Source: a bacterium (lineage in GTDB: Bacteria > Ratteibacteria > UBA8468 > B48-G9 > JAFGKM01). Taken from it: a stretch of DNA of 64,000 nt. The position numbers were made by a program, and so were the translations under genes. The stretch spans positions 22,060 through 86,059 of the forward strand of contig JALNXB010000003.1 of NCBI GenBank assembly GCA_023230585.1, written 5' to 3'. The notes beneath the pieces are model-generated. The model had not been told where the DNA came from. It did no database searches and saw only the letters and a list, made by a program, of their open reading frames with translations. Positions 1 to 64,000 of the stretch are shown here, piece after piece; the stretch's first letter is position 1, and each line of letters starts with the position of its first letter.

Positions 1-334
1 ATATAGGAATTTTATCTTTCTTGATTTGTAGTAAAGCTTCATTAAGAAGTTTAGACATATATCCTTTGCCTCTGTGTGGATACAAAGTAGCAACATTTCC
101 AATACCTGCACTCTTTATTGTCACATCTTTTAGTTGAAACGTTAAGGGAAATATTCTCACAAGCGAAACGATTATATTGTTATCTCTTACCAGCAATACA
201 TTACGAAAATCGGCATACTCTTTTTTCCAAAACTGAGGCCATCTTTGGGGAAACGATTCTCGAGAACTACCGTAAGCATCTTCTAAAAATTGTTTTACTT
301 CATTATATTGCGATAATTTTGCGTTTTCTATTTT
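1..334 (-). CDS. GNAT-family N-acetyltransferase, Eis-like (partial; C-terminus runs off window start)
   Basis: Reverse-strand translation from the ATG at 334 reads MKIENAKLSQYNEVKQFLEDAYGSS...ATLYPHRGKGYMSKLL. It is about 50% identical to the N-terminus of the downstream paralog (759..1895), including the GNAT acetyl-CoA motif RGKGYMSKLL. The RBS/5' leader is the same as that of the paralog. It is missing from the ORF track because it touches the window edge. Confidence 0.6.
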
Positions 335-394
335 CATTTTTTCCTCTCCTCCAATAATTTGCTTCTGCTTTCTTCTTATTCCTTTTTGTCATAC

Positions 395-660
395 AGAACT
401 TGTTTCAGGATCTATAATTTACCTCACATTGGTAATAGACGCAACGTAAAAAACGAGATTCCGGATCAAGTCCGGAATGACAAACAAGGGGGAATTCTCA
501 TCTCTTGTCCTTGCCTGCTAACAGCCCCTCCTCCTACGCTAAAATACAAGCTTCGGCGGACAAGCCTCATCCCATTAACCTCTCTGCAAACACCTAAGGA
601 TTACCTATACCTATAAGTCCCAAGGGTAGAGGGGAAAAAAGGGTAGTGAGTGAATGAACA
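395..660. repeat. Modular intergenic repeat, copy R1 (modules A, B, E)
   Basis: Contains the hairpin module aaaaacgagattccggatcaagtccggaatgacaaacaaggggg (inverted repeat attccgga/tccggaat), the module cctacgctaaaatacaagcttcggcggacaagcctcatcccattaacc, and cccaagggtagagg. The same modules recur at about 3540, 31800 (reverse complement), 49405, 60030 and 61340. Confidence 0.7.
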
Positions 661-758
661 CCACATACGTTTCTCTTTTATGCCTTTATCTTTATGAGCA
701 TTGTTTTTTGCACAACCTTTTCAACTCTATATTTAATTTCAAAAATTTAAGAATAACA

Positions 759-1895
759 TTAAATGTAGTCGGTTGGCCAAACAAAAATCTTAAAAGGAAG
801 AAAACTTCTTAGCAGGTTAAATACTTTTGAGTTTATATTAGAAGGAGCCCAGAAGGTAGAACCAAACAGTAGTCTTACCATATCATTTTCATTTAAAAAT
901 ATCTCATTTTTACCTTTACCTTCTTTGACAGAAACAATACCATCTGTTTTAGAAACAGTAACAGATTCCCTGCCTTTTATTGTAAAGGTTATCTCTTCTC
1001 CGTCAGGGAAACAGGCATCTGTTTGTCGTATAAAAAGGTTTAAGGTTTCTTTAAGGTCTATTATTTTTAACATTAAAAAAGTATGTTTTATATTCCAGGC
1101 AGAAGAAATATCAAGTAGATTTTTAGGAACTTCGTTTAAGGAAGGAAAAGGTAATGTGAAAGCAGATAAACTGAACCTTTCACTAAGATATTTCAAAATA
1201 CCGAGCAATAGTTCTGGGTTACCTCCAAACTCAAGGATATTTCCAGCACCAGAAGATTCGGTTGAAGGTAGAATCAGATAAGCAAACTCTTGATTATGAA
1301 AAGCGTAGTACGTAGCAGAACCTCTCCTGCTAGAAATATCAATAAATTCTTTCTTATTGCGTTCTCTTTTGTAGTTATTTGAATTGAAAGTCCTTATCAT
1401 CTCGTTCAAAGCAGGTTCTTCATAAAAAAACCTCTCTGTTTCTACTGATTTTATTCCAAACTTATTTAATCCTCGAGATTTGATCGACAATTCTACGCAA
1501 GTACCACAATTCTCATAACCAAAAAAACCGTACCTATGTCTATCTCCCCATAGAATAGATATCGGCATTTTTTTGCTATCCATCAACCTAAAAGACTCTT
1601 CTAAAAGTTTGGACATATACCCTTTACCTCTATGAGAATACAGGGTAGAAACGCTACCAATACCACCACTTTCTATTGTTACACCGTTCTGGTTGAGAGT
1701 TATAGGGAATACCCTTAAAAATGCTACTATACGGTTCTCCTCACTTATTAAAAGAGAGTTATCAAATTCTGTGTTTTCTTTTTGCCAAACCTCGAGCCAA
1801 CCTTCCTTAAAAGCCCCAGCAGAATGTCCATAAACCTCTTCAAGGAACTTTTGTAACTCTTCATATTGACAAGGTTTTGCTCTCTCTATTCTCAT
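759..1895 (-). CDS. GNAT-family N-acetyltransferase, Eis-like (GNAT domain plus C-terminal SCP2-like region)
   Basis: The ORF-track protein contains ...SVSTLYSHRGKGYMSKLLEESF..., a GNAT acetyl-CoA binding motif. Its ~380 aa length matches Eis-type enzymes. The likely true start is the internal MRIERAK Met (ATG at 1893-1895), preceded by ggaggagagg. The longer track ORF extends into the upstream repeat. Confidence 0.6.
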   Translation of the reverse strand: MRIERAKPCQYEELQKFLEEVYGHSAGAFKEGWLEVWQKENTEFDNSLLISEENRIVAFLRVFPITLNQNGVTIESGGIGSVSTLYSHRGKGYMSKLLEESFRLMDSKKMPISILWGDRHRYGFFGYENCGTCVELSIKSRGLNKFGIKSVETERFFYEEPALNEMIRTFNSNNYKRERNKKEFIDISSRRGSATYYAFHNQEFAYLILPSTESSGAGNILEFGGNPELLLGILKYLSERFSLSAFTLPFPSLNEVPKNLLDISSAWNIKHTFLMLKIIDLKETLNLFIRQTDACFPDGEEITFTIKGRESVTVSKTDGIVSVKEGKGKNEIFLNENDMVRLLFGSTFWAPSNINSKVFNLLRSFLPFKIFVWPTDYI

Positions 1896-1924
1896 TTTTC
1901 CTCTCCTCCAATAATTTGCTTCTA

Positions 1925-2110
1925 CTTCCTTCCCATTCCTTTTTCGTCGTTGCTTGTCATTGCGAGCCGAGTTTTGGCGTGGCAATTCCCCTCACAAATA
2001 CTATCGGGACAAGCCCTCGGGGGTACTCGGGATAAACTCATCTTTTATCCTTAAACTCGCAAAGACGGCAACAAGACGAAGACCCGACCTTCGTGATTAT
2101 TCCATACTGT
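1925..2110. repeat. Modular intergenic repeat, copy R2
   Basis: Contains gtcattgcgagccgagttttggcgtggcaat (module C in inverse orientation), gggacaagccctcgggggtactcgggataaa (module D) and ctcgcaaagacgg. Module D recurs at 58650, 60030, 50530 and 31965 (reverse complement). Confidence 0.6.
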
Positions 2111-2146
2111 TTTTACCTTCTCATTGTTTTTTGTACAACTAATAAT

Positions 2147-3460
2147 TTAAAAGTTCATCTGTAACTGCCATCTAAAAAATAGAGCGTTATCTCTGTCTGA
2201 AGCATAAAAATTTCCCGGCTTGAAATATTCAAGTAACATTAGACCATCTATATTTTTGTTAAACTTATGAAACAATTGTACCTGTCCCAGATGTCCTCTC
2301 TCTTTGCCTGTTCCAAAAAAGACTGCAGGCGCAGGGTTGTCGTTTGCCCTTAAATAATTGTAAGCAAGACAAAAACCTGTTTTATCTGTTATCTTCATAT
2401 CAGTTTTCGCTCGCCATATCTGCAAGTTTGTCCAATACCCAACCTCGTTCCTTTCTATAACTGAATGGAACACGTACAGTTCACTTAACCAGGGCCATTT
2501 TGAAAAGAGTGGGTTCCACCCTTTATCTTTATCTCCTGCATAAGGGTTACCATCGCCTGAAAGATAAGCATAACCAATATCAAGGGTAGGTGAAAGTTTT
2601 GCTTCTGTAAAAGCTCTTTTTAAGAAAATATAGCCACCTAAACCGCTCCTATCTCTGTTATCATCGTATTCACCAAACTGGTACGCAAGTTCGCCCCTTA
2701 AACTCCAAGGAGCAAAATTATAGACAGCCCTATTTCCAACAGTGTTAAGTTTAAGTTTTTCTATATAATTACCTGCTCTTGTATGAGCATCTTCAGTTTT
2801 ATGTATATAGTATGGTTCAACAGAGAGGTTATCATCTACCTTAAATTTACCGTAAAGAATAACTGCTCTTTCATCCATTTTAGGGTATATAATGTTTCTA
2901 TCTTGGTCGTTTATTAAAGGAAGGTATTCATCTTGATAAGTGTTCTGAGTGTATATAATATCAAGCGAGTTTTTTTCATCAAACCTTAGGGTAGCCTTTG
3001 CTGCGTTAAAATATAAAGACCTACCTCCATCGGAAGGAGTTCCATCCATTATTAAGAACCCTTCACCGTGGGTCATAAGAAAATCTTGTCGCCCTAACCT
3101 CAAATCGACAGGCATCCCAAAAGCGTTTTTAACATCAAGGTATAAGTTATCAAAAAATATTTCTTGATCTTTCAATTCTTTCCCACCCGACATCTGCCCG
3201 GTTGTACTCAAGTAATACTTAGGTTCTGTTGTAAGTTTTACAAACATATTCACATCATCAGAAAAATTCCATTTGCCCCAAACACTTGCTTTAAGACGAA
3301 AATAATTGTCATCACGCATTATATTGGCTTTATTAAAGTCAAACACATTCTCTACGCACTCTTGTCTGAGTCTTAAATAAAAACCGTAATCAAATACTCC
3401 GTCCGCAAAAACTGTGATAGAAAAACTCAAAAATACCAGAAGCAATTTAACTTTTCTCAT
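2147..3460 (-). CDS. Outer-membrane beta-barrel protein (alginate-export/porin-like), signal peptide
   Basis: N-terminal signal peptide MRKVKLLLVFLSFSITVFA. Composition is rich in Tyr/Gly/Asn/Asp with alternating amphipathic strands. The C-terminal residue is aromatic (ends ...WQLQMNF), the classic OMP beta-barrel signature. Confidence 0.5.
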   Translation of the reverse strand: MRKVKLLLVFLSFSITVFADGVFDYGFYLRLRQECVENVFDFNKANIMRDDNYFRLKASVWGKWNFSDDVNMFVKLTTEPKYYLSTTGQMSGGKELKDQEIFFDNLYLDVKNAFGMPVDLRLGRQDFLMTHGEGFLIMDGTPSDGGRSLYFNAAKATLRFDEKNSLDIIYTQNTYQDEYLPLINDQDRNIIYPKMDERAVILYGKFKVDDNLSVEPYYIHKTEDAHTRAGNYIEKLKLNTVGNRAVYNFAPWSLRGELAYQFGEYDDNRDRSGLGGYIFLKRAFTEAKLSPTLDIGYAYLSGDGNPYAGDKDKGWNPLFSKWPWLSELYVFHSVIERNEVGYWTNLQIWRAKTDMKITDKTGFCLAYNYLRANDNPAPAVFFGTGKERGHLGQVQLFHKFNKNIDGLMLLEYFKPGNFYASDRDNALFFRWQLQMNF

Positions 3461-3539
3461 TATTTCCCCTTTTTATAATAATGTTTTACCAAATTTGGAT
3501 ATTTACCCACTTTTACTTTTTCCTTTACATCCTATTTTG

Positions 3540-3775
3540 TCACCTCTATAGCGGTAGTGAAGACAAGATTCCGAAGCAAGTCCGGAATGACATACAAGGG
3601 GTAAAAGCACAAAGCCCCTCCACCTACGCTAAAATGCAAGCTTCGGCGGATAAACCTCATCCCATTAATCTCTTTGCAGACCCCTGAGGGCTCTCTATCC
3701 CAAGTACCTCAAAGGGGAGAAGGTAAAAAAGGGAAGGTGTATGCGCCGTAGTCCCAGAGTGAGTAGACACCCCAT
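3540..3775. repeat. Modular intergenic repeat, copy R3
   Basis: Contains tagcggtagtgaagacaagattccgaagcaagtccggaatgacatacaagggg (a variant of module A) and cctacgctaaaatgcaagcttcggcggataaacctcatcccattaatctctttgcagacc (module B), plus cccaagtacctcaaaggggagaagg. It is co-linear with copy R1. Confidence 0.7.
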
Positions 3776-3791
3776 ACTTTTTTACCTCTTT

Positions 3792-4217
3792 TTAGACATT
3801 AAAATTTTCAACACTTCTATAATTATTCTTCTTTAAAATATCTTCCGCTTTTTCTATATCTGTTGAAGCGACCTTAAGAATAAGGGCGGCTTTAACACCT
3901 TCATCCATTATAAATCCATAGGCGTCTTCTATGTTGATACCCTCATCCTCAAGAATTTTGGCAACCTTATGGAACGCCCCAACCTTATCGGGCATCTCCA
4001 CCACGACAACTTCTTGGAATGAAACAAGAAAATTTTCTTCTTTTAAAATAGCAAACGCTTTATCATTATCATCGGTTATCAATTTTATAATCCCAAAACT
4101 TCCGCTATCGGCTATTGTCATAGCCTTCATATTTATTTTGGATTTTTCAAGTATACCAGTTATTTTATTTATTTTACCAGGTTTATTTTCTACAAAAATA
4201 GAAATCTGTTTACCCAT
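3792..4217 (-). CDS. ACT-domain protein (tandem ACT domains)
   Basis: 141 aa. MGKQISIFVENKPGKINKITGILEKSKINMKA... follows the ACT beta-alpha-beta-beta-alpha-beta pattern, with a second ACT-like half. It lies immediately downstream of a paaK-like gene, the common paaK-ACT pairing. Confidence 0.6.
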   Translation of the reverse strand: MGKQISIFVENKPGKINKITGILEKSKINMKAMTIADSGSFGIIKLITDDNDKAFAILKEENFLVSFQEVVVVEMPDKVGAFHKVAKILEDEGINIEDAYGFIMDEGVKAALILKVASTDIEKAEDILKKNNYRSVENFNV

Positions 4218-4220
4218 TGT

Positions 4221-5516
4221 TCACAATCTCCTTTTATCTAATACTCTTTTGGCTTTACCAGTAGAGGTTGGAAGAGTACCAGGCTCAACAAGTTCAATCA
4301 CAGGGGTTACAAGAACCACTCTTCTCAAATTTTCTCTTAAAGTTTCTTGCAAATTTTTTAACTGTCTTAACTCACCTTTAAAATAAGTTTTCTGAATTTC
4401 AATCTGTATTAATAATATATCTAAACCTTCTTTTCTGTCAAGAATTATCATATAGTTCTTGTCTACTCCAGGCGTCTCCATCAGTACAGTTTCAATCTGA
4501 GAAGGAAAAATATTTACTCCTTTAACTATAAACATATCGTCGCTTCTACCTTTTATACGAGCTATCCTACGACATACCCGCCCACATTTACATCTACCAT
4601 TCAAGAATTTTGTTATGTCTTTTGTCCTATAACGAATAATAGGCATACCTTCTCTTTTGAGAGTGGTTAAAACAAGTTCGCCTTCTTCACCGTCAGGCAA
4701 AACCTCCCCGGTGATTGGGTCTATTATTTCTGCTAAATAGTTATCTTCCCAAAGGTGCATACCGTTTTGATGTTCACATTCAAAAGCAACACCAGGACCG
4801 TTCATCTCGGAAAGCCCATAACAGTTATGGACCTTTATATTAAATATCGTCTCCAGTTTTTTTCTGGTAGCTTCGGAGTATGACTCTGCGCCCATTATAG
4901 CTATCTTCAAGTCAAAACTTTTAGCAGGAGATAAACCTTTCTCTTCGAGAGCGTGCCCTAAATGTAAAAGATAACTTGGGGTGATATGGGCTACTGTTGT
5001 TTTAAGGTCTTTTAAAAAACTTATTTGTCTATCTGTATTTCCTGTGCCTATAGGTATAACCATAGCCCCTATTTTCTCTGCACCATAATGTAGCCCCAGC
5101 CCGCCAGTAAAAAGTCCGTAACTCATCATATTTTGAAAGATATCGGTTTTTCTTACCCCTGCAGAATATAATCCCCTTGCAACTAAATCTGCCCAGTTAT
5201 CAACATCCTTTTTTGTATGAAAAATAAGTGTAGATTTACCCGTAGTACCTGAAGAAGCGTGCATCCTAACAACATTGTCAAGAGAGGTTGCAAGCATCCC
5301 TGAAGGATAACTTTCTCTTAAATCGTCTTTAAAAGTGAAAGGATATTTTCTAATATCTTCCAATTCAACTATATGAGCATCCAATTTGTGTTTCTTAAAA
5401 AAACTTTTGTAATATACAGATTTATTCGCTGTTGAAACAGTTTTTTTTAATCTTTCCAGTTGAATGTTTTTCAACTCGTCTTCTAATATAATCTCTTCTT
5501 TCTCTTTCCAGTACAT
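4221..5516 (-). CDS. paaK: Phenylacetate-CoA ligase family (PaaK-like, AMP-forming)
   Basis: 431 aa, the length of PaaK. Contains the adenylate-forming motifs SSGTTGKSTL (P-loop-like) and YGLSE. Architecture matches the PaaK/F390-synthetase family. A paralog lies at 9411..10736. Confidence 0.8.
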   Translation of the reverse strand: MYWKEKEEIILEDELKNIQLERLKKTVSTANKSVYYKSFFKKHKLDAHIVELEDIRKYPFTFKDDLRESYPSGMLATSLDNVVRMHASSGTTGKSTLIFHTKKDVDNWADLVARGLYSAGVRKTDIFQNMMSYGLFTGGLGLHYGAEKIGAMVIPIGTGNTDRQISFLKDLKTTVAHITPSYLLHLGHALEEKGLSPAKSFDLKIAIMGAESYSEATRKKLETIFNIKVHNCYGLSEMNGPGVAFECEHQNGMHLWEDNYLAEIIDPITGEVLPDGEEGELVLTTLKREGMPIIRYRTKDITKFLNGRCKCGRVCRRIARIKGRSDDMFIVKGVNIFPSQIETVLMETPGVDKNYMIILDRKEGLDILLIQIEIQKTYFKGELRQLKNLQETLRENLRRVVLVTPVIELVEPGTLPTSTGKAKRVLDKRRL

Positions 5517-5581
5517 TATTTTCCTTTCTTTTACATAAATATCATAAAAATTATTTGCAATTTAATATATATATCATTCTT

Positions 5582-7108
5582 TCATCTAATAAACATACCT
5601 GTTTTACTTTCTTTAATAAGTTTTTTAGATGGTTTAGATGTAAATAAACTAACAATTACCATTACCAAAATTGATATTAAGAAAGCATAAAAACTAAAAT
5701 GGAACGGTAGAGGACTCTTAAATTTTGCGTACGCTCCAAAAACAAAAGCAAATATATACCCAGTAACCATAGACCATATAGCGCCGTGCTTATTGGCTCT
5801 CTTCCAATATAGTCCAAACAATATAGGAACAACAAATGTAGTTAACATTATTCCTATACCCATCCATATAAGCCACGCCAAAAGTGCAGGCGGGTTAATA
5901 GCAAGAAGAAAACTGATTAAGCCAAACACTATAACTGCCACCCTGCTTACAACAGTTACTTTTCTATCATTAGCATCTTTTTTGAACAACTGTTTATAAA
6001 AATCCCATCCACAACAGGTACCTATAACAAGCAATAACCTATCCGTTGTTGACATAACAGCAGCAAGTATGACCACAGCAAAAAAAGCCCAAGTAGCTCG
6101 AGGTAAAGCATATTTAATCCCAACAAGAAACGAATCGTCTGGTTTTTCTATTACAACAAGCCCGTTTTCAACTAGTGTTCTTACTGCCATCCCTGACATT
6201 TTAATCAGGTACATTATCATTATATACATAACAAAAACTAATAGAGGCGCCCACTTAAAATGTTTTTTATTTTTTACTGCTATAACATTGTTGACTATAT
6301 GAGGACCTGAACCAAGCCCAAAAGTCAACAAAAAGAAGAATGAGATAAGAAACAATGGTGTTGTGAAAGCATAACCAGGAACTGGTGGATGTGCCTGAGG
6401 ATAAGCAATTTTAAGCATATTAGGGTCTATATTTCCCATTGTTGTATTTATAGCAGACAACCCTCCTGCACTCTGTATTATAATAGGTGCTACAAGCAGA
6501 ACTCCAAAAAATATAATGAACCCTTGAAAAAGAGTTGTCCAGGAGACTGCATATAGCCCGCCAAGCAAAACGTAGATAACAACGATTACAGCCCCTATAA
6601 ACAATGCTTGAGTTTGAGGAATTCCAAGCAACCATTTTAAAACAATGGCTATTGCTGTATATTGCCCGACTAAATATATTAAAGAGGTTGTAAGAACAGC
6701 TATAGAAGAGATAGTTCTAACAACTTTAGGGCTTTCAAATCTGTATGCAAGATAATCTTGAAGGGTAAGAAACTTTTTATCTTTACATACTTCATATAAT
6801 TTATATCCGTAAAATATTATTGCTACAGCACAAGTGAGTGGAACAAAAATCTGTTCCCAAAAAGTTGGCCATCCTGCTATATATCCAAGCCCAGAAACAC
6901 CAAGAAGAGTCATCCCGCTTGTTGTAGAACCAAGTATAAGCATAACAAAAAGCCAAAAACCTAAATTTTTTCCTGCCGCTATATAATCTGAAGCAGTTTT
7001 AATCTTCTTACTTGAAACCATTCCAATAACAAGCATAAAAACAAGGTAAAGAACAACAACAATAATACTTCCTAATCCCATATTTCCACTGTCCATAAAT
7101 TCCTCCAA
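5582..7108 (-). CDS. Sodium:solute symporter family (SSF) transporter
   Basis: 508 aa with about 13 predicted TM helices. The N-terminal region matches the SSF signature (DYIAAGKNLGFWLF). A paralog lies at 7204..8762. Confidence 0.75.
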   Translation of the reverse strand: MEEFMDSGNMGLGSIIVVVLYLVFMLVIGMVSSKKIKTASDYIAAGKNLGFWLFVMLILGSTTSGMTLLGVSGLGYIAGWPTFWEQIFVPLTCAVAIIFYGYKLYEVCKDKKFLTLQDYLAYRFESPKVVRTISSIAVLTTSLIYLVGQYTAIAIVLKWLLGIPQTQALFIGAVIVVIYVLLGGLYAVSWTTLFQGFIIFFGVLLVAPIIIQSAGGLSAINTTMGNIDPNMLKIAYPQAHPPVPGYAFTTPLFLISFFFLLTFGLGSGPHIVNNVIAVKNKKHFKWAPLLVFVMYIMIMYLIKMSGMAVRTLVENGLVVIEKPDDSFLVGIKYALPRATWAFFAVVILAAVMSTTDRLLLVIGTCCGWDFYKQLFKKDANDRKVTVVSRVAVIVFGLISFLLAINPPALLAWLIWMGIGIMLTTFVVPILFGLYWKRANKHGAIWSMVTGYIFAFVFGAYAKFKSPLPFHFSFYAFLISILVMVIVSLFTSKPSKKLIKESKTGMFIR

Positions 7109-7203
7109 ATCTTTATTTAAATGTTAGAGCCCACCAGAGAAGCCAAACTATACCCGCTAACGGTAATACCAAAAAAAACATAAGAAAAGTCGATAAAGGC
7201 AAA

Positions 7204-8762
7204 TTAAACATTTTTCCCTCCAAATAGTTTCTTCAATGTTTCTTCAGAAACAGGTTTTGTCAATAAACTTACAACAAAATATACTACACCACAACCAATA
7301 AGAACTATAAACTCCAAAGTACCCATACCTATTTTATTTTGTGTTACAAATATACTACCAATTAAGGTTGAAACAACTCCATAAACCATACAAGCTATAG
7401 CCCCAGCAGCAGTAGCTCGTTTCCAATAAAATGAGACCGCTGTACAAAAGATAAAAATACCTCCCAACCCAATAGAAGCGTATCCCATAAATACGGCAAG
7501 TAAGGTGGAGTATTCTTAAATGCCCAGTAAAAAGGAATGAAAAGGAAAATACCTATAAACACTTTTGTCAGTTTTAATAAAGTGCTGGAAGATGTTTGAG
7601 GACGCCAAATATATATAATATCCCTTGTAACATTTCCTGCCATAACCATTATCATAGCAGAAAGAGTAGAAAGAGCAGCCGCAAAAACGCCTGTTACATA
7701 TAAAATCGTTAAAGGTTTTCCTCCTGCAACCATAGCAAGAAATGGAGCAGCAAGGTCCCCTTTCCAGGGGTTAATATTCAGCAACTCTTGACCAAAAACA
7801 GCTCTGCTACATAAACCTGTTATAGCATTAAGAAATATTGGAGGTCCAGCTACAAGAAAAACCATAAGGGTTACAAGAAAGAAATCTTTCTTATTCAATT
7901 TCTTCATACCTACAAATCTTGCCACATTATGGGGGAACCCGGTAGCCATAGTCAAAAATATAAAAAGAGTAGCGAGAACTCCAACAGGGCTTGAAAATAG
8001 TTGAGCATTACCTACCTTTGGCAAATCGTCTCTAATTAGATTAATAAGAGCTGGGTTTTCTGCTGCAAGTTTCATATTTAAAGCAGTCGGTCCCCCAACA
8101 AAAATAAGGGATACTATCCCAAGCGCAAAACAGGCAATTCCAAGTATAGCTCCCTGTATAGCAAGAGACCATTGTGTGCCAGTATAACCTCCAACCACCA
8201 TATATATAAAAACTACAACACCTGATATTAGAAGACACCATAACGCAGGAAGTTTTGTCACAGCATACCATATAGTTGCACCAGCTTTAAACTGACCAAC
8301 CGCGTAAAGAATCATAAAAAATATCATAATAAGAGCTGAAAGGGATTGCACCACTTTGCTGTCAAATCTTATGCAGAGCGCTTCAGAAACAGTTTTTGCC
8401 CCAAATTTCTGAGAATACATCTGCATTTTTTCCCCTGTAAAAAAAAGGCAAGGCATAATACCTACAATTGTCCATATACCTGCAAACCACATACCAGACC
8501 AACCAAAAGAATAAGTTATTCCCATCATTCCAAGAGCAGCCCACCCGCTTAACCAGGTTGCTCCAAGAGCAAGTCCGGTCACAATAGGACCTATATCATT
8601 ATGTCCTGACAAGAAAGATTCAAAAGATTTGGCCTGTTTTCTACTTAAAAATCCAACAGTAATACATACCAGCAACATTAAGCCAATACCGACAATTGCC
8701 CATAACGCATACGATTTATCAGGAGCAAGAAGGGTTTTTACTATATTGCTTGCCTCAATCAT
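7204..8762 (-). pseudogene. SSF transporter paralog interrupted by a frameshift (or sequencing error) near 7505-7520
   Basis: ORF 7395..8762 (455 aa) is SSF-like up to ...IPFYWAFKN, then becomes non-homologous. ORF 7204..7488 (94 aa, a different frame) reads ...FMGYASIGLGG...SFYWKRATAAGAIACMVYG, which aligns to the C-terminus of the neighbouring intact SSF (FGLYWKRANKHGAIWSMVTGY). The two ORFs overlap by about 95 nt. A single-base shift around gcatttaagaatactcc (rc) would fuse them into a protein of about 520 aa. Confidence 0.6.
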
Positions 8763-8922
8763 TTTTCCACCCCCTTATCCTTAAAATCAGCCCAACAATT
8801 GTGAATACTGTGCTTAATACAACAACAATCCACCATGTTGCCCAATTTTTGTCCATATATCTCCTTTGTCCCGTTTGTTACGAAAGTTTTAAGAAAAAAC
8901 GTCACAAGGTGTAATTAGTTTA

Positions 8923-9363
8923 TTATATTCTTTCTATATCCTCTCTTTCAAGAAGTTTTATGTTTTCTTCTCTTAATACTGTCGCAGCTTTTTCTGGTTC
9001 CTCCACCCTTACCACTACCAGAGCTTTGTCTCCTGATTTTTCTACAAATGCGTATATATATTCCACATTAACAGAGTTGCTCTCGAGAGGTTCTATTATA
9101 GCCAGAAGACCGCCAGGTTTATCTATAACTTCCGCAACAATCACAGGAGTAAGGTTTACAGAGATATTTTCATCTTTAAGAATTTCAACGGCTTTTTCTG
9201 TCTCTTGCACAATGAGTCTTAACATACCGTAATCTGATTTTTCAGCCAACGACATGGCTCTTATATTGATTTTATTTTTACTTAAAACAGCCAAAACTTC
9301 TTTAAGTCTACCCAACCTGTTTTCAAGAAAAACAGAGAGTTGCATAATAAACATATTCTTCAC
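8923..9363 (-). CDS. ACT-domain protein (tandem ACT domains), paralog of 3792..4217
   Basis: 146 aa. MKNMFIMQLSVFLENRLGRLKEVLAVLSKNKINIRAM... is the ACT pattern. Same gene order as the first cassette. Confidence 0.6.
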   Translation of the reverse strand: MKNMFIMQLSVFLENRLGRLKEVLAVLSKNKINIRAMSLAEKSDYGMLRLIVQETEKAVEILKDENISVNLTPVIVAEVIDKPGGLLAIIEPLESNSVNVEYIYAFVEKSGDKALVVVRVEEPEKAATVLREENIKLLEREDIERI

Positions 9364-9410
9364 CTCCTCCTATTGCTCATATTTTAAGGTGTTTGAAAGA
9401 TTTTTGTTTT

Positions 9411-10736
9411 TTATCTTTTATCTATAACTCTTTTGGCTTTACCTTCACTTCTTTGGATACTTTTTGGCTCTACAAGTTTAACTTTAACAGATATCCCGAG
9501 AGCACTTTCTATTTCTGAAACCATTTTTATTTCTAACGTCTCTAATTTTTTGATTTTATCAGAAAAAATATTTTCATTCATTTCTACCTGAACTTCCATT
9601 TTATCAAGGTACCTTTCTTTTGTTATAATAAGTTGATAATGGGGCGCAACTTCTGGCATATTCATTAAAACTGTTTCTATTTGAGATGGAAAAATATTGA
9701 CCCCTCTTATAATCAACATATCATCAATCCTACCTTTAATTTTACTTATCCTTGGCATTGTTCTACCGCAATGAGTACACGGTTGGTTAGTCAAAGTAAC
9801 AATATCTCCTGTTCTGTATCGTATCAACGGTAGAGCTTCTTTAGTAAGTGTTGTTATAACCAATTCTCCTTCTTCATCTTCTTCAAGAACCTGCCCTGTT
9901 GAAGGGTCGATAATTTCTGGATAAAAATGGTCTGCCCATATATGTAAACCTTCTTTACCTGCACACTCCATAGCAACGCCAGGACCTATAATTTCTGATA
10001 AACCGTATATATCGAGAGCCGTTATATTCCATTCTTTTTCTATCTGTTCTCTCATCCCTTCTGTCCAAGGTTCAGCACCTAAAATACCAACCTTAAGTTT
10101 AGTAGTAAAAGGGTTGAAACCGTATGCTCTCGCTTCTTCTGCCATAAAAAGCGAATATGAAGGAGTACAGGTTAAAGCCGTGCTACCAAAATCTTTCATT
10201 ACAGCAAGTTGCCTTTTTGTGCCACCAGCAGAAATAGGTATTACTGTTGCACCCAGTTCAAGTGCCCCGTAATGGACTCCCAACCCGCCGGTGAAAAGAC
10301 CGTATCCATAGGCGTTTTGTATTATATCGCCATTCCCAATATTGGCACAAACAAGAGACCTTGCCATAACCTCTGACCAGAGTTTAATATCTCTCTGAGT
10401 ATACCCTACAACAGTCATTTTACCAGTTGTACCCGTTGAAGCGTGTATTTCAAAAACTTCTCCCATAGGCACAGCAAAAAGAGAAAACGGGTAATGGTCT
10501 CTCAGCGTTGATTTGAGCGTAAAAGGTAAATATTGTAAATCTGAAAGACAAGAAAACTTTGAAATGTTTATCTTCTTTTCATCAAAAGATTTACTATAAA
10601 ATGGCACCTTTTCTGAAACGTACTTAACAACATCTTTTAGTCTCTCAATTTGTATTGCTTTTAATTGAGCAGAAGCAGCAATCTCAATATCTTTGTTAAA
10701 ATAGTTCATACCTTCTCCTATAATATTTCTTTGCAA
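9411..10736 (-). CDS. paaK: Phenylacetate-CoA ligase family (PaaK-like), second copy
   Basis: 441 aa. Contains [12 protein letters not shown] and [11 protein letters not shown], with the same domain order as 4221..5516. The copies have diverged (about 45-50% identity by eye). Confidence 0.8.
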
Positions 10737-10947
10737 TTATACCAATATTATCTTATAATAATCTATTATTTATCCTTATAATTTAGACTCTACTTGCTTT
10801 TTTGTCAAATATTCCTTCCTTACTTTAAAAGGAAAACAGGAATCCCCCTTAAACAGGTACGGTTAAGTTTGCAAACAATAGTGGAGAGTAGAAAAGAGGG
10901 TATAAAAGAGTGGAAATAGCAATAATTGTAATAAGGAAATAAAAGAT

Positions 10948-12729
10948 ATGACTAAAAAATATTTACTTGGAAATGATGCTATTGCGTATGGTTTAATTGA
11001 AGGTGGAGTAGAAGGTGTCTTTGGATACCCAGGAACTCCTTCATCTGAAATAACACAAAAACTTATTGAACTTTCGAAAGAATATAGGTTTTATGCAGAG
11101 TGGTCCGTGAACGAAAAGGTTGCTTATGAAAACGCCTACGGCGCTTCTTTGACAGGCAAAAGAACGGTTGTTATTATGAAGCACGTTGGCTTAAATGTTG
11201 CTTCAGACGCTTTTATGACATCCGCATACACAGGAGTAGAGGGAGGGTTTGTTATAATTGTAGCAGACGATCCTTTTGCTCACTCTTCACAAAATGAACA
11301 AGATTCCCGCAGGTACGCTATATTTGGTAAAGTTCCTTACTTTGAGCCGTCTTCAATACAGGAAGCTAAAGATATATCCACATTTGCTTTCTCTTTCTCA
11401 GAAAAGATTGGGCTACCTGTCATTATAAGAAGCGTAACAAGAATATCTCATGGTAAATCGGATGTGATATTAGGGAATATCAATAAGAACTACTCTAAAA
11501 CTTCTTTCAAAAAAAATCCTGAAAAGTTTGTTATGGTCCCTGCCAATGCAAGGACTGCACTAAAAAAACTTAATGAGAAACAAGAATATATTAAAACAGA
11601 GATAGAGAAATTGCCTTTCAATTCAGAAGAGAAAGGGGATGCAACAGGAATAATAGTTTCAGGTATTTCTTACCAATATGTGAAAGAAATAAAAGAAAAA
11701 CATAACCTATCTTTCTCGCTTCTAAAAATATCTTCATACCCCATACCAGATAAACAAATAACCAGTTTTATCAAAGATAAAAAAGAAGTTATAGTTTTTG
11801 AAGAAGGAGAACCTGTCATTGAAGAAAATATTTATATTATCGCAAAAAAATATGGTTCAAATATCCTTATAAAAGGTAAGTTAGAAGGAACTCTCCCCAT
11901 AGAAGGAGAATATTCTCTTGAATTGGTTGAAAAAACTCTTGTTGGTCAAAACATCCACACCTCAAACCTAACATCAAAATCTCAACCTTTGCCAGTAAGA
12001 GCCCCTGTGTTGTGCCCAGGATGTCCGCATATAGGGTCTTTCCATATACTTAAAAAAGTCTTTGGAAAAGATTCTATCTTTCCTGGTGACATAGGATGTT
12101 ACACTCTTGGTGTACAGTTGGGAACTATTGATACTTGTCTATGTATGGGGGCAGGAATAAGTATGGGGACAGGAATATCAAGATTTGAAAAGGATAGACC
12201 TGTTATATCAATAATAGGTGATTCTACCTTTTTTCATTCAGGTTTAACTGGACTTATAAACGCTTGCTATAATAAAGCAGACCAGATTGTGGCTATTTTA
12301 GATAACAGAACAACTGCAATGACTGGTCACCAACCTCATCCAGGAACAGGAGAAACAGCTATAGGTGAACCTACAATCAATATCAATCTTGAACAGTTAA
12401 TTCTTGCAATGGGTATTGAGAAGGTTATAACAGTTGACCCTTATTTCATTAAAGAATCTATTGAAAAATTAAAAAACTTCAAAGACTATAAAGGGGTTAG
12501 GGTAATTATTTTTAAGAGAAATTGTATTTTCGTAGGTAAACAACCTAAAAAACAGTTTTTTGTTGATAAGAACAAATGTACTGGGTGTAAACTATGTTTG
12601 CAACTTAAATGCCCTGCTATTATTTTTAAGGATGGGAAAGCAGAGATAACCAACCAATGTAGTGGTTGCGGGATATGTGTAGAAATATGTCCTTTTAACT
12701 CCATAGAGGAAATTAAAGATGGAAACTAA
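10948..12729 (+). CDS. iorA: Indolepyruvate:ferredoxin oxidoreductase alpha subunit (TPP-dependent, with 2x[4Fe-4S] ferredoxin domain)
   Basis: 593 aa. The N-terminus GYPGTPSSEI is the IOR/POR TPP-domain signature. A central TPP-binding GDIG-like motif is present (GDSTFFHSG). The C-terminal CTGCKLCLQLKCP...CSGCGICVEICP is a double ferredoxin motif, as in IorA. Confidence 0.8.
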   Translation: MTKKYLLGNDAIAYGLIEGGVEGVFGYPGTPSSEITQKLIELSKEYRFYAEWSVNEKVAYENAYGASLTGKRTVVIMKHVGLNVASDAFMTSAYTGVEGGFVIIVADDPFAHSSQNEQDSRRYAIFGKVPYFEPSSIQEAKDISTFAFSFSEKIGLPVIIRSVTRISHGKSDVILGNINKNYSKTSFKKNPEKFVMVPANARTALKKLNEKQEYIKTEIEKLPFNSEEKGDATGIIVSGISYQYVKEIKEKHNLSFSLLKISSYPIPDKQITSFIKDKKEVIVFEEGEPVIEENIYIIAKKYGSNILIKGKLEGTLPIEGEYSLELVEKTLVGQNIHTSNLTSKSQPLPVRAPVLCPGCPHIGSFHILKKVFGKDSIFPGDIGCYTLGVQLGTIDTCLCMGAGISMGTGISRFEKDRPVISIIGDSTFFHSGLTGLINACYNKADQIVAILDNRTTAMTGHQPHPGTGETAIGEPTININLEQLILAMGIEKVITVDPYFIKESIEKLKNFKDYKGVRVIIFKRNCIFVGKQPKKQFFVDKNKCTGCKLCLQLKCPAIIFKDGKAEITNQCSGCGICVEICPFNSIEEIKDGN

Positions 12730-13291
12730 AAATAGGTGCGATATTTTAATATCAGGAGTTGGGGGTCAAGGTATTCTTTTATGTTCAGATATACTTGGGG
12801 AGGCTTCTATTTATGAAAACCTTCCAGTAAAAGGTGCTGAAGTTCATGGTATGGCACAAAGAGGCGGTTCAGTTGAAGCTCACGTGCGTATAGGTTGTTC
12901 TTATGGACCTATGATACCTCTTGGTAAAGCAGATATACTATTAGCAATGGAACCTCTTGAAGGTGCAAGGTATTCTTACTATTTGAAAGAAGGTGGGTTT
13001 GCAGTAGTAAATACTAGAAGAATCCCTCTGCTCGGAGAAGAGTATGATATTGAAAAGACGCTCTCAATTATAAGAGAAAAAACATCAGATATTATAGCAG
13101 GGGATTTTTTTAACTCAGTTCAGAAGGTATCTTCCGGTAAAGCATTAAACATTTTTATGTTAGGTATAGCGTCATCTAAAATACCACTCAAAAAAGAGTC
13201 TTTACTGTTAGCAATAGAAAAGAACGTAAAAGAAAAATTTGTTCAGATGAACCTAATGGCTTTTGAGGAAGGAATTAAAATAGGTACCTAA
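12719..13291 (+). CDS. iorB: Indolepyruvate:ferredoxin oxidoreductase beta subunit
   Basis: 190 aa. ILISGVGGQGILLCSDILGEA is the POR-gamma/IorB Rossmann-like signature. The start overlaps the iorA stop by 11 nt. Confidence 0.75.
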   Translation: METKNRCDILISGVGGQGILLCSDILGEASIYENLPVKGAEVHGMAQRGGSVEAHVRIGCSYGPMIPLGKADILLAMEPLEGARYSYYLKEGGFAVVNTRRIPLLGEEYDIEKTLSIIREKTSDIIAGDFFNSVQKVSSGKALNIFMLGIASSKIPLKKESLLLAIEKNVKEKFVQMNLMAFEEGIKIGT

Positions 13292-13374
13292 AACCTATCC
13301 TGCTATTGTGGCAACATAAAAAAGAGAAATTCTCTCCAACTTAACACAAGTTGCTAACCCTTGATTAGAGCAAG

Positions 13375-14379
13375 TTAAATGCTTTTCTTTATATATTTCA
13401 TCTTCTTAGTAATCTCTTTAGAGAGTTTTAACGCTATCTCTTCCATACCAGCAAGTGATGGGTGCCCTAAATCAAATGATAGCCCGGAAATATCTGTAAT
13501 AAACTTTCTTCCATCAAGATGAATAACCTTATCAGAATTGATACTTTTTACGAGAGCCTTTACAATCTTTCTGAACTTTTTAGGTTTATCAGGGTCTGAA
13601 AGAATATAAGTTTTAAGGTAAGGGAATATATCAATACAGAAGAGATACTTGTTGGGATGCTTTTTATGAACTCGCCATAGAAAATATTCTACTCTCTCCT
13701 TAAACTCCGCCACATCAGACCGGTGAAGCATATTCACTCCTATCTCAAAAGAGGCAAAATCCCAATCGTCTCTTTCAGATATATAGTCTGCAAACTGGTT
13801 TTCAAAACGGGCTCCACCTCCAAACCCAAGATTAAACAGGTTAACCCCAAGCATAGTAGCAGTTCTCATAATATATGTTCCTGAGGAACTAACAGCGCTT
13901 GCACCGTGAGTTATGGAAGAACCATAAGCAAGATAGTTTAACGAAGGTAACTGGGACTTAGAGGGAGGTTCAAAATCACCTTCAATATCAATAATTTTCA
14001 TCTCTCCGTTGTAAGGGAGTATTACTCTGGTAAGAGAAGTATCAAAAGGTAGGTTTCTACCCTTAGACAGGTGATTTAAATGTTCAATATTAGCAGGAAG
14101 AGTTATAGGAATTGTTACGATTTTATTATCTATCAAATGAACACTCTTCTGAAAAACTCCCTGATAAACCTCCACGATCCCATTGGCAAGAAGCGTTATT
14201 TTAGCGTCCTTGCTTTTCAGATTAAATCTCATTTCACACCCTGAAGCCTGTCTTGCACCTATAACCACAGACGGGTTTGAGTTTAACCTCAAGCTTTCTG
14301 GAATCCTGTTTATATAAAAGCCTCCATCATCCTCTATAAGTTCAACCACATTATGAAACAAAATATTCTTATATATCAT
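13375..14379 (-). CDS. SGNH/GDSL-family hydrolase with N-terminal accessory domain
   Basis: The motif AYGSSITHG (GDS-like block I with a Ser nucleophile), followed by G and N blocks and a distal D/H region, fits the SGNH-hydrolase fold. There is no clear signal peptide. Confidence 0.45.
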   Translation of the reverse strand: MIYKNILFHNVVELIEDDGGFYINRIPESLRLNSNPSVVIGARQASGCEMRFNLKSKDAKITLLANGIVEVYQGVFQKSVHLIDNKIVTIPITLPANIEHLNHLSKGRNLPFDTSLTRVILPYNGEMKIIDIEGDFEPPSKSQLPSLNYLAYGSSITHGASAVSSSGTYIMRTATMLGVNLFNLGFGGGARFENQFADYISERDDWDFASFEIGVNMLHRSDVAEFKERVEYFLWRVHKKHPNKYLFCIDIFPYLKTYILSDPDKPKKFRKIVKALVKSINSDKVIHLDGRKFITDISGLSFDLGHPSLAGMEEIALKLSKEITKKMKYIKKSI

Positions 14380-14439
14380 ATTATCTCCATTTGTTAAAAT
14401 TCTTCTAACAAATTCAACGTATTTTACCCTCTCCCCGCC

Positions 14440-14520
14440 CTACTTTGTCAACATCTATTGAGCGGTAGTAAAAACGAGATTGCCACGTCAAGAAGCGCTC
14501 GCAAAGAGAGACCTGACATA
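14440..14520. repeat. Modular intergenic repeat, copy R4 (module C)
   Basis: ctattgagcggtagtaaaaacgagattgccacgtcaagaagcgctcgcaaagagagacc shares its leader with copy R3 (tagcggtagt.aa.ac.agatt) and its cgctcgcaaaga core with the copies at 60190 and 2060. Confidence 0.55.
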
Positions 14521-14599
14521 TTTTTTGTATATTTTAATCTATTTACGTAAAATATGTTACAATAATTAAAATGTTTTAAACTCTTTAATAAGGAACAAT

Positions 14600-15031
14600 A
14601 TGAAAAAAACACTCTATTCAGGACTATTCTTATTACAGTTTACAATCTTATTTGGGCTCTCAGGATGTAAAACCCCAGCAAATATCAACGTCGATACAGA
14701 CAATGCCTCAGTCTATAACAACTGGCCACAGGTTCAGTTTGAAGGTTGTAGAATACTTCTTGCTACAGAACCTCAACTTGCACATCAAGGGTTTGCTATT
14801 GCTTCTTATAGGGATTTTGACAACACTATTATTATATTCCCCAACATATCCGAAGGCACAAAATTTATTAACCATAACCAAGGATATGGCGCTGTAAAAA
14901 GGGACCTAAAAATAGTCTTTTTTGATTCAGAAATGAATATACTTAAAGAAGATATAATGACAAAAGAAGACGGGTTTTCTGTAGCGCCACCTAAAACCAG
15001 TTTTGCCATTGAAGGTTTGCCTGCCAAATAA
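14600..15031 (+). CDS. Small lipoprotein, DUF192-like (COG1430) candidate
   Basis: Signal peptide plus lipobox (LFGLSGC). Mature domain is about 120 aa. The spacing of conserved hydrophobic/acidic blocks (LLATEPQLAHQGF...IIFPN...KIVFFDSEMNIL) resembles DUF192. Confidence 0.35.
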   Translation: MKKTLYSGLFLLQFTILFGLSGCKTPANINVDTDNASVYNNWPQVQFEGCRILLATEPQLAHQGFAIASYRDFDNTIIIFPNISEGTKFINHNQGYGAVKRDLKIVFFDSEMNILKEDIMTKEDGFSVAPPKTSFAIEGLPAK

Positions 15032-15081
15032 ATACGGTTGCAAAAACTTCTATGTATATCAAGTAATCTTCACCTTTAAAA

Positions 15082-16521
15082 TTATTCTTTATCTGGACCT
15101 AAAATTCCGTAATCCCAAGGGGTACCTTTCTTATCTACCTGCGGAGTAGAAGGAAGTTGTCCGGGCTTAAATTTTTCAGCAATCTGAATGCTTGCTTCAA
15201 CAATCTTATCTCCTGCTCCTTCCTCAAGATTGGAATAACTTGTGAGAATAGTCTCATACCCTCCACCTGTAGATGAAAAGGCTTTTTTATCTGGAACATA
15301 ACCAACACCTCCATTGGCAAGTTCCACAACAAAAGTAAGAGGGAACAATGAAGATTTTTTTATTTTCAGACCAAGGTTACAAAAAAACTCAGCAGGGTTA
15401 GCAAGGAACACAACAGGGCCTACTTGTATACCTTGAACTTCAACTTCTTTAATAGGCTCTTTCTTGACAAAATAATCTGCTATAAGTAACTCTTTCGCAA
15501 AAGTCCATTCTGTATCAAACCTATTATTTTTCAACCCATCTTCAACAATTTTCAAACTTTTTGCAAGACGTTCTTTTGAAGGCTTTCTTCTTTTAAGTTC
15601 TAAGAATTTTTGAGCGAAAGATACAGGTGAACAATCGCCTTTTTCAGCGGTAACCATAACCTTGATAACTTCTGCTGCAACACGAGTACCCACAAAATCA
15701 GCGTATTTTTCCCCAAACTCTCTCTCCGACATAGACAAGTTGTTAACCTGAGTAACATCTCCGCTTGCTCCATTAAGAAAAACTACAATAGAATCTTTAC
15801 CCATTGCTCCTTGAATTCTTTTTTCTAAAAAATATATCCAATCAGCCGTGACCGCTCCGTAGTTGGTTGTTCCGTGGCAGGCATAATTTACAACGGTACC
15901 AAGAAGGTTACCTTTCATATCCCAAGCCGCAATAACGCCAACTTCTGGGTCTATAGGACCTGCAAAATCTATTATATCAGGATTACCTTTACCAGGGTGT
16001 GTATACGCCCTTCCCTGTTTCATTTTTACCCGACGGTTAAAAGCAACCTTATCTTCATAACCAGAACCGCAAGAAAGAACCGCTTCTTGCCTTCTTGTGT
16101 AAGCTTCACATATAGCTGTAACTGTTTGCCCGATTAAATATTCATAATATAGGGAATCTGTTACAGTTGAATGTTTTGAAATAAGAGTTTTAATTGGTTC
16201 AGGAACATCTGCATACTCATCTTCTCTAAGCCCAAAAAAAGGACCTCCTGCGTGAGTATGAGAAGCACCCATAAGTATAGCCCCTGCTTTTATACCTGTC
16301 CGTTTCTCTACCTCTTGCCTAATAATTTTAACAGGTTCAGCCGATTGTATAATGCAACTATCAATACCAACCAGAGCAACAGATTCTTTTCCACTTGAAA
16401 AGACCGCAGCCCTAACCTTAAGATTATCCCTATAACTTTTTACGTAACTTTTACCGTAACCACCGGGTTGTTCCATTCCAAGAGAAGGGGTTATATCTGA
16501 TTCGTAAAATCCAGCTTTCAT
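15082..16521 (-). CDS. Neutral/alkaline ceramidase-like hydrolase (N-terminal ceramidase_alk-type domain)
   Basis: N-terminus MKAGFYESDITPSLGMEQPGGYG...RAAVFSSGKESVALVGIDS. GASHTHAGGP matches the neutral ceramidase N-terminal catalytic domain, a zinc-binding H-x-H block. It is shorter (479 aa) than eukaryotic enzymes. Confidence 0.5.
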   Translation of the reverse strand: MKAGFYESDITPSLGMEQPGGYGKSYVKSYRDNLKVRAAVFSSGKESVALVGIDSCIIQSAEPVKIIRQEVEKRTGIKAGAILMGASHTHAGGPFFGLREDEYADVPEPIKTLISKHSTVTDSLYYEYLIGQTVTAICEAYTRRQEAVLSCGSGYEDKVAFNRRVKMKQGRAYTHPGKGNPDIIDFAGPIDPEVGVIAAWDMKGNLLGTVVNYACHGTTNYGAVTADWIYFLEKRIQGAMGKDSIVVFLNGASGDVTQVNNLSMSEREFGEKYADFVGTRVAAEVIKVMVTAEKGDCSPVSFAQKFLELKRRKPSKERLAKSLKIVEDGLKNNRFDTEWTFAKELLIADYFVKKEPIKEVEVQGIQVGPVVFLANPAEFFCNLGLKIKKSSLFPLTFVVELANGGVGYVPDKKAFSSTGGGYETILTSYSNLEEGAGDKIVEASIQIAEKFKPGQLPSTPQVDKKGTPWDYGILGPDKE

Positions 16522-16591
16522 TTTGTTATCTCCTATAATAAATATCGAGGTTAATAACTTGTTCTACTTTTAAGTTGTTTATAAAAAGTAT

Positions 16592-19500
16592 TTATTTAGC
16601 AAACTTTATAAACCCAGCATTTTCAACTCGCCATATAGATGTCCCCGTTGCTACCCAAGCAAACCAGTCAGTTTTCTTGTATGCTCCCATATTAAACGCC
16701 AACTGCTCAACTTCTTTCAGATCGATCCCTAAAGACTTAAATGGTATCTTCACCTCGGCAGTCCAGACCTTATTCTCATCATCAAGTACAACCCTCTTAT
16801 ATTCTATGTTTTTTTCTATCTCTGCAACATCTTTATAATTCATTTTAAAAAGATTGTTCACTCTATATTCACCATCATAAAAGAAACTCATTGTATATAT
16901 TGGTCCTGTAACCATATCATCAGACCACCAACTACTTGTCTGTGAACTATGCTGGCTCTCAATAGCAACCTCAAAAAGCGGTGAATGTTTCTTCATTCGG
17001 GTAAGCATACCTTCTTTAAACGGATCAGGATCGTTTTTTATCGCTATATACAGATTCTCATTATCGTGTAACAGCCATACATAACTTTTAGCACCCTCTA
17101 CCTGCTCTCCTTGAAACTGCTGTTCAATAACCATTGCTTTTTTTATATCAAGGTTACCCCACTCTTTAACATCAAGTTTACCATCTATAGTTACAGGGTT
17201 TTTCCTCACAGGGATTGTATAGGTAGAAGGAGATTTAACCCGCTTTAACGGAACAAGTATCGTCTTAGAAAGTTCGTCCATAGGTTTCCAGTCTGTATAG
17301 TAATATTTACCTATATCTTCTTGGCTTCTACTGATAGGCCAACTTGCCCTTAAACTGCTTTTGTATACACCTATACCATCCATAGTTATTGGTTCTGCTC
17401 CTGTTAACCCATATACAGGAGAACCGGGCCTGATTGCTAAATCTCTACCTTCCCTATCAAGAAAGAGAGGCTCATCTCCATCCCAGTTATTCTTGACTAT
17501 ATTATGCTCCTTTGCACCTCTGGAGAATGTAATAAACGGTCCACCTGTATTGATATTCCTTTCAATAAAGTTGTTCTGAGACAAACCTATAGGCCGTTCT
17601 CTGTAGAGCATATCAAACAATTGCGGATATCGATAACTCCAGGGCGGTTGTTTGTACCTAACATAAGCTAAACGTTGTGAAGCAAGATGTGATATAGTTC
17701 TATACTTTGGAGTTTCATCTTGGTTATAAAAAAGTGCCGACCTGTCCCCTTGAGATATGGCTCTTGCCTCAGAATCTATAAATACGTTATTCTCAATACG
17801 GTTTTCCGGCTGTGCATTAGAGACTCCATTAGGAATTCTATAGAAGAAATTTTTCTCTATCACAAGTCCGCCATTGATAGCATCAATATGTATCGCATTA
17901 AGTCCCTGGTTAGTATTCGGTGAAGAATGGGTACTTATATGATGAAAATAGTTGTTCCTTATAACCGTACCCCTGCTCATCAGATACCACGGTTCTCCGT
18001 ATATATATATTGAGCCTAACTCTCTACCTTCATAAACAACGTCGTGCATCTCATTAAACTCAACTATATGGTCGTTAGCATTAAAGTATATACCTTGCAT
18101 TGGTGAATCGTGTATAACGTTATGAGATACTATCTGACCTACCCCATCTATCCTAACACCCTGCCTGTAACCTCCATCAAACCGGTTAAACCTGTGTATG
18201 TGGTTATTGATAACAAGGTGTCTTGCTGGAATCAGTTTTTTTCTGAAAGGTGTTGTTTTACTTCTACCACCTAAAAAATCTAAAGAAACCCCTCCTTCAC
18301 CTGTATCAAAAATATCACACCCAACAATAGAGTGTTCAAACCCGCCGTTTATATTAACTGCCCATTCCCCCACATTCTTTATTGTGCTTGCAACTATATA
18401 GTTGTTCCTACCTCTCTTTATCTCTATACCGTGGGTACGGGTTGCTTCAAAAGTAACACCAAAAAATATAATGTAAGAAGTTTCATCCATACTTATCAAA
18501 GAAGTGCTCAACATAGAGGCTATGACTTCGCTATTTTCAATCTTATCAGGTGGATAAATATAGAGTTTCCCTGTTTCTCTATCTACATACCATTCTCCAG
18601 GGGTATCAATCTCACTTAACAGGTTATATACATAATATGGAGTATCTTTACTTATCGGCACACTGTAAAGTGGATAGGTTTCGCCCCATCTTGTGTCGTA
18701 ATATGTATTTATAACCTTGTTTTTTGTGTCTATTGATTTTAGTTTTACGTGGTCTTTAGAATATACATAATGCCAGAATCCATGTAACCATACATCCTTT
18801 TCTTCCAACCACCTCTCTGGCCTGTCCCCCGAATAGACAAATCCTGCCTTTTGAAACTCTCCCCTACCAACACCATCAACTCTAAAAAGGCCAGCAACCC
18901 GTGCGTGCCCCTCATTAGGCCAACGGGCAAGCCGCATTGGAGCCCCGTTAAAGAAGAGTTCCATAGCTCCCGGAACATCTCCTCCGTGTCCACCTCTGTT
19001 TAAAAGTTCTCCGTAATCTGTTATCCCTTGAGATTTTAAGTCAGCAGTCCAAACCTTACCCTTGGATTCTTCAGGTAAACGCTTAATAATAGCAGGGTCG
19101 GTAAGAAGTTTAAACCCTTTTACTTGCTTACCTCCAATAATACGAACTTTCTCGTTAGGGTAACTTCTATATACAATAGGAGAGTTTTCTGTGCCTGAAT
19201 CTTCTTTCCCAAAAGAGATGCTCTTATCTATAAAGTATCTTCCTTCCCTAAGATAAACAGATATTCCTCCGGCTGGTATTCCACCGCTTGCTTTGATTTT
19301 TCTAACCTCTTCCTGTGCCCTCGTAATGGTTGCAAACGGTCTTGCCTTTGTGCCAGAATTTGTGTCTGCGCCTTTAGGGGAAACATATATAAACCTTTTA
19401 GGACTTTCTATCAATTCCTCTATCTTTTTATCCCGACTCTTTATCTGAGAACCGTCTTTCAGGTCTTCTATCTCTTCCAACCTGTTACGTAAATCGAGCC

Positions 19501-20797
19501 GGTACCCTTCATGTGGCAAGGGAAGGCTCTCCTGTTCTACCAATAGCCGTTCATATATCTTTCTTGCTTCTGAATATTTTTTTTCGTCCCTAAATGTATC
19601 TCCAATTTTCTTATAAGAAGTAAACAGGTGATGCTCAAGAGCGTCATCTGTTTTTATAATTTGGTTATACAATTCTCTTGCTTTAATATAATTTTTCTGT
19701 TCAATATATACTTCTGCCTGCTGAAAAAGACCATATATACGGTAATAGGTAGATAGATTTGGGATTGAAAATATTTCGTTATACGTTTTATGCACATTAG
19801 CATAATCTTTCTCTTTCCTATATGATTCCGCTATATTAAAAAAAGATAGTTCCTTACCATAACTCGCTAACCCTTTAAGTTTTTCGTATTCTACTCGAGC
19901 TTTCTTATAATCGCCCGCCTTAATATATGTATCGGCTCTCATAAAAACATCGTCTTGAGAAACCCCAGAAGGTCCCCTACCGAGAACAGAGACCTCTTCC
20001 TCACTTAAAACCCTGTTATATATAACAACTTCATCTATATCAAGTTTGAGAGAACCAACTCCATGTTCAGAAAACCCTATCTTGAAAGGATAATCTGTTT
20101 TAACATACTCTCCTGAAAACTTGTTGACCTGTTGAGCTTTTCTATCAACCATCTCTGTCATAACCTGTTCCACAAATTTCCCGTTAACATACATTTTCAT
20201 TTGGTTACCGTCCCAGGTCACCACAAGATGGTGCCAGGTGTTGTCAGGTAAAGGTGTTTTGGTAAAAAGGTTGGCAGAACCAACTGGTTGCCCAATAGAG
20301 AAACGTATACTTAAATCACGCTCGTAAGCTGTAATAATACGCCACCCTCTTGTGTACCCTGAAACTCCCAAAATAGTACCATCCTGCCTTTTCATTGCTG
20401 CCACTATGCTTCCCGGACCTTGCCTTCTAAACCATACCTCAACACTAAACTGCTTGTCTTGTATGTTGTACGCCTCTCCTTGATAAAACCCTCTATCTAA
20501 ACTTACTGCTTTTTTTTCTGGCCACCTACCTTCTATTACTTTTAAATCGTTAAACTCTTCTTTGGTGGCAGGGTCCTTATAAGGAACAAACTTTAATGTT
20601 TTTCCTTCTTTACCTAAATCAGTTACCACGCTTTCAGAATCTTTAACGTCTTCAAATGTGTAGTACCTCATAACTGTGGCATCTTTAATTAATGATTCTC
20701 TTCTTTTTAACCATTGAGAGTATCCTTGGTTTTCGCTACAAAGAGTACAACTCAAGGATATGCAAAAAAGAGATATATAACCGAATATTTTTGACAT
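16592..20797 (-). CDS. Giant secreted multidomain protein: LamG/ConA-like lectin + TPR repeats + right-handed beta-helix (pectate-lyase-like) + C-terminal CBM9-like domain
   Basis: 1401 aa with a signal peptide (MSKIFGYISLFCISLSCTLCSE). The LamG-like block is ...WHHLVVTWDGNQMKMYVNGKFV. The TPR-like helical repeats are YKKARVEYEKL...YIKARELYNQII. Beta-helix repeats carry a NxxxHD periodicity (VSHNVIHDSPMQGIYFNANDHIVEFNEMHDV). The C-terminal DGKLDVKEWGNLD...YVWLLHDNENLYIAIKNDPD is typical of CBM9/DOMON-like modules. Confidence 0.6.
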   Translation of the reverse strand: MSKIFGYISLFCISLSCTLCSENQGYSQWLKRRESLIKDATVMRYYTFEDVKDSESVVTDLGKEGKTLKFVPYKDPATKEEFNDLKVIEGRWPEKKAVSLDRGFYQGEAYNIQDKQFSVEVWFRRQGPGSIVAAMKRQDGTILGVSGYTRGWRIITAYERDLSIRFSIGQPVGSANLFTKTPLPDNTWHHLVVTWDGNQMKMYVNGKFVEQVMTEMVDRKAQQVNKFSGEYVKTDYPFKIGFSEHGVGSLKLDIDEVVIYNRVLSEEEVSVLGRGPSGVSQDDVFMRADTYIKAGDYKKARVEYEKLKGLASYGKELSFFNIAESYRKEKDYANVHKTYNEIFSIPNLSTYYRIYGLFQQAEVYIEQKNYIKARELYNQIIKTDDALEHHLFTSYKKIGDTFRDEKKYSEARKIYERLLVEQESLPLPHEGYRLDLRNRLEEIEDLKDGSQIKSRDKKIEELIESPKRFIYVSPKGADTNSGTKARPFATITRAQEEVRKIKASGGIPAGGISVYLREGRYFIDKSISFGKEDSGTENSPIVYRSYPNEKVRIIGGKQVKGFKLLTDPAIIKRLPEESKGKVWTADLKSQGITDYGELLNRGGHGGDVPGAMELFFNGAPMRLARWPNEGHARVAGLFRVDGVGRGEFQKAGFVYSGDRPERWLEEKDVWLHGFWHYVYSKDHVKLKSIDTKNKVINTYYDTRWGETYPLYSVPISKDTPYYVYNLLSEIDTPGEWYVDRETGKLYIYPPDKIENSEVIASMLSTSLISMDETSYIIFFGVTFEATRTHGIEIKRGRNNYIVASTIKNVGEWAVNINGGFEHSIVGCDIFDTGEGGVSLDFLGGRSKTTPFRKKLIPARHLVINNHIHRFNRFDGGYRQGVRIDGVGQIVSHNVIHDSPMQGIYFNANDHIVEFNEMHDVVYEGRELGSIYIYGEPWYLMSRGTVIRNNYFHHISTHSSPNTNQGLNAIHIDAINGGLVIEKNFFYRIPNGVSNAQPENRIENNVFIDSEARAISQGDRSALFYNQDETPKYRTISHLASQRLAYVRYKQPPWSYRYPQLFDMLYRERPIGLSQNNFIERNINTGGPFITFSRGAKEHNIVKNNWDGDEPLFLDREGRDLAIRPGSPVYGLTGAEPITMDGIGVYKSSLRASWPISRSQEDIGKYYYTDWKPMDELSKTILVPLKRVKSPSTYTIPVRKNPVTIDGKLDVKEWGNLDIKKAMVIEQQFQGEQVEGAKSYVWLLHDNENLYIAIKNDPDPFKEGMLTRMKKHSPLFEVAIESQHSSQTSSWWSDDMVTGPIYTMSFFYDGEYRVNNLFKMNYKDVAEIEKNIEYKRVVLDDENKVWTAEVKIPFKSLGIDLKEVEQLAFNMGAYKKTDWFAWVATGTSIWRVENAGFIKFAK

Positions 20798-20852
20798 AAT
20801 TCACTCCTTTAGGTTGTATATAAATTCACAGTGTACATTTAATTAAATTCTG

Positions 20853-21773
20853 TTAAACATATTGATACGGGAATGCTCCCCATTCAGATAAGATTTGCGG
20901 TTCAATATTGTAAAACTTTCCTATAGCTATTCTTTTTACATTTTCAAGTTCAATATCTCTGGCTAAAAAATAGAAAAACAGTGGTTCCATACCGTATGGC
21001 ACAATCCTTACACGGCTAAGGTACCCCATCAAAACTTTGAACCTTTCTCTATCAAAAATATCTATTTCAATAGGAACATCTATATTTTTATAAACGTTTT
21101 TTACTGTTTTCCATAAAACTTCTTCTTTCAAAAAATGCTCTTTCTTTATATTTCCACCATCTATAAAATTTTCCTGTTCAAGATGTTTACCGGTAAGTCT
21201 CTTATGCATAAATAAAGAAATATTAGAAAAATCTATCTCAATTTGCAGAAAATAGTTTATCATAGAAGATTTTTGAGTTTTTAAGAGAAGACCTGCTACC
21301 TCATAGTAAGATTGTTTTAAAGATAAAGATATTTCTTCAAAACTTTTATCTTTTAGTTTATTAAGAATAGAAAGTGCAGGTTTAAGAAAAGCCGGTATAT
21401 TCTTATGGTTATTTGTTTTAAAAGATGCCTGAAGTATTTTGTAGTTTACAATTGAATAATCAGAAAAGTTTTCGTTCTTTCCGTTAGCAACAATATTTAG
21501 GTTATGATAATCATATTTTAAAACAAAATATTGGTATAAAGGGATAGGAAGATTTTTTTTAGACTCTTCAATTAGGATAGTTTTTTTGTTATTAAATAGT
21601 TCAGTAAGAGTTTCAATAGTTTTGATATTGTTAGGAATCTCATAAGGAGATTTTTCAAGGATAGTACTAAACTCGTTAAAATCTCGAGATAGAACCAATT
21701 TTTCTATTCTATCTGCCCTCAAAAAATGTTTCTCAAGAGATTTTATACGGCTACTAACGGACAAAATATTCAT
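20853..21773 (-). CDS. atpC: V-type ATP synthase subunit C (d subunit)
   Basis: 306 aa. The internal block VLKYDYHNLNIVANGK and the C-terminal EPLFFYFLARDIELENVKRIAIGKF match conserved blocks of bacterial NtpC/AtpC (KYDYHN..., E..NLR.I..GK). It follows atpK and atpE on the same strand. Confidence 0.7.
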   Translation of the reverse strand: MNILSVSSRIKSLEKHFLRADRIEKLVLSRDFNEFSTILEKSPYEIPNNIKTIETLTELFNNKKTILIEESKKNLPIPLYQYFVLKYDYHNLNIVANGKNENFSDYSIVNYKILQASFKTNNHKNIPAFLKPALSILNKLKDKSFEEISLSLKQSYYEVAGLLLKTQKSSMINYFLQIEIDFSNISLFMHKRLTGKHLEQENFIDGGNIKKEHFLKEEVLWKTVKNVYKNIDVPIEIDIFDRERFKVLMGYLSRVRIVPYGMEPLFFYFLARDIELENVKRIAIGKFYNIEPQILSEWGAFPYQYV

Positions 21774-22351
21774 TATATCTCCTTCAAGATACTAAAATCT
21801 TTCAAGAGAAGAGGCAATTGGTTAGGGTTATATACAGCTACAGCAGGATGATACAGCACAACGATTTTTATCCTGTTAAAAATATCCTCAGATTTTTCAA
21901 AAACTTGCCCGTGGAGACTACTTATAGTACCTTCAACTTTTATGTCAAACTTGTTAAATATATTCTTAAAAGCGTGCCTACCAAGACAACAGATAACTTC
22001 GGGGTTTATAATCTGTATCTGTTTTTCAAAAAACTCTTTACAGTTTTCAACCTCTTCATCTTGTGGGTCCCTATTCTTAGGAGGTCTACATTTTATAATG
22101 TTTGTTATATAGATTTGGTTTCTTGTAAGTTGTACAGATTCAAGAAGAGTATCTAAAATATTTCCAGCTTTCCCGCAAAAAGGGATACCTGTTTTATCTT
22201 CGTTAAAACCGGGAGCTTCACCCACAAAAAGTATTCGAGTATTTACATCCCCTGCACCAAACACAACATTATTTCTTGTTTGCCAGAAATTGCACCTTTT
22301 ACAACCTACCGCTTCCGCTTTAAGTATCTCTATTTGTTTTATTTTTGTCAT
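21773..22351 (-). CDS. udg: Uracil-DNA glycosylase, family 4 (Fe-S type)
   Basis: CKRCNF...GEAPGFNEDKTGIPFCGKAGNILD...IYITNIIKCRPP are the family-4 UDG motifs (GEAPG..ED, [4Fe-4S] cysteines). The likely start is MTKIKQ (22351). The longer track ORF overlaps atpE. A 1-nt overlap (ATGA) links it to atpC. Confidence 0.8.
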   Translation of the reverse strand: MTKIKQIEILKAEAVGCKRCNFWQTRNNVVFGAGDVNTRILFVGEAPGFNEDKTGIPFCGKAGNILDTLLESVQLTRNQIYITNIIKCRPPKNRDPQDEEVENCKEFFEKQIQIINPEVICCLGRHAFKNIFNKFDIKVEGTISSLHGQVFEKSEDIFNRIKIVVLYHPAVAVYNPNQLPLLLKDFSILKEI

Positions 22352-22889
22352 TATCTTCAAAAAGTTCTTTACCAATTTTTTCTCTTATGTATCCCTCTAT
22401 AGATTGGCTAAACCGTTCCCAATTAAAGAGAAGTTTCCAGTTTTTTCCTTCCAAAAGAAAAGAATCGGTAATATTAGCGTCTTTTACAATCTTCGCACCT
22501 TCTATATTTATATCAGAAGACGCCTCTGGAACTTTTATAACCAAATTTTTCTCTTCAACATCTTTCAGAAGACCAGTAATAATACTGGTTATATTCTCTT
22601 TTATGAAAAGATTGAACTTTTTTTTCAGTCCATCCATAACCTCTTTTATCAATACATTTTGAAGTAGAAGCAACTCTTTTTCTTTCTCAAGCCGAAAAAG
22701 ACCTACCTCGATTTCTTTTTCTTTATCTATATTTTCTTTCGCAGATAAAAGTTTTACTTCAAACTCTTTAGTAATAAGTTCTTTTCTTTCTAATAGAGTT
22801 TTTTCAAGTTTTTCAACTGCTTTTCTTATAGTTTCTTCTGATTTAGTTTCAGAGTCCAAAATAATTTTTTCTGTGAGTCGTTTTACCAT
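22320..22889 (-). CDS. atpE: V-type ATP synthase subunit E
   Basis: 189 aa with a long N-terminal charged coiled-coil (EKLEKTLLERKELITKEFEVKLLSAKENIDKEKE) and a globular C-terminus, the architecture of V/A-type E subunits. Located between atpK and atpC. Confidence 0.6.
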   Translation of the reverse strand: MVKRLTEKIILDSETKSEETIRKAVEKLEKTLLERKELITKEFEVKLLSAKENIDKEKEIEVGLFRLEKEKELLLLQNVLIKEVMDGLKKKFNLFIKENITSIITGLLKDVEEKNLVIKVPEASSDINIEGAKIVKDANITDSFLLEGKNWKLLFNWERFSQSIEGYIREKIGKELFEDNDKNKTNRDT

Positions 22890-22904
22890 TTTACTTTTTA
22901 ATAT

Positions 22905-23381
<477 letters not shown>

Positions 23382-23395
23382 TTAATTGCCTCCAT

Positions 23396-24583
23396 TTACG
23401 AATTTTTAGCCTTAATCTTTTTAAGCAAGGCAGGTACGACTTCAAAAACATCTCCTACTATACCCACATTAGCTACCTTAAATATAGGAGCGTCAGGGTC
23501 TTTGTTTATTGCTATAATATAATCTGAGGTTTGCATACCTGCAAGATGTTGTATTGCACCTGATATACCGCAAGCAATATAGATTTTAGGTTTAACAGTT
23601 TTACCTGTCTGACCTACCTGGTGTGGGTATGGCATCCACCCTGAATCAACAGCAGCCCTTGAAGCTCCCACAGCTCCACCAAGAGCATCTGCCAGTTCTT
23701 TAATAATAGCAAAGTTCTTAGGGTCTTTAAGCCCCCTACCACCAGAAACTATAACCTCAGACTCTTGTAAATCAACAATATTGTCAATTTTTTCTCTACC
23801 ACAAAATGTAACCTTATTTTTTATTTTTGACTTATCAAGTTCTTCAACAACAACTTCTGCTTTTCCTGATATTAATGGTGCATCATCAAAAACTTTAGGT
23901 CTTATTGTTGCCATTTGAGGTCTATGGTTTTTACATATTATCTTTGCCATAAGGTTACCCCCAAAAGTTGGTCTTGTCTGCAACAATAGTTTTGTCTCTT
24001 CATCAATGTCTATGCCTGTACAATCGGCTGTTAAACCGGTCTTAACAATGGCCGCAACCATAGGAATAAAAGCTCTACCCATCATTGTTGCACCAGCAAT
24101 AACAATATTAGGAGTATATTTTTCTATAAGTTGTGCCATAGCAAAAGCATAAGGTTCCTCTTGAAAATAATCTAAAGCAGGGTCGTCAATAACATAAACC
24201 TTATCAGCACCTCTTTTACCAAGTTCTTCAACTAAACCAGTAACATTGTTACCTAAAATTATACCAGACACCTCTTCATCAAGACTCTTTTTAAGTTTAA
24301 GAGCCCCGTTTAACATTTCAAGAGCAACCGAAGATAGTTGCCCGTCCCTACTTTCAGCAAAAAACCATATACCTTTATAATGGTCAATATTGGTTTTAAA
24401 GTCTTCTTTTTCTTCTTTATAGAGAGCGTCTTCAGGGCAAACCTTAACACATAAACCACATAAGGTACAGTTTTCGTTTATATATAGCCTACCATCTTTT
24501 ATTTCAATTGCTTCAAAAGGACATTCGTTAATACATTCCTTACAGAGAGTACATTTTTCGTATATTATTTTTACCATAGCCAT
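23396..24583 (-). CDS. etfA: Electron transfer flavoprotein alpha subunit with N-terminal 2x[4Fe-4S] ferredoxin domain
   Basis: N-terminal CTLCKECINECP...CTLCGLCVKVCP (double ferredoxin), then an EtfA FAD-binding domain (VVSGGRGL...ADALGGAVGASRAAVDSGW). The ferredoxin-fused form is common in anaerobes with bifurcating Etf (FixB-like). Confidence 0.8.
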   Translation of the reverse strand: MAMVKIIYEKCTLCKECINECPFEAIEIKDGRLYINENCTLCGLCVKVCPEDALYKEEKEDFKTNIDHYKGIWFFAESRDGQLSSVALEMLNGALKLKKSLDEEVSGIILGNNVTGLVEELGKRGADKVYVIDDPALDYFQEEPYAFAMAQLIEKYTPNIVIAGATMMGRAFIPMVAAIVKTGLTADCTGIDIDEETKLLLQTRPTFGGNLMAKIICKNHRPQMATIRPKVFDDAPLISGKAEVVVEELDKSKIKNKVTFCGREKIDNIVDLQESEVIVSGGRGLKDPKNFAIIKELADALGGAVGASRAAVDSGWMPYPHQVGQTGKTVKPKIYIACGISGAIQHLAGMQTSDYIIAINKDPDAPIFKVANVGIVGDVFEVVPALLKKIKAKNS

Positions 24584-24584
24584 T

Positions 24585-25370
24585 TTACACTACCCCCAAA
24601 TCTTCAAGTTCTTTATATAAAGCCGATGCAAGTTCTTCTGGCTCTCCTTCAACTTTTTTTCCTTCTTTCTGCAACTGTTCAGTCCAAACATCAACAACTC
24701 TTGTTGGAGAACCTTCCTGCCCAAAATTGCATTTTTCTCCTTCTACATCGCAACAACGACAAAACCCTACCTCAGCCTTTTTTGCTTTCAACATACCTTT
24801 AAGAGAAGGTATCCTCGGTTGGTTGATTTCTTTAATAACTGTTATAAGAACTGGTAGTTCTGCTTTTAACTCTTCATAATGGTCTTCCATAAGACGCACA
24901 CAATGTATCTGACCAGAAGAGATATCTATTATTTTGCTCACATAAGTAATATATGGAATACCAAGGTGATAGGCAGTTTCTGGTCCAACCTGCCCTGTAC
25001 TACCGTCAAGAGTCTCTCTACCACACAGTATAATATCAAAATCTTTCAATGTTCTTATACCACAACTTAATATATAAGAGGTTGCGAGAGTATCGCTACC
25101 TGCAAATTCCCTATCACTTAACAGAAGTGCTTCATCAGCCCCCATAGATATAGCCTCCCTAAGAGCTTTTTCTGCCTGAGGCGGTCCCATAGATACAGCC
25201 GTGACCTTACCTCCAAACTTCTCTTTTATTCTAACTGCTTCTTCTATTGCGTAAGTATCATAAGGATTTATAACACTTTCAACGCCTTCTCTTACAATCC
25301 TGTTGGTTTCAGGATCTATTTTTACTTCAAAAGTATCAGGAACCTGCTTAATGCAGACAATTATATTCAT
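24585..25370 (-). CDS. etfB: Electron transfer flavoprotein beta subunit
   Basis: MNIIVCIKQVPDT... is the canonical EtfB/FixA N-terminus. The likely start is the internal Met (25370). The 17-codon upstream extension in the track ORF is probably not translated. Confidence 0.8.
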   Translation of the reverse strand: MNIIVCIKQVPDTFEVKIDPETNRIVREGVESVINPYDTYAIEEAVRIKEKFGGKVTAVSMGPPQAEKALREAISMGADEALLLSDREFAGSDTLATSYILSCGIRTLKDFDIILCGRETLDGSTGQVGPETAYHLGIPYITYVSKIIDISSGQIHCVRLMEDHYEELKAELPVLITVIKEINQPRIPSLKGMLKAKKAEVGFCRCCDVEGEKCNFGQEGSPTRVVDVWTEQLQKEGKKVEGEPEELASALYKELEDLGVV

Positions 25371-25539
25371 ATACAAATCCCCTTGTAAACGAGTTTTAGA
25401 ATAAAAACTCTTCTTTTTCAAGTTTCTCTTTATTTAGAAAATTTATTATAGCACAAAAAGAATATATTTTAAAAAGTAACCTCTACTATACTCATACCTG
25501 TTAGCACCAACTGTTTACAAATTACCAGTCGTTTAAAAA

Positions 25540-25887
25540 TCATTCAATTGGAACTATATTAAATAGATACTCTTCTTGGCTTGCCATTACAGCCAAAATT
25601 TCATACCTGTACGGTTTATCAGTTTTTGATTTAAAAAGATAATATTGAGACGCTTTGAAAAGGTGCTTTTTCTTTCTATTAGTAACCGCCTCTTCCGGGT
25701 ATCCAAATTTTAAAGAACTTCTTGTTTTGACCTCAATAAAAACAATCTCTTTTTTATGTTCAGCAATAATATCTATCTCACCAACACGAGTCTTAAAATT
25801 CCTACAGATAATCTTATAACCTTGTCTTTTTAAAAACTGTGCCCCTTTTTCTTCCCCTTTAGCGCCTAACTTCTGTTTATCCATCAA
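25540..25887 (-). CDS. yraN: YraN-family (UPF0102) endonuclease-like protein
   Basis: 115 aa. GEIDIIAEHKKEIVFIEVKTR is the YraN PD-(D/E)xK signature. Conserved position downstream of rplS. Confidence 0.7.
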   Translation of the reverse strand: MMDKQKLGAKGEEKGAQFLKRQGYKIICRNFKTRVGEIDIIAEHKKEIVFIEVKTRSSLKFGYPEEAVTNRKKKHLFKASQYYLFKSKTDKPYRYEILAVMASQEEYLFNIVPIE

Positions 25888-25890
25888 AAA

Positions 25891-26241
25891 TTATTTAGCT
25901 TTTTTTCTAACGTAGTACATCTTTGCTCTTGGAGCCATTCTATTATTTTTACGTGTTTTAGTAATTTCTATCTTAACAACGTTCGGAGAATAAAGCATAA
26001 AAGTTCTTTCAACACCTTCACCATAAGAGATTTTTCTTACTGTAAAAGTTTGTCTCATCCCGCTACCTTTTTTACCAATGCATAACCCATTAAAGACCTG
26101 TATTCTCTCTTTTTCCCCTTCTTTAATTTTTACGTGAACAGAAATATCGTCACCTGGCCAAAACATTGGCACCTCTTTATCAGGGATTAACTCTTTTTCA
26201 AGTTCTTCGATTTTTTTAATCATTGTTTTCTCCTTTTTCAA
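25891..26241 (-). CDS. rplS: 50S ribosomal protein L19
   Basis: ...[59 protein letters not shown] is unmistakably L19. The start is either MKKEKT (26241, 4-nt overlap with the upstream gene) or MIKKIEEL (26223). Confidence 0.85.
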
Positions 26242-27230
26242 AAACTTATATGTTTTCCTGTCTGAGCAGAAAGATACGCTGCATCTATAACCATCATAGT
26301 ATCAAGAATTTTTCTACCACTCGAAATGGGTTCAAATTTTTCTCTTATAGCTCTTACAAAATGGTCAACTTCTTTAGTATACGGACTTACATCTGTTTCG
26401 GCTTTTTCGCAAACCCCAGACGGAAAATATTTTAGTTCTCCATCTTTACCAGCAGAACAAGCCCCTTTAACTATAACTGTGGATTCACTCCCTAAAATTT
26501 CAAGATTGTTAGAAGAACCCTTTTCTCTATACGAACCTTGAGCTATTCCCAAAATACCGTTATCAAACTCAATCATAACTATAGAACCACTCTCAACAAC
26601 AGAGCCTTTTTCTGTCTGTAAAAAAGCTGTAACTCTCTGTGGTTTACCAAAAAGGTATACAAGAAGGTCTATACAGTGAGAATTAACATTCATAATCTGC
26701 CCACCACCTGACATATTCTTGTTCTCTCGCCAACCATCAGAAAGAAGCCCACCTGGAATATTAAAAGACCAAATTGCCCTTGCAGAAGATATTCTACCGA
26801 GTTTACCTTCTGAGATTACCTCAGCAGTTCTTATGTTGCACGCCTTAAAACGTAAATGGTGTGCAACCATAAAAGTAACCCCTGCCTTATCACACATATC
26901 CACCATAAGACGTGATTCGACCATATTAAGAGCCATAGGTTTTTCACAAAGAATATGTTTACCTGCCTCTGCTGCTGAAATAACATTAGAACAATGTAAA
27001 TTGTTGGGAGTAGCCAACAACACAGCTTCTATCCGACTATCAGAGAGCATCTCTTCATAACTTTTGTAACATTTTACATCTGGTTCCACAGAAGCAAGTT
27101 TGCCACATCTATCTTTATTTTTATCATAAACACCAGAAATCTCTGCATAGTTAGAGGCTTTTATACCTGGCTGATGAAACTTCTCTGCAATAGCACCATA
27201 CCCCACTATGCCAATCTTTAATTTCATCAA
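26238..27230 (-). CDS. Gfo/Idh/MocA-family NAD(P)-dependent oxidoreductase
   Basis: An N-terminal Rossmann fold ([15 protein letters not shown]) and the EKP motif ([10 protein letters not shown]) of the GFO/IDH/MocA family. ATGA 4-nt overlaps link it to trmD upstream and rplS downstream. Confidence 0.75.
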
Positions 27231-27931
27231 ATATTCTCCTTATCTGACCTTTTTAGATATTTCTTATAAAGTTCTGGTTTTCTTTCTTTTGTTCTTTCTA
27301 AGGCTTGTTGTTGACGCCATTCTTCTATTTTTTTATGGTTGCCAGACAGAAGAACATCAGGCACCTTCATTCCTCTAAATACTTCTGGTCTTGTGTAGCA
27401 AGGCCAGTCCAGAAGTCCTTCAAAAAAACTCTCATAAGAAAAAGACTCTTCAGGTAAAACTCCCTGAAGGAGCCGAACAACTCCTTCTGTTACAACCATT
27501 GCAGGCAGTTCTCCGCCGGTCAAGATGTAATCCCCAATAGATATCTCTTCATCACAGATAGATGTTACCCTTTCATCTATACCTTCATAATGCCCGCAGA
27601 TTATAATTATCCCTTCCTCTTTACTAAACTCTTTGGCTTTATTCTGAGTAAAAAGAAGACCCTGAGGAGTAGTCAGTATTACTTTTGCATCATTATTCTC
27701 TTTCTTAATTTCTTCTACAGCTTTAAAGATAGGCTCACATTTAAAAACCATACCTTTCCCACCACCATACGGAGCATCATCAATTTTTTTATGCCTATCT
27801 GCAGGGTCAGCAAAATCTCTTAAATTCCATATCTTAATATAAACTAATTTTTTTTCTCTTGCTCTACCTATTATGCTACTTTCCAAAGGAGTAAACATCT
27901 CTGGAAAAATAGTTAATATATCGATTCTCAT
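27227..27931 (-). CDS. trmD: tRNA (guanine37-N1)-methyltransferase
   Basis: MRIDILTIFPEMF...APYGGGKGMV...LTGGELPAMV are TrmD SPOUT-knot signature blocks. 234 aa. Confidence 0.9.
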   Translation of the reverse strand: MRIDILTIFPEMFTPLESSIIGRAREKKLVYIKIWNLRDFADPADRHKKIDDAPYGGGKGMVFKCEPIFKAVEEIKKENNDAKVILTTPQGLLFTQNKAKEFSKEEGIIIICGHYEGIDERVTSICDEEISIGDYILTGGELPAMVVTEGVVRLLQGVLPEESFSYESFFEGLLDWPCYTRPEVFRGMKVPDVLLSGNHKKIEEWRQQQALERTKERKPELYKKYLKRSDKENI

Positions 27932-28191
27932 TTATCAACATTAGCTGGAATAAATATACCTTTCTTCTTCATCAAACTTTTAACCGTAGGTGAAGGTTTC
28001 GCTCCAACACTAAACCAGTATTGAACTCTATCTTCTTTAATTTCAATTACCTTTTCCTTTGGTATAGGGTCGTAATGTCCCAATATTTCAAGAACATCTC
28101 CTCTCCCATCTTTCTTTTTACTTATTGCCACAATTCTAAAAAATGGCCTATTTTTTTTACCTTTTCTTACTAACCTTATTGTTGCGGACAT
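27928..28191 (-). CDS. rpsP: 30S ribosomal protein S16
   Basis: MSATIRLVRKGKKNRPFFRIVAISKKKDGRGDVLEILGHYDP is canonical S16. Confidence 0.9.
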   Translation of the reverse strand: MSATIRLVRKGKKNRPFFRIVAISKKKDGRGDVLEILGHYDPIPKEKVIEIKEDRVQYWFSVGAKPSPTVKSLMKKKGIFIPANVDK

Positions 28192-28294
28192 ATTTATTTT
28201 TCTCCTTTCTAATATTTTTAAATAACAAAAACACAGGTTAAACTATTTTTAACTTTAATAGAAAACCTGAGACTAAAAAATTATTGTACAACTA

Positions 28295-29368
28295 CTAACC
28301 TACCTCCTCTACCTTTCCACTTTCAAGAGACTTATGAACAGCAACACCTATTTTTGTTGCTTCAAGCCCGTCTTCTCCTAAAGCAGTTATCTCCTTTTTT
28401 ATATCATTAAGAGTTCCACCTTTTCTAAGACGTTCAAGATTATACACGAAATCTGCAATACTTTCAATACCGTAACCTAAATATTTTATTCCTCCTGATT
28501 TATCGCTTTCTTCATATATAAAAGCAGGATTATATGTCATAACACCAGATTTCTCATAAAAAACCCTTGTTCCTCTGTCTTGACTGTCGCACTCAATAAC
28601 ACCTTTATCACCTACAAGTTTAAAACCTTGGTTAACAATCGATTCAAATTTTTCAGGAAAAATCCATGATACATCAAAATTTATTATAACCCCATTTTTA
28701 AACTCTATCATACTGGACACAAAATCATAGGTATCTATTCCCAAACTTTTTAACCTAACCTTACTACCTTTAGCATAAACGGTCTTTCCATCACTACCTA
28801 TTAGCCACCTCATAAGATCAAAAAAATGTACCCCAAGAAACCATACTGGAGAACTTTGAGCAGCCCAAGAAACAAACCAATCTCGAGGTACCACTATCTT
28901 ATCTTCCATATAAGCGTACCCGTATTTCAAGGTACCGGCTTTGTTCTTCTCTATATCTTTTTTGACAGCCAGATGGAAAGGGTCAAACCTTTTATGAAAA
29001 TCTACTTGTAGCAGAAGTTTATTCTTTTTACAAACCTCTATCATTTCCTGGCACCCCTCAACTGTTATATCAAGAGGTTTTTCTACAAAAATATGTTTCC
29101 CTAAATTGGCTGCATATAAAACAGGCTCTCTATGGAAAGGGTCTGGTGTAGCAATCGCAACAGCGTCAACATCTTTTTCAGACAACAACATCTCTTTATA
29201 ATCCAGATATCCCTTTTTTCCGTATCTCTTAGATTGACTTGCAAGTAGATGGGGGTCTATGTCGCACAGTGCAACAAGTTTACATCTACCCTGCTTTTCC
29301 ATTTGAGAAAACGTGTTCAAAATATTGGTGCCAAACCTTCCTGCCCCAATAACAGCCAGTTTAACCAT
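28295..29368 (-). CDS. Gfo/Idh/MocA-family oxidoreductase (second copy)
   Basis: MVKLAVIGAGRFG (Rossmann) plus the EKP motif (IFVEKPLDIT). 357 aa. Confidence 0.7.
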   Translation of the reverse strand: MVKLAVIGAGRFGTNILNTFSQMEKQGRCKLVALCDIDPHLLASQSKRYGKKGYLDYKEMLLSEKDVDAVAIATPDPFHREPVLYAANLGKHIFVEKPLDITVEGCQEMIEVCKKNKLLLQVDFHKRFDPFHLAVKKDIEKNKAGTLKYGYAYMEDKIVVPRDWFVSWAAQSSPVWFLGVHFFDLMRWLIGSDGKTVYAKGSKVRLKSLGIDTYDFVSSMIEFKNGVIINFDVSWIFPEKFESIVNQGFKLVGDKGVIECDSQDRGTRVFYEKSGVMTYNPAFIYEESDKSGGIKYLGYGIESIADFVYNLERLRKGGTLNDIKKEITALGEDGLEATKIGVAVHKSLESGKVEEVG

Positions 29369-29489
29369 TAACTTCTCCCATTTTTAACTATTTTCTGCCA
29401 AATTCAACAAGCTACCCCACACTTTCTATAACAAAAAAACACACTTCGCACTTATTTTAACCCCGCACCTATTTAAAATTAAGCATATC

Positions 29490-31043
29490 TTAAAAGACAA
29501 GATTACTAGAAGGGAAAGCTCCATCCGTTGTAATATATATTCGAAGATTCCTTAACCCTATCTCATCCCCAGGGATAGGAATATGAGTAAAATGAGCATC
29601 GCAACCTGAAAGTTCGTTAAGTTTTGCCATAGCAACCTCAGCTGAAGGATTTGTTGCCGCAGAAAAACTTAATACTATCAAAGTTTCCGCAAGATCAAGA
29701 ATTTCGCTTTTAAGGTTCAGAATATCCCTTTTCATAGTGGCAATATTCTCTATTACGTGTGGTGAAAGAAGATGTATCTGGTCAGGTATACCTGCCAAAT
29801 ATTTTATAGCGTTAAGTACAAGGGAGGAAGCAGCACTCATCAAACAAGAATTTTTTCCTGTTATGATAGTATCATCTTTTAATTGTAAAGCAGCCCCCCA
29901 ACTTATTTTCGGAAGATTTATTCTGTTTTTCCTTTCCTCAGAAGCAGCTTTTCTTGCTGGTTTTACAACCAACCTATCCTCTATTTTAGTTCCACATTCT
30001 TCCATTAGAAGAATCGTCTTATCAACAATCTCTTTACCTCCAACGCCAAGTATAGATTCATACCTATGCCTAAAATATCTTCTTATAAGTTCCTGTTGAG
30101 CCGCCTGCCTAACAAGACTATCATCTATAATTGCTGCTCCAACACGGTTAACCCCCATATCAGTAGGAGAAGAGTAAGGTATCTGCCCGTTTGTTATCTT
30201 TTCAAGAATCCTTTTTAGTACAGGAAAAATTTCAACATCTCTATTATAATTAACAGTACTTTTTCCGTAAGTATTAAGATGAAACGGGTCTATAACATTG
30301 GCATCGTTCACATCTACTGTTGCTGCTTCGTAAGCAAGGTTTACTGGGTGTTTTAAAGGAATATCCCATACAGGAAAAGTTTCAAATTTAGCATATCCCG
30401 AACGTATTCCTCTCTTATGGTCGTGGTAAAGTTGAGACAAACAGGTTGCCAGTTTTCCGCTTCCAGGACCAGGACCTGTCACCACAACAACAGGGTTGTT
30501 CGTCTTTATATAACTGTTTTTACCGTAACCTTCCTCACTCACAATAGTTTCTATATCTGTGGGATACCCTTTTGTAGCAGAATGAAGATATACAGTAATA
30601 TTATGGTTCTCAAGTCGTTTTTGAAAATTTATAGCTTGTGGTTGGTTATCAAAACGTGTTATAACCACCCCAAGAATATCTAACCCATAATCTCTAAGCC
30701 CGTCAATAAGTTTTAGAGTATCTACATCATAAGTAATCCCAAAGTCTCCCCTAATATGCCCTTTTTCTATATCTTCAGCATAGATACAAAGTAGAATATC
30801 TATCTTATCTTCAAGTTGTTTCAAAAGTTTAATCTTGACGTTAGGGTCGTACCCGGGCAAAACTCTGGCAGCGTGGTAATCATAAAGAAGTTTCCCGCCA
30901 AACTCTAAATAGAGTTTCCCTTCAAACATATCTATACGTTTAAGGATTTCTTTGCTCTGCTCTTCAAGATACTTTTCATTATCAAAACCTATACCAGTAA
31001 TCATACCTTCTCTCTTATTTGTAAATTTTTTCAACATCATCAA
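29490..31043 (-). CDS. UPF0371/DUF1846-family protein
   Basis: Extended similarity to the UPF0371 family known from Firmicutes: KLYLEFGGKLL.D.HAARVLPGY.P..KIKLL, GYPTD...GYGKN.YIKT, VTGPGPGSGKLATC...YH, SGYAKFETFPVW..PL.HPVNLAYEAAT.D..D.N.IDPFHL.TYG..TVNYNRD.EIFPVLKR and SPTDMGVN. 517 aa. Confidence 0.75.
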   Translation of the reverse strand: MMMLKKFTNKREGMITGIGFDNEKYLEEQSKEILKRIDMFEGKLYLEFGGKLLYDYHAARVLPGYDPNVKIKLLKQLEDKIDILLCIYAEDIEKGHIRGDFGITYDVDTLKLIDGLRDYGLDILGVVITRFDNQPQAINFQKRLENHNITVYLHSATKGYPTDIETIVSEEGYGKNSYIKTNNPVVVVTGPGPGSGKLATCLSQLYHDHKRGIRSGYAKFETFPVWDIPLKHPVNLAYEAATVDVNDANVIDPFHLNTYGKSTVNYNRDVEIFPVLKRILEKITNGQIPYSSPTDMGVNRVGAAIIDDSLVRQAAQQELIRRYFRHRYESILGVGGKEIVDKTILLMEECGTKIEDRLVVKPARKAASEERKNRINLPKISWGAALQLKDDTIITGKNSCLMSAASSLVLNAIKYLAGIPDQIHLLSPHVIENIATMKRDILNLKSEILDLAETLIVLSFSAATNPSAEVAMAKLNELSGCDAHFTHIPIPGDEIGLRNLRIYITTDGAFPSSNLVF

Positions 31044-31557
31044 CTATCTTTTCAATCGTAGCAAGACGACCTGTCCCTTTCTTGCCTGACGCAAGTTCCC
31101 CTGCTTCTGGTTCAACAAATAGATATCCAACCTTTTTTAACTTCTCTACATTTTCAGAAAGGATTTTATTATTCCACATATTGTCGTTCATAGCAGGCGC
31201 AAAAATCACTTTCCCCTGAAAAGCAATAATCGTGCTGGTCAATAAATCATCACACACGCCAGAGGCAAGTTTTCCTATCACATTTGCGGTGGCTGGAGCT
31301 ACAAGAATAATATCCGCAAATTCAGATAAAGATATATGGCTTATATCGTTAGAGGTGTACGCTTCTTTTGAAAACATATCCAAGTATACAGAATTTCCAG
31401 AAAGGGTTGCAAGGGTAAGAGGCGTAATAAAATGAGAAGCCGCCTTTGTCATAACAACCTTGACATTCCACCCTCTCTTTTTCAACTGCCTAACTATTTC
31501 ACAAGATTTATAAGCAGCAATAGAGCCACAAACCCCAACTACCACATTTTTTCTCAT
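31015..31557 (-). CDS. coaC: Phosphopantothenoylcysteine decarboxylase-type flavoprotein (CoaC-like, no CoaB domain)
   Basis: From the internal Met: MRKNVVVGVCGSIAAYKSCEIVRQLKKRGWNVKVVMTKAASHFITP...ILVAPATANVIGKLASGVCDDLLTS...FAPAMNDNMW...GELASGKKGTGRL is the Flavoprotein (PF02441) / CoaC signature. The longer track ORF would overlap the tRNA, so the start is moved to 31557. Confidence 0.7.
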   Translation of the reverse strand: MRKNVVVGVCGSIAAYKSCEIVRQLKKRGWNVKVVMTKAASHFITPLTLATLSGNSVYLDMFSKEAYTSNDISHISLSEFADIILVAPATANVIGKLASGVCDDLLTSTIIAFQGKVIFAPAMNDNMWNNKILSENVEKLKKVGYLFVEPEAGELASGKKGTGRLATIEKIVDDVEKIYK

Positions 31558-31615
31558 TAGCAACTCCTTAAAATTAGAAACCCCTCCTAAATACACTTTT
31601 TTATAATAAAACAAG

Positions 31616-31689
31616 TACCCCTGGCCCGATTCGAACAGGCGACACACGGTTTAGGAAACCGTTGCTCTATCCATCTGAGCTACAGGGGC
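31616..31689 (-). tRNA. tRNA-Arg (anticodon CCT)
   Basis: The reverse complement reads GCCCCTGTAGCTCAGATGGATAGAGCAACGGTTTCCTAAACCGTGTGTCGCCTGTTCGAATCGGGCCAGGGGTA. It has a cloverleaf with a D-arm GCTC/GAGC, an anticodon stem ACGGT/ACCGT with loop TTCCTAA (anticodon CCT), and a T-arm GCCTG-TTCGAAT-CGGGC. A 7-bp acceptor stem has a G1:U72 wobble. No encoded CCA. Confidence 0.8.
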
Positions 31690-31799
31690 ATTTTTTTTGC
31701 ACTCAAACAGAAATATATATTTATATTTTACCACATTTTTTTTTTTTAGTCCTGCATCACCTAATATTTTTCTTAAAAGTTGAAAAAAAGATTAAATAA

Positions 31800-32030
31800 T
31801 ACAGATAGAAACGAAGGTTATTCCTCGGAGGTACTCGGACAAGACACAGTAGGAGAGGAATGTAAAGATTGTCCCTTATATGTCATTCCGGATTTATCCC
31901 AGCTTTTGCCTTCTACCCTTGGGGGAGAGGGATTAAGGGTGAGGGGGCTATAGAGAGGTTAATGGGATGAGTTTTATCCCTCGGGGATACTCTGGACAAG
32001 TCGCCGAAGGCGAAAAGGGATTGGGACATC
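31800..32030. repeat. Modular intergenic repeat, copy R5 (reverse-complement orientation)
   Basis: gggctatagagaggttaatgggatgagttttatccctcggggatactctggacaagtcgccgaaggcg is the reverse complement of modules B and D. tatgtcattccggatttatcc is an A-like module. Immediately downstream of the tRNA. Confidence 0.6.
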
Positions 32031-32036
32031 TATAAA

Positions 32037-32645
32037 TTAACTATTATTTGCTTTCGGCTTGCTTATTTCAATCCAACCACCATTCTTGTATGCAAAAAAT
32101 TCCCAGAAAATTTCTCCATTGACTCTTGACCCCAAGATTACTAAATGTTTTCTCATCGTTGAAAAATCATCAAAAACATCGGCTTTTTTGAGAATCTCAG
32201 CATACGCATTTAGATACACATCTTTATCCCTACCTTCTGGATAAGTAATGAGAACCTTAAGAGGGGAATTAAAAATGGATAGTTTATTCATCTCAAGGCT
32301 ACTATCCTTCATATTGTTTTCATGCTCAATGATTACAGGCAAGTATTCTGCACAAGAATAAGATGGATTCATCAATTCCTTTCCTTCTTTCTCGTAAAAA
32401 GTAGTGTATAAAACAGCATCCAATAACCAGTATTCCCTGTAATACTTCAATTCTAATCTCTCTACCACCATATACAGCAAACTCTTGTCGTCAGCTGTTT
32501 TTACAACCATATTCTTAGTAAAATTACCGGGATAATTCCATGAATCTATCAATAATTGCTCAAAATCTTTATCTTTTGCTGTGTTCTCTTTAGGTGCGTC
32601 TTTCTTTGGCTCAAGAGCATCCTCCCCTGTTGTGCTAAAAATCAC
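32037..32645 (-). CDS. Hypothetical protein (no recognisable family)
   Basis: 202-aa ORF with a charged N-terminus (DAPKENTAKDKD) and no TM or signal peptide. It sits between the tRNA/repeat and the IS element. Coding potential is judged from length and codon usage only. Confidence 0.35.
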   Translation of the reverse strand: MIFSTTGEDALEPKKDAPKENTAKDKDFEQLLIDSWNYPGNFTKNMVVKTADDKSLLYMVVERLELKYYREYWLLDAVLYTTFYEKEGKELMNPSYSCAEYLPVIIEHENNMKDSSLEMNKLSIFNSPLKVLITYPEGRDKDVYLNAYAEILKKADVFDDFSTMRKHLVILGSRVNGEIFWEFFAYKNGGWIEISKPKANNS

Positions 32646-32676
32646 ATACTTTAATACAATAAGTTTGGATTACCCC

Positions 32677-34630
32677 CTAGCGTGAGTTTCCCACTTTCAT
32701 AACATAAAATAATACAAAATTAAGTAAGGATAAGGGTTTCCGCTTATTTTTTATGTATATACTAAAATAAATAATTAAAACAATATTATATACTCTTAAA
32801 ATGCTTGTTATTAAAAAGAATAAAAATATATTTGACAAAATAAAAAGGTATGTATATACTAATGTTATTATGGCAACATTACAGAAGAAAAAAGTAAATG
32901 GCAATGAATACTGGTATATAGTGGAATGCAGAAGGATTAATGGCAAACCTCAACCTGTTGTGCTTGAATATATAGGCAAGGTAGAGAATTTATTGAAACG
33001 TATTGAACAACAACGTGATAGAACAGTGAAGAGTTTTTCTCACGGCGCAGTATTGGGGTTATTAAATGCAAGTAAAGAGATAGAATTGCTGAACATACTT
33101 AATAAATATTTTCCTAAACAGAAGCGGGATGGGCTTAGCGTTGGACAGACCATCTTACTGGGAGCAATTCACCGGGTTGTCAAACCTGCAAGCAAGAGAA
33201 GTTTTAGTCAGTGGGTAGAGACCACCACTTTGCCTGAACAATGGGGTTTTGATGTGCGACGGATAACCAGTCAGCATTTCTGGGACCAGATGGATAAAAT
33301 AAGACAAGAAGATATAGAAAAGATAGAGGAGGAGATAATCAGGACGGTAGATAAGAAATATAGGTTAAACTGGTCTATATTGTTTTACGACAGCACAAAC
33401 TTTTATACTTATATTAATACCAGCAACTCAAAGAATACCATCGGGCAACGAGGCAAAAATAAACAGAAGAGAGATGACCTACGGCAATACAATCTCGCTC
33501 TTTTAACCACGAAAGATTTTTTTCTACCCATTTTTTCGTATATCTATCAGGGTAACAAGAATGATGTTTCTATCTTTCCTGAGTATTTGGAAAAAATGCT
33601 GCAAAGGTTGAAAAGCATTGTCGGGCAGGTTGAAGAAATAACGCTTGTTTTTGACAAGGGCAATAACAGCTCGAAAGGAATGGACATATTAAAGGAAAAG
33701 AAACTTGGGTATGTGGGGACACTCTCTATTTATTCTCATTCTGACTTAATAAAAATCCCTTATAAAAAATATGAACAAATAGAATTAGCGGACGGTAAAA
33801 AGGTTCTCGTCCACAGAGCTGAAAAAGAATTATGGGGTAAAGAGCACAGGATAATAATTAAGAGAAGCGAAAAACTAAAAGACGGACAGATAAGAGGTTT
33901 CTTTTTAGATATAGATAAAAAAGTCAATTCCCTGGAGTTGTTGAAGGAAAAGCTGAATTCGCCTGGTGCAAGAAAAAGAAACAAAGAACAGCTTCAAGAA
34001 CAGATAAGCAAGATTATTTCTGGAAAGCTGCTCAAAGGAGTTATAAAGGTAGAAATAAAAGAATCTGCAGAGAATAAAAGTGGGTTTGATGTATTATGGG
34101 TGATTGATAAAAAAGCCCAGAATAAAATAATAAATGAAGTTTTCGGCAAAAAGATATTTTTCACCAACAGGATGGAATGGACAAACGAAGAAATAATTGA
34201 AGCATATCATGGGCAAAGTAAAATAGAAAGAATATTCAGGCACCTTAAAAATCCATATCATTTTAGTGTACGACCTCAATACCACTGGACTGACCAAAAG
34301 ATAAAAGTACATACCTTCATTTGTCTGCTGGGATTATTGATAAGCGAGCTTTTGAGAAAAAAACTCTTTGACGCCGGTATGAAAATGTCGCTGGAGGAAA
34401 TCATAGAACGATTATCCAATATAAGAAAATCAACCACAATCTATTATACGGGTAAAAAGGGTAGACCAAAGGTTGAAAGCCAGTTGGAATCTATGAGCGA
34501 TATAGAAGAACAAATGTGGAAAATAATACAAAAAACAGCAGTTTAGTATATACAAGTCAAAATTGCTGTGTTATAATTATATCAATGGGTTCGACGCTTT
34601 TTTCCTTCTAAAGTGGGAAACTCACGCTAG
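32677..34630 (+). mobile_element. IS1634-family (IS4 superfamily) insertion sequence, ~1.95 kb, with 21-bp perfect terminal inverted repeats
   Basis: The left end ctagcgtgagtttcccacttt (32677-32697) is the exact reverse complement of the right end aaagtgggaaactcacgctag (34610-34630). A single 581-aa transposase ORF lies inside. Confidence 0.75.
32801..34546 (+). CDS. Transposase, IS1634 family
   Basis: 581 aa. The N-terminal ...KKVNGNEYWYIVECRRINGKPQPVVLEYIGK... matches the characteristic IS1634 N-terminus (gk.Y.Ylv.s.r..gk.rq..l.ylG). Size and single-ORF organisation fit IS1634. The alternative start is MATLQKK (32870). Confidence 0.7.
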   Translation: MLVIKKNKNIFDKIKRYVYTNVIMATLQKKKVNGNEYWYIVECRRINGKPQPVVLEYIGKVENLLKRIEQQRDRTVKSFSHGAVLGLLNASKEIELLNILNKYFPKQKRDGLSVGQTILLGAIHRVVKPASKRSFSQWVETTTLPEQWGFDVRRITSQHFWDQMDKIRQEDIEKIEEEIIRTVDKKYRLNWSILFYDSTNFYTYINTSNSKNTIGQRGKNKQKRDDLRQYNLALLTTKDFFLPIFSYIYQGNKNDVSIFPEYLEKMLQRLKSIVGQVEEITLVFDKGNNSSKGMDILKEKKLGYVGTLSIYSHSDLIKIPYKKYEQIELADGKKVLVHRAEKELWGKEHRIIIKRSEKLKDGQIRGFFLDIDKKVNSLELLKEKLNSPGARKRNKEQLQEQISKIISGKLLKGVIKVEIKESAENKSGFDVLWVIDKKAQNKIINEVFGKKIFFTNRMEWTNEEIIEAYHGQSKIERIFRHLKNPYHFSVRPQYHWTDQKIKVHTFICLLGLLISELLRKKLFDAGMKMSLEEIIERLSNIRKSTTIYYTGKKGRPKVESQLESMSDIEEQMWKIIQKTAV

Positions 34631-34692
34631 CTAGCTCCGACTACTGGACTTTGTCCGAACCGTAGAGAAATTGATAAAATGACATAAGCTGT

Positions 34693-34902
34693 TTATATCT
34701 TAATAGTAAGCTTCTTGCGTGAATTTGCGATATTTTTCCAAGATATTTCGTTTTCATGTGCTAAGCGATCTAATACAATATCAACGCTTATTCTATGACT
34801 CTTAGCAAAGTTTACGACTTCTTGTTTGTTAGAGTTTTGTAAATAGTCATCATCTTTAGTGGTAGCGAGGATTTCACTTACTATTTTTATAGAAAACCTC
34901 AA
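34693..34902 (-). other. Small ORF (69 aa) carrying a methyltransferase-tail-like block; probable gene remnant
   Basis: Contains ILATTKDDDYLQNSNKQ, encoded by a ~55-nt segment (34821-34875) that is nearly identical to 37878-37933 inside the frameshifted MTase tail ORF. The rest of the ORF is unrelated. Confidence 0.3.
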
Positions 34903-35378
34903 AAAAGAATACCCCCGCGGTGTTCATCCCATTTAGCAAGCTGAATTTTGCGATTAGTCATATACTCAAGCATGTCTTCACGCTGATATTTATTTATAAT
35001 ATTGTTTAAATGCACACTTAACCCTTGGGGAGATATCAGAATTGCTTGTGAAGGTCTTACAAGCTTTGAATAGACAAGGATTTGAGCAAGATGAGAAAAG
35101 TTTAAAGCTCCATATTTCACCTCTATAAATATCAATCCATACTTGTCTTTTTCTTTTACAACGCCTAATAAATCAATTTTGATTTTATATGTAGGATAGT
35201 CCGGAAAGTTTTTTCGAAACGTAGTTTTTGTAAAAAAATCGCTCAAGTAGATGTTATGAACATCATGAACCGTAACCTCAGCATTCCGATTCTTATTTTG
35301 CAGATAATCACAAAACCATTTTTTCATCGGTACATATAAAACAATCTCTCGTTTGGAAGTGTTTCCCTGCCTATTCAT
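34899..35378 (-). CDS. PD-(D/E)xK nuclease-fold candidate protein
   Basis: 159 aa. IDLLGVVKEKDKYGLIFIEVKYG gives a D...E-V-K arrangement typical of restriction-endonuclease-like folds. No further family assignment is possible by eye. Confidence 0.35.
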   Translation of the reverse strand: MNRQGNTSKREIVLYVPMKKWFCDYLQNKNRNAEVTVHDVHNIYLSDFFTKTTFRKNFPDYPTYKIKIDLLGVVKEKDKYGLIFIEVKYGALNFSHLAQILVYSKLVRPSQAILISPQGLSVHLNNIINKYQREDMLEYMTNRKIQLAKWDEHRGGILF

Positions 35379-35624
35379 TTTCTGTAATAGTAATTAAGTA
35401 ATTTAAAAGTTCCCTCCAATGGTTAAAATGTCGCCCTCGAAGAAAAACAGGTAGTTTTTCTGAAATTTCCTCTTTATGTTCTGGTTTTTCTTTTATCCTG
35501 TATGCCTTTTTTTTTCCTGCTGAGCGATAAATCATATTGCGATTTTTACTCGCCAATTCTTTAAGTACTTTATCTTTATGATTTAAATAGGAGCCTACCA
35601 GGGCAAATTGATTTGCAAAGATTT

Positions 35625-36259
35625 TTATTTGATGTTCTTTCGCCCAAAAACCCTTTGCTTTTTTTGTTCAGGATCTCTAAAATTCGGATGTCCAAAATCT
35701 ATAGTATGTATTGGCATTTCAATGTTATATAACAACTTAGCTAAATCAGCAATAAGCAACCAATTTCTCTGATCTGCTTCCAAATATATACGATGTTGAT
35801 CTTCTTTTCCAAAAGCAGCATTAGATTTTCTGATATGTCCAGTTGTATCAAAGTATCTCCTTAAAAATTCTTTTTGTATCTCTTTGTCAGCTTCAAAAAT
35901 TGTTCTTGGAATTCTAAAGGAATGAAAATCCGTAAATTCATCATTCAAAAGATATTTTAAGATTAGCCATGATAAATCCTCTCTATGCCAAGTAATTATT
36001 AACGATACATCGTTTTTATTACGATTCTCTTTAGCAAGATCAAGACTATATTTACGTATTCTATTTACGACTACATCTAAGCTATTTTATAACTCCAAAG
36101 GCTTATTGTATACATCTTTATAGCTTTTAGCAACTAAATTTTTATATGGAAAAGTAATTACCAAGCGCCATATTTGTCCTTCCTTAACAAAAATCCCTTT
36201 CCCCACAATAAGCCCTAAAAGATACGCTATGTCCTCGTTAAGAAAATCAGCAAATTATA
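35625..36259 (-). pseudogene. Degenerate double-motif LAGLIDADG homing-endonuclease-like gene with internal stop
   Basis: The reverse-strand reading frame gives ...FADFLNEDIAYLLGLIVGKGIFVKEGQIW...KPLEL*NSLDVV...KEFLRRYFDTTGHIRKS.... The two blocks YLLGLIVGKGIF and FLRRYFDTTGHI match LAGLIDADG motifs 1 and 2, but the catalytic acidic residues are replaced (K, T). An in-frame TAA lies at about 36096. Only the distal 107 codons (35625..35948) appear as an ORF in the track. Confidence 0.45.
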
Positions 36260-36388
36260 TTGGTTTTTTTCAAATATCAAAAGATGAGGCTTCTTATCAC
36301 AATTTAAGCATTTTTCTAACTTCAAAAGAAATAAAAAACTTTCGCAAAATATTCTAAAATTTTTTTATGATGGTCAATGTTATCGTTT

Positions 36389-37768
36389 TTACTCTATTAA
36401 CTTATAACCTAACCATTTTTCAAAAATTTCTTTATTTTCAACTTTTAATTTTTTAGATTGATACATTTTAGAATAAATTGCTTTAATCTCTGAAATATCC
36501 TCGCTTGTTAATAATCTTTTTTCGAACATCTGATACAATGTATCAGAAATTTTATTTGTTAAAATTAAGGACCTAACATTGGAAATTCTTTCAATAAGAA
36601 AAAATATTTCTGGCTCAGAAATTGACTTGCCTTTGGACCATTGAAAGAAATATTTGAGTGCCTCTGTAATACCATTTACTCTGTTTTCGAAGCGAACTGA
36701 AGATAAGTAAATTTCCAATATTTCTTCTTTTGAACATACTTTTTCAAACCACAGAGCTAAAATTATTTCAACTATTTTTCGCCTAAAAGTTTTATTCATT
36801 TCTTTTATGAACAATGTTCTAACTAATTGCTGAGTAATAGTTGAACCTCCTGAACGACGTTTTTTTCCTATAATACCTAAAATAGCTCTTGCGATTGCTT
36901 TTATGCTAATTCCTTTATGTTTATAAAAACCACGATCTTCGATGAATATTAGATTTTTTTTAAATACTGTTAAATCAATTTTCATACGTTGAGTTTCATA
37001 CACTGCTAATTTAGCTCTGTAGATTACGTATTCAAAATCTTTTACAAGTCCTAAATGAAAACAACTAGCAAGTCTTTTAGCAAGACTTAATACTAATCTT
37101 TCATTTGTATCGTATAATGCGAAACGAAAAGAGAAAGAAATTACAATGACCCACAACATAAGAAAAATAGCAGCAAAGGTTATTTGATTACTTGGAGATG
37201 ACATAATACTAGATAATGAAACGAAATTTTTGATTATATGTGGCAAAATTCCATACAAAAGAATGGTCGAAGTTACACAAATTAGCCAAAAGGGATATGT
37301 AACATACGAAAACCAGCCAGGAAAAAGCTTTATGGCAAATGGATTAGTGGCTCCCTCTATTCTCCAATTAGGTAAAACTAAGTGCTGGGTGCCATAATAC
37401 AAACCTAGCATGTGTCTTAAAATGACAATTTTTCTTGAATCAAAAATTATTGACTTTTGCCTCTCTGCAAAATATCTTACCGTTAACCAAGAAAAAGAAC
37501 AAATTATAAATGTAAGAATTAATAACGTTTGTGTTGATAACGCACCATTAAAAAATTTAGTAGGATTGTGGAGAAAACTTACAGCTATTGAACCGAGCAT
37601 AGCAGATATTACGAGGATAAAATTTGCTGCGTTTAAAAATATTCGTTCTTGAGATTGAATATTTGCGGCACAATTTTCATATTCCTTAAGCAAAATATCT
37701 CTATCCGTAAATTTAGAAGCTGGATAATATTGTTGCCAATCAGCTTCTTTCTCTTTTAATTTGGTCAT
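36389..37768 (-). CDS. Polytopic membrane protein with C-terminal GT51 peptidoglycan-glycosyltransferase (transglycosylase) domain
   Basis: 459 aa. The N-terminal ~230 aa hold at least 6 predicted TM helices. The C-terminal part carries the diagnostic GT51 motifs EDRGFYKHKGISIKAIARA (EDxxFxxHxG) and GGSTITQQLVRTLF (GGSTITQQ), plus RRKIVEIILALWFE and EILEIYLSSVRF...ISEPEIFFL. It lies in an accessory/defense context, not in a cell-wall cluster. Confidence 0.6.
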   Translation of the reverse strand: MTKLKEKEADWQQYYPASKFTDRDILLKEYENCAANIQSQERIFLNAANFILVISAMLGSIAVSFLHNPTKFFNGALSTQTLLILTFIICSFSWLTVRYFAERQKSIIFDSRKIVILRHMLGLYYGTQHLVLPNWRIEGATNPFAIKLFPGWFSYVTYPFWLICVTSTILLYGILPHIIKNFVSLSSIMSSPSNQITFAAIFLMLWVIVISFSFRFALYDTNERLVLSLAKRLASCFHLGLVKDFEYVIYRAKLAVYETQRMKIDLTVFKKNLIFIEDRGFYKHKGISIKAIARAILGIIGKKRRSGGSTITQQLVRTLFIKEMNKTFRRKIVEIILALWFEKVCSKEEILEIYLSSVRFENRVNGITEALKYFFQWSKGKSISEPEIFFLIERISNVRSLILTNKISDTLYQMFEKRLLTSEDISEIKAIYSKMYQSKKLKVENKEIFEKWLGYKLIE

Positions 37769-37773
37769 AAATT

Positions 37774-37956
37774 TTAGGTTGAAGATTCATTTTCGATGGT
37801 TTGGATTTCTTCTTCGGTTAGGTCGTGGAGTTTATAGACAAGTTGGTCGATTTGTTTTTCGTATTCTTTAACTTTTGCTTGTTTGTTAGAGTTTTCTAAA
37901 TAGTCATCATCTTTAGTAGTAGCAAGGATTTTAGAATTATTCAAATCAATCTTCAT
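37774..37956 (-). other. Displaced C-terminal tail of the adjacent methyltransferase gene (separated by a +1 frameshift)
   Basis: The 60-aa ORF ends ...EKQIDQLVYKLHDLTEEEIQTIENESST. This is the canonical C-terminal tail of type IIG/Eco57I/PglX-class MTases (...IDrLVYeLYgLTeEEIkiVE). Its start overlaps the MTase stop (37946), and the frames differ by one nucleotide around ggaaatgaagattgattt (rc). Confidence 0.5.
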
Positions 37957-40900
37957 TTCCTAATAACCTAAACTCTAGTTCATAATTTTTTACAAATCTC
38001 AATTCTTCTTGACTAAGCCCATACAGGGGCGCAATGTAATCATCGATTCCATCAATATATTTTTTTGATTTGCTTATTTTATACTCCTTGAAGGAATCTA
38101 TATTTGCATAATTCCTTGTTGTTCTTATGCGCGCATTTTCTTCAACGCTTTTTAGATAAGTGACGTATAACTCTTTAATTTTTTTGATATTTTCCTTGCT
38201 TATTTTATTTAGGGGAATTGGAAATGATTCAACCTCGTACGATTTTAGATTTAAGTTATCGGAATAAATCTGATAAAACCAAAAAAATAAATTACTACTT
38301 AAAATTGCCCCCACAATGTCAGCTATCTCACTATCAAAACATATTTTTCTTTCCGCGGAAGAACCCGTAGAGTAGTTCGTAACGACTTTGAAATATCGCC
38401 CTCCAGCAAAACGATAATATATTGGTTTACCGCTGTCGTTTAAAAGATCTTTAATTTTTATTTTTAATTTGAGCAATTTTTTCAACATATCGATTTCGAT
38501 AGGTAAGCCAATTTTAGGATACCTTCCTCTAAGCTTATAATCTTTTACGTCTATAAATTGAAGGTTCTTCAATAAGTTAGCTAAATCAAATCTTTTTCCT
38601 TTCCTATACATTTTTGTTGTCATAATCTGCTCATTTCTTGCAAGCGTCTTAATAAAAAAAAGAATAGCTGTATTTACAACAGAATTTTCAAATATAGGCT
38701 GTGGTCTAACAGCGTAAGATGAAATTTTGATAATCCTGCAGTTTTCTTCCAAAAGTTCGTGTATATTTGCCATCGAATCGCTAGAAGTTATAGATATCGG
38801 TAATATGAAATTGAGACTGCCATTCTTTATTAGAATATTAAAGCCCATTTCAGTAAATATGACAAAGGTATCTGTAGAACCCCTTTGTCCTTCATAAGTT
38901 TTTGTGCTTTTATAGCGCATTTTAAAGAACTCTTTTTCCTGATTCGAATATTTAGCTCCATACGGCGGGTTTCCAATAACTATATCAAAACCACCTTTTT
39001 CAAAGACTTCTGCAAAGTAGAGTTTCCAGAGGAAAAACGGTCGTGTTTTATTCTTGCTGGTAAATTCTCGAAGTTGTTTTTCTATATTTTCTAAATCAAA
39101 GCCGGTTTTTTTAGAAAGTTTTTGTTTTTCTTTCGATATTTGTTCTTCGCGTGTTTTCTTGTTAGGAAGTATCTCATATTTCCTTTCAATGTCTTCTATT
39201 TGTCTAAAATAACCTGCTTTCTGTTTTTTTATTTTTGATTCAAAGATTTTTATCATCAAATCTTCCACTTCTTGTTTTAATTTATTTTTTTTATGTCTGT
39301 CGGATTCATTTTGAAAATCAAATTTCTTTTGCTCAAATTCTTTAATAATAGAGTCTGCCTTTTCTTCAAATCCCAACCCTGTCTGCTCTTTTTCTTCTCC
39401 GTTTTCTTTATCAAAATCTATCCCAAGAAATTCAGAAATCAGACTATTGCCCTGCATAATTTTAAAATCAAGGTTTGGCAATGCTTCAATCCCATAGTTT
39501 TCTTTTGTTTCATCAATTTTTTCATCTACAAGAAGAGAAATGAAGAAGCGTAGTTTAGTTATTTCTACAGCGATTTGCTGAATATCCACGCCGTAAATAC
39601 ATTTTTGTATTAAGTATAGTTTACGTCCATAGTCAGCATTTTTGTCTTTGAAGAATTCTTCAATCTGCTGTTTTGCAATTTTGCTGACCTGTAGGTCTGG
39701 TATTTTATTTGCGGCTGCGAGTTGTGCCTGTTTCCATAATTCGTTGTCAGGGTCAATTTTACCAAGGATAAATACCATCTTGTTAAGTGCGCCCATTGGA
39801 AAAGCACCTGAACCCACAGCCGGGTCAACAATTCTAACGCTTTCAATTAGTTCCGCAAGTTCTTTAGATTCAGATTTATTAAAAGGGTTTTCCTCTTTTT
39901 CTTTTGAAAACAAGGTGTCAAGTTTCCCGTCAATATTGTCTATTTCTGAAAGGTGTGTCTTGAAATACGCTTTAAGCGATTCTACAACCATATAATCAAC
40001 AATTTCTCTTGGAGTATAATAACTGCCGGTAGCTTTGCGAGCGGTAGTGGATGTCTCAGGATTAAAACTTGCCAGAAGATTTTCAAAAACCCTGCCCAGA
40101 AGTTCTGGGTCAAGAGCAATATCTGCATCGTCTGGAGAGTTTTCGTCAATAGTAAAGTTAAATGAAGATAAAATATTCAAAAGTCCCTGTACCTTATAGT
40201 TCTTGTTTTTAGTACCATAATCAGAGTTTAAGTCAATATTTTGCTCATCGCTGAAGAATAGAAAATTCGGGACACTCGGTTGATATTCTTGTTTTCTTTC
40301 AGTAAAACCATCTATGTAAATATCATTTGTACCATCATCGAGACAGTCAAACAGCCCACCGTTAAGAAACGGAATATTTCCAAAATATTCTTCCATTTTT
40401 TCAGAGTTTGTAAAAAGGTCATGGTAACGATATACGTATTGATTGCTGAAATCGGGATTATATCCTTTATACCCACGTATTTCGCTTCTGAACTGTCGTT
40501 CGCCTTTTTTGGTATTTAAGGTAGCGAAAAACAGGTTTTGCAAGATTGCCCGATAGTAAGTTGAATCGTCAGAATCAATGTTTTTAAGAATTCCATTGAT
40601 ATTTTCTTTTTCAAACAGTTCTTTTGGCATCAAACCTTTTTCCCGCATAAACCAGATAAAAATCATTCTTGTTATTAGCCGGATAATAGCAACATTCCTA
40701 CCATTATCTTCTACCTCGGCATCCTTGGGGAATCTGGAATTCTTAACCGCCCAGAAATACCAGTAAGCTATATCTTGGTAAAATTCCTTAGTAACCTTTT
40801 CTACAGAAAAAATTTCCTTAATTTTTTCCAGAGAAGAAAAATTACCTTCAGAAATTCTTTGAAGAAATGTTTTATTTGTAAGATCTTTACTTACAAAATA

Positions 40901-41287
40901 GGTAAAGCGGCGGAAAGCGCTCCAATCACGACGTTTACCCAGATAGTTTGCGTAGATTAAACTGAAACGAAAGTTGCCATTTTTATCATAAAAAATAAAA
41001 ATACCTGCATCGGTCTGGGTCTCTTTAAGGATTTTCTTACCCAGTTCATACTGTACTTTTTTCCCTGCTCTTTCTGTTAGAGGTTTTTTAACAGGCAACG
41101 AACATACTATTAGGTTTCCATCTTCAAAATCAATTTCTTCCAATTTGGTGCCCTGTCCGAAGTTATCATCCTCGTGACGCAGAGACTCATTGGGATGGCG
41201 GAATTTATCATTCGCCTCACGAAAAAACCTTATGAATTTTTCTTCATTAAAATTGTTAATAATATCCTGGAGAATTTGTCTTTTCAT
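37946..41287 (-). CDS. Gamma-class N6-adenine DNA methyltransferase with N-terminal helical domain and C-terminal target-recognition region (type IIG/PglX-like)
   Basis: 1113 aa. AdoMet motif I is DPAVGSGAFPMGAL. Catalytic motif IV is IVIGNPPYG, with a long coiled-coil insertion between motifs I and IV. The N-terminal region carries ...ILQNLFFATLNT...RYHDLF...IPFLNGGLFD, blocks typical of Eco57I/MmeI/PglX-type enzymes. The C-terminal ~300 aa is TRD-like. The start overlaps the stop of the PLD-SNF2 gene by 4 nt. Confidence 0.75.
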   Translation of the reverse strand: MKRQILQDIINNFNEEKFIRFFREANDKFRHPNESLRHEDDNFGQGTKLEEIDFEDGNLIVCSLPVKKPLTERAGKKVQYELGKKILKETQTDAGIFIFYDKNGNFRFSLIYANYLGKRRDWSAFRRFTYFVSKDLTNKTFLQRISEGNFSSLEKIKEIFSVEKVTKEFYQDIAYWYFWAVKNSRFPKDAEVEDNGRNVAIIRLITRMIFIWFMREKGLMPKELFEKENINGILKNIDSDDSTYYRAILQNLFFATLNTKKGERQFRSEIRGYKGYNPDFSNQYVYRYHDLFTNSEKMEEYFGNIPFLNGGLFDCLDDGTNDIYIDGFTERKQEYQPSVPNFLFFSDEQNIDLNSDYGTKNKNYKVQGLLNILSSFNFTIDENSPDDADIALDPELLGRVFENLLASFNPETSTTARKATGSYYTPREIVDYMVVESLKAYFKTHLSEIDNIDGKLDTLFSKEKEENPFNKSESKELAELIESVRIVDPAVGSGAFPMGALNKMVFILGKIDPDNELWKQAQLAAANKIPDLQVSKIAKQQIEEFFKDKNADYGRKLYLIQKCIYGVDIQQIAVEITKLRFFISLLVDEKIDETKENYGIEALPNLDFKIMQGNSLISEFLGIDFDKENGEEKEQTGLGFEEKADSIIKEFEQKKFDFQNESDRHKKNKLKQEVEDLMIKIFESKIKKQKAGYFRQIEDIERKYEILPNKKTREEQISKEKQKLSKKTGFDLENIEKQLREFTSKNKTRPFFLWKLYFAEVFEKGGFDIVIGNPPYGAKYSNQEKEFFKMRYKSTKTYEGQRGSTDTFVIFTEMGFNILIKNGSLNFILPISITSSDSMANIHELLEENCRIIKISSYAVRPQPIFENSVVNTAILFFIKTLARNEQIMTTKMYRKGKRFDLANLLKNLQFIDVKDYKLRGRYPKIGLPIEIDMLKKLLKLKIKIKDLLNDSGKPIYYRFAGGRYFKVVTNYSTGSSAERKICFDSEIADIVGAILSSNLFFWFYQIYSDNLNLKSYEVESFPIPLNKISKENIKKIKELYVTYLKSVEENARIRTTRNYANIDSFKEYKISKSKKYIDGIDDYIAPLYGLSQEELRFVKNYELEFRLLGNED

Positions 41288-44200
41288 AATTTTTGATTTT
41301 CAATAGCAACAATAATTTCTTTAGTTAAATTCTTTTGTTGGAATTTCTCTCTTTCAAGATAATCAGCACCAAGTTTATCTTTCAAAGCATAGATTTCTTT
41401 GAGAGATTGGTTAAGTTGTTTTTCTGTGCTGCTTTCAAAGTTGGCTATCCTTCGCAATGTATAATCCGGCAATGTGCCATAATCGGTAATATCTTCAAGC
41501 AGTACTTTTAAGAAATTTTTTACCAGTTGTATTTCTTCTGTATGGTTTCTATATATAAGTGTCTTAAGGTTGTTCTTGGCTTGTTCTTCCAAACTTCGTT
41601 CAGTTGGCGGTCCTACTCTGTGATCCCTGAAGTTTTTTATACTTTCATAAGCACTCCAAAACTTTGCTCCGAGTTCTAACGGTTCTTCGTCAGGTTTACA
41701 CAGAATTTTATTGTAGGATTCTTCAAAAGTTGCCTGAAAAAAGGTATCTTTCTCTTCCTGCTTGTATATGGTTCCATGAATATACAGTCTGCCTTTTTTA
41801 AGAAAGACCAATAGTTCATCTGTATCAGCTTTTTTTGCCACTTTTATACGTGGAGGGAAAGTTTCCAAAGCAGCAATTAGACCTGGATTTTCTTTTTTTA
41901 TTCTTATAAACTCTTTTAAAGCCTTTGTATAAAAACTTTCTTCTTCCAGTTTGTCGGGATTTTGTTGCATTTTGTTATATAATTTGGCAGGAGACGGTTC
42001 TTCGTCAATAGCAAATATTTTAGAATCTTCACCGAGAGTATTATGAATCAAAAACATTTTATTGCTGGCAATCTCCCTTGCTTGTACCAATTCTGCCCCC
42101 TGTTCAGTAGGAAAGAAGTTGACGATAAAAAGTTTGTCAAACACTTTTTTACTTATTCGGTTGATACGTCCCAACCGTTGAATAATGCGAACAGGATTCC
42201 ATGGAATATCATAATTGATGACAATACCAGAACGGTTTAGGTTAAAACCTTCTGAAATTTTATCTGAAGATAACAAGATATCAAAATCATCTTTCTGTTC
42301 AGAGAAGGAAGCGTCAAAATTTGTGTTTATTGCAGATAGGTTTTTTGCTGTCAGGTCACCAGCAATAACCAGCAACCTATCGCCAAAGACTTTTTTAATA
42401 TGTGGTTCAAGATATTTCACTGTATCAAGATATTCGGAAAAGATAACAATTTTTCTGTTGGGCTCTTTTTTTAGTTGAGATTCAAGGTTTTTAATCAAAC
42501 AAGATGTCTTGGGATCATTTCTGACCAGATTAAATTTATTCAGAGAATCAAGAATTTCATTGAAAAGCTTCAGGTCAGATTTTATGTCTTCTATAAATTC
42601 ATCTCTATACTTAAAGTCAGCCAGTTTATAAACTTTATGGTTTTTAGGATACTCGCCTGCGTTGATTTTTTTCGTATATTCGTCCAGATGTTCTTCAATC
42701 TCTTCTGGTTCTTTGTCGTATATTCGTTCAAGCAAACTTCTATCCAGTATATATTTGCCTGTTCGCTCAATGAATGTTAAGACTGATTCAGCAATACGTT
42801 TGAAGTTTTTAAGACTTTGTTCAAAGGAGCCGAACGAACTTTCAAATCTTTTTACCAGCAACCGGCGCATAAAATCGTATAGATTACGTTGGGAATAAAA
42901 TTCAAAATTTTCTTTATCAGACAGTTTTTCTCCCACAATTTTTTCTTTTGCCGTTTCGTATTCAAAAGGCCTGTAAATCGCTCCCTTAAACATTCCGCCG
43001 TTATCAGGGTCGCCAAAGTATAATTTGATTACATTGTCATAAAGAACAGATTGTTCCTTTGTCAGTTCAAAGAACCATTCTTTAGGGTCGGCAACCTTAG
43101 ACAGATTTTTTACTTCTTTGTTATAATCTGGGTTTTCTTCCAAATCTAAACGATTGCGTCGAATAGTTACGGGTTCTATAACATCTCGTATCTGTTTTGC
43201 CAGATATTTTGAACGTCTTGCTACTTTTTCCAAACCAGAGACAACATCAAATTTTTCTCCAAAAAATGTTTTGTAATCACTATGTGCTTTACTACGTTTT
43301 TGCTGGTTTGTTGCATTCCAGTGTTTCTTGATATAACCGAGTCGGTCAAAAGAACCTTTGAAAGACTTGAAGCGATCAACAAGACTGTTTTCCATGGTTA
43401 TTGATGATTTCTTTGGAGTGATAAATAGTTTGAGAAGTGATAAAATGTCACCTGGGCGGTTGTTGAACGGAGTAGCAGTAAGAAGCATTACTAATTTGTT
43501 ACGACAGATATTTTTTAAATATTCATAACTCTCCGTATCTTGGTTTCTGAACCGATGTGCTTCGTCAACTATAACAACCTCTACATCTTTGGTTTTCTTT
43601 ACAAATTCCTGAAGTTTTTCCAAATCACCGAGAGACCATACCTCCCAGTCATATAAACCAAATTGCTCTTTATACATATTCCAGCCGGAATCTTTTTTTC
43701 TGGGGTCTCCCATAATACCGGGCGGGCAGATTATTACTCCTCTTTTCCGCAATTCTTTGGCAACGGAACAAGCAATAATAGTTTTACCCAGCCCTACAAC
43801 GTCAGCAAGAATAACACCATTGTTGTTTTCTATTATTGCTAATGCTTGGCGAATAGCATCCAATTGATATTGATAAGGTATATAGCCGTTGTCTTCGAGA
43901 GTTTTGATAAGAGATTGCCCAATTTCTCTTTTTTCAAAAGAATCAAGGTATATTTTCAGAATAAGAACAAACGCTTCAAATGGAGTGATTTTTTTGACTA
44001 GGGTTTCTTTTTCAACAAGTTCTATCAATCTTTTCTTAAGATCTGTATTTTCGGTAATTTTGACCGCTTCGTTCCATAAGGTATCATAGTATTCTTCAGC
44101 ACTTTCAAAACCGTAATCGCTGATTTCAACGTTAAACTCTTCTTGAGTAGTAAGCCCTAAACCTGTAAGGTTACTGCTACCGGTGATGAAGAGATTTTGG

Positions 44201-44649
44201 CGTCCTACCTGCTCATCCTGCAATTTGAATATGTATAGTTTCGCATGGTTAGGATGGAAGGTCTTTCTTATAATGAGCCGATTACTTTTTATAAGGTCCA
44301 TAAAAAACTTGACTTGTATGTAAAATTCTTTGGTGTCAAACTTTTCAGTGTTAATGGATTTTTTTATGGATTCAAAAAACCTTTGGCTTATTTCTTCATT
44401 AGATAAACGACCGCTGTGATCATCTAAATCAGCATACTCAACCAATTGAAAATTTAATTTATCAACATTGAGACCAACCAGGACTTTAAGTATTACTTTG
44501 GGGTTTTGCTTGAGTTCAGAGCAAAGTTCCCTTATACCAGAGAAATAAAAAAAACCGACCAAAAATTTTAATTCATCACTTTTGCTTATCAGTTTAACCA
44601 GTCGTTTTTTTAGGTTTTCTGCACCACTATTGGTTATGAAATTTTTCAT
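41284..44649 (-). CDS. PLD-family nuclease domain fused to SNF2-family (SF2) helicase/ATPase
   Basis: 1121 aa. The N-terminus has a single PLD HKD-type motif HAKLYIF...ITGSSNLT (HxK...GSxN). The SNF2 motifs are motif I ADVVGLGKTIIA, motif II VVIVDEAHRFRN (DEAH), motif III LLTATPFNN and motif VI IIQRLGRINR. The 3' end overlaps the MTase start (translational coupling). Confidence 0.75.
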   Translation of the reverse strand: MKNFITNSGAENLKKRLVKLISKSDELKFLVGFFYFSGIRELCSELKQNPKVILKVLVGLNVDKLNFQLVEYADLDDHSGRLSNEEISQRFFESIKKSINTEKFDTKEFYIQVKFFMDLIKSNRLIIRKTFHPNHAKLYIFKLQDEQVGRQNLFITGSSNLTGLGLTTQEEFNVEISDYGFESAEEYYDTLWNEAVKITENTDLKKRLIELVEKETLVKKITPFEAFVLILKIYLDSFEKREIGQSLIKTLEDNGYIPYQYQLDAIRQALAIIENNNGVILADVVGLGKTIIACSVAKELRKRGVIICPPGIMGDPRKKDSGWNMYKEQFGLYDWEVWSLGDLEKLQEFVKKTKDVEVVIVDEAHRFRNQDTESYEYLKNICRNKLVMLLTATPFNNRPGDILSLLKLFITPKKSSITMENSLVDRFKSFKGSFDRLGYIKKHWNATNQQKRSKAHSDYKTFFGEKFDVVSGLEKVARRSKYLAKQIRDVIEPVTIRRNRLDLEENPDYNKEVKNLSKVADPKEWFFELTKEQSVLYDNVIKLYFGDPDNGGMFKGAIYRPFEYETAKEKIVGEKLSDKENFEFYSQRNLYDFMRRLLVKRFESSFGSFEQSLKNFKRIAESVLTFIERTGKYILDRSLLERIYDKEPEEIEEHLDEYTKKINAGEYPKNHKVYKLADFKYRDEFIEDIKSDLKLFNEILDSLNKFNLVRNDPKTSCLIKNLESQLKKEPNRKIVIFSEYLDTVKYLEPHIKKVFGDRLLVIAGDLTAKNLSAINTNFDASFSEQKDDFDILLSSDKISEGFNLNRSGIVINYDIPWNPVRIIQRLGRINRISKKVFDKLFIVNFFPTEQGAELVQAREIASNKMFLIHNTLGEDSKIFAIDEEPSPAKLYNKMQQNPDKLEEESFYTKALKEFIRIKKENPGLIAALETFPPRIKVAKKADTDELLVFLKKGRLYIHGTIYKQEEKDTFFQATFEESYNKILCKPDEEPLELGAKFWSAYESIKNFRDHRVGPPTERSLEEQAKNNLKTLIYRNHTEEIQLVKNFLKVLLEDITDYGTLPDYTLRRIANFESSTEKQLNQSLKEIYALKDKLGADYLEREKFQQKNLTKEIIVAIENQKL

Positions 44650-44855
44650 ATAGATTTATTGTGCAATTCTTGCGTTAAAAATAAAAGCAGAGTTGCAAGC
44701 ATCTCATAGTTGGGTGTCCATACCTGCTTGAATGTGTACAGCATTGTATCTATTTTACACAATATTTAGAAATGTGTCTATTAAAAGCATATTCATTATA
44801 CTTTTAGAGAAAGAGAGTCAATACAAATATATCGCAAGTATTGTCTGTTAAGTGT

Positions 44856-45104
44856 TTATGTGCTAAGGGAAGAAATGTTTGAAATGATTTTATCGGCGAA
44901 TTTAAGTGCAGTAGTTCCTTGTGCTTCTATAGCTACAGACCAACTTTTATAATAATCTGCTTTTACTCGCAAATCTTTGAGACGATCTAAATTTATTCCG
45001 ACCTCTCTTTTCTTTATATCACTACTTAAACAAAATTCATTACTAACAAATAAATGGCTATTTATTGAGGGAATAATTTCGCCTTCTTTATCTTTTCCTC
45101 TCAA
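44856..45104 (-). CDS. Small hypothetical protein (82 aa), possibly a HEPN-like fragment
   Basis: Isolated ORF in a 600-bp gap between the defense genes and the GH42-like gene. It carries LRVKADYY, weakly resembling R-x4-H/Y HEPN-type motifs. Too short for a confident call. Confidence 0.2.
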   Translation of the reverse strand: MRGKDKEGEIIPSINSHLFVSNEFCLSSDIKKREVGINLDRLKDLRVKADYYKSWSVAIEAQGTTALKFADKIISNISSLST

Positions 45105-45267
45105 GGGTAGAAAGCAAAAGTGTAAAGGAGAAGGATTTTTTAGTACTTGAATAGGGAATACGGAAGCGTTTTATTTTTCTTAGTTTCTTTATAAACTATT
45201 AGTATCTTTTAGTAATAAATAGTAATATAATAGATATCATTCCAGCCCGTTAAACAATGGAGGGAAA

Positions 45268-48147
45268 ATGAAATATATACAGCAACTTGAACCTGAACCA
45301 CCTCAACCTGAAGAAAAAGATTGGGGATTTATTAAAATTCTAAGTGAACCTCTACATCAACCTTTCAAATGGAAAAGACTCAAAGCAAAGGAGAGAGAAG
45401 CCTCTCTTAAATACGGAGTCAAAATCATCAACAAGTTCCCTGATAAAGAAGGATTGCTAGAAACTGCATTTGAAGATTTTAAGAGGTTTTTTGAATGCGG
45501 AGAAATATCTGTAGAAGGTACCTTTCCCATTGTTATAAAAAAAGTTAAAACATCTACATTTGAAGAGTATATTATCCTTATTAAAAAAGATAAAATAGAA
45601 GTGCAGGCAGGGGATACTGAGGGGATAAGGAGAGGATTGGTATATCTTGAGGACGAACTTTTGCGTTCGGGAGGACCTTTTCTCAAGTATGGTAAAATAA
45701 AGCGCACCCCTGTTATAAAAACTCGTATATCAAGATGTTGTTACGGACCTATAAACCGCCCTCCTAAAAATAGGGATGAACTTAATGATGATATAGACTA
45801 CTACCCAGATGAGTATCTCAACAGACTCGCTCATAATGGAGTAAACGGGTTATGGTTAACGATTACTTTCGCAGATACTGTTCCCTCTAAAATCATACCT
45901 GAATATGGCAAAAACTCAGAAAAACGGCTCAAAAAATTAAGGGCTACTGTTGACAAATGTAGGCGTTACGGAATAAAAATTTACCCTTTCTGTATTGAAC
46001 CAATAGCTTTTGCTATAGGTGACCCTATGATAAAAAAATATCCTGAACTTCAAGGGCACAACAATAATGCTTTTTCTTATTTCTGCACTTCTACTGATAA
46101 AGGGAAAGCATATATAAAAGAATCAATATACAACTTATTTAGTAGCGTTCCTAACCTTGGAGGTCTCATAAATATTTCAGTAGGAGAACGACCTACAAAC
46201 TGTTATGCAGGTACCTCGTTAAATAATAACTGTCCTTTATGTAGTAAAAGGGAGCCGGCAGAGGTTGTTTCCGAAATGCTTTCTATTATGGCAAAAAGTA
46301 TGCATAAAGCCAACCCTTCAGCCCAACTGATTTCTTGGCATTACAGTCAGTACGTAGGTTGGGGCGAAAAAGCAACAGAAGAAGCTGCTGGTAAAATGCC
46401 AAAAAACATTGTTCTTCAATTTAACTTTGAGTCTGCAGGGAGAACAGAACAACTCGGTAAGGTAAGATATGCAGGGGATTACTGGCTTTCTTATGTAGGA
46501 CCAAGCAATCTATTCAAAAAATGTGCTATAAATGCAGTCAAAGCAGGGACACCTATTTTTGCTAAAATACAGGTAAGTTGTTCGCATGAAGTGGCTACTG
46601 TACCTTGGATTTCAGTCCCGAGTTACCTCTACCGTAAATTTAAATCTATGCATAAATTAGGCGTTACCGGGGTAATGGAATGCTGGTTTTTTGGAGCATA
46701 CCCAGGGCTTATGACAAAAGCAGCAGGAGAACTTTCGTTTGCGCCGTTCCCAAAAAATGAAGATGTTTTTTTAAAAAAACTGGCAGGTTGCTGGTGGCAA
46801 GCAGATACTGCAAAAACTGTTGAAGCGTGGGAATTGTTTAGAGACGCTTATTCCAATTACCCAGTAAACGCTATGTTCGGGTATTATGGACCAATGCACG
46901 ACGGACCTGTATGGCCACTACATCTGAAACCACAAAACAAGCCTCTTGCTCCCACCTATCTAATAAATTACCCGCCAAGCGGAGACAGAATAGGGCAGTC
47001 TTTCACTTTTACTCACACCATCCCTGAAATATTGAGTTTATGCAAAAATATGTCTGAAGAGTGGAATAAAGGTGTAAAAATATTAAAAAAAGAGTTGGTT
47101 AAAAATCAAGGCAACATTGATATTGAAGAAAAGTTGAGGGTAGATGAAGCTCTCGGAATACAGTTTGAGAGCGGGTACCATATTCTTAGGTTTTATGACC
47201 TACGTGAAAAACTTTTTGAGATGGAAGGTCTAAAGCGGTTAAATATTCTCAAACAGATGAAACAGATTGTAGTTGATGAACTTGATAGAAGCAAACAACT
47301 TTTAGAACTTACAAAAAAAGACCCTCGTTTGGGTTTTCACGCAGAAGCTGAAGGTTATAAATATTTTCCTGAAAAAATTTTATGGAGGATGAAGTGGCTT
47401 GAACAAGTTCTTAAAGAAGATTTTCCTTATGTAGAAAAAGAAATTAAAAAAGGTAACTTGTTGTTCCCTGAATATACGGGTAAAAAACCTCCACCTCCTG
47501 TTTATAGATGCAAGGAAATCTCTAAAACAATCAGAGATAAAACTGAATCTATAATTGACAACCTCCTTGAAGAAAACCTGCCTTTCTGGTTCTATTTTGA
47601 TAAGACAAAAAAAGAGTTTAAACCTGAAACTGGTAAATTTGTGCAGAAATATAAGACTTTCTGGAAGGCTTTTTGCATTGAAGATGCTCTAAATTTTATT
47701 GTCAAATGCCAGACACCAAATATAGCAACTCTACAAGTAAAAGGGAAGCAAGAGTTTGAGTATATTGAAACTGTTCAAATACAGATAGAGACCAGACGGC
47801 TCTTCCCTCCTTCTAATTTCGTTGTTGATTCTAAAGGAGAGAAAAATTTAAGAAATATTGCTCACGGAAATTACACCCAAAAAGATTCTTTATGGAATGT
47901 TACAGTTAAGGTAGAAAACGACTCTTGGACTGCTTTTTTTCGAATACCTTACAAGTGTTTACCTCATACAAGCGATAGGTACAGGTTAAATATCGTTAGA
48001 GGTGTATCAAAAAAAGAAGGAGAAAGAGGACTTTTTAAAAGTTATATAAACAAGTGGATAGATTACAAAACACTTCCAAAAAATTTACTTGCTTTTGGCA
48101 GAGAAGACCCTGCTTACAATTTCGGTTGGTTGATAAAAGATGAATAG
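45268..48147 (+). CDS. GH42-like glycoside hydrolase (TIM barrel with Cys-rich Zn-site-like motif) with N- and C-terminal extensions; C-terminus CBM9-like
   Basis: 959 aa with no signal peptide. DYYPDEYLNRLAHNGVNGLWL resembles the GH42 N-terminal YYPE.W......G.N.V block. FSYFCTSTDKGKAYIKE and NCYAGTSLNNNCPLCSKREPAEVV line up with the GH42 Cys-cluster (HYCFSSP.../C....CYCPRCQ). The C-terminal W/Y-rich block resembles the CBM9-like domain of the 1401-aa protein. Confidence 0.4.
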   Translation: MKYIQQLEPEPPQPEEKDWGFIKILSEPLHQPFKWKRLKAKEREASLKYGVKIINKFPDKEGLLETAFEDFKRFFECGEISVEGTFPIVIKKVKTSTFEEYIILIKKDKIEVQAGDTEGIRRGLVYLEDELLRSGGPFLKYGKIKRTPVIKTRISRCCYGPINRPPKNRDELNDDIDYYPDEYLNRLAHNGVNGLWLTITFADTVPSKIIPEYGKNSEKRLKKLRATVDKCRRYGIKIYPFCIEPIAFAIGDPMIKKYPELQGHNNNAFSYFCTSTDKGKAYIKESIYNLFSSVPNLGGLINISVGERPTNCYAGTSLNNNCPLCSKREPAEVVSEMLSIMAKSMHKANPSAQLISWHYSQYVGWGEKATEEAAGKMPKNIVLQFNFESAGRTEQLGKVRYAGDYWLSYVGPSNLFKKCAINAVKAGTPIFAKIQVSCSHEVATVPWISVPSYLYRKFKSMHKLGVTGVMECWFFGAYPGLMTKAAGELSFAPFPKNEDVFLKKLAGCWWQADTAKTVEAWELFRDAYSNYPVNAMFGYYGPMHDGPVWPLHLKPQNKPLAPTYLINYPPSGDRIGQSFTFTHTIPEILSLCKNMSEEWNKGVKILKKELVKNQGNIDIEEKLRVDEALGIQFESGYHILRFYDLREKLFEMEGLKRLNILKQMKQIVVDELDRSKQLLELTKKDPRLGFHAEAEGYKYFPEKILWRMKWLEQVLKEDFPYVEKEIKKGNLLFPEYTGKKPPPPVYRCKEISKTIRDKTESIIDNLLEENLPFWFYFDKTKKEFKPETGKFVQKYKTFWKAFCIEDALNFIVKCQTPNIATLQVKGKQEFEYIETVQIQIETRRLFPPSNFVVDSKGEKNLRNIAHGNYTQKDSLWNVTVKVENDSWTAFFRIPYKCLPHTSDRYRLNIVRGVSKKEGERGLFKSYINKWIDYKTLPKNLLAFGREDPAYNFGWLIKDE

Positions 48148-49402
48148 AAGTAAAAAAGGAGTTTTTATGAACAATGTTTATAGAACAAGTATATTGTTGG
48201 TTTTTTTATTTATTATTTCTTCTTTTTCTTTTATATACTCAGAAAATATTGTTAAAACAGGGTTAGATGTAATAAAAGAGAACCCTCCAGATATAATTAA
48301 GGGCAAAAATATTGGTCTTATAACAAACTATACTGCAGTTGATAATGAGATGAGGAGTGCTTTAGATGTAATATCTAACTTAAAGGATGTAAATATAGTG
48401 GCTGCCTATTCTCCAGAACACGGGTTTACTGGGGGCAAAATGGGGCATATAGATAACTCAGAAGACAAAAAAAGAGGTGTTCGAATTTTCAGTCTACACG
48501 GTAATACAAAAATCCCAACAAAAGAGATGTTAAAAGGTGTTGACCTTCTGATATTTGATATTCAAGATATAGGGGTACGTTCATACACATATATTTCAAC
48601 TATGAAAAACTGTATGGTGGCAGCAACCAAAAATAGAATACCCTTTGTTGTTCTTGACAGACCTAATCCGCTCGGAGGAATTGTGGTTGACGGTCCTGTT
48701 TTAGATATGTCGTTTGCTTCTTTTATAGGAGCCGGTCCCATAGCTTATGTTCATGGGATGACAATTGGAGAGATCGCTCTTTTTTTTAATACAGAACTTA
48801 AGATAAAATGTAACCTAACAGTTGTTCCTATGGTAGGGTGGGAAAGAAGAATGGATTGGCAAGATACAAAACTCAACTGGATACCTACCTCACCTCATAT
48901 ACCAGAAAACGATACCCCTTTATTTTACGCTACAACAGGAATTTTGGGAGAAACTCCTCTTGTAAATATAGGTGTGGGGTATACCCTGCCATTTAAAATA
49001 GTAGGTGCGCCTTGGATAGACGCTGAATTAATTACTCAAAAACTTAATGAGAAAAACCTACCGGGAGTATCTTTTCATCCTTTCTACTTTACTCCTTTTT
49101 ATCATCATTATAATAAAAGTTTTTGTCAAGGGTTCAAGATAATTGTCACCAATAAAGAGGTTTTTATGCCTGTATCTACCGGTTATCATATAATCGAAAC
49201 TCTTATAAAACTATATCCTGAGGATTTTAAGATAGGACAACTTTCAAACAATATTGTTAAGATGTTTAACCAAGCAAATGGAACAGACAGGGTGTTAAAA
49301 ATGTTGCTGAATAAAGATTCAGCTGAGATGATAATAAAAAGTTATGAACCGAAACTTACCAGTTTTAAAGAAAAACGGAAAAAGTATCTTTTATATCAAT
49401 GA
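48140..49402 (+). CDS. namZ: DUF1343-family exo-beta-N-acetylmuramidase (NamZ-like)
   Basis: GLDVIKENPPDIIKGKNIGLITNYTAVDNEMRSALDVI...AAYSPEHGFTG...RIFSLHGNTKIPTKEMLKGVDLLIFDIQDIGVRSYTYISTM is a near-textbook DUF1343/NamZ signature. The N-terminal signal/TM segment suggests export. The start overlaps the upstream gene by 8 nt. Confidence 0.75.
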   Translation: MNRSKKGVFMNNVYRTSILLVFLFIISSFSFIYSENIVKTGLDVIKENPPDIIKGKNIGLITNYTAVDNEMRSALDVISNLKDVNIVAAYSPEHGFTGGKMGHIDNSEDKKRGVRIFSLHGNTKIPTKEMLKGVDLLIFDIQDIGVRSYTYISTMKNCMVAATKNRIPFVVLDRPNPLGGIVVDGPVLDMSFASFIGAGPIAYVHGMTIGEIALFFNTELKIKCNLTVVPMVGWERRMDWQDTKLNWIPTSPHIPENDTPLFYATTGILGETPLVNIGVGYTLPFKIVGAPWIDAELITQKLNEKNLPGVSFHPFYFTPFYHHYNKSFCQGFKIIVTNKEVFMPVSTGYHIIETLIKLYPEDFKIGQLSNNIVKMFNQANGTDRVLKMLLNKDSAEMIIKSYEPKLTSFKEKRKKYLLYQ

Positions 49403-49404
49403 GA

Positions 49405-49700
49405 TTACCCTTGCTTCCCATTCCTTTTCCGCCTTCGGCGAGATTGCCACGCCAAAAGCCCTACTGCGCCAAGGTATACCTGCCGAAGCTTGTGTTTTAG
49501 CGTAGGTTGGCTTCGGCGGATAAAACTCGCAAGACAAACTACAAAAGCAAAATACCCCCTCATCCTTGATCCTTCTCCCCCAAGAGGAGAAGGCAAAAAC
49601 TCCTTATTTCTGCAAACCTCGAAGGTTTCCTCAGCTTAAAAACGAGATTCCGGATCAAGTCCGGAATGACAAGCAGGGGGGATCTTTGTCTTTATTTTAT
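49405..49700. repeat. Modular intergenic repeat, copy R6 (modules C, B-variant, E, A)
   Basis: ttccttttccgccttcggcgagattgccacgcc (module C) is identical to 60160-60190. gcgtaggttggcttcggcggataaaactcgcaagacaaactacaaaagc is a B-like module. aaaaacgagattccggatcaagtccggaatgacaagcagggggg is the module A hairpin. Confidence 0.7.
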
Positions 49701-49712
49701 TTTCAATCTATT

Positions 49713-50270
49713 CTATTTTTCTTCTAAATTTATTAGCCATTCTCCGGTAATTTTAAGTATATCCAATTTCATACTTAGGTTCTGCCGACGAACCGCAACC
49801 ATATCCAGAACATTAAACCCGCATAGATACAACACCTTCTCCAAACTAAAAGTGCATGCAGCAGAACCGCCTCCTCCACCACCAGCAACACAGATACCAA
49901 TAGTCGGTTTATTGGTTATTCCCTCTTTACCTTTATCGTTCATTGTTGTACGTCTAAGCCGGTCGAGAAAAGACTTTAAACTTTCACTTAGGTCGCTAAA
50001 ATACACAGGTGTAGCAAAAACAACTATATCAGATTTCTTGATTTTATCAACCAATAAAGCAAAATCATCATCTATTATACATCTTCCCTCTGAACGACAA
50101 ATACCCCAACCATTATCATTACATTGTCTACATCTTTCAATCTTTTGTTTTGGTAGAAACACTTCTTCTGTTTGGTCTGTTTTAGTTTTTACGCCTTTTA
50201 GTAAAGCTTGAACTGCTCTGGCTGTCTGACCTTCTGGATTACGGCTACCAAGAATTGTTAAGACCTTCAT
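49713..50270 (-). CDS. Flavodoxin-fold NAD(P)H-dependent FMN reductase / iron-sulfur flavoprotein (Isf-like)
   Basis: MKVLTILGSRNPEGQT...IVVFATPVYFSDLSESLKSFLDR is the NADPH-dependent FMN reductase fold. The compact Cys cluster CRQCNDNGWGICRSEGRC resembles the Isf CX2CX2-7CX5C [4Fe-4S] motif. The C-terminal ~25 codons extend into repeat R6 and may not be translated. Confidence 0.55.
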   Translation of the reverse strand: MKVLTILGSRNPEGQTARAVQALLKGVKTKTDQTEEVFLPKQKIERCRQCNDNGWGICRSEGRCIIDDDFALLVDKIKKSDIVVFATPVYFSDLSESLKSFLDRLRRTTMNDKGKEGITNKPTIGICVAGGGGGGSAACTFSLEKVLYLCGFNVLDMVAVRRQNLSMKLDILKITGEWLINLEEK

Positions 50271-50403
50271 ATCTCCCCCCTATTGTAGATTAAGTTTTTT
50301 GCTGTATATTACAACTATATATAACATATTTTATTACCTCTACATAAAAAGTCAAAATATTACTACACCTCTTATGTAAATTCTTGCTAAGTATGTTCCA
50401 CTC

Positions 50404-50432
50404 TTGACAACCACACAATTGTGTGGTATGTT
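50404..50432 (+). promoter_or_regulatory. Sigma70-like promoter (TTGACA-N17-TATGTT) with an embedded 18-bp perfect palindrome ACCACACAATTGTGTGGT (candidate LexA operator)
   Basis: TTGACA is at 50404-50409. The perfect palindrome at 50410-50427 exactly fills the 17-bp spacer. TATGTT is at 50427-50432. The element lies ~180 nt upstream of lexA and ~140 nt upstream of the divergent Isf-like gene. Confidence 0.35.
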
Positions 50433-50499
50433 TAATAGTGTTGATACCAAAAATTGTTAAATTATGTCAAAGATGGGTGGCAAATAAAAGCAAAAACAA

Positions 50500-50585
50500 A
50501 GACCAAAAGCCCCCCTCACCTTACACCCTCTCTTCCCTCGGGGGTTCTCGGGACAAGACCCAAGGGTAGAGAAGAGTATGGGAGA
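50500..50585. repeat. Modular intergenic repeat, copy R7 (modules D, E), in the lexA leader
   Basis: cctcgggggttctcgggacaagacccaagggtagagaagag carries module D (cf. 2010-2040, 60030-60058) and module E (cf. 615-640). Confidence 0.55.
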
Positions 50586-50608
50586 TTTGCTCCCACAAAA
50601 GGAGATAT

Positions 50609-51211
50609 ATGAGTTTAACAGAGAAACAACAAAAGATACTTGATTACATTAAAAAACAGATTCAAGAGAACGGCTACCCGCCCACAATACGAGAGATAGG
50701 TGAAAAATTCTCTTTATCTTCAACAGGTAGCGTTAGGGACCATTTAAAAGTTCTTAGTGACAAAAAATATATAGAACGTCTTCCTGGAATCTCACGAGGT
50801 ATTCGGTTACAGGATAAACCTTTACAATCTTCTTCTACTTCTATCCCCGTTGTAGGAAGGATTACTGCTGGCAAACCAGAACTTGCCATAGAAGATATTG
50901 AGGGCACAATATGCATAGATAAAAAACTTGTTGATAAAGGTACAACTTTTGCTTTAAAGGTTAAGGGAGATAGTATGATTGACGCAGGTATACAAGAAGG
51001 TGACTATGTAATTGTTAAACCTCAAAATGTATGTGAGCAGGGTGAAATTATTATTGCTTTGATTGAAGGTGAAGCCACAGTAAAAAGGTTCAAACGTAAA
51101 GGTAACAACCTTTTTTTACAACCAGCCAACCCTTCTTATGAACCAATAAAAATTGATGAAAGGGTCAAAATTATAGGTAAAGTAGTCGGTCTTATAAGGT
51201 ATTACAACTAA
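50609..51211 (+). CDS. lexA: LexA repressor (SOS response)
   Basis: The N-terminal winged-HTH is ...LTEKQQKILDYIKKQIQENGYPPTIREIGEKF. The C-terminal S24 peptidase domain carries the catalytic Ser in VKGDSMIDAGI and the Lys in GEATVKRFKRKGN. The autocleavage region PVVGRITAGKP holds the AG cleavage bond. Confidence 0.85.
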   Translation: MSLTEKQQKILDYIKKQIQENGYPPTIREIGEKFSLSSTGSVRDHLKVLSDKKYIERLPGISRGIRLQDKPLQSSSTSIPVVGRITAGKPELAIEDIEGTICIDKKLVDKGTTFALKVKGDSMIDAGIQEGDYVIVKPQNVCEQGEIIIALIEGEATVKRFKRKGNNLFLQPANPSYEPIKIDERVKIIGKVVGLIRYYN

Positions 51212-51226
51212 AAGGATAACCATAAA

Positions 51227-51475
51227 ATGATGGAAGAAATTATGGAAGAAATAGAGATAGAGGCACACTTTAGTAGCAACAAAATTAAACCAAAATGGTT
51301 CCTATGGAACAATAGAAAATATTATATAGATAAAGTAAACTATATCTGGCACAATAAAGACGGAGAAGAGGTTATCTACTATTTTTCAGTAGTTGTTGGT
51401 GCTAATCTTTATGAACTCTCTTTTTATACAAAAAAACTCAAATGGCTCTTAAGCAAGGTTTATATTGAGGGATAA
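51227..51475 (+). CDS. Small hypothetical protein co-transcribed between lexA and dinB
   Basis: 82-aa ORF with a good RBS spacing (aaaaggataacc). It abuts the dinB start. Family not recognised; YolD-like or other SOS accessory proteins are a possibility. Confidence 0.4.
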   Translation: MMEEIMEEIEIEAHFSSNKIKPKWFLWNNRKYYIDKVNYIWHNKDGEEVIYYFSVVVGANLYELSFYTKKLKWLLSKVYIEG

Positions 51476-51476
51476 A

Positions 51477-52700
51477 ATGGAACGGACTATTTTGCATATT
51501 GATATGGACGCTTACTTTGCTTCGGTTGAAGAGAAAAGCAACCCTTTTTTGAAAGGTAAACCTATAATAGTATCTGGTAACCCAGAAGCAAGGACTACTG
51601 TTTCCACAGCAAACTATATAGCAAGAGAGTATGGAATAAAAGCAGGGATGCCTTTAAGAGAAGCGTTAAGATTGTGCCCTAAGGCAGAGGTAGTGGTGGG
51701 TAATTCAGTTAAATATTTGAGCACAACTTCCAAACTCCTTAATATACTAAAAGATTTTACTCCTTATCTGGAAAGTTACTCCATAGATGAAGCGTTTTTG
51801 GATATAACCGGAACAAAAGAACTTTTTGGTGGTGCAGTGGAAACTGGTGTAAAAATCAAAAGCAGAATAAAAGAAGAGTTGGACTTGACTTGTTCTGTAG
51901 GTATAGCGCCCAATAAATTGCTGGCAAAACTTGCAAGTAACACAGTAAAACCTGACGGGCTTACCTGCATAAAAAAAGAAGATGTATCTGGTCTATTAAA
52001 AAATCTACCTATAGAAAAATTATGGGGTATTGGAGAAAATTTGACCTTCAAGTTAAACTGTCTTGGCATAAAAACCTGTAAAGAACTGGCTGATTATTCT
52101 ATGAAAAAACTGGTTTCCAAATTTGGGGTCCAAGGGTATATTTTGCATTGTATGGGTAAAGGAGAATATTCTTCTAAAGTTAAACCTTTTTCTCAAGAAG
52201 AAGAATATAAATCTATGGGACATTCTTATACATTGTTCAGAGATACTTCAAATATTCTTATGGTAGAATCTACCCTTTACAGGTTATGTGAGCAGGTTGG
52301 AAGAAGGTTAAGGAAAGACAAGTACCAAGGCAGAACAGTAACCTTGATTTTAAGGTTTCACGATTTTAATACATTGGTTAAACAACAAACCTTAAAGAAC
52401 CACATTAACGATAGTCGTATTATTTACAGAACAGCTACCTCAATTATGAGAACAATAAAAATAGATAAACCTGTGAGATTGATAGGGGTAAGTGTGTCTA
52501 ACCTAATAAGAAAGCAAAGCCAGATTTCAATCTTTGAAGAAGAAAAAAAGAGAGAAGAACTATTGTTTGCACTTGATAAAATCAACGATAAGTTTGGTGA
52601 GTTTACTGTTTCTCCAGGAGCTGTTTTAATGGAAAAAACTCTTAACAAAAAATATTCAATTAACCGCAGGTCTATTTTAAAGGACGATATAAAAAAATAG
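51477..52700 (+). CDS. dinB: DNA polymerase IV (Y-family translesion polymerase)
   Basis: MERTILHIDMDAYFASVEEK...KPIIV is the canonical DinB N-terminus with catalytic D/E residues. SIDEAFLDIT is motif III. 407 aa from the MERTIL start. Confidence 0.85.
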   Translation: MERTILHIDMDAYFASVEEKSNPFLKGKPIIVSGNPEARTTVSTANYIAREYGIKAGMPLREALRLCPKAEVVVGNSVKYLSTTSKLLNILKDFTPYLESYSIDEAFLDITGTKELFGGAVETGVKIKSRIKEELDLTCSVGIAPNKLLAKLASNTVKPDGLTCIKKEDVSGLLKNLPIEKLWGIGENLTFKLNCLGIKTCKELADYSMKKLVSKFGVQGYILHCMGKGEYSSKVKPFSQEEEYKSMGHSYTLFRDTSNILMVESTLYRLCEQVGRRLRKDKYQGRTVTLILRFHDFNTLVKQQTLKNHINDSRIIYRTATSIMRTIKIDKPVRLIGVSVSNLIRKQSQISIFEEEKKREELLFALDKINDKFGEFTVSPGAVLMEKTLNKKYSINRRSILKDDIKK

Positions 52701-52839
52701 GCACGTCAGGTTTCTCTTGCTTTATGAAAAATTGTTATATACCTTTACTCAGTACCTAAACTAAAAATATGTAAACATTTTTATTAGGCTGCTATTTCTT
52801 TAAAACAGTCTTTTTTTGCCCAATAGAAAATAGGTTATC

Positions 52840-54450
52840 TTATTTAAATTTTCTTAAAATTGTCCCACAACCTCCAACTACAAAAAAATGGTCGTTACCA
52901 TAAGAAACACCGTTAAGAGTAACCCTTGTTCCTGACTCTTTTGGTAACCAATTTGTTCCGTCAGAAGATACAATAGTTGTACCGTATTCCCCCGCTATAA
53001 CAAAAACATTGTTTCCGTAGGATATGGTCCGAAAAACCCTTTCTGTTCCTGATTCTTGTGGTAGCCAAACGATTCCGTTTTCGGAAGTTAATATTGTGCC
53101 TGCCCTGCCTACTGCAACAAATTTGCCATTACCATAAGCAATTCCAAATAGGGTTACTTTAATTCCTTCTTTTTGTTCTACCCAATTTATTCCGTCGGAA
53201 GAGACCACAGTTGTACCAGCAGAGGCAGCAATAAAAACATTATTGCCGTAACAAATACTAAAAATCCATCTTGAAATTTCTGATTTTCTTCTTGTCCAAT
53301 TTACTCCATCAGGAGAAGTGAAAATTGTGCCAAGTTCCCCTGCTGCAACAAATATGTTATTTCCATACGTAATACAGGTAAACAGATCATTTGTATTTAA
53401 GTTCTGCTTTGCCCAAGTTGTTCCATCTACAGAGGTAAGTACTGTACCTAACTCCCCTACCGCAACAAACATATTGCTACCATAAACAACACCGTTAAGA
53501 GATTTTTGTGTCCCTGAATATATCTCTTTCCAGCCATTCTCTGTGGAGGATAGTATTGTACCGTATTTTCCAACTGCTATAAATCTGTTTTTACCATAGG
53601 CAATACCATTAAGCCCGTTTCTACTTCCAGAATGTCGTTCTGTCCATTTTCTGCCTGTAGCAGAGCTTAAAATTATACCTCCCTCCCCTATTGCAATAAA
53701 CATTCCATTACCATAAGCAATTCCACAAAGTTTGTCCGTTGTATTTGAATGGTGTTTTGTCCATCTTGTTCCATTATAAGAATTCAAGATTACACCATTC
53801 CCACCAACTGCAGCAAATACGTTCTTTCCACGAACAATTCCACTAAGCCAAACATTTGTCTTTGAATTCTGCTCTCTCCAAATTATCCCATCGGTTGATA
53901 CTAAAATTGTTCCAGCAAAACCTGTAATAATAAAAACATTGTTTCCATAATCTATACCATCAAGAGGTTTTGTTGTCTTTGAATCTGCTTGTCTCCAGTT
54001 TATACCGTTAAGAGAAGTAAGTATTGTACCAGTCTCTCCTACTGCTATAAACATACCATTTCCGTATGTAATACCGCTTAGCCATTTTGTTGTATTTGAA
54101 CCTATTTCTCTCCAACTTACCCCATCAGGAGAGGTAAGTATTGTTCCTGCCCTACCTACTGCAACAAAGATTCCGTTACCATATACAACACCACTTAGCC
54201 ATTTTGTTGTCTTCGAGTCTGTTTGTCTCCAGTTTATTCCATTAGGAGAAGTAAGTATTGTACCGTTAGTTCCAACTACAACAAATATATTATTTCCCCA
54301 CGAAATATCATTAAGTTGGTTTGAGGTAGGCAATGGGTTTTCAAAATGGTAGTTTGTAGAATTTGTAGAAAAAGCTAAAGAAACATAAGAACCAATAAAA
54401 AAGAAGAGCAATATCTTTACAACCAAATAGGTTCTTCTTTTATTTCTCAT
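52840..54450 (-). CDS. Secreted beta-propeller-like protein built from ~12 tandem ~38-aa repeats
   Basis: Signal peptide. The repeats have consensus [ST]..DG[IV].W[RT].....T...L.GI.YGN..F[IV]AVG..GTIL[TS]S. Examples are GTILTSPDGVSWREIGSNTTKWLSGITYGNGMFIAVGETGTILTSLNGINWRQ. The pattern resembles Ycf48/BNR-like propeller blades. Confidence 0.5.
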   Translation of the reverse strand: MRNKRRTYLVVKILLFFFIGSYVSLAFSTNSTNYHFENPLPTSNQLNDISWGNNIFVVVGTNGTILTSPNGINWRQTDSKTTKWLSGVVYGNGIFVAVGRAGTILTSPDGVSWREIGSNTTKWLSGITYGNGMFIAVGETGTILTSLNGINWRQADSKTTKPLDGIDYGNNVFIITGFAGTILVSTDGIIWREQNSKTNVWLSGIVRGKNVFAAVGGNGVILNSYNGTRWTKHHSNTTDKLCGIAYGNGMFIAIGEGGIILSSATGRKWTERHSGSRNGLNGIAYGKNRFIAVGKYGTILSSTENGWKEIYSGTQKSLNGVVYGSNMFVAVGELGTVLTSVDGTTWAKQNLNTNDLFTCITYGNNIFVAAGELGTIFTSPDGVNWTRRKSEISRWIFSICYGNNVFIAASAGTTVVSSDGINWVEQKEGIKVTLFGIAYGNGKFVAVGRAGTILTSENGIVWLPQESGTERVFRTISYGNNVFVIAGEYGTTIVSSDGTNWLPKESGTRVTLNGVSYGNDHFFVVGGCGTILRKFK

Positions 54451-54468
54451 TTTAGTTTGTCTCCCTTT

Positions 54469-56889
54469 TTATTTACCGATATAAATTTCATCAAGCCAGT
54501 ATTCATCACCTTCTAGCACGCCAGTACCTCTACCACCTTCTCTCCCACCGCTAAAACTTAAACTTTGGAGAGTGTTCACTTCAGGGTATTCTTTTTGGAT
54601 AAGACGCACATCAAGTTCTATCTCATGCCATTCTCCGTCTGCTATCAATTCTTTCTCAAATTCCTCACGAACAGAAACCAAAGGCCTTGCTTTTTTTCTA
54701 TCAGGCACCTTTGGTGCAACCCTTGCCAGAAACAGACTTCTACTATAAGTATCTAACCCTTTTTTCAAATGTTCTTCCTTTCTTTGCCCTGAACTAAATC
54801 CAGATGCAACTATTGAAATAACAGTTCCTGGCTTAATTTTATATTTAATACGTACTGTTGGATATTTGTTTATATCCCACTCTCGTGGTGCAATATTTGC
54901 GCTTAACATAGAACCGTCACGCGGTGCAAAAATATGCATAATACCTTTACCCGTTTCTTTGTCCAATAGATGCTCATATTTTGTTGGCATAGGGCGATAA
55001 AATCTCCAATATATCCACCAATCTTTATCGTCTGTATCAAAAGTGGTCTTTATCAGAATGTCTTCATCCTTTGGAGGAGATTTAACATCAATATATCCCA
55101 CACCTACACAACTGTTTCCCGTAGAGTCGGTTACTCTAAGGCGAACACCGTAATCTTTCTCCTCAGAAAACTTGTGGGTGAGGGTCGCACTTGTCGATTG
55201 TGTGCTGTCTCCCAATATCCACCTGTATTGGAAAGGAGGAACCATCCCATTTATAACGGTTTTAAACTCAACAGGTTCCCCTGGCTTAACAACGCCTTTA
55301 TTTGGTATTATCTGAACACTTGCTCTGGGGTTCTTTCCATATTCAAAGGCACCTATATCAAGACGCTTTCCAACCCAAGCCAAACTAACAGGTTCGCCTT
55401 TTTTCCACTGGGTAGATTTATCCAGATGAAGCACTTTCTTTTCATAGTCCACCATTATAACACGAGCCTGGTTTTTGAAATTACCCACAGCTATAAGGTC
55501 TCCCCTTTCGCCTTCTATACCATATCCATCATAAAAATAATATGGGTCTTCAACAGGTAAAAGATTCCCTTTCCCTGCAGAACTTGTGTTTGTCAATGAA
55601 GCGCCTGCATCAATTAAAGGACTTTTAGAACTTAACGTATAATTAAAATTTTCTATTGACGCAAACATTGGCAATTTTTCTATATTATCTTTAAAAACCT
55701 CTCCGTGCTCTTCAACCCATTCGTCTTTTCTGGCTTCTGGTAAACTCATAACCTCAGCATCCTGCGGATGACCTGTTCGCCCCCACAAAATTGCCGTGTT
55801 AGGGTTAACGCCTGAAAAAACATTATTTATTACTTGCACCTTTTCGGAAGTTCCTCCGGTTAAATGTAAATGGGTTTGACTACCATACGGATTGTTTTCA
55901 TAAAAGACATTATTTTTAAAAATTAGGTCAGATATTTTCTCGCTTATACTGCCAACCCCAATCCAGCCAAGGTTACTATGAAAAACATTATTATAGATAC
56001 GGGTGTTACGAGTGTAATGCCATTCTCTATGGGGAAACATAGCTATTACATTTCCGCCGTAATTTTTGAACACTCTGTTGAATCGAAAAATGTTTTTATC
56101 TCCCAGAAGTTTCATTTCACCGTCTCCAGACCTTCCTCCTGTAAATGCATTGGTGAAAATATTGTCTTCTATCAGCACCTGAGGGTGTCCAAAATTTTCA
56201 AAATTCCTACACCAGCCGGCATGAAAAACATTCCCCCTTACAACTATTCTATTATTTCCTTTCGGACCTTCAGGTAAATGGATTGCCAATAGAGTATGAA
56301 GACCACGCGAAAAAGCGTTACCTTCAATTAACACCTGAGTAGAAGAATGTAGATGACAAAGGTCTCCACCTCTTTCACCTCCAACAAAATCGTTATCAAG
56401 CAACTTTATCTGATTGCTTTCATTAATTCTAAACGAGCCCGAGTATCCACCACCCGTAAATTCGCAGTTTTCAAAAGTTATATTATTAGATTTTCTTATG
56501 TCTGTCCAACCAGGAACAGCAGATTCAACACGCATATCTTTAATCTGAATAAAAGATGCTCCTGTTATTGTTATGGTTTTACCTCCAGGAGATTTAACCA
56601 ATCTTGCCTGCCTTGGAACAGTAGAACAAAAAATGATAGGAGCTTCCGGAGTGCCACTGTTTACAAGTTGAAGTTTTCCTGCATAGTCCCCTGGTAGAAA
56701 AAAGATAGTATCTCCAGCTTTCCCCATTTTTCCCGCATATTCTGGTGTTTTCCAGGGCGATTCTTTAGTACCCTTGTTTTTATCGTCCCCTTGCGGAGAA
56801 ACAAAATATTCGTTTGAAAAACAGGCAATAGTGTTATTCAAAAATAAGAAACCTACCAGTAATAAACAAGCATATAATTTTTTAAACAT
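54469..56889 (-). CDS. Secreted right-handed beta-helix protein (pectate-lyase/polysaccharide-lyase-like) with PKD domain and C-terminal beta-sandwich domain
   Basis: A signal peptide follows the internal Met (MFKKLYACLLLVGFLFLNN). The parallel beta-helix repeats are NITFENCEFTGGGYSG...IKLLDNDFVGGERGG...VLIEGNAFSRG. The PKD domain is PFQYRWILGDSTQSTSATLTHKFSEEKDYGVRLRVTDSTGNS. The C-terminal ~200 aa are CBM/galactose-binding-like. Confidence 0.55.
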   Translation of the reverse strand: MFKKLYACLLLVGFLFLNNTIACFSNEYFVSPQGDDKNKGTKESPWKTPEYAGKMGKAGDTIFFLPGDYAGKLQLVNSGTPEAPIIFCSTVPRQARLVKSPGGKTITITGASFIQIKDMRVESAVPGWTDIRKSNNITFENCEFTGGGYSGSFRINESNQIKLLDNDFVGGERGGDLCHLHSSTQVLIEGNAFSRGLHTLLAIHLPEGPKGNNRIVVRGNVFHAGWCRNFENFGHPQVLIEDNIFTNAFTGGRSGDGEMKLLGDKNIFRFNRVFKNYGGNVIAMFPHREWHYTRNTRIYNNVFHSNLGWIGVGSISEKISDLIFKNNVFYENNPYGSQTHLHLTGGTSEKVQVINNVFSGVNPNTAILWGRTGHPQDAEVMSLPEARKDEWVEEHGEVFKDNIEKLPMFASIENFNYTLSSKSPLIDAGASLTNTSSAGKGNLLPVEDPYYFYDGYGIEGERGDLIAVGNFKNQARVIMVDYEKKVLHLDKSTQWKKGEPVSLAWVGKRLDIGAFEYGKNPRASVQIIPNKGVVKPGEPVEFKTVINGMVPPFQYRWILGDSTQSTSATLTHKFSEEKDYGVRLRVTDSTGNSCVGVGYIDVKSPPKDEDILIKTTFDTDDKDWWIYWRFYRPMPTKYEHLLDKETGKGIMHIFAPRDGSMLSANIAPREWDINKYPTVRIKYKIKPGTVISIVASGFSSGQRKEEHLKKGLDTYSRSLFLARVAPKVPDRKKARPLVSVREEFEKELIADGEWHEIELDVRLIQKEYPEVNTLQSLSFSGGREGGRGTGVLEGDEYWLDEIYIGK

Positions 56890-57077
56890 AACAACTCCTT
56901 TTGTTTGTATTTTATACTGTATATATTCAGTCAACCTGGTTCATTCAACTCAATTTACAATATACGTTTTCTTATTTTATTTACACTATAGTTTTATTAG
57001 GGAAGTATTAAGATAGAAGTTATCTTAACTTAACACATTGCAGAAAAAAAGAAAGACTCAGCACTCTTCTATTTTAA

Positions 57078-57806
57078 TTACCATGTCAGTTGGTCAAACG
57101 TTCTATCTCCTTTTTTTATCCACCAGAAACCCCTCAAAGAATGCCTTGCTGTTGCCGCATTAAACCTTGACGGACTTGCAGATTCCACGTGCCCATCAAG
57201 AAAAAGAAGGTTCATAAATCCTTGGTGCCTAAAATCTGCTGTCCCTGTAGCACTTGGTCCTACATCCTTTGTTCCAAAACCAATAGACATCCACTGATGA
57301 AGATACTCTTTTCCACCTGCATCCGCATCTGCATGTCCTCTACCAGCAACAGTTATGGAATCACCCATTATCCAAAAATCCTCTGGATGGTCAATACCAA
57401 CTATATGGAGCCACCCACCATTTGAAGAGTACCTTATATTTGAAATATCTTCGTGTCTTCTCCCGTAAATAGTATTAGGTTTGGAAGGGTCTGGCGTATA
57501 TGGAAGAGCAGAAGGACAACATATTATTTCTGGGGATATATATGAATCCAGTTTTCCGTAAGTACCATAATGTGAATATGATGGCCAAGCTGTTTGTATC
57601 CGTAAATTTACCAATCCTTCCCAGTCTTCCGCATATAACTTTAAACCTAACCCTATCTGTTTCAAGTTATTTATACAAACTGCAGATTTAGCCCGTGCCC
57701 TTGCTTTTGAAAGTGCAGGTAAAAGCATTGCAGCAAGTATTGCAATAATTGCTATTACTACAAGCAATTCTATTAGTGTAAAACCTGTTTTTTTATGTTT
57801 TTGCAT
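57078..57806 (-). CDS. Prepilin-type N-terminal cleavage/methylation domain protein, DUF1559 (H-X9-DG) family
   Basis: [48 protein letters not shown] is the type IV (pseudo)pilin N-terminal motif, followed by a DUF1559-like C-terminus. The family is expanded in Planctomycetes/PVC and Omnitrophota-like genomes. Confidence 0.7.
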
Positions 57807-57865
57807 TTATTTCCACACCTCCTTAGCCAATTTTATTCTTATGCTAATATTTTTTTCATATCTGA

Positions 57866-58645
57866 TTAATATGAGTAATCTGTTGTGTTAAGATTTAGGT
57901 CCCTCAAAGTATACGGTCTTTGAGAAGGAACACCGCAATTAGGAAATTTCTCTTTAGGCAATATCCCTACAATGTAATTACCTATTTTTGCAGGTCTTCT
58001 TGCAGCGACCCATTGAGCATTCCCTCCAACATATAGCACATTCACTCCGTCTTCACCGTGGTTAAATTTTTTCCAGCAAGCCCACGTATAACTTTCTATA
58101 TTACTACCCCATTCAAAATAATAATCGGCAGTATTGGAATATCCTTTCTTACTATCAGCCATAATAGCAGTTTCTGGATGAGTTTGGAGGTTCAATCCGT
58201 AGGCGTACGCATAAGAACACGTACCACTTGGCATTACTCCTGCAACAACAGCACCATGTGGAATCAATTCCCCTGTTGGAGAAGGCTTATCTAAAGTACT
58301 TGGGCAGGTGAAAAGTTTGTAATTTGTCACATACGCAGAAGTATCACGAATATCATTTGAAGGGTCAGTTTCTCCGGTTAGCAATGCAAGAGACCTATTT
58401 GTTTGAGATCGTATGTCTTGCCCTTCTCTGGGTTCAAGAATAGGGAACCATCCATCCCAATCTTGTGCATATATATGAAGTATCAACCCAAGTTGTTTAA
58501 GATTGTTCAAACAAGTAGCTCTATTGGCGTTTTCTCTTGCTTTTGAAAGTGCGGGTAAGAGCATTGCAGCAAGTATTGCAATAATTGCTATTACTACAAG
58601 TAGTTCTATTAAAGTAAAACCGTTATTCTTTTTCATTCTTCTCAC
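57866..58645 (-). CDS. Prepilin-type N-terminal cleavage/methylation domain protein, DUF1559 family (paralog)
   Basis: [47 protein letters not shown]. The N-terminal 40 codons are near-identical at the nucleotide level to 57078..57806 (attgcagcaagtattgcaataattgctattactacaag is present in both). Confidence 0.7.
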
Positions 58646-58649
58646 CTCC

Positions 58650-58700
58650 TTTCTCCCATTTATCCCGAGTACCCCCGAGGGGCTTATCCCGACAGTTTTT
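58650..58700. repeat. Modular intergenic repeat, copy R8 (module D)
   Basis: ttatcccgagtacccccgaggggcttatcccgac. Compare gtcccgagtacccccgagggataaaac at 60030 and gggacaagccctcgggggtactcgggataaa (reverse orientation) at 2010. Confidence 0.55.
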
Positions 58701-58879
58701 CTGAGGAGTTTTTTTAGGGTGGGATTAGGTTTTATATTCTTCCCTATTCTACTCCTCCCTACTTGATTTTGTCAAGTATTTTCAAGTTCTTAATATAAGA
58801 TGGTTTTATATGAAGAGTAAAAGGTAATGATGATAAAAAAATTATAGGTAAGATGCGAAATATCTTAACACTTATAAAA

Positions 58880-59935
58880 TTACTCTTCTACTGGTTCCCC
58901 GCACGAGTTCAATAGCCATCTTGGTCGCTTAATAAATGGACCATTATTGAAAACTTGTTCTATCTCATTGCTTTTTTCAAGGTAATTAAAGCAACTGCGC
59001 ATACATCCACGCGAACCACCTATACCTAAACCTCTCTGCCCCCAATGGCTGATATAATAATGGCCTTCTATAATATATCCAGAAGGATGTTCTTCTGTTT
59101 TACGCCATTGCCCAGTAGACATAGGCCAGCAGAATTTATATGCGGTTTCTTCAGAAACATCTTGTTTCATCACATCAAAACAATATCCAGGCATGGCCTC
59201 TGATATGAACGGCGATAATCTTGGGTCTCCGCCATGATACATCAGGGTACATTTACCCATATCAACATCTGCCCAGCGATAGATTTTGTCTTCAATTTTT
59301 ATCTCAATAAATTTATTCTCTTTAATATGAGGAATAGCGCCAGTACAGCCCTTTACACATGCCATATCCAGTTTACATATAGAATTTGGCTCAACAAGAG
59401 GGTCTGGCTCAAGTTCAAGATCTGTTAGTATTGCTGCAAGCCTTTGTCTGGGTCCAAATTTTTTCGTAAGAAACACCTTTGACCACCCTATTTCTCCCAC
59501 TCCGGCAGCAACCCCTGCAATCCTTATAGCAAGATTAACATCAGGAACAATGCCCCCTTTTCTTAATGGTTTTGCATCAGGTGGAGGGTTCGTAAACGCC
59601 AAACCAGAATACGCAGGAACACCTTCATAACCAAAATTTTCTATAAAACAACAGGTCTCATAAAGAGGCATTTGTAGAAAGAAGGTATTAAGAAGCCCTG
59701 AATAATCAAAATAAGAATAATTAGGCCAGTAAGTACCTTCCTCTATCCCTCTCCATCCTCCTCTTACAATCCTTCTGCCAACGACTATCACCGACTTTAC
59801 TTCAGGAAAAATGCTCGCTGGATGCATCCGAGCAGGAGCACCTTCAAATCTTTCAATGTTTGCAACCCCAAAAAGGTCAAGCCCTCTTGATAAGGCATAT
59901 TCTTTTATTTCCTTTTTTGTTGGTTTTCTTTTCAT
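58880..59935 (-). CDS. QueG/reductive-dehalogenase-like Fe-S protein (family uncertain)
   Basis: The N-terminus KEIKEYALSRGLDLFGVANIERF is the characteristic QueG/RdhA N-terminal block (...GaDlvGvA...). Cys-containing segments CKLDMACVKGC and CTLMYHGG are consistent with [4Fe-4S] ligation. There is no TAT signal. A paralog lies at 60268..61113. Confidence 0.4.
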   Translation of the reverse strand: MKRKPTKKEIKEYALSRGLDLFGVANIERFEGAPARMHPASIFPEVKSVIVVGRRIVRGGWRGIEEGTYWPNYSYFDYSGLLNTFFLQMPLYETCCFIENFGYEGVPAYSGLAFTNPPPDAKPLRKGGIVPDVNLAIRIAGVAAGVGEIGWSKVFLTKKFGPRQRLAAILTDLELEPDPLVEPNSICKLDMACVKGCTGAIPHIKENKFIEIKIEDKIYRWADVDMGKCTLMYHGGDPRLSPFISEAMPGYCFDVMKQDVSEETAYKFCWPMSTGQWRKTEEHPSGYIIEGHYYISHWGQRGLGIGGSRGCMRSCFNYLEKSNEIEQVFNNGPFIKRPRWLLNSCGEPVEE

Positions 59936-60029
59936 TTGTTTCTCTCCATATTATAAATGGTTCTACCAAATTCAACGCTTTTTGCTTGTCTTACGAGGAG
60001 CGACTTAGCTCAATGTTTCTGTGGGAACT

Positions 60030-60240
60030 TGTCCCGAGTACCCCCGAGGGATAAAACTTGTAAGGCAAACTACAAAAAAACGAGATTCCGGATCAAGTCT
60101 GGAATGACATATAAGGGGGTAACCCTCGTCTTTATCCTATACACTATTGTTTATTACCCTTCCTTTTCCGCCTTCGGCGAGATTGCCACGCTAAGAGGCG
60201 CTCGCAAAGACGGAATGGGGGTAACGTATAAAAACGAAAG
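60030..60240. repeat. Modular intergenic repeat, copy R9 (modules D, A, C)
   Basis: gtcccgagtacccccgaggg (D), aaaaacgagattccggatcaagtctggaatgacatataaggggg (A) and ccttccttttccgccttcggcgagattgccacgctaagaggcgctcgcaaagacgg (C). These are the same modules as copy R6 in a different order. Confidence 0.7.
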
Positions 60241-60267
60241 CGTAAAGCAAAAGCCCCACCACAGACG

Positions 60268-61113
60268 TTAAATTTTAAACAGGTTAGTGTCAGGAAGTAC
60301 TACCCAAGGTTTTCTCTGTCTAAAATCCAACTCAAACTTGTTTTTTATTCTGTTGTTTCTCTCAAGATAATCAGAATAACTTCTTATACATACCGCTGCC
60401 AATCTATCAGGTTTACCGGCGGGGTGAGAAGGGTTTGCCATTGCTCCATTTTTACAGGATGAACAAATATTGTAGTCAATTTCTGCTACAAGCATCTTCT
60501 TACCAGCAATAGTAATTTCTTTTTCCCCTATAAATGCTCCAAGCGGACAGAAGTTTTTAAATTCGCTCTCACGCGGGCAAATATCTTCAACAACTATAGG
60601 GTCAGGTTCAATCTCAGCATCAGTAAGAATCATCTGTATACGTTGACGAGGTCCAAATTCTGGTGTAACAAGAACCCCACAGTACCCTATCTCTCCGACT
60701 CCTGCCCTAACTGCTGCATCTTCAAAATCAAGAAGAACATTCGGCTTTAATCCCCCTTGTTTAACTGAAACACCCATTGTTGGAACTTCAGGCGGAATAT
60801 TAGGTAGAGGCACGGCTTCCCATCCATTATCCTCAAGAAACTCTGATACTGAGAACGTCGTTACGGCAGTAAACCTATTTTCAAGCCAATCTGCGCCGAA
60901 AAACAGGTAGTTAGTAAAATTGGTACCTTCTTCAACACCCCTCAAAGTCCCTCTTGTAATACGTCTACCGATAATTATTATAGATTTTGTTTCAGGGAAA
61001 ATTGAAGAAGGATGTTTTTCGGCAGGCAATTCTTTGAATCTTTCAATATTTGCTATACCTACAATATCTGCTCCTACCTTTCTTGCGTATTCTTTTAGTC
61101 TGTTTTTGTCCAT
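60268..61113 (-). CDS. QueG/reductive-dehalogenase-like Fe-S protein, shorter paralog
   Basis: MDKNRLKEYARKVGADIVGIANIERFKELPAEKHPSSIFPETKSIIIIGRRITRG is co-linear with 58880..59935 (about 50% identity over the N-terminal 150 aa). CSSCKNGA and CIRSY are Cys motifs. Confidence 0.4.
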   Translation of the reverse strand: MDKNRLKEYARKVGADIVGIANIERFKELPAEKHPSSIFPETKSIIIIGRRITRGTLRGVEEGTNFTNYLFFGADWLENRFTAVTTFSVSEFLEDNGWEAVPLPNIPPEVPTMGVSVKQGGLKPNVLLDFEDAAVRAGVGEIGYCGVLVTPEFGPRQRIQMILTDAEIEPDPIVVEDICPRESEFKNFCPLGAFIGEKEITIAGKKMLVAEIDYNICSSCKNGAMANPSHPAGKPDRLAAVCIRSYSDYLERNNRIKNKFELDFRQRKPWVVLPDTNLFKI

Positions 61114-61339
61114 TTTTGCTCCATTAACAAAGTTTAAATTGTTTTTTTATAGTAACAGAAAGAATTTGAGAAGATATTAATAAATAATATCTCACTTGAT
61201 AAAAATACTGTAGTTTACAGTTTATTTTTAGGTTAAACCTATTAAAACTTGATAGTTTTACTATTATATCACTATATATCGATTTATCAAAATGCGTAAC
61301 TCCTTATACAAATGGGTTTTATGGAAGGGCAAAGGAGAG

Positions 61340-61420
61340 GTGAAATCAGAAAAAGGAAAGAAGAAAAACGAGATTCCGGATCAAGTCCGGAATGACATAT
61401 AAGGGGGCAAAGGCAGAGAA
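61340..61420. repeat. Modular intergenic repeat, copy R10 (module A)
   Basis: aaaaacgagattccggatcaagtccggaatgacatataagggggcaaagg, identical in its core to the copies at 449, 49637 and 60078. Confidence 0.65.
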
Positions 61421-61434
61421 AACAGTATAAATAA

Positions 61435-62766
61435 TTACGGCAGTTGCTTTGGATGAAGCAGAGGGTCGAATTTAAAATCTTTTGTTCCAGTTTCAAATTC
61501 CGCAACTACCTTATTGAGAAGTTTCTTGTCTGTAAAAAGATCGATAGCTGTGCCAGCAAGAACCTTAGCTGCTTTTAACATACCTTTATGGGCAAAAGGT
61601 AATTTTGTTTGCATAGTATATTCTCTGTTATGAGCAGTAGTTCCTTTGCAAACACAAGCAACCGAACACCCTCCCAAAGGAGCCAACCAAGAAACAGTTT
61701 GTTCATCGCTTGACGCTCGCCCTTGAGTACCTTGAAGGTTGGTAGATATTGTTTTTGAAAACTCTCCTTCTTTCCCAAGAAGTTTGACCCTTTCAATATC
61801 AGAGCGACTTACAGTTGGAGGTCCAAAAAGAAGAAAGTTGTCAAGAACTATTTGTGCCATAGATTGATTTTTTAGACGGTTATATATAGCAGAAATTTTT
61901 GAAACTTTCATTTTTGTTTCAGTAGATATAGATGCCCCTTTAGCGCATAGTGTAACCCGGCGGGTAATATCATCTACCTGTTCACGATTTTTGCTTCTTA
62001 CATAGTACCAAATTTTTGCGTATTCAGGTACAACGTTTGGAGCATTACCACCTTCAGATATAACAGAATGTATGCGAACATCCTCTGGAATATGTTCTCT
62101 TAAATAGTTTACAGATATATCCATAAGAATTGCGGCATCGAGAGCACTTCTGCCTTTGTGTGGTGACCCAGCAGCATGAGATGCTTTACCAAAAAACTCA
62201 AATACTAAAGAATCTACAGCAGACCCTCCTGCTGTTCTAATGCTGTTGCTCGCTGAAGGATGCCAACACAAACAAGCGTCCATACCTCTAAAACCTCCAT
62301 CTCGTGCCATATAAGCCTTCCCAGCAGAGGTTTCTTCCGCAGGACAACCCCAGTACACAACCTTACCTTTTAAATTTAACTTTTCAAGAATTCTGCTAAC
62401 AGTTACCACTCCAACTGCAGGTGCAACACCAAGAAGGTTATGTCCACAGCCGTGTCCATAGGTTCCAGGGTTTTCACCGCAGTTTGGTAATGCATCGTAT
62501 TCACCCAACATACCGACAACTGGTTTCCCATCGCCTTTTTCTGCTTTAAAAGCAGTAGGCAAAACCTTGAAAGGCCAAGTGATTTTAAATCCGTTTGATT
62601 CTAAATATTGAGCAATAAGTTTTGAAGATTCTTTTTCCATTAAAGGAGGTTCTGCAAGTTTCCATATCTCATCGGCAAGTTTTACAGCAACATCTTCTTC
62701 TGTTTTCACAATCTTTTTTATCAGATTCTTCTTTTTTTCTGTTTTAATGCCCAATATAGCCTCCAT
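61435..62766 (-). CDS. M20-family amidohydrolase/peptidase (AbgB/HipO-like)
   Basis: 443 aa. Metal-binding blocks are GHGCGHN, the Asp in EYDALP, EETSAGKA and HAAGSPHKG, with the arrangement of the M20D dimerisation domain. Confidence 0.7.
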   Translation of the reverse strand: MEAILGIKTEKKKNLIKKIVKTEEDVAVKLADEIWKLAEPPLMEKESSKLIAQYLESNGFKITWPFKVLPTAFKAEKGDGKPVVGMLGEYDALPNCGENPGTYGHGCGHNLLGVAPAVGVVTVSRILEKLNLKGKVVYWGCPAEETSAGKAYMARDGGFRGMDACLCWHPSASNSIRTAGGSAVDSLVFEFFGKASHAAGSPHKGRSALDAAILMDISVNYLREHIPEDVRIHSVISEGGNAPNVVPEYAKIWYYVRSKNREQVDDITRRVTLCAKGASISTETKMKVSKISAIYNRLKNQSMAQIVLDNFLLFGPPTVSRSDIERVKLLGKEGEFSKTISTNLQGTQGRASSDEQTVSWLAPLGGCSVACVCKGTTAHNREYTMQTKLPFAHKGMLKAAKVLAGTAIDLFTDKKLLNKVVAEFETGTKDFKFDPLLHPKQLP

Positions 62767-62795
62767 TAACTTTAGAAATCTCTCTTTAAAAAATC

Positions 62796-63932
62796 TTATT
62801 TCATATAAGCTTTTGCAACCTTATTGAAAACCTCTATATATTTTTTTAGATGCTCAACTTCATAAATAGGATGAGTAAAAAGAGATATAGTCCTATCAAA
62901 GAGCCATTTTGCTGTCTTACATTCTAATGTTGGGTCATACAAATTGCGTGCTTTCATATAATCAATATATGCCTTCTCTTTATACAACTCAGGCCATAAA
63001 GCTCCGTAGACAGGTACCCCTTCTGCTTCCATTGCTTTTTTAAACTGTTTGATATCAACCTTTAACTTATCTACATCAAGAACAATAGGTGCCCACCAGA
63101 AAGAGTTCTGTCTATCTTGGGTATCAAGCGGTGTATGTAAAACAAGTGGATGAGTTTTGAGAGTTTCAGTTAAAAATCTGCCATACTTTTTTCTTAAAGG
63201 TAAGTTCCAATCATCCATCCTCTCAAGTTCGCATAGACCTAACACCGACTGTATCTCTGTCATTCTATAGTTGAACCCTATCTTATCGTGAGTATAGAGA
63301 AACTCCTGTTCAAATTTAATCATATCCAGTCCTTCATCTGTATTAAAACCGTAGTCTCTCAGAGAAAAACATTTCAGGTATATATCTTTGTTATCAGTAA
63401 TAACAGCGCCACCCTCCCCACCAGTTATTAGGTGTTTGGTATGACACAGGTTAAAACAACCAACATCACCAATAGTGCCTGTTTTTTTACCTTTATACTG
63501 ACCTCCAAAACATTCGGTACAATCCTCCATAACGAAAAGATTGTTTTTTTGTGCAATATCCAAAATAGGCCCCATATCAGACACAACACCGTACATATGA
63601 GAAACTATAATCGCTTTTGTCTTTTTAGTAACCTTTTTTTCTACCTCTTTCGGGTCAATTGTATGAGAAAAATCAACATCTACAAGGATTGGTATTGCCC
63701 CTATATTTAAAATTGCAAATAGAGGAGGGAAATACATATAAGATGGACATATAATCTCGTCCCCCTCGCCTAACCCTGCAGCCAAAAGAGCTAAATGAAA
63801 CGCACCATACTCGTTTACTGTTGTTACACAGTATTTTGAATTATGCCATTCTGCAAGTTTTTTTTCAAACTGGTTACCGTAAGTGCCACCCCAATAATTA
63901 AGTTTTCTTGTTTTTAGAGGTTCAAGCACCAT
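62796..63932 (-). CDS. DegT/DnrJ/EryC1/StrS-family PLP-dependent sugar aminotransferase
   Basis: Blocks are ...KYCVTTVNEYGAFHLALLAAGLGEGDEIICPSYM, ...AIIVSHMYG and FNLCHTKHLITGEGGAV (PLP-Lys region). 378 aa. Confidence 0.8.
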   Translation of the reverse strand: MVLEPLKTRKLNYWGGTYGNQFEKKLAEWHNSKYCVTTVNEYGAFHLALLAAGLGEGDEIICPSYMYFPPLFAILNIGAIPILVDVDFSHTIDPKEVEKKVTKKTKAIIVSHMYGVVSDMGPILDIAQKNNLFVMEDCTECFGGQYKGKKTGTIGDVGCFNLCHTKHLITGGEGGAVITDNKDIYLKCFSLRDYGFNTDEGLDMIKFEQEFLYTHDKIGFNYRMTEIQSVLGLCELERMDDWNLPLRKKYGRFLTETLKTHPLVLHTPLDTQDRQNSFWWAPIVLDVDKLKVDIKQFKKAMEAEGVPVYGALWPELYKEKAYIDYMKARNLYDPTLECKTAKWLFDRTISLFTHPIYEVEHLKKYIEVFNKVAKAYMK

Positions 63933-64000
63933 ATTGAAAGATTTTTCAGAAAAAGCAGGCCATCCAGGAAACGGTTTATTGTTAACTGGAGTTCCGCCTT

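What the first reader, a model, noticed from the sequence alone, without database searches (positions are those of the whole stretch)
36389..37768. Peptidoglycan transglycosylase (GT51) domain fused to a polytopic membrane domain inside the defense island
The C-terminal half has the diagnostic GT51 motifs (EDRGFYKHKGI, GGSTITQQLVRTLF, RKIVEIILALWFE, EILEIYLSSVRF), normally seen in class A PBPs and MtgA with a single N-terminal anchor. Here it follows about 6 TM helices, has no transpeptidase domain, and sits between a LAGLIDADG pseudogene and an RM-like system. It could be a moonlighting or decayed cell-wall gene, a mobile-element-borne wall-remodelling factor, or a membrane-associated defense effector acting on peptidoglycan precursors (lipid II).
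Basis: partly seen in the sequence, partly recalled or inferred. Interest (0 to 1): 0.7.

Follow-up and report, generated by a model that had tools for sequence, protein, structure and literature searches.

The report
Polytopic-membrane GT51 glycosyltransferase, Audmula-like
This is an intact gene for a peptidoglycan-polymerising (GT51) enzyme fused to an uncharacterised four-helix membrane domain; it belongs to a rare, horizontally scattered single-gene family whose only known counterpart in architecture is the recently described lactococcal anti-phage protein Audmula.

The parts
36389..37768 (-). Complete ORF, 459 aa: polytopic-membrane monofunctional GT51 protein
   Evidence: ORF list. The identical protein occurs on 3 independent assemblies. 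Full-length homologues share 41-83% identity. dN/dS is 0.27.
37637..37768 (-). N-terminal soluble segment (res 1-44), highly charged, with invariant W11, Q13, P16, F20, E29, Y30 and E41
   Evidence: Alignment A1. Mean 5.8 K+R and 9.1 D+E. There is no signal peptide.
37568..37636 (-). TM1 (res 45-67), marginally hydrophobic
   Evidence: KD peak 2.1 in this protein. Family median Hessa dG is +3.8. AF2 builds helix 23-67 at pLDDT 81-87.
37469..37534 (-). TM2 (res 79-100)
   Evidence: Median dG is -1.0.
37304..37468 (-). Conserved basic loop 2 (res 101-155), consensus RYFADRQK..RK..LRRMLGL.YG..LVLPNWRIEGA..PFAI.LFPGW, with many invariant residues; candidate regulatory or substrate-handling element
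   Evidence: Invariant R103, R112, K113, R118, G126, P133, R136, E138, G139, A140, P143, F149, G151 and W152. Mean 8.1 K+R. pLDDT is low at 121-140.
37235..37303 (-). TM3 (res 156-178)
37115..37183 (-). TM4 (res 196-218)
36569..37039 (-). GT51 (Transgly) domain, res 244-400. Catalytic E277 is at 36938-36940 and E334 at 36767-36769. The GGSTITQQ..R317 motif and K326 are also here.
36392..36568 (-). C-terminal helical tail (res 401-459), family-specific and less conserved
   Evidence: Alignment A1. AF2 helices 404-454 at pLDDT above 90.
37774..37956 (-). 60-aa ORF: orphan C-terminal tail of a type IIG methyltransferase, ending 5 nt before the GT51 start; it travels with the GT51 gene
   Evidence: PADLOC REase_MTase_IIG C-terminal hits. 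In L056 the same tail is in frame with the upstream MTase ORF, and the block shared with the window at 87% nt identity is 37884-36240.
37946..44649 (-). Co-directional RM/DISARM-like pair directly upstream: PLD-SNF2 helicase (41284-44649) and Eco57I-type N6-methyltransferase (37946-41287). This is context, not a conserved partner.
   Evidence: Pfam and PADLOC. It is not conserved next to other family members.

Best explanation
The gene encodes a functional monofunctional peptidoglycan glycosyltransferase (GT51, a lipid II polymerase). Its catalytic domain is anchored and probably controlled by a family-specific four-helix membrane domain with a conserved basic loop. It is a stand-alone, horizontally transferred accessory gene. 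In this genome it arrived together with the 3' tail of a type IIG restriction gene and is now the last gene of a co-directional RM-like cluster in a low-GC defence island. The most likely role is the one shown for the architecturally equivalent lactococcal protein Audmula. In that model the enzyme adds to or alters the glycan strands of the sacculus, so that phage muralytic enzymes work poorly and lysis or progeny release is delayed. Shown here: the gene is intact, under purifying selection, has catalytic-site integrity and the GT51 fold, the two domains are obligately fused, its distribution is patchy, it has no conserved partner gene, and the closest clade sits in defence contexts. Inferred only: enzymatic activity, the antiphage phenotype, and which side of the membrane the GT51 domain faces.
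Against: There is no PADLOC hit, and no experimental data exist for this family. Many members are orphans among housekeeping genes in Aeromonas, Shewanella, Sulfuricurvum, Hydrogenovibrio and others, so the defence-island association is partial. Homology to Audmula was not tested. Audmula's phmmer search found only 91 hits and it matches only the InterPro superfamily, so its GT domain is far more divergent than this one. Audmula was studied in a thick-walled monoderm, whereas this family is found almost only in diderm lineages, where wall thickening as a lysis barrier is less obvious. The positive-inside rule places the GT51 domain in the cytoplasm, which conflicts with periplasmic wall synthesis.
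Confidence: 0.5

Rival explanations
1. Cytoplasm-facing GT51 acting as an abortive-infection-type effector. With topology N-in/C-in, the catalytic domain would see lipid II on the inner leaflet before flipping. When triggered through the conserved N-terminal segment or loop 2, it would polymerise or sequester lipid II and undecaprenyl carrier on the wrong side of the membrane. That would shut down wall synthesis and kill or arrest the infected cell.
For: Family-wide charge bias: loop 2 has 8.1 K+R and the N-tail 5.8 K+R, against 1.3 and 1.1 in the two short loops. The TM2 C-flank is K/R-rich. The N-tail is 44 aa, highly charged and has no signal peptide. There is an even number of hydrophobic helices. 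All conserved extramembrane elements lie on the same side as GT51.
Against: Every characterised GT51 enzyme acts on the outer face of the membrane (established knowledge). TM1 is marginal (median dG +3.8), so the parity could be odd. The Audmula phenotype is non-Abi with a thicker wall. No trigger or toxicity evidence exists. No coordinates or dedicated topology predictor were available.
Confidence: 0.17
2. An accessory peptidoglycan synthase unrelated to phage defence. It would be an extra MtgA-like polymerase used for wall repair, stress tolerance, or resistance to muralytic or lipid II-targeting competitors (T6SS effectors, bacteriocins, lysozyme). It would be only a passenger in this island.
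For: Many members are single genes between metabolic or housekeeping genes. The context is the same in three Aeromonas dhakensis assemblies, with an LpoB-family gene two genes away. The catalytic machinery is canonical. NCBI names members 'biosynthetic peptidoglycan transglycosylase'.
Against: The distribution is extremely patchy, about 37 of 185,579 species. Its position varies between genomes. The clade closest to the window is repeatedly adjacent to RM, DISARM or GmrSD. One copy beside a type I RM is a pseudogene, suggesting turnover like that of defence genes.
Confidence: 0.25
3. A functional component of the adjacent RM-like system: a fourth gene of the helicase, methyltransferase and tail operon, for example one coupling DNA-level defence to the envelope.
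For: There is a 5-nt gap to the upstream ORF and the same orientation. The same tail, 5-nt gap and GT51 arrangement occurs in L056. A type IIG gene lies upstream in L052.
Against: No neighbour is conserved across 38 loci. The upstream methyltransferases differ in sequence, and only the last roughly 110 nt of the tail is shared. Most members have no RM neighbour at all.
Confidence: 0.05
4. A decaying or non-functional remnant of a class A PBP that lost its transpeptidase domain.
For: It lacks a TPase domain. The Pfam match covers profile positions 26-153 of 178, and motif 5 was not matched.
Confidence: 0.02

Closest known systems
Audmula (Lactococcus plasmid pUCCL630_365, 392 aa; Grafakou et al. 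NAR 2024, PMC11381338; PNAS 2025, PMC12184496)
   Same: It is a single-gene system with about four N-terminal TM helices followed by a helical domain whose best structural match is S. aureus MtgA (3VMR/3VMT). It is located on mobile or defence-associated DNA. It has no transpeptidase domain.
Monofunctional glycosyltransferase MtgA (S. aureus 3VMQ-3VMT/3HZS; E. coli MtgA; TIGR02070)
   Same: It is a GT51-only enzyme without a transpeptidase. It has the same fold, and all catalytic and donor-site residues are conserved.
   Different: MtgA has one N-in/C-out anchor helix. This protein has a 4-helix, roughly 240-aa conserved membrane domain and a family-specific C-terminal tail. Its TIGR02070 score is 73.9 against a cut-off of 182.65. 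The FFLIERVSN segment replaces the usual AGLPQAP region, and motif 5 was not matched. MtgA is a vertically inherited, near-core gene, whereas this family is sporadic.
Class A penicillin-binding proteins (PBP1a/1b/1c, TIGR02074 etc.)
   Same: It has a homologous GT51 domain with 25-36% identity.
   Different: It has no transpeptidase, UB2H or OB domains. It is polytopic rather than bitopic. Its scores are far below the family cut-offs (117.9 against 508.75).

Membership tests
GT51 / Pfam PF00912 Transgly | Profile match above the curated gathering score | tested here: met
   122.9 bits against a cut-off of 27, E=1.3e-35, residues 269-397.
GT51 / Pfam PF00912 Transgly | Motif 1 EDxxFxxHxG with the catalytic Glu (S. 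aureus MtgA E100) | tested here: met
   EDRGFYKHKG is at residues 277-286. E277, D278, F281 and G286 are invariant in 34 homologues.
GT51 / Pfam PF00912 Transgly | Motif 2 GxSTxTQQ plus the donor-site basic residues (MtgA K140, R148) | tested here: met
   GGSTITQQLVR is present. G307, G308, S309, T310, Q313, Q314 and R317 are invariant, and K326 aligns with R148 and is invariant.
GT51 / Pfam PF00912 Transgly | Motif 3 RKxxE (second Glu, MtgA E156) | tested here: met
   RRKIVE is present, and R329, R330, K331 and E334 are invariant.
GT51 / Pfam PF00912 Transgly | Motifs 4 and 5 (KxxILxxYxN; RRxxVL) | tested here: inconclusive
   Motif 4 is present but reads YLSSVRF, with S where N is usual; K347 and Y354 are invariant. 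The Pfam match stops at profile position 153 of 178, and motif 5 is not recognisable, although L403 and K406 are nearly invariant.
GT51 / Pfam PF00912 Transgly | Lysozyme-like head plus jaw fold | tested here: met
GT51 / Pfam PF00912 Transgly | Lipid II polymerase activity at the outer face of the cytoplasmic membrane | not testable with these tools
   This needs biochemistry and topology mapping. Sequence rules predict the opposite face.
MtgA (TIGR02070 equivalog) | Full-length score above the equivalog cut-off; single N-terminal anchor | tested here: not met
   73.9 bits against a cut-off of 182.65. It has four hydrophobic helices and a roughly 240-aa N-terminal domain.
Class A PBP (TIGR02074 and others) | GT51 plus a transpeptidase domain | tested here: not met
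   There is no transpeptidase match. The score is 117.9 against a cut-off of 508.75.
Audmula antiphage system | Single-gene system with no obligate partner | tested here: met
   No neighbour cluster is shared by more than 4 of 38 loci.
Audmula antiphage system | About four N-terminal TM helices followed by a transglycosylase-like C-terminal domain | tested here: met
   compared with the published description.
Audmula antiphage system | Detectable sequence homology to pUCCL630_365 | not testable with these tools
   No Audmula sequence is held in the paper text or supplements. Indirect evidence points to at most remote similarity: it had 91 phmmer hits and only a superfamily-level InterPro match. 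An exhaustive N-domain search found no hit of about 392 aa, and tblastn of the N-domain against PLSDB plasmids found nothing.
Audmula antiphage system | Antiphage phenotype with endolysin escape mutants and a thicker wall | not testable with these tools
   Experimental only.
Catalogued defence systems (PADLOC-DB v2.0.0) | Match to any defence-protein HMM | tested here: not met
   0 families at E<=0.01. Audmula itself was not in PADLOC or DefenseFinder as of July 2026.

The most novel reading that the evidence does not exclude
The GT51 domain of this family faces the cytoplasm, giving topology N-in/C-in. It would be the first lipid II polymerase-type domain acting on the inner leaflet. The conserved N-terminal segment and basic loop 2 would work as a trigger-controlled switch, and the domain as an effector that polymerises or sequesters lipid II before flipping. 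That would collapse wall synthesis in infected cells, or sense blockage of the precursor pathway by phage lysis proteins.
Probability: 0.18. Interest if true: 0.85.

Novelty: new variant of a known kind. Interest (0 to 1): 0.6.

Why it matters
A polytopic membrane domain fused to a wall-polymerising GT51 domain has so far been validated only once, as Audmula (2024-2025). That case was in a Gram-positive dairy bacterium, its GT domain is highly divergent, and its mechanism is unresolved. This window shows a separate family with the same architecture. The family is catalytically canonical, strongly conserved, and spread by horizontal transfer through many Gram-negative phyla. The window copy and its closest clade sit immediately beside RM, DISARM or GmrSD systems. 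If the family is antiphage, envelope remodelling as immunity extends to diderm bacteria. It would also offer a tractable enzyme, with known catalytic residues and a known inhibitor (moenomycin), for studying how such systems work. The predicted cytoplasmic orientation raises a question that can be tested directly, and the same question applies to Audmula, whose topology its authors did not address.

Tried and rejected
1. tblastn of the full protein against PLSDB plasmids hit only ordinary or split class A PBPs; five hits were inspected. The N-terminal domain alone gave no plasmid hit even at E<=1.
2. The phage searches were negative. tblastn against phage genomes found only GT51-domain hits and none full length. 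BFVD Foldseek gave nothing at E<=0.001. The IMG/VR scan gave a single locus, at a contig edge. The gene is therefore not phage-borne.
3. I tried to obtain the Audmula sequence or accession from the papers. Only a BioProject number is given and no supplements are held, so homology is untested.
6. I tried to use TM parity in the insert-bearing variants (587-596 aa) to fix the topology. My crude hydropathy segmentation was too noisy and the result is inconclusive.
7. Promoter and terminator scans were at chance level.
8. The container-alignment census of 143 neighbour proteins against Pfam and PADLOC returns only family-level counts. It shows heterogeneity but not a per-locus enrichment statistic.
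9. The 1,593 hits include PBPs that match through GT51 alone, so I do not use that number as the family size. The N-domain count of 133 clusters is used instead.

Full report
OBSERVATION. The ORF at 36389-37768 on the minus strand is real: ATG start, 459 aa. The identical protein is called on three independent assemblies from ENA, Logan and JGI, with the same neighbours. Pfam Transgly (PF00912) matches residues 269-397 at E=1.3e-35, well above the gathering score. NCBIfam models for PBP1a/1b/1c and MtgA match only through this domain and score far below their full-length cut-offs. There is no transpeptidase domain. The TM count needs correcting. Kyte-Doolittle hydropathy, the AlphaFold2 secondary structure and the Hessa insertion scale all give four helices, at about 45-67, 79-100, 156-178 and 196-218. 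TM1 is only marginally hydrophobic across the family, with median dG +3.8 kcal/mol against 0 or less for TM2-4.

THE PROTEIN AND ITS FAMILY. A homologue search returned many full-length relatives of 446-480 aa, at 41-83% identity over 93-99% of the query. They come from Vibrio, Aeromonas, Shewanella, Marinomonas, Salinivibrio, Photobacterium, Hydrogenovibrio and many metagenomes. In an alignment of 34 diverse members, 72 columns are invariant, and they are spread over the whole protein. The conserved parts include the charged N-terminal segment, the basic 55-residue loop between TM2 and TM3 (RYFADRQK..PNWRIEGA..LFPGW), the juxtamembrane linker, and the GT51 motifs.

A profile alignment to S. 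aureus MtgA maps the key residues onto invariant positions. The acceptor-site base pair E100/D101 corresponds to E277/D278. The donor-site residues K140 and R148 correspond to R317 and K326. E156 corresponds to E334.

THE N-TERMINAL DOMAIN. It has no Pfam relative, tested with 7 diverse members at E<=1, and no specific structural relative. An exhaustive phmmer search of residues 1-265 against 1.84 billion cluster representatives found only 133 clusters at E<=1e-3. Hits of 410-500 aa align across the whole N-terminal domain. Shorter hits are probably fragments from short contigs, and a few are longer (526-596 aa). All ten hits that I scanned with Pfam, including the longer and the most divergent ones, still carry Transgly. 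On this evidence the fusion is obligate and the domain has no other known context.

DISTRIBUTION AND CONTEXT. A pattern scan of one genome per species (185,579 species) confirmed 37 loci. They lie in Gammaproteobacteria, Desulfuromonadota, Campylobacterota, Desulfovibrionaceae, Bacteroidota, Kapaibacteria, Acidobacteriota, Gemmatimonadota, Nitrospirota, Binatia, Chlamydiales and Patescibacteria. This is a lower bound, but it plainly shows a sporadic, HGT-type distribution. After clustering all flanking ORFs, no neighbour family is shared by more than 4 of 38 loci, so the gene is a stand-alone module. The family is absent from PLSDB plasmids and from phage genomes. It occurs once in 2.9 million IMG/VR contigs, at a contig edge.

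The contexts fall into two groups. The window copy and its nearest relatives are in defence or MGE neighbourhoods:
- In the window, the gene is the last in a co-directional run of a PLD-SNF2 helicase, an Eco57I-type methyltransferase and a 60-aa ORF. An IS element and a low-GC trough lie nearby.
- P0002 (83% identity) follows a methyltransferase ORF with the same 5-nt gap and precedes a lipase-like gene and GmrSD.
- P0005 follows a type IIG RM gene and an HTH gene, and precedes a serine recombinase.
- P0008 lies among a NOV_C/SACS gene, a SEC-C gene, an AlpA-like HTH gene and a NERD-UvrD helicase.
- Further afield, L016 has DISARM DrmA/DrmB directly upstream. L036 has type I HsdR and PDC-S06 directly upstream, and there the GT51 gene is split into two ORFs.

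In contrast, the copies in Aeromonas dhakensis, Shewanella baltica, Sulfuricurvum, Hydrogenovibrio and several others are orphans between housekeeping genes such as the thiamine operon, GidA, MetH, DnaE and RecBCD. The defence association is therefore real for the window's clade but only partial for the family as a whole. I could not compute a proper enrichment statistic.

HOW THE GENE REACHED THIS ISLAND. The only DNA shared with the P0002 locus is window 37884-36240, at 87% identity. This block covers the last roughly 37 codons of a type IIG methyltransferase, a 5-nt spacer, the GT51 gene and about 150 nt downstream. In L056 that tail is in frame with an intact upstream methyltransferase ORF. 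In the window it is an orphan 60-aa ORF, because the resident 1113-aa methyltransferase has its own C-terminus. The left edge of the shared block falls inside a 54-nt direct repeat (37878-37931 and 34821-34874, 94% identical). The two repeat copies bracket a 3,057-bp segment. This pattern suggests cassette exchange by recombination at the 3' ends of RM genes. That is an inference.

- Ceduovirus escape mutants map to the muramidase domain of the endolysin.
- Cells expressing Audmula have thicker walls (27.2 nm against 22.6 nm).
- Virions mature inside the cell, but lysis is delayed.
- Purified wild-type endolysin degrades these cells about three times more slowly.
- The system is non-abortive.

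Neither paper addresses membrane topology or catalytic residues. As of July 2026 Audmula is not in PADLOC or DefenseFinder. I could not obtain its sequence, so homology is untested. Indirect evidence suggests at most a remote relationship. Audmula matches only the InterPro superfamily entry, and its phmmer search against nr70 gave just 91 hits. A canonical GT51 domain like the one here matches PBPs in hundreds of plasmid records alone. In addition, no hit of about 392 aa appeared in my exhaustive N-domain search. I therefore classify this family as a new variant of the Audmula kind. It shares the architecture and probably the logic, but has a canonical catalytic domain, a different host range (diderms) and no experimental data.

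MECHANISM. In the best-supported model, at about 0.5 confidence, the protein polymerises lipid II into extra or altered glycan strands. This would modify the sacculus so that phage muralytic enzymes are less effective, as proposed for Audmula. The four-helix domain and its conserved loop would hold, position or regulate the GT51 domain. The catalytic competence of the site and the obligate fusion of the two domains are shown here. The activity itself and the phenotype are inferred.

One observation does not fit this model, and that is the predicted topology. The TM2-TM3 loop carries 8.1 K+R on average and the N-tail 5.8, against 1.3 and 1.1 for the two short, variable loops. The N-tail is 44 residues long, highly charged and has no signal peptide. 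There are four hydrophobic helices. The positive-inside rule therefore predicts N-in/C-in, which puts the GT51 domain on the cytoplasmic face, where no GT51 enzyme is known to work. Because TM1 is marginal, an odd number of membrane spans cannot be excluded. I had no model coordinates and no dedicated topology predictor.

If the cytoplasmic orientation is real, the protein could act on inner-leaflet lipid II as a suicide or sensing effector. I give this reading a probability of about 0.18. The other rivals are a non-defence accessory PG synthase (0.25), a true component of the RM operon (0.05) and a decayed PBP (0.02, effectively refuted).

VERDICT. I rate novelty as a new variant of a known kind, and interest at 0.6. 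The interest rests on three points: the family extends an almost unexplored class of envelope-based immunity to Gram-negative phyla, the enzyme is tractable, and the topology paradox can be tested directly.

Noticed in passing
window 34821-34874 and 37878-37931: A 54-nt direct repeat (94% identical) brackets a 3,057-bp segment. The segment holds the type IIG tail, the GT51 gene, a LAGLIDADG-like remnant and a 159-aa ORF. Each repeat copy forms the 5' part of a small ORF (60 aa and 69 aa) that overlaps the stop codon of the gene upstream. This may be a recombination scar of cassette exchange.
   Followed up: partly
window 37774-37956 (-): This 60-aa ORF is an orphan C-terminal tail of a type IIG restriction-methyltransferase (PADLOC C-terminal hits). 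In locus L056 the same tail is in frame with an intact upstream methyltransferase ORF.
   Followed up: yes
window 37946-44649 (-): A PLD-SNF2 helicase (1121 aa) and an Eco57I/MmeI-type N6-methyltransferase (1113 aa) overlap by 4 nt. PADLOC hits fall on both type IIG REase-MTase and DISARM DrmMI models, so the system type is unresolved.
   Followed up: partly
window 32677-34630: An IS element with perfect 21-nt terminal inverted repeats and a 581-aa DDE_Tnp_1 transposase is inserted at the edge of the island.
   Followed up: partly
window 35625-36260 (-): A LAGLIDADG-like reading frame contains the motifs YLLGLIVGKG and FLRRYFDTTGH and one in-frame stop. Pfam LAGLIDADG_3 gives only E=0.023, below the cut-off, so the homing-endonuclease call is weak.
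   Followed up: partly
window 34899-35378 (-): A 159-aa ORF has a PD-(D/E)XK-like motif (IDLLGV...IFIEVKYG). Its only matches are weak, to PADLOC PDC-S11 and a YraN-like NCBIfam model.
   Followed up: no
window 45268-49402 (+): A 959-aa ORF with no Pfam match overlaps the start of an exo-beta-N-acetylmuramidase NamZ gene (48140-49402). It may be a peptidoglycan-recycling pair bordering the island.
   Followed up: no
window 50609-52700 (+): A LexA repressor gene lies next to a Y-family (ImpB/MucB/DinB-type) polymerase gene, forming an SOS cassette just beyond the island.
   Followed up: no
window 35000-39000: GC content falls to 0.29-0.31 here against about 0.35-0.38 for the rest of the window, consistent with recent acquisition of the segment carrying the GT51 gene.
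   Followed up: no
L036 10004-11397: In a Desulfovibrionaceae MAG the family gene is split into two ORFs (235 and 190 aa), so it is an apparent pseudogene. It lies directly downstream of a type I HsdR gene and a PDC-S06 (AAA_13) gene.
   Followed up: partly
L016 3330-11341: A DISARM module (DrmA, DrmB and a 261-aa ORF) lies immediately upstream of the family gene and in the same orientation.
   Followed up: partly
L043/L044/L045 8381-8967: In three Aeromonas dhakensis assemblies an LpoB-family lipoprotein gene lies two genes upstream of the family gene. LpoB is the activator of PBP1b. This could be coincidence or a wall-synthesis link.
   Followed up: no
P0214, P0216, P0219 (587-596 aa): A subgroup of the family carries an insertion of roughly 100-150 residues with extra hydrophobic segments between TM3 and the GT51 domain. 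The number of added membrane spans could not be determined.
   Followed up: partly
L059 9142-10425: This is the only IMG/VR viral contig with a family member (35% identity). The gene sits at the very end of the predicted provirus, so it may be flanking host DNA.
   Followed up: no

Follow-up and report, generated by a model that had tools for sequence, protein, structure and literature searches.

A two-gene cassette encoding an HKD nuclease-SNF2 ATPase fusion and a gamma-class adenine methyltransferase that looks like a minimal restriction-modification system

Organisation of the locus

The window analysed here, a stretch of 64,000 nucleotides from contig JALNXB010000003.1 of a Ratteibacteria genome, contains two large, intact genes on its minus strand, both of which start with ATG (Table 1). 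The sequence at their junction, read from the window, is ...AAATTATGAAAAGA... Since two intact open reading frames of more than 1100 codons occur in DNA of 33% G+C and each has thousands of homologues, this pair is not a chance reading. The flanking island contains an IS element (32677-34630), a tRNA-Arg gene (31615-31689) and gene fragments. A first-pass annotation had described an island of this kind around two overlapping, translationally coupled genes encoding a PLD::SNF2 fusion and a gamma-class methyltransferase with its own target-recognition domain (TRD); the open reading frames and the ATGA junction, the presence in the translations of all motifs that it quoted, and the Pfam assignments bear this out. 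The region it marked reaches down to position 37774, but gene 2 ends at 37946 and the remaining sequence belongs to a separate short open reading frame. The translation of this relic fits the family C-terminal consensus KVKxYExxIDxxVYxL..LTxEEI and aligns with positions 1208-1246 of the 1247 in the PADLOC REase_MTase_IIG profile (E 2e-7). On sequence grounds it is the apparent footprint left by a TRD replacement.

Table 1. Features of the gene pair and their positions in the window.
Feature	Position	Strand	Basis
Gene 1, HKD(PLD) nuclease and SWI2/SNF2 ATPase, 1121 aa	41284..44649	-	ORF list, Pfam, homologues, Foldseek
PLD/HKD nuclease domain, about aa 1-200	44050..44649	-	Pfam on isolated domain, invariant residues
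Single HxK...GSxN motif, aa 135-162	44164-44247	-	Motif and alignment
SNF2 ATPase core, about aa 255-880	42010..43887	-	Motifs, Foldseek, hmmsearch
Gene 1 C-terminal domain, about aa 900-1121	41287..41952	-	AF2 secondary structure
ATGA start/stop overlap, 4 nt	41284..41287	-	Start ATG 41287-41285 over stop TGA 41286-41284
Gene 2, predicted gamma-class N6-adenine DNA methyltransferase with own TRD, 1113 aa	37946..41287	-	ORF list, Pfam, PADLOC, Foldseek
Family-specific alpha/beta N-terminal domain of methylase, aa 1-161	40805..41287	-	Alignment, AF2
Helical spacer (aa 162-470, LNGGLFD block) and catalytic domain (aa 471-830)	38798..40804	-	Alignment, MmeI_hel
TRD, exchangeable specificity module, aa 831-1113	37949..38797	-	Conservation drop, homologue comparison
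60-aa relic ORF, C-terminal end of a different methylase allele	37774..37956	-	Family C-terminal consensus, PADLOC profile

An HKD nuclease fused to a SNF2 ATPase

The product of gene 1 (MCK9265546.1, named "SNF2-related protein" at NCBI) contains the sequences HAKLYIF...GSSNLT, GLGKT, DEAH, TATPFNN and QRLGRINR, and its full-length homologues fall into more than 120 clusters at 67-81% identity. A full-length Pfam scan returned SNF2-rel_dom (7.5e-14), Helicase_C (2e-16) and ResIII, with PLD matches slightly below the cut-offs (PLDc_2, 24.5 versus 27; RE_NgoFVII, 23.2 versus 23.8); both cut-offs were passed when the N-terminal 240 residues were scanned alone (RE_NgoFVII, 28.6; PLDc_2, 27.7). 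No sequence similarity to solved PLD nucleases was detectable in this domain. The HKD and SNF2 motifs reported in the first-pass annotation are invariant when aligned across 40 homologues, including residues H135, K137, G157, S158 and N160, and the HxK...GSxN motif occurs exactly once per protein in all 50 full-length helicases from independent genome loci.

The ATPase core comprises motifs I (GLGKT), II (DEAH), III (TATP) and VI (QRLGRINR), which are found in 86-100% of locus-derived helicases, together with a helical insertion at about residues 410-700. It matches the SNF2/Rad54 core 1z63 in an hmmsearch against the PDB, and Foldseek aligned the AF2 model, in which inter-domain confidence is low (pTM 0.40), with SNF2 remodellers, CSB and RapA (E about 1e-10). 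The C-terminal domain, modelled as a beta-sheet and a helical bundle, has no Pfam family match, and no reader domain, SRA or other, is present in it. Variability in the helicase is greatest here (mean identity 52%, compared with 67-71% elsewhere), and of all helicase regions this one shows the strongest covariation with the methylase (rho 0.72-0.76, n=20), a correlation that is confounded by the physical linkage of the two genes on the DNA.

A methyltransferase with an exchangeable target-recognition domain

As judged from its sequence, gene 2 (product MCK9265545.1) encodes a gamma-class methyltransferase that belongs to the PglX/MmeI/Eco57I clade and carries its TRD at the C-terminus. The motifs LNGGLFD, DPAVGSGAF and NPPYG are present in the translation, the full-length Pfam scan gave Eco57I (8e-28), N6_Mtase, MmeI_Mtase and a weak MmeI_hel match, and PADLOC returned partial matches to REase_MTase_IIG and DrmMI. 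The best Foldseek matches of the AF2 model (pLDDT 77, pTM 0.76) are BREX PglX/BrxX (1.4e-12), CamA, BsaXI, DrdV, MmeI and LlaBIII. Within the catalytic domain, motif I (residues 488-496) is separated from the NPPY of motif IV (residues 773-776; 38960-38971) by a coiled-coil insertion at about residues 620-750. Residues D488, G492-G494 and N773-P775 do not vary across the alignment, and DPxxGSG and NPPY are present in all 32 locus-derived methylases.

Neither Pfam nor the PDB yielded a sequence match to the N-terminal domain, which was found in only 353 of 1.84 billion representative proteins, each time at the start of a protein of about 1.0-1.27 kaa or of a fragment. Residues R73, K77, Q79, Y80, R107 and R127 are invariant, but no acidic residue is, and the best-conserved ones, E72 and D101, form no (D/E)xK triad. 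Identity in this domain rises and falls with helicase identity (rho 0.86, n=37), although physical linkage on the DNA may be the sole cause of this covariation.

Column conservation in the methylase drops from 0.55-0.86 to 0.33-0.5 past about residue 830. Gene 2 matched the methyltransferase and TRD regions of CamA, BseCI, PglX and BpuSI by hmmsearch. Of 114 full-length methylase homologues, 99 (core identity 60-80%) have a non-homologous TRD. The other 15, which are more distant (core identity down to 46%), share it, with identities that range over 23-70% and lie at 52-70% in 13 cases. TRDs are swapped between alleles, a habit common among restriction-modification operons, and this mosaicism, together with the relic 3' end in the window, shows selection for changing specificity.

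Linkage and distribution of the gene pair

The two genes form a true two-gene module that is co-inherited as a mobile cassette. A methylase gene lies downstream of the helicase on the same strand in 45/45 loci where the sequence continues for 2.5 kb or more, and in 52/54 when the limit is lowered to 0.5 kb; reciprocally, when the methylase was used as the seed, a helicase was found upstream in 9/9 (L077, L078, L080, L082 and L083-L087). The two-gene nature proposed in the first-pass annotation is thus upheld by its neighbourhood. When every open reading frame that reached 100 aa was clustered across 71 loci (+/- 8 kb), only the helicase and the methylase emerged as recurrent families. The intergenic gap is 0-42 nt in 24 of 37 related loci, and in 12 of the 37 the genes are parted by embedded genes on the same strand (YhcG/DUF1016, RhuM, DUF4143-AAA, Fic, MNT, PIN, NYN and DUF3800). 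Type I RM, BREX, DISARM and Hma systems typically contain embedded genes in the same orientation (Payne et al. 2024). More than 20 phyla carry the cassette (52-83% identity), in genomic surroundings unrelated to one another, and it is nearly absent from viral contigs, with 2 real matches in 2.9 million. More distant pairs of a PLD-SNF2 protein and an Eco57I-type methylase (25-41% identity), with the genes in either order, are present in Meiothermus, Parabacteroides, Prevotella, Microcystis and Methanothermococcus.

Relationship to named systems

The pair looks like a minimal, unnamed restriction-modification defence that is akin to DISARM, BREX-related/MANTIS and Type ISP systems without being one of them. 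No Pfam, NCBIfam or PADLOC model reaches the family cut-off for a named system. The best PADLOC and NCBIfam matches include DrmD, BrxHI/BrxHII, HmaA and DrmMI, and the NCBIfam equivalogs score far below their cut-offs: DrmD 155 versus 610, the "phospholipase D-like anti-phage protein" 98 versus 1100 (a match limited to the Helicase_C region), and the PglX models on gene 2 31 and 22 bits versus 400 and 900. Genes for DUF499, DUF3780, DUF1998/YprA, PglZ and BrxC were found neither within 8 kb on either side in the 71 loci nor in the window, and DrmA/DrmB in none of the 71 loci; the earlier statement that BrxC/PglZ/BrxL and DrmA/DrmB are missing holds for these loci and the window, where model scores stay below cut-off.

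The claim that the pair is undescribed goes too far. The same adjacency was tabulated in passing, as a Type II RM/Cj0031-like CDS beside a PLD cd09178 and SNF CDS (Table 3 of Milman et al. 2023, PMC9881135), and a 2018 catalogue includes the "HKD+Snf2" protein cluster C3a139 (PMC6546367). Pin17FIII of Prevotella intermedia, a probable relative that REBASE files under Type IIG and that has an "upstream SNF2/RAD54 helicase", methylates the asymmetric site GGYGAB on its own, without the helicase (Johnston 2017, PMC5608340). With the adjacency, this probable relative and the effector architecture all on record, the pair is not wholly undescribed.

The first-pass annotation placed NgoAVII/CglI and DISARM closest, and missed the Type-2 DUF499-centred BREX-related system, also known as MANTIS or Gao_RL (MtsA-D), which is among the closest architectural relatives. 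Its effector likewise joins a single N-terminal HKD to a Swi2/Snf2-type SF2 ATPase (PMC12839542; bioRxiv 10.64898/2026.09.23.753747), and the effector gene lies beside an N6-adenine methylase that provides sequence specificity in an RM-like, ATP-dependent system. In contrast, our pair lacks the DUF499 AAA+ ATPase MtsA and the small MtsB (DUF3780 in PMC12839542, DUF3870 in bioRxiv 10.64898/2026.09.23.753747), both essential in MANTIS. Gene 2 is gamma-class (NPPY) with a C-terminal TRD and the PglX/MmeI fold, whereas MANTIS uses an alpha-class (DPPY) methylase whose TRD is central. Class 1 DISARM (DrmA, DrmB, DrmC, DrmD, DrmMI) also combines a PLD nuclease (DrmC), a SNF2 helicase (DrmD) and an Eco57I-like N6A methylase (DrmMI), but DrmA (YprA helicase) and DrmB (DUF1998), which define it, occur in none of the loci here, and PLD and SNF2 are one polypeptide in our pair. 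In structure, the methylase is matched best by BREX PglX/BrxX (8c45, 9ewz), and type 3 BREX (with the SNF2 helicase BrxHII) and ARMADA (ArmA/ArmB) share the dyad of SNF2 protein and PglX-like methylase; unlike BREX, the pair has no BrxC, PglZ, BrxA/B or BrxL, and its helicase bears a nuclease. SauUSI (Type IV) and CglI/NgoAVII, which are ATP-dependent PLD restriction enzymes, resemble it in having a PLD nuclease powered by an SF2 motor. Type IIG/IIL enzymes (MmeI, DrdV, Eco57I, Cj0031 and the probable relative Pin17FIII) share the methylase-TRD body by Pfam, PADLOC and fold, as well as the change of specificity by TRD exchange, but gene 2 has no recognisable catalytic nuclease domain, and the pair has an obligatory partner gene for an ATP-dependent nuclease. 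Type IIG enzymes do not require ATP.

Type ISP enzymes (LlaGI, LlaBIII) were set aside in the first-pass annotation, but they offer the best functional analogy: they comprise a nuclease, an SF2 dsDNA translocase and a gamma-class adenine methylase with a single TRD, and LlaBIII matches the methylase part structurally. They methylate one strand of asymmetric sites and cleave upon collision of translocating enzymes (PMC3553950, PMC4666363). They differ in being one polypeptide rather than two, in their Mrr-type PD-(D/E)xK nuclease in place of PLD/HKD and in their Type I HsdR-like motor in place of SNF2; no coupler domain of the Type ISP kind was identified in the pair.

Proposed mechanism and alternative explanations

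On balance we think it probable that the pair is a self-contained, two-protein ATP-dependent RM system with restriction as its predicted activity, which would amount to a Type ISP-like enzyme assembled from other components and divided between two genes. In its favour, the catalytic motifs of both proteins are all invariant across the family. BREX PglX/BrxX, MmeI, DrdV and LlaBIII modify one strand of asymmetric sites. A monomeric methylase would similarly read a short asymmetric site and methylate one adenine on one strand, thereby marking host DNA. At an unmodified site it would recruit or license the HKD-SNF2 protein, probably through contact between the family-specific N-terminal domain of the methylase and the variable C-terminal domain of the helicase, and the SNF2 motor would then move away along double-stranded DNA at the expense of ATP. 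A complete PLD active site takes two HKD motifs and each protein supplies one, so a pair of HKD domains would have to come together, whether as a constitutive dimer or at the meeting of two motors, and would cut the DNA at a distance from the site. The HKD-SF2 effectors MtsD (which follows a methylase) and SauUSI (which follows its own TRD) are dimers with a single shared PLD site. Cutting would favour DNA with at least two unmodified sites, probably in inverted orientation. A preference for two sites is how Type III, Type ISP and MANTIS systems are known to solve the hemimethylation problem. It is possible that two proteins do not suffice, since the equivalent MANTIS nuclease resisted activation in vitro and the MANTIS methylase depends on two extra proteins.

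It seems unlikely that the methylase is instead a bifunctional Type IIG/IIL RM enzyme that cuts with its own N-terminal domain and has the HKD-SNF2 protein as an auxiliary or back-up effector, as annotation in the manner of REBASE and PADLOC would suggest. REase_MTase_IIG models are the best PADLOC matches of gene 2, MmeI has the top query-normalised TM-score (0.38; 0.53 target-normalised), Pin17FIII is classed as a Type IIG "RM" enzyme, and the N-terminal 135 residues are modelled in an alpha-beta-beta-beta-alpha-beta-like order that would be compatible with a PD-(D/E)xK scaffold. The IIG models, however, align only from residue 295 or later, MmeI_N or any other nuclease match is absent even at E=5, the N-terminal domain lacks an invariant acidic residue or triad as described above, and the obligatory linkage with an HKD nuclease of invariant catalytic residues is left unexplained. 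Quite unlikely, in our view, is an incomplete module of class 1 DISARM, type 3 BREX, Type-2 BR/MANTIS or ARMADA with its partners elsewhere in the genome. All four include dyads of SNF2 helicase and PglX-like methylase, and members of these systems are among the best PADLOC/NCBIfam matches; against this, the partner genes are missing from the loci and the window, all equivalog scores are far too low, the cassette moves alone between unrelated contexts, and the MANTIS methylase belongs to another class with its TRD placed differently.

We give little credence to a non-cutting pair, in which the SNF2 motor would load or remodel the methylase for BREX-like exclusion or phasevarion-type epigenetic regulation. 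BREX restricts without detectable cleavage, methylase loading in MANTIS needs an ATPase, and phase-variable regulators also switch TRDs, but the invariance of the HKD catalytic residues in all family members examined argues that the nuclease is used, and methylation by Pin17FIII proceeds without the helicase. It is highly improbable that the HKD-SNF2 protein is a modification-dependent Type IV nuclease like SauUSI, with its own C-terminal domain as reader and a functionally independent methylase. The domain order is that of SauUSI (PLD, SF2 ATPase, C-terminal domain), yet the C-terminal part lacks a reader domain, and independence fails to explain both the reciprocal linkage (45/45 and 9/9) and the start/stop overlap with a TRD-bearing methylase.

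Conservation and spread of the gene pair

With each species represented by a single genome, a search yielded 71 loci encoding a helicase 52-83% identical to the HKD-SNF2 protein of the window (gene 1), and these span Patescibacteria, Omnitrophota, Elusimicrobiota, Nitrospirota, Planctomycetota, Acidobacteriota, Bacteroidota, Chloroflexota, Spirochaetota, Cloacimonadota, Caldisericota, Actinomycetota, Pseudomonadota, one DPANN archaeon and others. Where at least 2.5 kb of downstream sequence was available, it carries a homologue of the methylase (gene 2) on the same strand in 45/45 loci; with the requirement lowered to 0.5 kb, the count is 52 of 54. Reciprocally, an HKD-SNF2 gene is located directly upstream in 9/9 places found with the methylase as seed (L077, L078, L080, L082 and L083-L087, where L numbers denote related genome loci compared with the window pair). 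When the 755 ORFs of 100 aa or longer from the 71 loci +/- 8 kb were clustered all against all, only the helicase (71 loci) and the methylase (53) emerged as families recurring across loci. No third conserved gene was found within this range, the remaining clusters being antisense ORFs inside the pair, or occasional embedded or neighbouring genes (no more than six loci). The conservation of the pair, which the first-pass annotation had left to a gene-neighbourhood search, is borne out by these counts. One identical helicase and methylase pair is present in unrelated chromosomal contexts (locus L085 versus L086/L087), and the pair is thus mobile as a cassette. We regard it as a conserved, mobile and autonomous two-gene restriction-modification (RM)-like module that is named by no current model. 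Co-inheritance of methylase and nuclease genes with a diversifying specificity module is a general RM trait, seen here in the synteny and in the mosaicism of the target-recognition domain (TRD).

The helicase and methylase family comprises hundreds of very strongly conserved sequence clusters, mostly from uncultivated phyla (CPR/Patescibacteria, Omnitrophota, Elusimicrobiota, Nitrospirota, Planctomycetota and others), and phage carriage was rejected, as viral contigs gave only two genuine matches. Between Ratteibacteria, Elusimicrobiota, Patescibacteria, Kapaibacteria and TA06 the helicase retains 67-81% identity over 1121 aa, which is unusually high for a defence gene and implies recent wide horizontal spread and strong purifying selection.

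The gap between helicase and methylase is 0-42 nt in 24 of 37 loci, and in 12 of the 37 it accommodates variable same-strand cargo of ~0.5-1.4 kb. The cargo types include YhcG/DUF1016 nuclease, RhuM, DUF4143 AAA ATPase, Fic-domain (DUF4062+HATPase_c_4+Fic-like), MNT, PIN, NYN and DUF3800, and embedded cargo was observed at L003, L006, L008-L012, L014, L017-L022, L024, L028, L045, L053 and L055. Embedding in the same orientation has been described as a common trait of Type I RM, BREX, DISARM and Hma systems (Payne et al. 2024), and the embedded genes are candidate "guilt-by-embedding" defence genes. Defence-type modules also adjoin two related cassettes, namely a SIR2 + DUF87/HerA pair (L083, 1-2782) and an AAA_15/AAA_21 ATPase + DUF3226 pair (L084, 12855-14602).

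Domain organisation of the two proteins

Both ORFs placed by the first-pass annotation are present in the window, and all of the motifs it quoted were found in the two translations. At the junction of the genes, AAATTATGAAAAGA, the ATG of gene 2 and the TGA of gene 1 share a 4-nt overlap.

Features of the gene pair and its surroundings (nucleotide positions in the window; aa, residues of the protein)
Feature	Position	Strand	Remarks
Gene 1, HKD-SNF2	41284..44649	-	ORF call, 1121 aa; NCBI MCK9265546.1
Gene 1 PLD domain	~aa 1-200
Gene 1 bilobed SNF2 core	~aa 255-880		GLGKT, DEAH, TATP, QRxGRxxR all invariant
Gene 1 long helical insertion	between SNF2 lobes
Gene 1 C-terminal domain	~aa 900-1121		without family assignment
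Gene 2, methylase	37946..41287	-	ORF call, 1113 aa; NCBI MCK9265545.1
Gene 2 N-terminal domain	aa 1-161		160 aa, alpha/beta
Gene 2 helical spacer			carries LNGGLFD block
Gene 2 catalytic domain			gamma-class, DPAVGSGAF then NPPY, interrupted by coiled-coil insertion
Gene 2 TRD	C-terminal
Relic ORF, 60 aa	37774-37956	-	overlaps methylase stop; remnant of the final 40-47 aa of another Type IIG-like methylase allele
tRNA-Arg(CCT)	31615-31689		beside 13-kb low-GC island
IS element	32677-34630		perfect 21-nt terminal inverted repeats (32677-32697 / 34610-34630)
DDE_Tnp_1 transposase of IS element	32801-34546		581 aa
Transgly protein	36389-37768	-	459 aa, inside island; multi-pass membrane N-terminal half, peptidoglycan glycosyltransferase domain, no transpeptidase domain
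ORF, 82 aa	44856-45104	-	upstream of gene 1; contains LDRLKDLRVKADYYKSW; no family match
ORF, 959 aa	45268-48147	+	divergent from gene pair; overlaps NamZ exo-muramidase gene start

The anatomy of gene 1 was drawn from an AF2 model (pLDDT 70, pTM 0.40), Pfam and the alignment. Pfam matched SNF2-rel_dom, Helicase_C and ResIII. PLD matches were marginal in the full-length scan, and when the first 240 aa were scanned alone both RE_NgoFVII (28.6 against 23.8) and PLDc_2 (27.7 against 27) exceeded the Pfam gathering scores. The HxK...GSxN motif occurs exactly once per helicase in 50/50 independent genomes, with H135, K137, G157, S158 and N160 invariant in 40 homologues; a comparison of the PLD domain with solved PLD nucleases gave no sequence match. 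Foldseek searches of the model against the PDB returned SNF2 remodellers, CSB and RapA (E 5e-11 to 1e-8), which confirms that the motor is of genuine Swi2/Snf2 type and not a DEAD motor of the kind found in Type I or Type III systems.

Gene 2, whose anatomy was likewise taken from an AF2 model (pLDDT 77, pTM 0.76), has its best structural matches in BREX PglX/BrxX (1.4e-12), CamA, BsaXI, DrdV, MmeI (target-normalised TM 0.53) and the Type ISP enzyme LlaBIII. Its Pfam matches are Eco57I (98 bits, cut-off 25), MmeI_Mtase (28, cut-off 27) and N6_Mtase. When its profile was run against PDB sequences only the region from ~residue 740 onwards gave matches, and BpuSI is among the fold/profile matches. 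A weak Y1_Tnp (PF01797) match lies inside the Eco57I region of one related methylase allele, P0157 (L085-L087; gene 9001-12831, 1276 aa).

The N-terminal domain of gene 2 matches no Pfam family, nuclease family or PDB sequence, and contains no invariant acidic residue and no (D/E)xK triad. It has only 353 occurrences in 1.84 billion representative proteins, always N-terminal and in proteins of 1.0-1.27 kaa or their fragments, and it therefore reads as a signature of its methylase family. It is probably not an active nuclease, as sequence-level searches found neither a catalytic triad nor a family match.

Exchange of target-recognition domains

Conservation of the methylase drops sharply past ~residue 830. 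Of 114 full-length homologues, the 99 whose cores are closest (60-80% identity) carry a TRD without detectable similarity to that of gene 2. The gene 2 TRD is common to 15 of the 114, most of which have far more distant cores (down to 46%), and in 13 it is 52-70% identical. The combination of close cores with unrelated TRDs and distant cores with the gene 2 TRD indicates that the TRDs are swapped by recombination, a process known in HsdS, MmeI-family and PglX proteins.

The stretch 37774-37946, which the first-pass annotation had included with the gene pair, lies outside gene 2 and carries the relic ORF of another allele. This relic matches the last 39 positions of the PADLOC REase_MTase_IIG profile (1208-1246 of 1247, E 2e-7) and also the family C-terminal consensus, and we interpret it as the footprint of a TRD replacement in the window. 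A search for invertible TRD cassettes or phase-variable repeats in the window found no inverted TRD repeats, just a direct 54-nt repeat and the relic 3' end, and none were found at the related loci L074 and L114. The two copies of the 54-nt repeat (34821-34874 and 37878-37931, 94% identical) encode ILATTKDDDYLxNSNKQ in the relic and in a 69-aa ORF (34693-34902). They flank a 3-kb block that holds the Transgly protein and three further ORFs, of 107, 61 and 159 aa, the last with a nuclease-like D...EVK motif; it is possible that this block represents an insertion into, or a duplication of, an old methylase 3' end.

Comparison with named systems

The first-pass annotation had placed the pair outside the canonical systems, and searches of both proteins with Pfam, NCBIfam and PADLOC gave partial or sub-threshold matches to named systems and no assignment. 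PADLOC matched DrmD, BrxH, HmaA and DrmMI in part, and also Type IIG models, and the NCBIfam DpdE score is 89 bits against a cut-off of 500. With respect to BREX, gene 2 scores 31 and 22 bits against PglX models with cut-offs of 400 and 900, and the BrxC/PglY ATPase and PglZ phosphatase of BREX types 1-6 were found neither in the window nor among the recurrent families of the 71 loci. The pair resembles class 1 DISARM in so far as it could be described as DrmC fused to DrmD, plus DrmMI, but it lacks the defining DrmA (YprA-type helicase) and DrmB (DUF1998), which occur neither in the window nor in the 71 loci. DrmD and DrmMI orthologues were not found either, gene 1 scoring 155 bits against the DrmD cut-off of 610 (NF038317) and the PADLOC DrmD and DrmMI matches being partial. 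Type ISP enzymes combine an Mrr nuclease, SF2 motor, coupler, gamma methylase and TRD in a single polypeptide, whereas in the pair the same activities (nuclease, motor, gamma methylase and TRD) are split between two ORFs separated by a stop codon, with PLD in place of Mrr and SNF2 in place of the HsdR-like motor; no fused protein of more than 1300 aa is present among the best 150 of the 353 carriers of the methylase N-terminal domain. Gene 2 is like Type IIG/IIL enzymes in being a gamma-class Eco57I/MmeI-type methylase with a C-terminal TRD, and its fold matches MmeI, DrdV and BpuSI.

Among published architectures, the nearest is that of the Type-2 DUF499-centred BREX-related (BR) system (PMC12839542), characterised as MANTIS (bioRxiv 10.64898/2026.09.23.753747). 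In its effector MtsD, as in gene 1, an N-terminal HKD nuclease is joined with an SF2/Snf2 ATPase in one polypeptide, and the two subunits of the MtsD dimer share a single PLD site (bioRxiv 10.64898/2026.09.23.753747). Orthology is nevertheless unsupported if, as we assume, MtsD is represented by NF042964 ("phospholipase D-like anti-phage protein") and PADLOC PLD_Helicase, because gene 1 reaches 98 bits against a cut-off of 1100 for the former, in the Helicase_C region only, and matches the latter only at aa 692-843. MANTIS depends on the small protein MtsB and on a DUF499 AAA+ loader, and methylates with an alpha-class enzyme whose TRD is central (bioRxiv 10.64898/2026.09.23.753747); MtsB, given as DUF3780 in PMC12839542 and DUF3870 in bioRxiv 10.64898/2026.09.23.753747, is found in 98% of Type-2 BR loci. 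The loader MtsA, of the ORC/Cdc6 clade, has no counterpart among the window neighbours (Pfam) or the recurrent families of the 71 loci +/- 8 kb. MtsB has none in the window or the recurrent families, the slots between the genes being occupied by variable cargo (YhcG, RhuM, Fic, PIN and others). In contrast to the DPPY-containing alpha-class enzyme, gene 2 is gamma-class, with motif I before NPPY, a C-terminal TRD and a PglX/MmeI-like fold. The absence of MtsA and MtsB and the different methylase class led us to reject membership of Type-2 BR/MANTIS. The PADLOC cluster C3a139 "HKD+Snf2", which has the same architecture as gene 1 and spans aa 85-883, is an uncharacterised cluster near type III CRISPR loci (PMC6546367). 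The structural reading of the first-pass annotation stands, the feature being real and its domains correctly identified, but its categorical newness does not, as the modules are known from Type ISP, Type IIG, DISARM and MANTIS and there are glimpses of the pair in the literature.

Distant relatives

Full-text literature searches found no paper that names or experimentally tests the pair; it is touched on by Milman et al. (PMC9881135), whose Table 3 includes a Type II RM/Cj0031-like CDS beside one that carries PLD (cd09178) and SNF domains. In Prevotella intermedia 17F, the 1117-aa REBASE "Type IIG" gene Pin17FIII has an SNF2/RAD54 family helicase upstream, and its expression alone in E. coli resulted in m6A methylation of GGYGAB (Johnston et al. 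2017, PMC5608340). By this description Pin17FIII is a putative member of the gene 2 family, and its methylation of GGYGAB is the one indirect pointer to Type ISP-like behaviour, in which one strand of an asymmetric site would be methylated and cleavage would follow ATP-driven translocation and collision. In Parabacteroides and Prevotella loci the PLD-SNF2 gene is 31-32% identical and the adjoining methylase 26-37% identical, and still more distant pairs are found on Meiothermus/Thermus plasmids, in Microcystis and on a Methanothermococcus plasmid. Given these distant pairs, the window pair belongs to one tight clade of a broader unnamed superfamily of PLD-SNF2 and Eco57I-type methylase genes.

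A variation in gene order is observed on Microcystis aeruginosa NIES-2481 plasmid p1 (L113, 3574-11904), where the methylase comes first and is separated from the PLD-SNF2 helicase by a nucleotidyltransferase + SLATT pair, with a MotA/ExbB-like gene following. Plasmid matches of ~25% identity in E. coli and Lactococcus were rejected as relatives and represent a separate four-gene cluster (SNF2 + DUF4391 + methylase + DEAD helicase). Its helicase, on a Lactococcus plasmid (L075) and E. coli plasmid pHH194M-140K (L076), matches the SNF2 core of gene 1 only, with no PLD-region match.

Proposed mechanism and significance

The catalytic motifs are intact, the two genes are obligatorily linked and the TRD is diversifying, and from the families involved a mode of action can be inferred. 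The single-TRD methylase would act as a monomer to modify one strand of an asymmetric site, and at unmodified sites would license the HKD-SNF2 protein, whose motor would travel along duplex DNA. Cutting would need two HKD half-sites to be paired, so that cleavage would occur away from the site and be favoured by several, probably inverted, sites. Helicase identity follows the identity of the N-terminal domain of gene 2 (rho 0.86, n=37) more closely than that of the methylase core (0.36), and the part of the helicase with the strongest covariation with the methylase is its variable C-terminal domain (0.72-0.76, n=20). This covariation lends weak support to direct contact between the proteins; it is real, yet inseparable from genetic linkage as proof of contact, as physical linkage on DNA could give the same pattern. 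Our judgement is evenly balanced as to whether the pair constitutes a distinct autonomous ATP-dependent RM class, in which a PglX/MmeI-type methylase directly guides an SNF2-PLD motor nuclease with no AAA+ loader or accessories and docks or activates it through its N-terminal domain.

If this is the case, the pair would provide a minimal, biochemically tractable model for how an SNF2-driven effector becomes coupled to the recognition of an unmodified hemimethylatable site in the much larger methylation-based defences BREX, DISARM, MANTIS and ARMADA. The step at issue in methylation-based defences with SNF2 or other helicase-like motors (BREX, DISARM, MANTIS) is that from recognition of the unmodified site to destruction of the DNA: BREX shows no cleavage, and the MANTIS nuclease has so far not been activated in vitro (bioRxiv 10.64898/2026.09.23.753747). 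A two-protein system with a like methylase and a like motor nuclease would be a far simpler target for reconstitution and structure determination. Current defence-finder models probably recognise in the pair no more than an orphan Type IIG methylase, or a partial DISARM or BREX, and hence it is probably under-counted in defence censuses. New specificities of adenine methylation can also be drawn from the exchangeable TRDs.

Neighbouring genes in the island

The Transgly protein and the 959-aa ORF were rejected as parts of the system, neither having a homologue in any related locus; the latter gave no Pfam or PADLOC match. The 82-aa ORF resembles a piece of some larger gene. A 35-nt imperfect inverted repeat (77% complementary) is present at only two places in the window, 31903-31937 and 45086-45120 (expected 0.07), bracketing the whole 13-kb low-GC island, and may mark the island boundaries.

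Follow-up and report, generated by a model that had tools for sequence, protein, structure and literature searches.

A PLD-SNF2 protein and its partner adenine methylase as a probable two-gene restriction-modification-like module in a Ratteibacteria bacterium

In the nucleases Nuc and BfiI, each chain carries one HKD motif, and an active site is built from two chains. The combination of a PLD dimer with an ATP-driven motor is an established design, known from SauUSI and from MtsD of the MANTIS (Gao_RL) system, the latter forming a dimer that has a single, composite PLD site (10.64898/2026.09.23.753747). SauUSI (type IV, PDB 7CLG) has a PLD head followed by an SF2 motor, dimerises via its PLD domains and cleaves DNA in an ATP-dependent manner (10.64898/2026.09.23.753747); it is autonomous, having its own modified-cytosine recognition domain and no partner methylase. 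MtsD likewise has an N-terminal HKD/PLD domain and an SF2 ATPase, and works with a specificity-bearing N6-adenine methylase; MANTIS requires a set of four proteins, among them the DUF499 AAA+ ATPase MtsA and a small protein, MtsB (DUF3780 according to PMC12839542, DUF3870 according to the MANTIS preprint, 10.64898/2026.09.23.753747). Type-2 BREX-related systems have as their standard effector an N-terminal HKD domain joined to a Swi2/Snf2 helicase (PMC12839542), and HKD-helicase fusions are regarded as components of type I/III-like restriction (PMC12839542, PMC10853773).

Gene pairs of the kind considered here have also been reported. Van Mastrigt et al. (2018, PMC6098607) described the pair on Lactococcus lactis pLd8 (orf33/orf34), found no restriction domain in the methylase and proposed the PLD protein as the cutter. 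Milman et al. (2023, PMC9881135) cited the NCBI CDD model cd09178 for exactly such a pair, a [quoted passage not shown]. No experimental or biochemical study of the two-gene module was found in the searchable literature.

We have analysed 64,000 nucleotides (the window) of contig JALNXB010000003.1 in assembly GCA_023230585.1 from a Ratteibacteria bacterium. We consider it probable that the two genes at 37946..44649 on the reverse strand form a self-contained, ATP-dependent restriction-modification-like defence module working by the mechanism proposed below. This reading starts from the domain content, the intact catalytic motifs in both proteins, the strict pairing of the genes and their context, all of which were observed directly. 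The same domains, gene order and adjacency, with a methylase lacking a recognisable nuclease, are found in the pLd8 and Milman pairs. Features of the locus are listed in Table 1.

Table 1. Features of the PLD-SNF2 and methylase locus, in window coordinates (R, restriction; M, modification; S, specificity).
Feature	Position	Strand	Basis
PLD-SNF2 protein gene, putative R subunit	41284..44649	-	ORF list, translation; Pfam/PADLOC/NCBIfam scans; homologues
Single-HKD PLD nuclease domain, residues 1-200 (predicted)	44050..44649	-	Pfam, invariant catalytic residues, compatible AF2 topology
HxK of PLD head (H135-K137)	44239-44247	-	
GSSN of PLD head (157-160)	44170-44181	-	
Swi2/Snf2 ATPase core, residues ~251-880: lobe 1, helical insert, lobe 2	42010..43899	-	Pfam, motifs, PDB matches
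GLGKT, residues 286-290, lobe 1	43780-43794	-	
DEAH, residues 362-365, lobe 1	43555-43566	-	
TATP, residues 391-394, lobe 1	43468-43479	-	
QRLGRINR (QRxGRxNR), residues 824-831, lobe 2	42157-42180	-	
Conserved C-terminal domain of R protein, residues ~881-1121	41287..42009	-	50-homologue alignment, AF2
ATGA overlap of R stop codon and methylase start codon, translational coupling	41284..41287	-	Read from sequence
Eco57I/MmeI-type N6-adenine DNA methyltransferase with fused target-recognition domain, 1113 aa, putative M+S subunit	37946..41287	-	
Methylase conserved N-terminal domain, residues 1-160	40808..41287	-	
Methylase motif I, DPAVGSGAF	39800-39826	-	
Methylase NPPY	38960-38971	-	
Methylase C-terminal target-recognition region, residues ~901-1113, rarer type in family	37949..38587	-	C-terminal comparison
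60-codon ORF just past methylase stop codon, called as gene on source contig	37774..37956	-	Translation

The PLD-SNF2 ORF starts with ATG and encodes 1121 aa, its coordinates from the ORF list and translation being exactly those of the first-pass annotation. The protein consists of a PLD region (residues ~1-200), the Swi2/Snf2 ATPase core (~250-880) and a conserved C-terminal domain. The order claimed in that annotation, in which a single-HKD PLD head precedes an SNF2 ATPase, is borne out by HMMs, motifs and homologues. Against Pfam, the full-length protein scores narrowly under the gathering thresholds (PLDc_2 24.5 bits, E 2.7e-5; RE_NgoFVII 23.2 bits), and the comparison of the N-terminal region with PLD models, which the annotation had put forward as a check, came out in its favour when the 235-aa head was taken in isolation (RE_NgoFVII 28.7 with cut-off 23.8; PLDc_2 27.8 with cut-off 27). 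Both models matched all 27 family members tested, with a best E of 3e-11. Residues H135, K137, G157, S158, S159, N160, E171 and N173 do not vary among 27 sequences that reach down to 31% identity, and the HxK...GSxN set is present in a single copy per polypeptide. The spacing within this set, on which the assignment might have failed, is longer than usual: K137 and G157 are separated by 19 residues versus about 11 in the textbook PLD motif, the extra residues fall in a loop whose length varies across the family, and the Pfam alignment crosses this loop unbroken. Lys142 stands in place of the canonical Asp of HxK(x)4D. In the AF2 model, the order of secondary structures is compatible with a PLD fold, but residues 146-180 have pLDDT below 50. 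Because a profile of the head gave no significant PLD nuclease among all PDB sequences (best relevant match Zucchini, E 0.87), the PLD assignment rests on Pfam HMMs and motif conservation, and by these HMMs and the signature the head is confirmed as a predicted nuclease domain of the HKD/PLD superfamily (Nuc, BfiI, NgoFVII type).

The earlier deduction that one HKD per chain calls for two chains per active site agrees with the textbook behaviour of Nuc and BfiI. It also agrees with the SauUSI and MtsD structures (10.64898/2026.09.23.753747). It is a reasonable inference that cleavage by PLD-SNF2 would depend on dimerisation and be coupled to translocation.

The motor is a true Swi2/Snf2 member of the SF2 ATPases. 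Pfam scores are 51.9 bits for SNF2-rel_dom (cut-off 24.9; E 7.5e-14) and 60.6 for Helicase_C (cut-off 23.5; E 2e-16). Motifs I, II, III and VI are intact, and their residues are invariant in 50 homologues save for spacer positions in TATP and QRxGRxNR. SsoRad54 tops the profile search against PDB sequences (E 3.7e-15). The Foldseek search with the full-length AF2 model, a mediocre one (pLDDT 71, pTM 0.50) whose result informs on the Swi2/Snf2 core only, placed RapA, CSB, Chd1, SRCAP, SMARCAD1, ISWI and SsoRad54 on top (E 1e-11 to 1e-9), with TM-scores kept low by the poor packing of the model's domains. The listed sequence and fold matches were of Swi2/Snf2 type, and the SauUSI motor was absent from them. 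In the C-terminal domain many residues are invariant in 50 homologues, and the AF2 model has a beta-sheet plus helices with pLDDT of about 70-90; this region could serve as a candidate contact surface for the methylase. The lack of a Pfam match in residues 881-1121 and the obligate methylase neighbour set the protein apart from the SauUSI type.

The fusion had been called unusual and uncommon in the first-pass annotation, and this part is not supported. More than 7900 matches were obtained at E <= 1e-10, and the best 120 of them were all full-length, with the same architecture and 67-81% identity, in many phyla. Since this identity extends across unrelated phyla and includes one archaeon, it points to horizontal spread. 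Among 1.84 billion cluster representatives searched, essentially every full-length match was a protein of ~1060-1220 aa with the head at residues 1-235, by which an ORF-calling artefact is ruled out. Family members carry the JGI label "superfamily II DNA or RNA helicase/HKD family nuclease", and the PADLOC "HKD+Snf2" model matches residues 85-883 of the present protein. The fusion is thus common and already covered by models and papers, and the copy in the window is an ordinary family member.

The link to the neighbouring methylase, which was also part of the earlier description, was upheld in every locus with sufficient DNA: in all 45 whose sequence continues for 2.5 kb or more past the R gene, the methylase is its immediate downstream neighbour. 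The 4-nt ATGA overlap recurs in 22 of 53 related loci. The pair is kept even at 25-32% identity, in Parabacteroides, on Synechocystis pSYSX and on Lactococcus pJM1F (25-26% identity to the window for the last). When ORFs of 71 loci were clustered, two genes were conserved (in 71 and 53 loci), and the next cluster was found in 6 loci. Three neighbours of the pair in the window, namely a multi-TM transglycosylase-domain ORF (36389..37768), an 82-aa ORF (44856..45104) and a 959-aa ORF (45268..48147), each occurred in none of the 71 related loci and were rejected as system components. The two-gene unit travels alone between phyla and onto small plasmids, and its surroundings are mobile and defence-island-like. 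A phage origin is unlikely: 50,697 phage records gave only nine weak matches, each spanning less than 80% of the protein.

The partner protein matches Eco57I (E 8e-28), N6_Mtase and MmeI_Mtase in Pfam and REase_MTase_IIG and DrmMI in PADLOC, and its methyltransferase and target-recognition domains share one chain, as in type IIG enzymes. The methylase might accordingly be read as a complete type IIG enzyme cutting with its own N-terminal nuclease, and PLD-SNF2 as a second defence or a restriction-enhancing helper, but we regard this as unlikely. The PADLOC and Pfam alignments begin near residue 295-470 and leave the N-terminal domain uncovered. Type IIG enzymes have an N-terminal PD-(D/E)xK endonuclease with conserved catalytic residues, whereas in 45 homologues of the present methylase this domain has neither an invariant Asp nor an ExK, and no conserved D...ExK. 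It weakly resembles restriction-endonuclease folds and is probably non-catalytic, possibly with such a fold; a cryptic nuclease in it is unlikely. The constant pairing with PLD-SNF2, with its start/stop overlap, and the Lactococcus orthologue without a restriction domain (van Mastrigt et al., PMC6098607) also speak against an independent type IIG enzyme. With no nuclease motif recognisable in the methylase, the restriction subunit is likely to be PLD-SNF2.

In the restriction-modification mechanism that we propose, the gamma-class Eco57I/MmeI-type methylase, itself lacking a recognisable nuclease, would read a short DNA site via its own target-recognition domain and mark host DNA by adenine methylation. 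PLD-SNF2 would be recruited or licensed by methylase sitting on unmethylated sites, and its Swi2/Snf2 motor would spend ATP to travel along double-stranded DNA. Two PLD-SNF2 copies would then join their single HKD half-sites into one PLD active site and cut, as in BfiI, SauUSI and MtsD. Methylase recruitment, translocation, PLD dimerisation and DNA cleavage in the module are all inferred by analogy. In MANTIS, no DNA cleavage was seen with purified MtsD in vitro, nor was a stable contact with the methylase complex detected (10.64898/2026.09.23.753747), so the coupling step may be indirect or need more factors.

Eco57I/MmeI-type methylases normally methylate DNA without a motor, and this weighs against a different assignment of roles, in which the ATPase would mainly serve modification by loading or activating the methylase in the manner of MtsA, with the PLD head acting as a dimerisation device or DNA clamp, or damaging self-DNA in abortive infection. 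ATP-dependent methylase loading is documented in MANTIS, and a suicidal mode of action for HKD-helicase fusions has been put forward (PMC10853773), but the invariance of the PLD catalytic set over wide divergence argues for chemistry rather than scaffolding, and we judge such a role quite improbable.

Class 1 DISARM resembles the window in having an SNF2 helicase, an Eco57I-like adenine methylase and a PLD nuclease, but there the PLD protein (DrmC) is separate, and DrmA and DrmB (DUF1998) are essential core genes that the locus lacks. Genes for DrmA/B/C, PglZ/BrxC, DUF499 and DUF3780 are conserved in none of the 71 loci and none was found beside the window pair, whose flanking ORFs have no DUF499 or MtsB domains; MtsA and MtsB of MANTIS are likewise conserved at none of these loci. 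Matches to DISARM, BREX, MANTIS/Gao_RL, Hma, Zorya and Dpd were partial helicase-lobe matches far under cut-offs with partner genes missing, and these systems were rejected. As no third gene is conserved, the locus falls outside DISARM, BREX and MANTIS/Gao_RL. That it is a reduced or partial class 1 DISARM, BREX type 3 or MANTIS/Gao_RL system with partners encoded elsewhere is very improbable: its best partial HMM matches are DrmD, BrxHI/II, DrmMI and PglX, and an N-terminal HKD with a Swi2/Snf2 helicase is a Type-2 BREX-related effector, but the scores (154.8 bits versus a cut-off of 610 for the DrmD model NF038317; 31 versus 400 for PglX; 97.7 versus 1100 for the PLD-helicase anti-phage model NF042964, which aligns with ATPase lobe 2 only and which we tentatively take to represent the MANTIS/Gao_RL group), the missing partner genes and the independent movement of the pair all count against it.

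Type III (EcoP15I) and type ISP (LlaGI/LlaBIII) enzymes share with the window pair an ATP-driven motor-nuclease and a methylase that holds the target-recognition domain; the sites are likely to be short, asymmetric and hemimethylated. Their nucleases are of PD-(D/E)xK or Mrr type, in contrast to the PLD nuclease and Swi2/Snf2 motor found here. Type III Mod is a beta-class methylase in mod-res gene order, whereas the order here is R then M, and type ISP enzymes are single polypeptides with an Mrr-type nuclease, whereas two separate overlapping ORFs are present in the window. It is possible, though doubtful, that the module represents a class of ATP-dependent restriction enzymes with a mechanism of its own, in which a chromatin-remodeller-type translocase of double-stranded DNA is licensed by a site-bound, nuclease-less, type IIG-like methylase and cleavage takes place only once two converging motors have assembled a composite, metal-independent PLD site. 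Such a class would stand to DISARM and MANTIS-type systems as their minimal, ancestor-like form, and would offer a simple model for the relay of methylation status to an SNF2 motor.

For annotation, the locus would be better described as a complete two-gene restriction-modification-like defence module than as an isolated "SNF2-related protein" next to a "type IIG enzyme". Its significance lies with the family, which is abundant, highly conserved and moves between phyla, and with nothing specific to the copy in the window. A two-protein module could be an easier model than the four- to six-protein MANTIS, DISARM and BREX systems for the handover of unmodified DNA from a methylase to an SNF2 motor-nuclease.

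Variable cargo is inserted at the R/M junction in 23 of 53 loci, and comprises YhcG/DUF1016, RhuM, Abi_2, AAA_14-DUF4143, nucleotidyltransferase and DUF3800 genes. Cargo of this kind is typically embedded in type I R-M operons.

The specificity end of the methylase is likewise variable. In most homologues the alignment spans only 74-80% of the query, and the end is of TaqI_C type instead. The Lactococcus and Milman pairs, which are only distantly related to that of the window, have their own invertible specificity cassette and invertase, whereas the window has a leftover tail only; neither an invertase nor an inverted cassette was found when an invertible specificity shufflon was sought in the window, and direct-repeat remnants were the only trace. 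The tail is encoded by the 60-codon ORF adjoining the methylase gene, which, by comparison with the C-termini of 40 homologues, specifies the usual methylase C-terminal end of the family (ILAxTKDDDYLxNSNKQAKVKEYEKQIDQLVYKL..LTEEEI). This ORF is probably left over from replacement of the specificity domain, and such swapping of specificity ends, with a leftover tail, is how restriction-modification specificity usually evolves.

The R gene, which encodes the putative restriction subunit, is one ORF of 1121 amino acids in the ORF list, and its coordinates agree with those of the first-pass annotation, which had described a single-HKD PLD head N-terminal to an SNF2 ATPase. When the R protein was scanned whole, PLDc_2 and RE_NgoFVII were matched on residues 125-199 at scores slightly under the Pfam cut-offs; the first 235 residues alone gave scores above both cut-offs, and both families were matched by all of 27 tested family members. 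Across 27 aligned heads, with identities as low as 31%, H135, K137, G157, S158, S159, N160, E171, and N173 are invariant, and each chain has a single HKD-type residue set. In this family, Lys142 stands at the textbook Asp position of HxK(x)4D, and the distance from K137 to GSSN exceeds the canonical spacing because a loop of variable length lies in between; residues 146-180 have low confidence in the AF2 model. A profile search of PDB with the head gave no PLD nuclease at a significant E-value. For the motor, SNF2-rel_dom and Helicase_C exceed the Pfam cut-offs, and GLGKT, DEAH, TATP, and QRxGRxNR are all found, with motif residues invariant across 50 homologues except for variable spacers in the last two. 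The nearest solved proteins by sequence profile and fold search (SsoRad54, RapA, CSB, Chd1, and ISWI) are all Swi2/Snf2. Because of the PLD matches, the conserved motifs, and these nearest relatives, the observation of both domains in one ORF was correct.

The annotation had also called the fusion unusual, and this part was not borne out. In a search of 5.8 billion proteins, more than 7900 matches were obtained at E <= 1e-10, and the best 120 of them are all about 1120 aa long with 67-81% identity and an identical domain set. These 120 come from Elusimicrobia, Patescibacteria, Nitrospirae, Omnitrophica, TA06, and other groups, and some are labelled "helicase/HKD family nuclease" by JGI. With the head as the only query, exhaustive searching by HMMER yielded 681 cluster representatives, of which 318 have E <= 1e-10; nearly all of the full-length ones measure 1060-1220 aa and carry the head at residues 1-235. 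A PADLOC model, "HKD+Snf2", covers residues 85-883. Judged by these comparisons, the fusion is an old, widespread, and fixed arrangement and therefore not unusual. In comparative genomics, HKD-helicase fusions are regarded as standard type I/III-like restriction components (PMC12839542, PMC10853773).

The neighbouring methylase, putatively responsible for modification and specificity, is an N6-adenine methyltransferase of the Eco57I/MmeI type. Its motif I and NPPY are both intact, and its start codon and the stop codon of R share the sequence ATGA. Gene context was compared among 71 related loci from species-representative genomes. A methylase homologue, which the annotation had proposed to tabulate, is directly downstream of R in 45 of the 45 loci whose sequence extends 2.5 kb or more past R. 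Clustering of flanking ORFs left only R and the methylase as conserved genes (71 and 53 loci; next cluster, 6 loci), and the pair is found at 25-32% identity in the cultured organisms Parabacteroides distasonis, Synechocystis PCC 6803 pSYSX, and Lactococcus cremoris pJM1F. The window's multi-TM transglycosylase-domain gene, 959-aa ORF, and 82-aa ORF at 44856..45104 are not conserved among the 71 loci and, on this gene context, are placed outside the system. One or two unrelated genes are inserted at the R/M junction in 23 of 53 loci, including YhcG/DUF1016, RhuM, Abi_2, AAA_14-DUF4143, nucleotidyltransferase (pairs), DUF3800, and DUF4062/Fic-like genes, and VapC in Synechocystis. The junction is an insertion hotspot in the related loci, e.g., L010:3517-4533, L021:10766-11809, L052:10743-11654, L002:13505-14668, L007:13413-14915, and L074:11406-12039. 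The same kinds of accessory cargo also occur within type I R-M operons.

Domain content, intact motifs, and obligate pairing are direct observations, and the reading with the most support is a restriction-modification-like system of two proteins that depends on ATP. The methylase would recognise and methylate a short site; at an unmethylated site it would license the PLD-SNF2 protein, which may then translocate along double-stranded DNA using ATP and cleave once two single-HKD heads pair as one active site. By analogy with BfiI, SauUSI, and MtsD, on which the licensing, translocation, and cutting steps are modelled, the annotation's dimer logic is likely, as one HKD is present per chain. MtsD forms a dimer with one composite PLD site by cryo-EM at 2.2 Å; in MANTIS, neither MtsD cleavage in vitro nor stable binding between MtsD and the methylase complex could be demonstrated (10.64898/2026.09.23.753747), and the coupling step is therefore the weak link of the mechanism. 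The two-gene module may turn out to be mechanistically distinct and may serve as a minimal system for studying methylation-gated SNF2 nucleases.

The locus is of the same operon kind as the pair on Lactococcus plasmid pLd8. Of that pair, van Mastrigt et al. 2018 (PMC6098607) noted a type IIG-like methylase with no restriction domain and probable cleavage by the PLD of the SNF2 protein next to it; Milman et al. 2023 list this kind as a "type II R-M CDS with an adjacent PLD (cd09178) + SNF CDS" (PMC9881135). The locus adds a member to an already described, predicted operon kind. MANTIS/Gao_RL was rejected because the locus has neither a DUF499 gene nor an MtsB-type small gene; SauUSI, because that enzyme brings a recognition domain of its own and lacks a methylase; type ISP, because it is a single polypeptide; and Hma, because it has a C-terminal PD-ExK nuclease. 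DISARM was rejected at 154.8 bits for the DrmD model versus a 610 cut-off, and DrmA, DrmB, and DrmC are neither conserved among the 71 loci nor found with the window's pair. BREX was also rejected.

The C-terminal specificity region of the methylase is swapped between homologues; the window's methylase has an end of a rarer type, and most family methylases end otherwise. The usual tail, …ILATTKDDDYLENSNKQAKVKEYEKQIDQLVYKLHDLTEEEIQTIE, is encoded by the 60-codon ORF, and a 54-nt copy of its start (94% identical) lies 3057 bp beyond the first. Together they look like a specificity-domain replacement scar with a 3-kb insertion between the copies. After the distant pair of L. cremoris pJM1F (L075), positions 8763-10230 contain a partial TaqI_C specificity cassette in inverted orientation together with an Mpi-family DNA invertase; this layout suggests that systems of this kind may switch specificity by phase variation.

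Features in and around the R-methylase locus
Feature	Position	Strand	Remark
tRNA-Arg(CCT) gene	31615-31689	-	left edge of block with IS, 3-kb segment, and R-M pair
Insertion sequence (IS)	32677-34630		perfect 21-nt terminal inverted repeats, 32677-32697 and 34610-34630
DDE_Tnp_1 transposase ORF	32801..34546		581 aa, inside IS
54-nt copy	34821-34874		
3-kb segment	34875-37877		between 54-nt repeats
ORFs without family match	34899..35378; 35625..35948	-	in 3-kb segment
459-aa protein	36389..37768	-	GT51 transglycosylase domain, no transpeptidase domain
60-codon ORF	37774-37956	-	immediately past methylase stop
Methylase gene	37946..41287	-	1113 aa, next downstream of R
R gene	41284..44649	-	PLD-SNF2 fusion
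959-aa ORF	45268-48147	+	divergent from R
NamZ exo-muramidase gene	48140..49402		start overlapped by 959-aa ORF
LexA repressor gene	50609..51211	+	first of three in row
82-aa ORF	51227..51475	+	between LexA and polymerase genes
Y-family DNA polymerase gene	51465..52700	+	last of three in row

The 3-kb segment has a G+C content of ~29% versus ~36%, holds three ORFs, all on the minus strand, and is not conserved beside the pair at the other related loci. The N-terminal half of its 459-aa protein has a multi-transmembrane appearance from sequence, and the architecture is odd for a peptidoglycan glycosyltransferase. An imperfect 35-nt inverted repeat (31903-31937 and 45086-45120; 77% complementary) encloses the entire 13-kb block; with the tRNA gene, it may mark a genomic island, or the repeat may be due to chance. 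Scans against Pfam, PADLOC, and NCBIfam gave no match for the 959-aa ORF, and its overlap with NamZ suggests a link to cell-wall recycling. The row of three genes from LexA to the polymerase looks like an SOS mutagenesis cassette.
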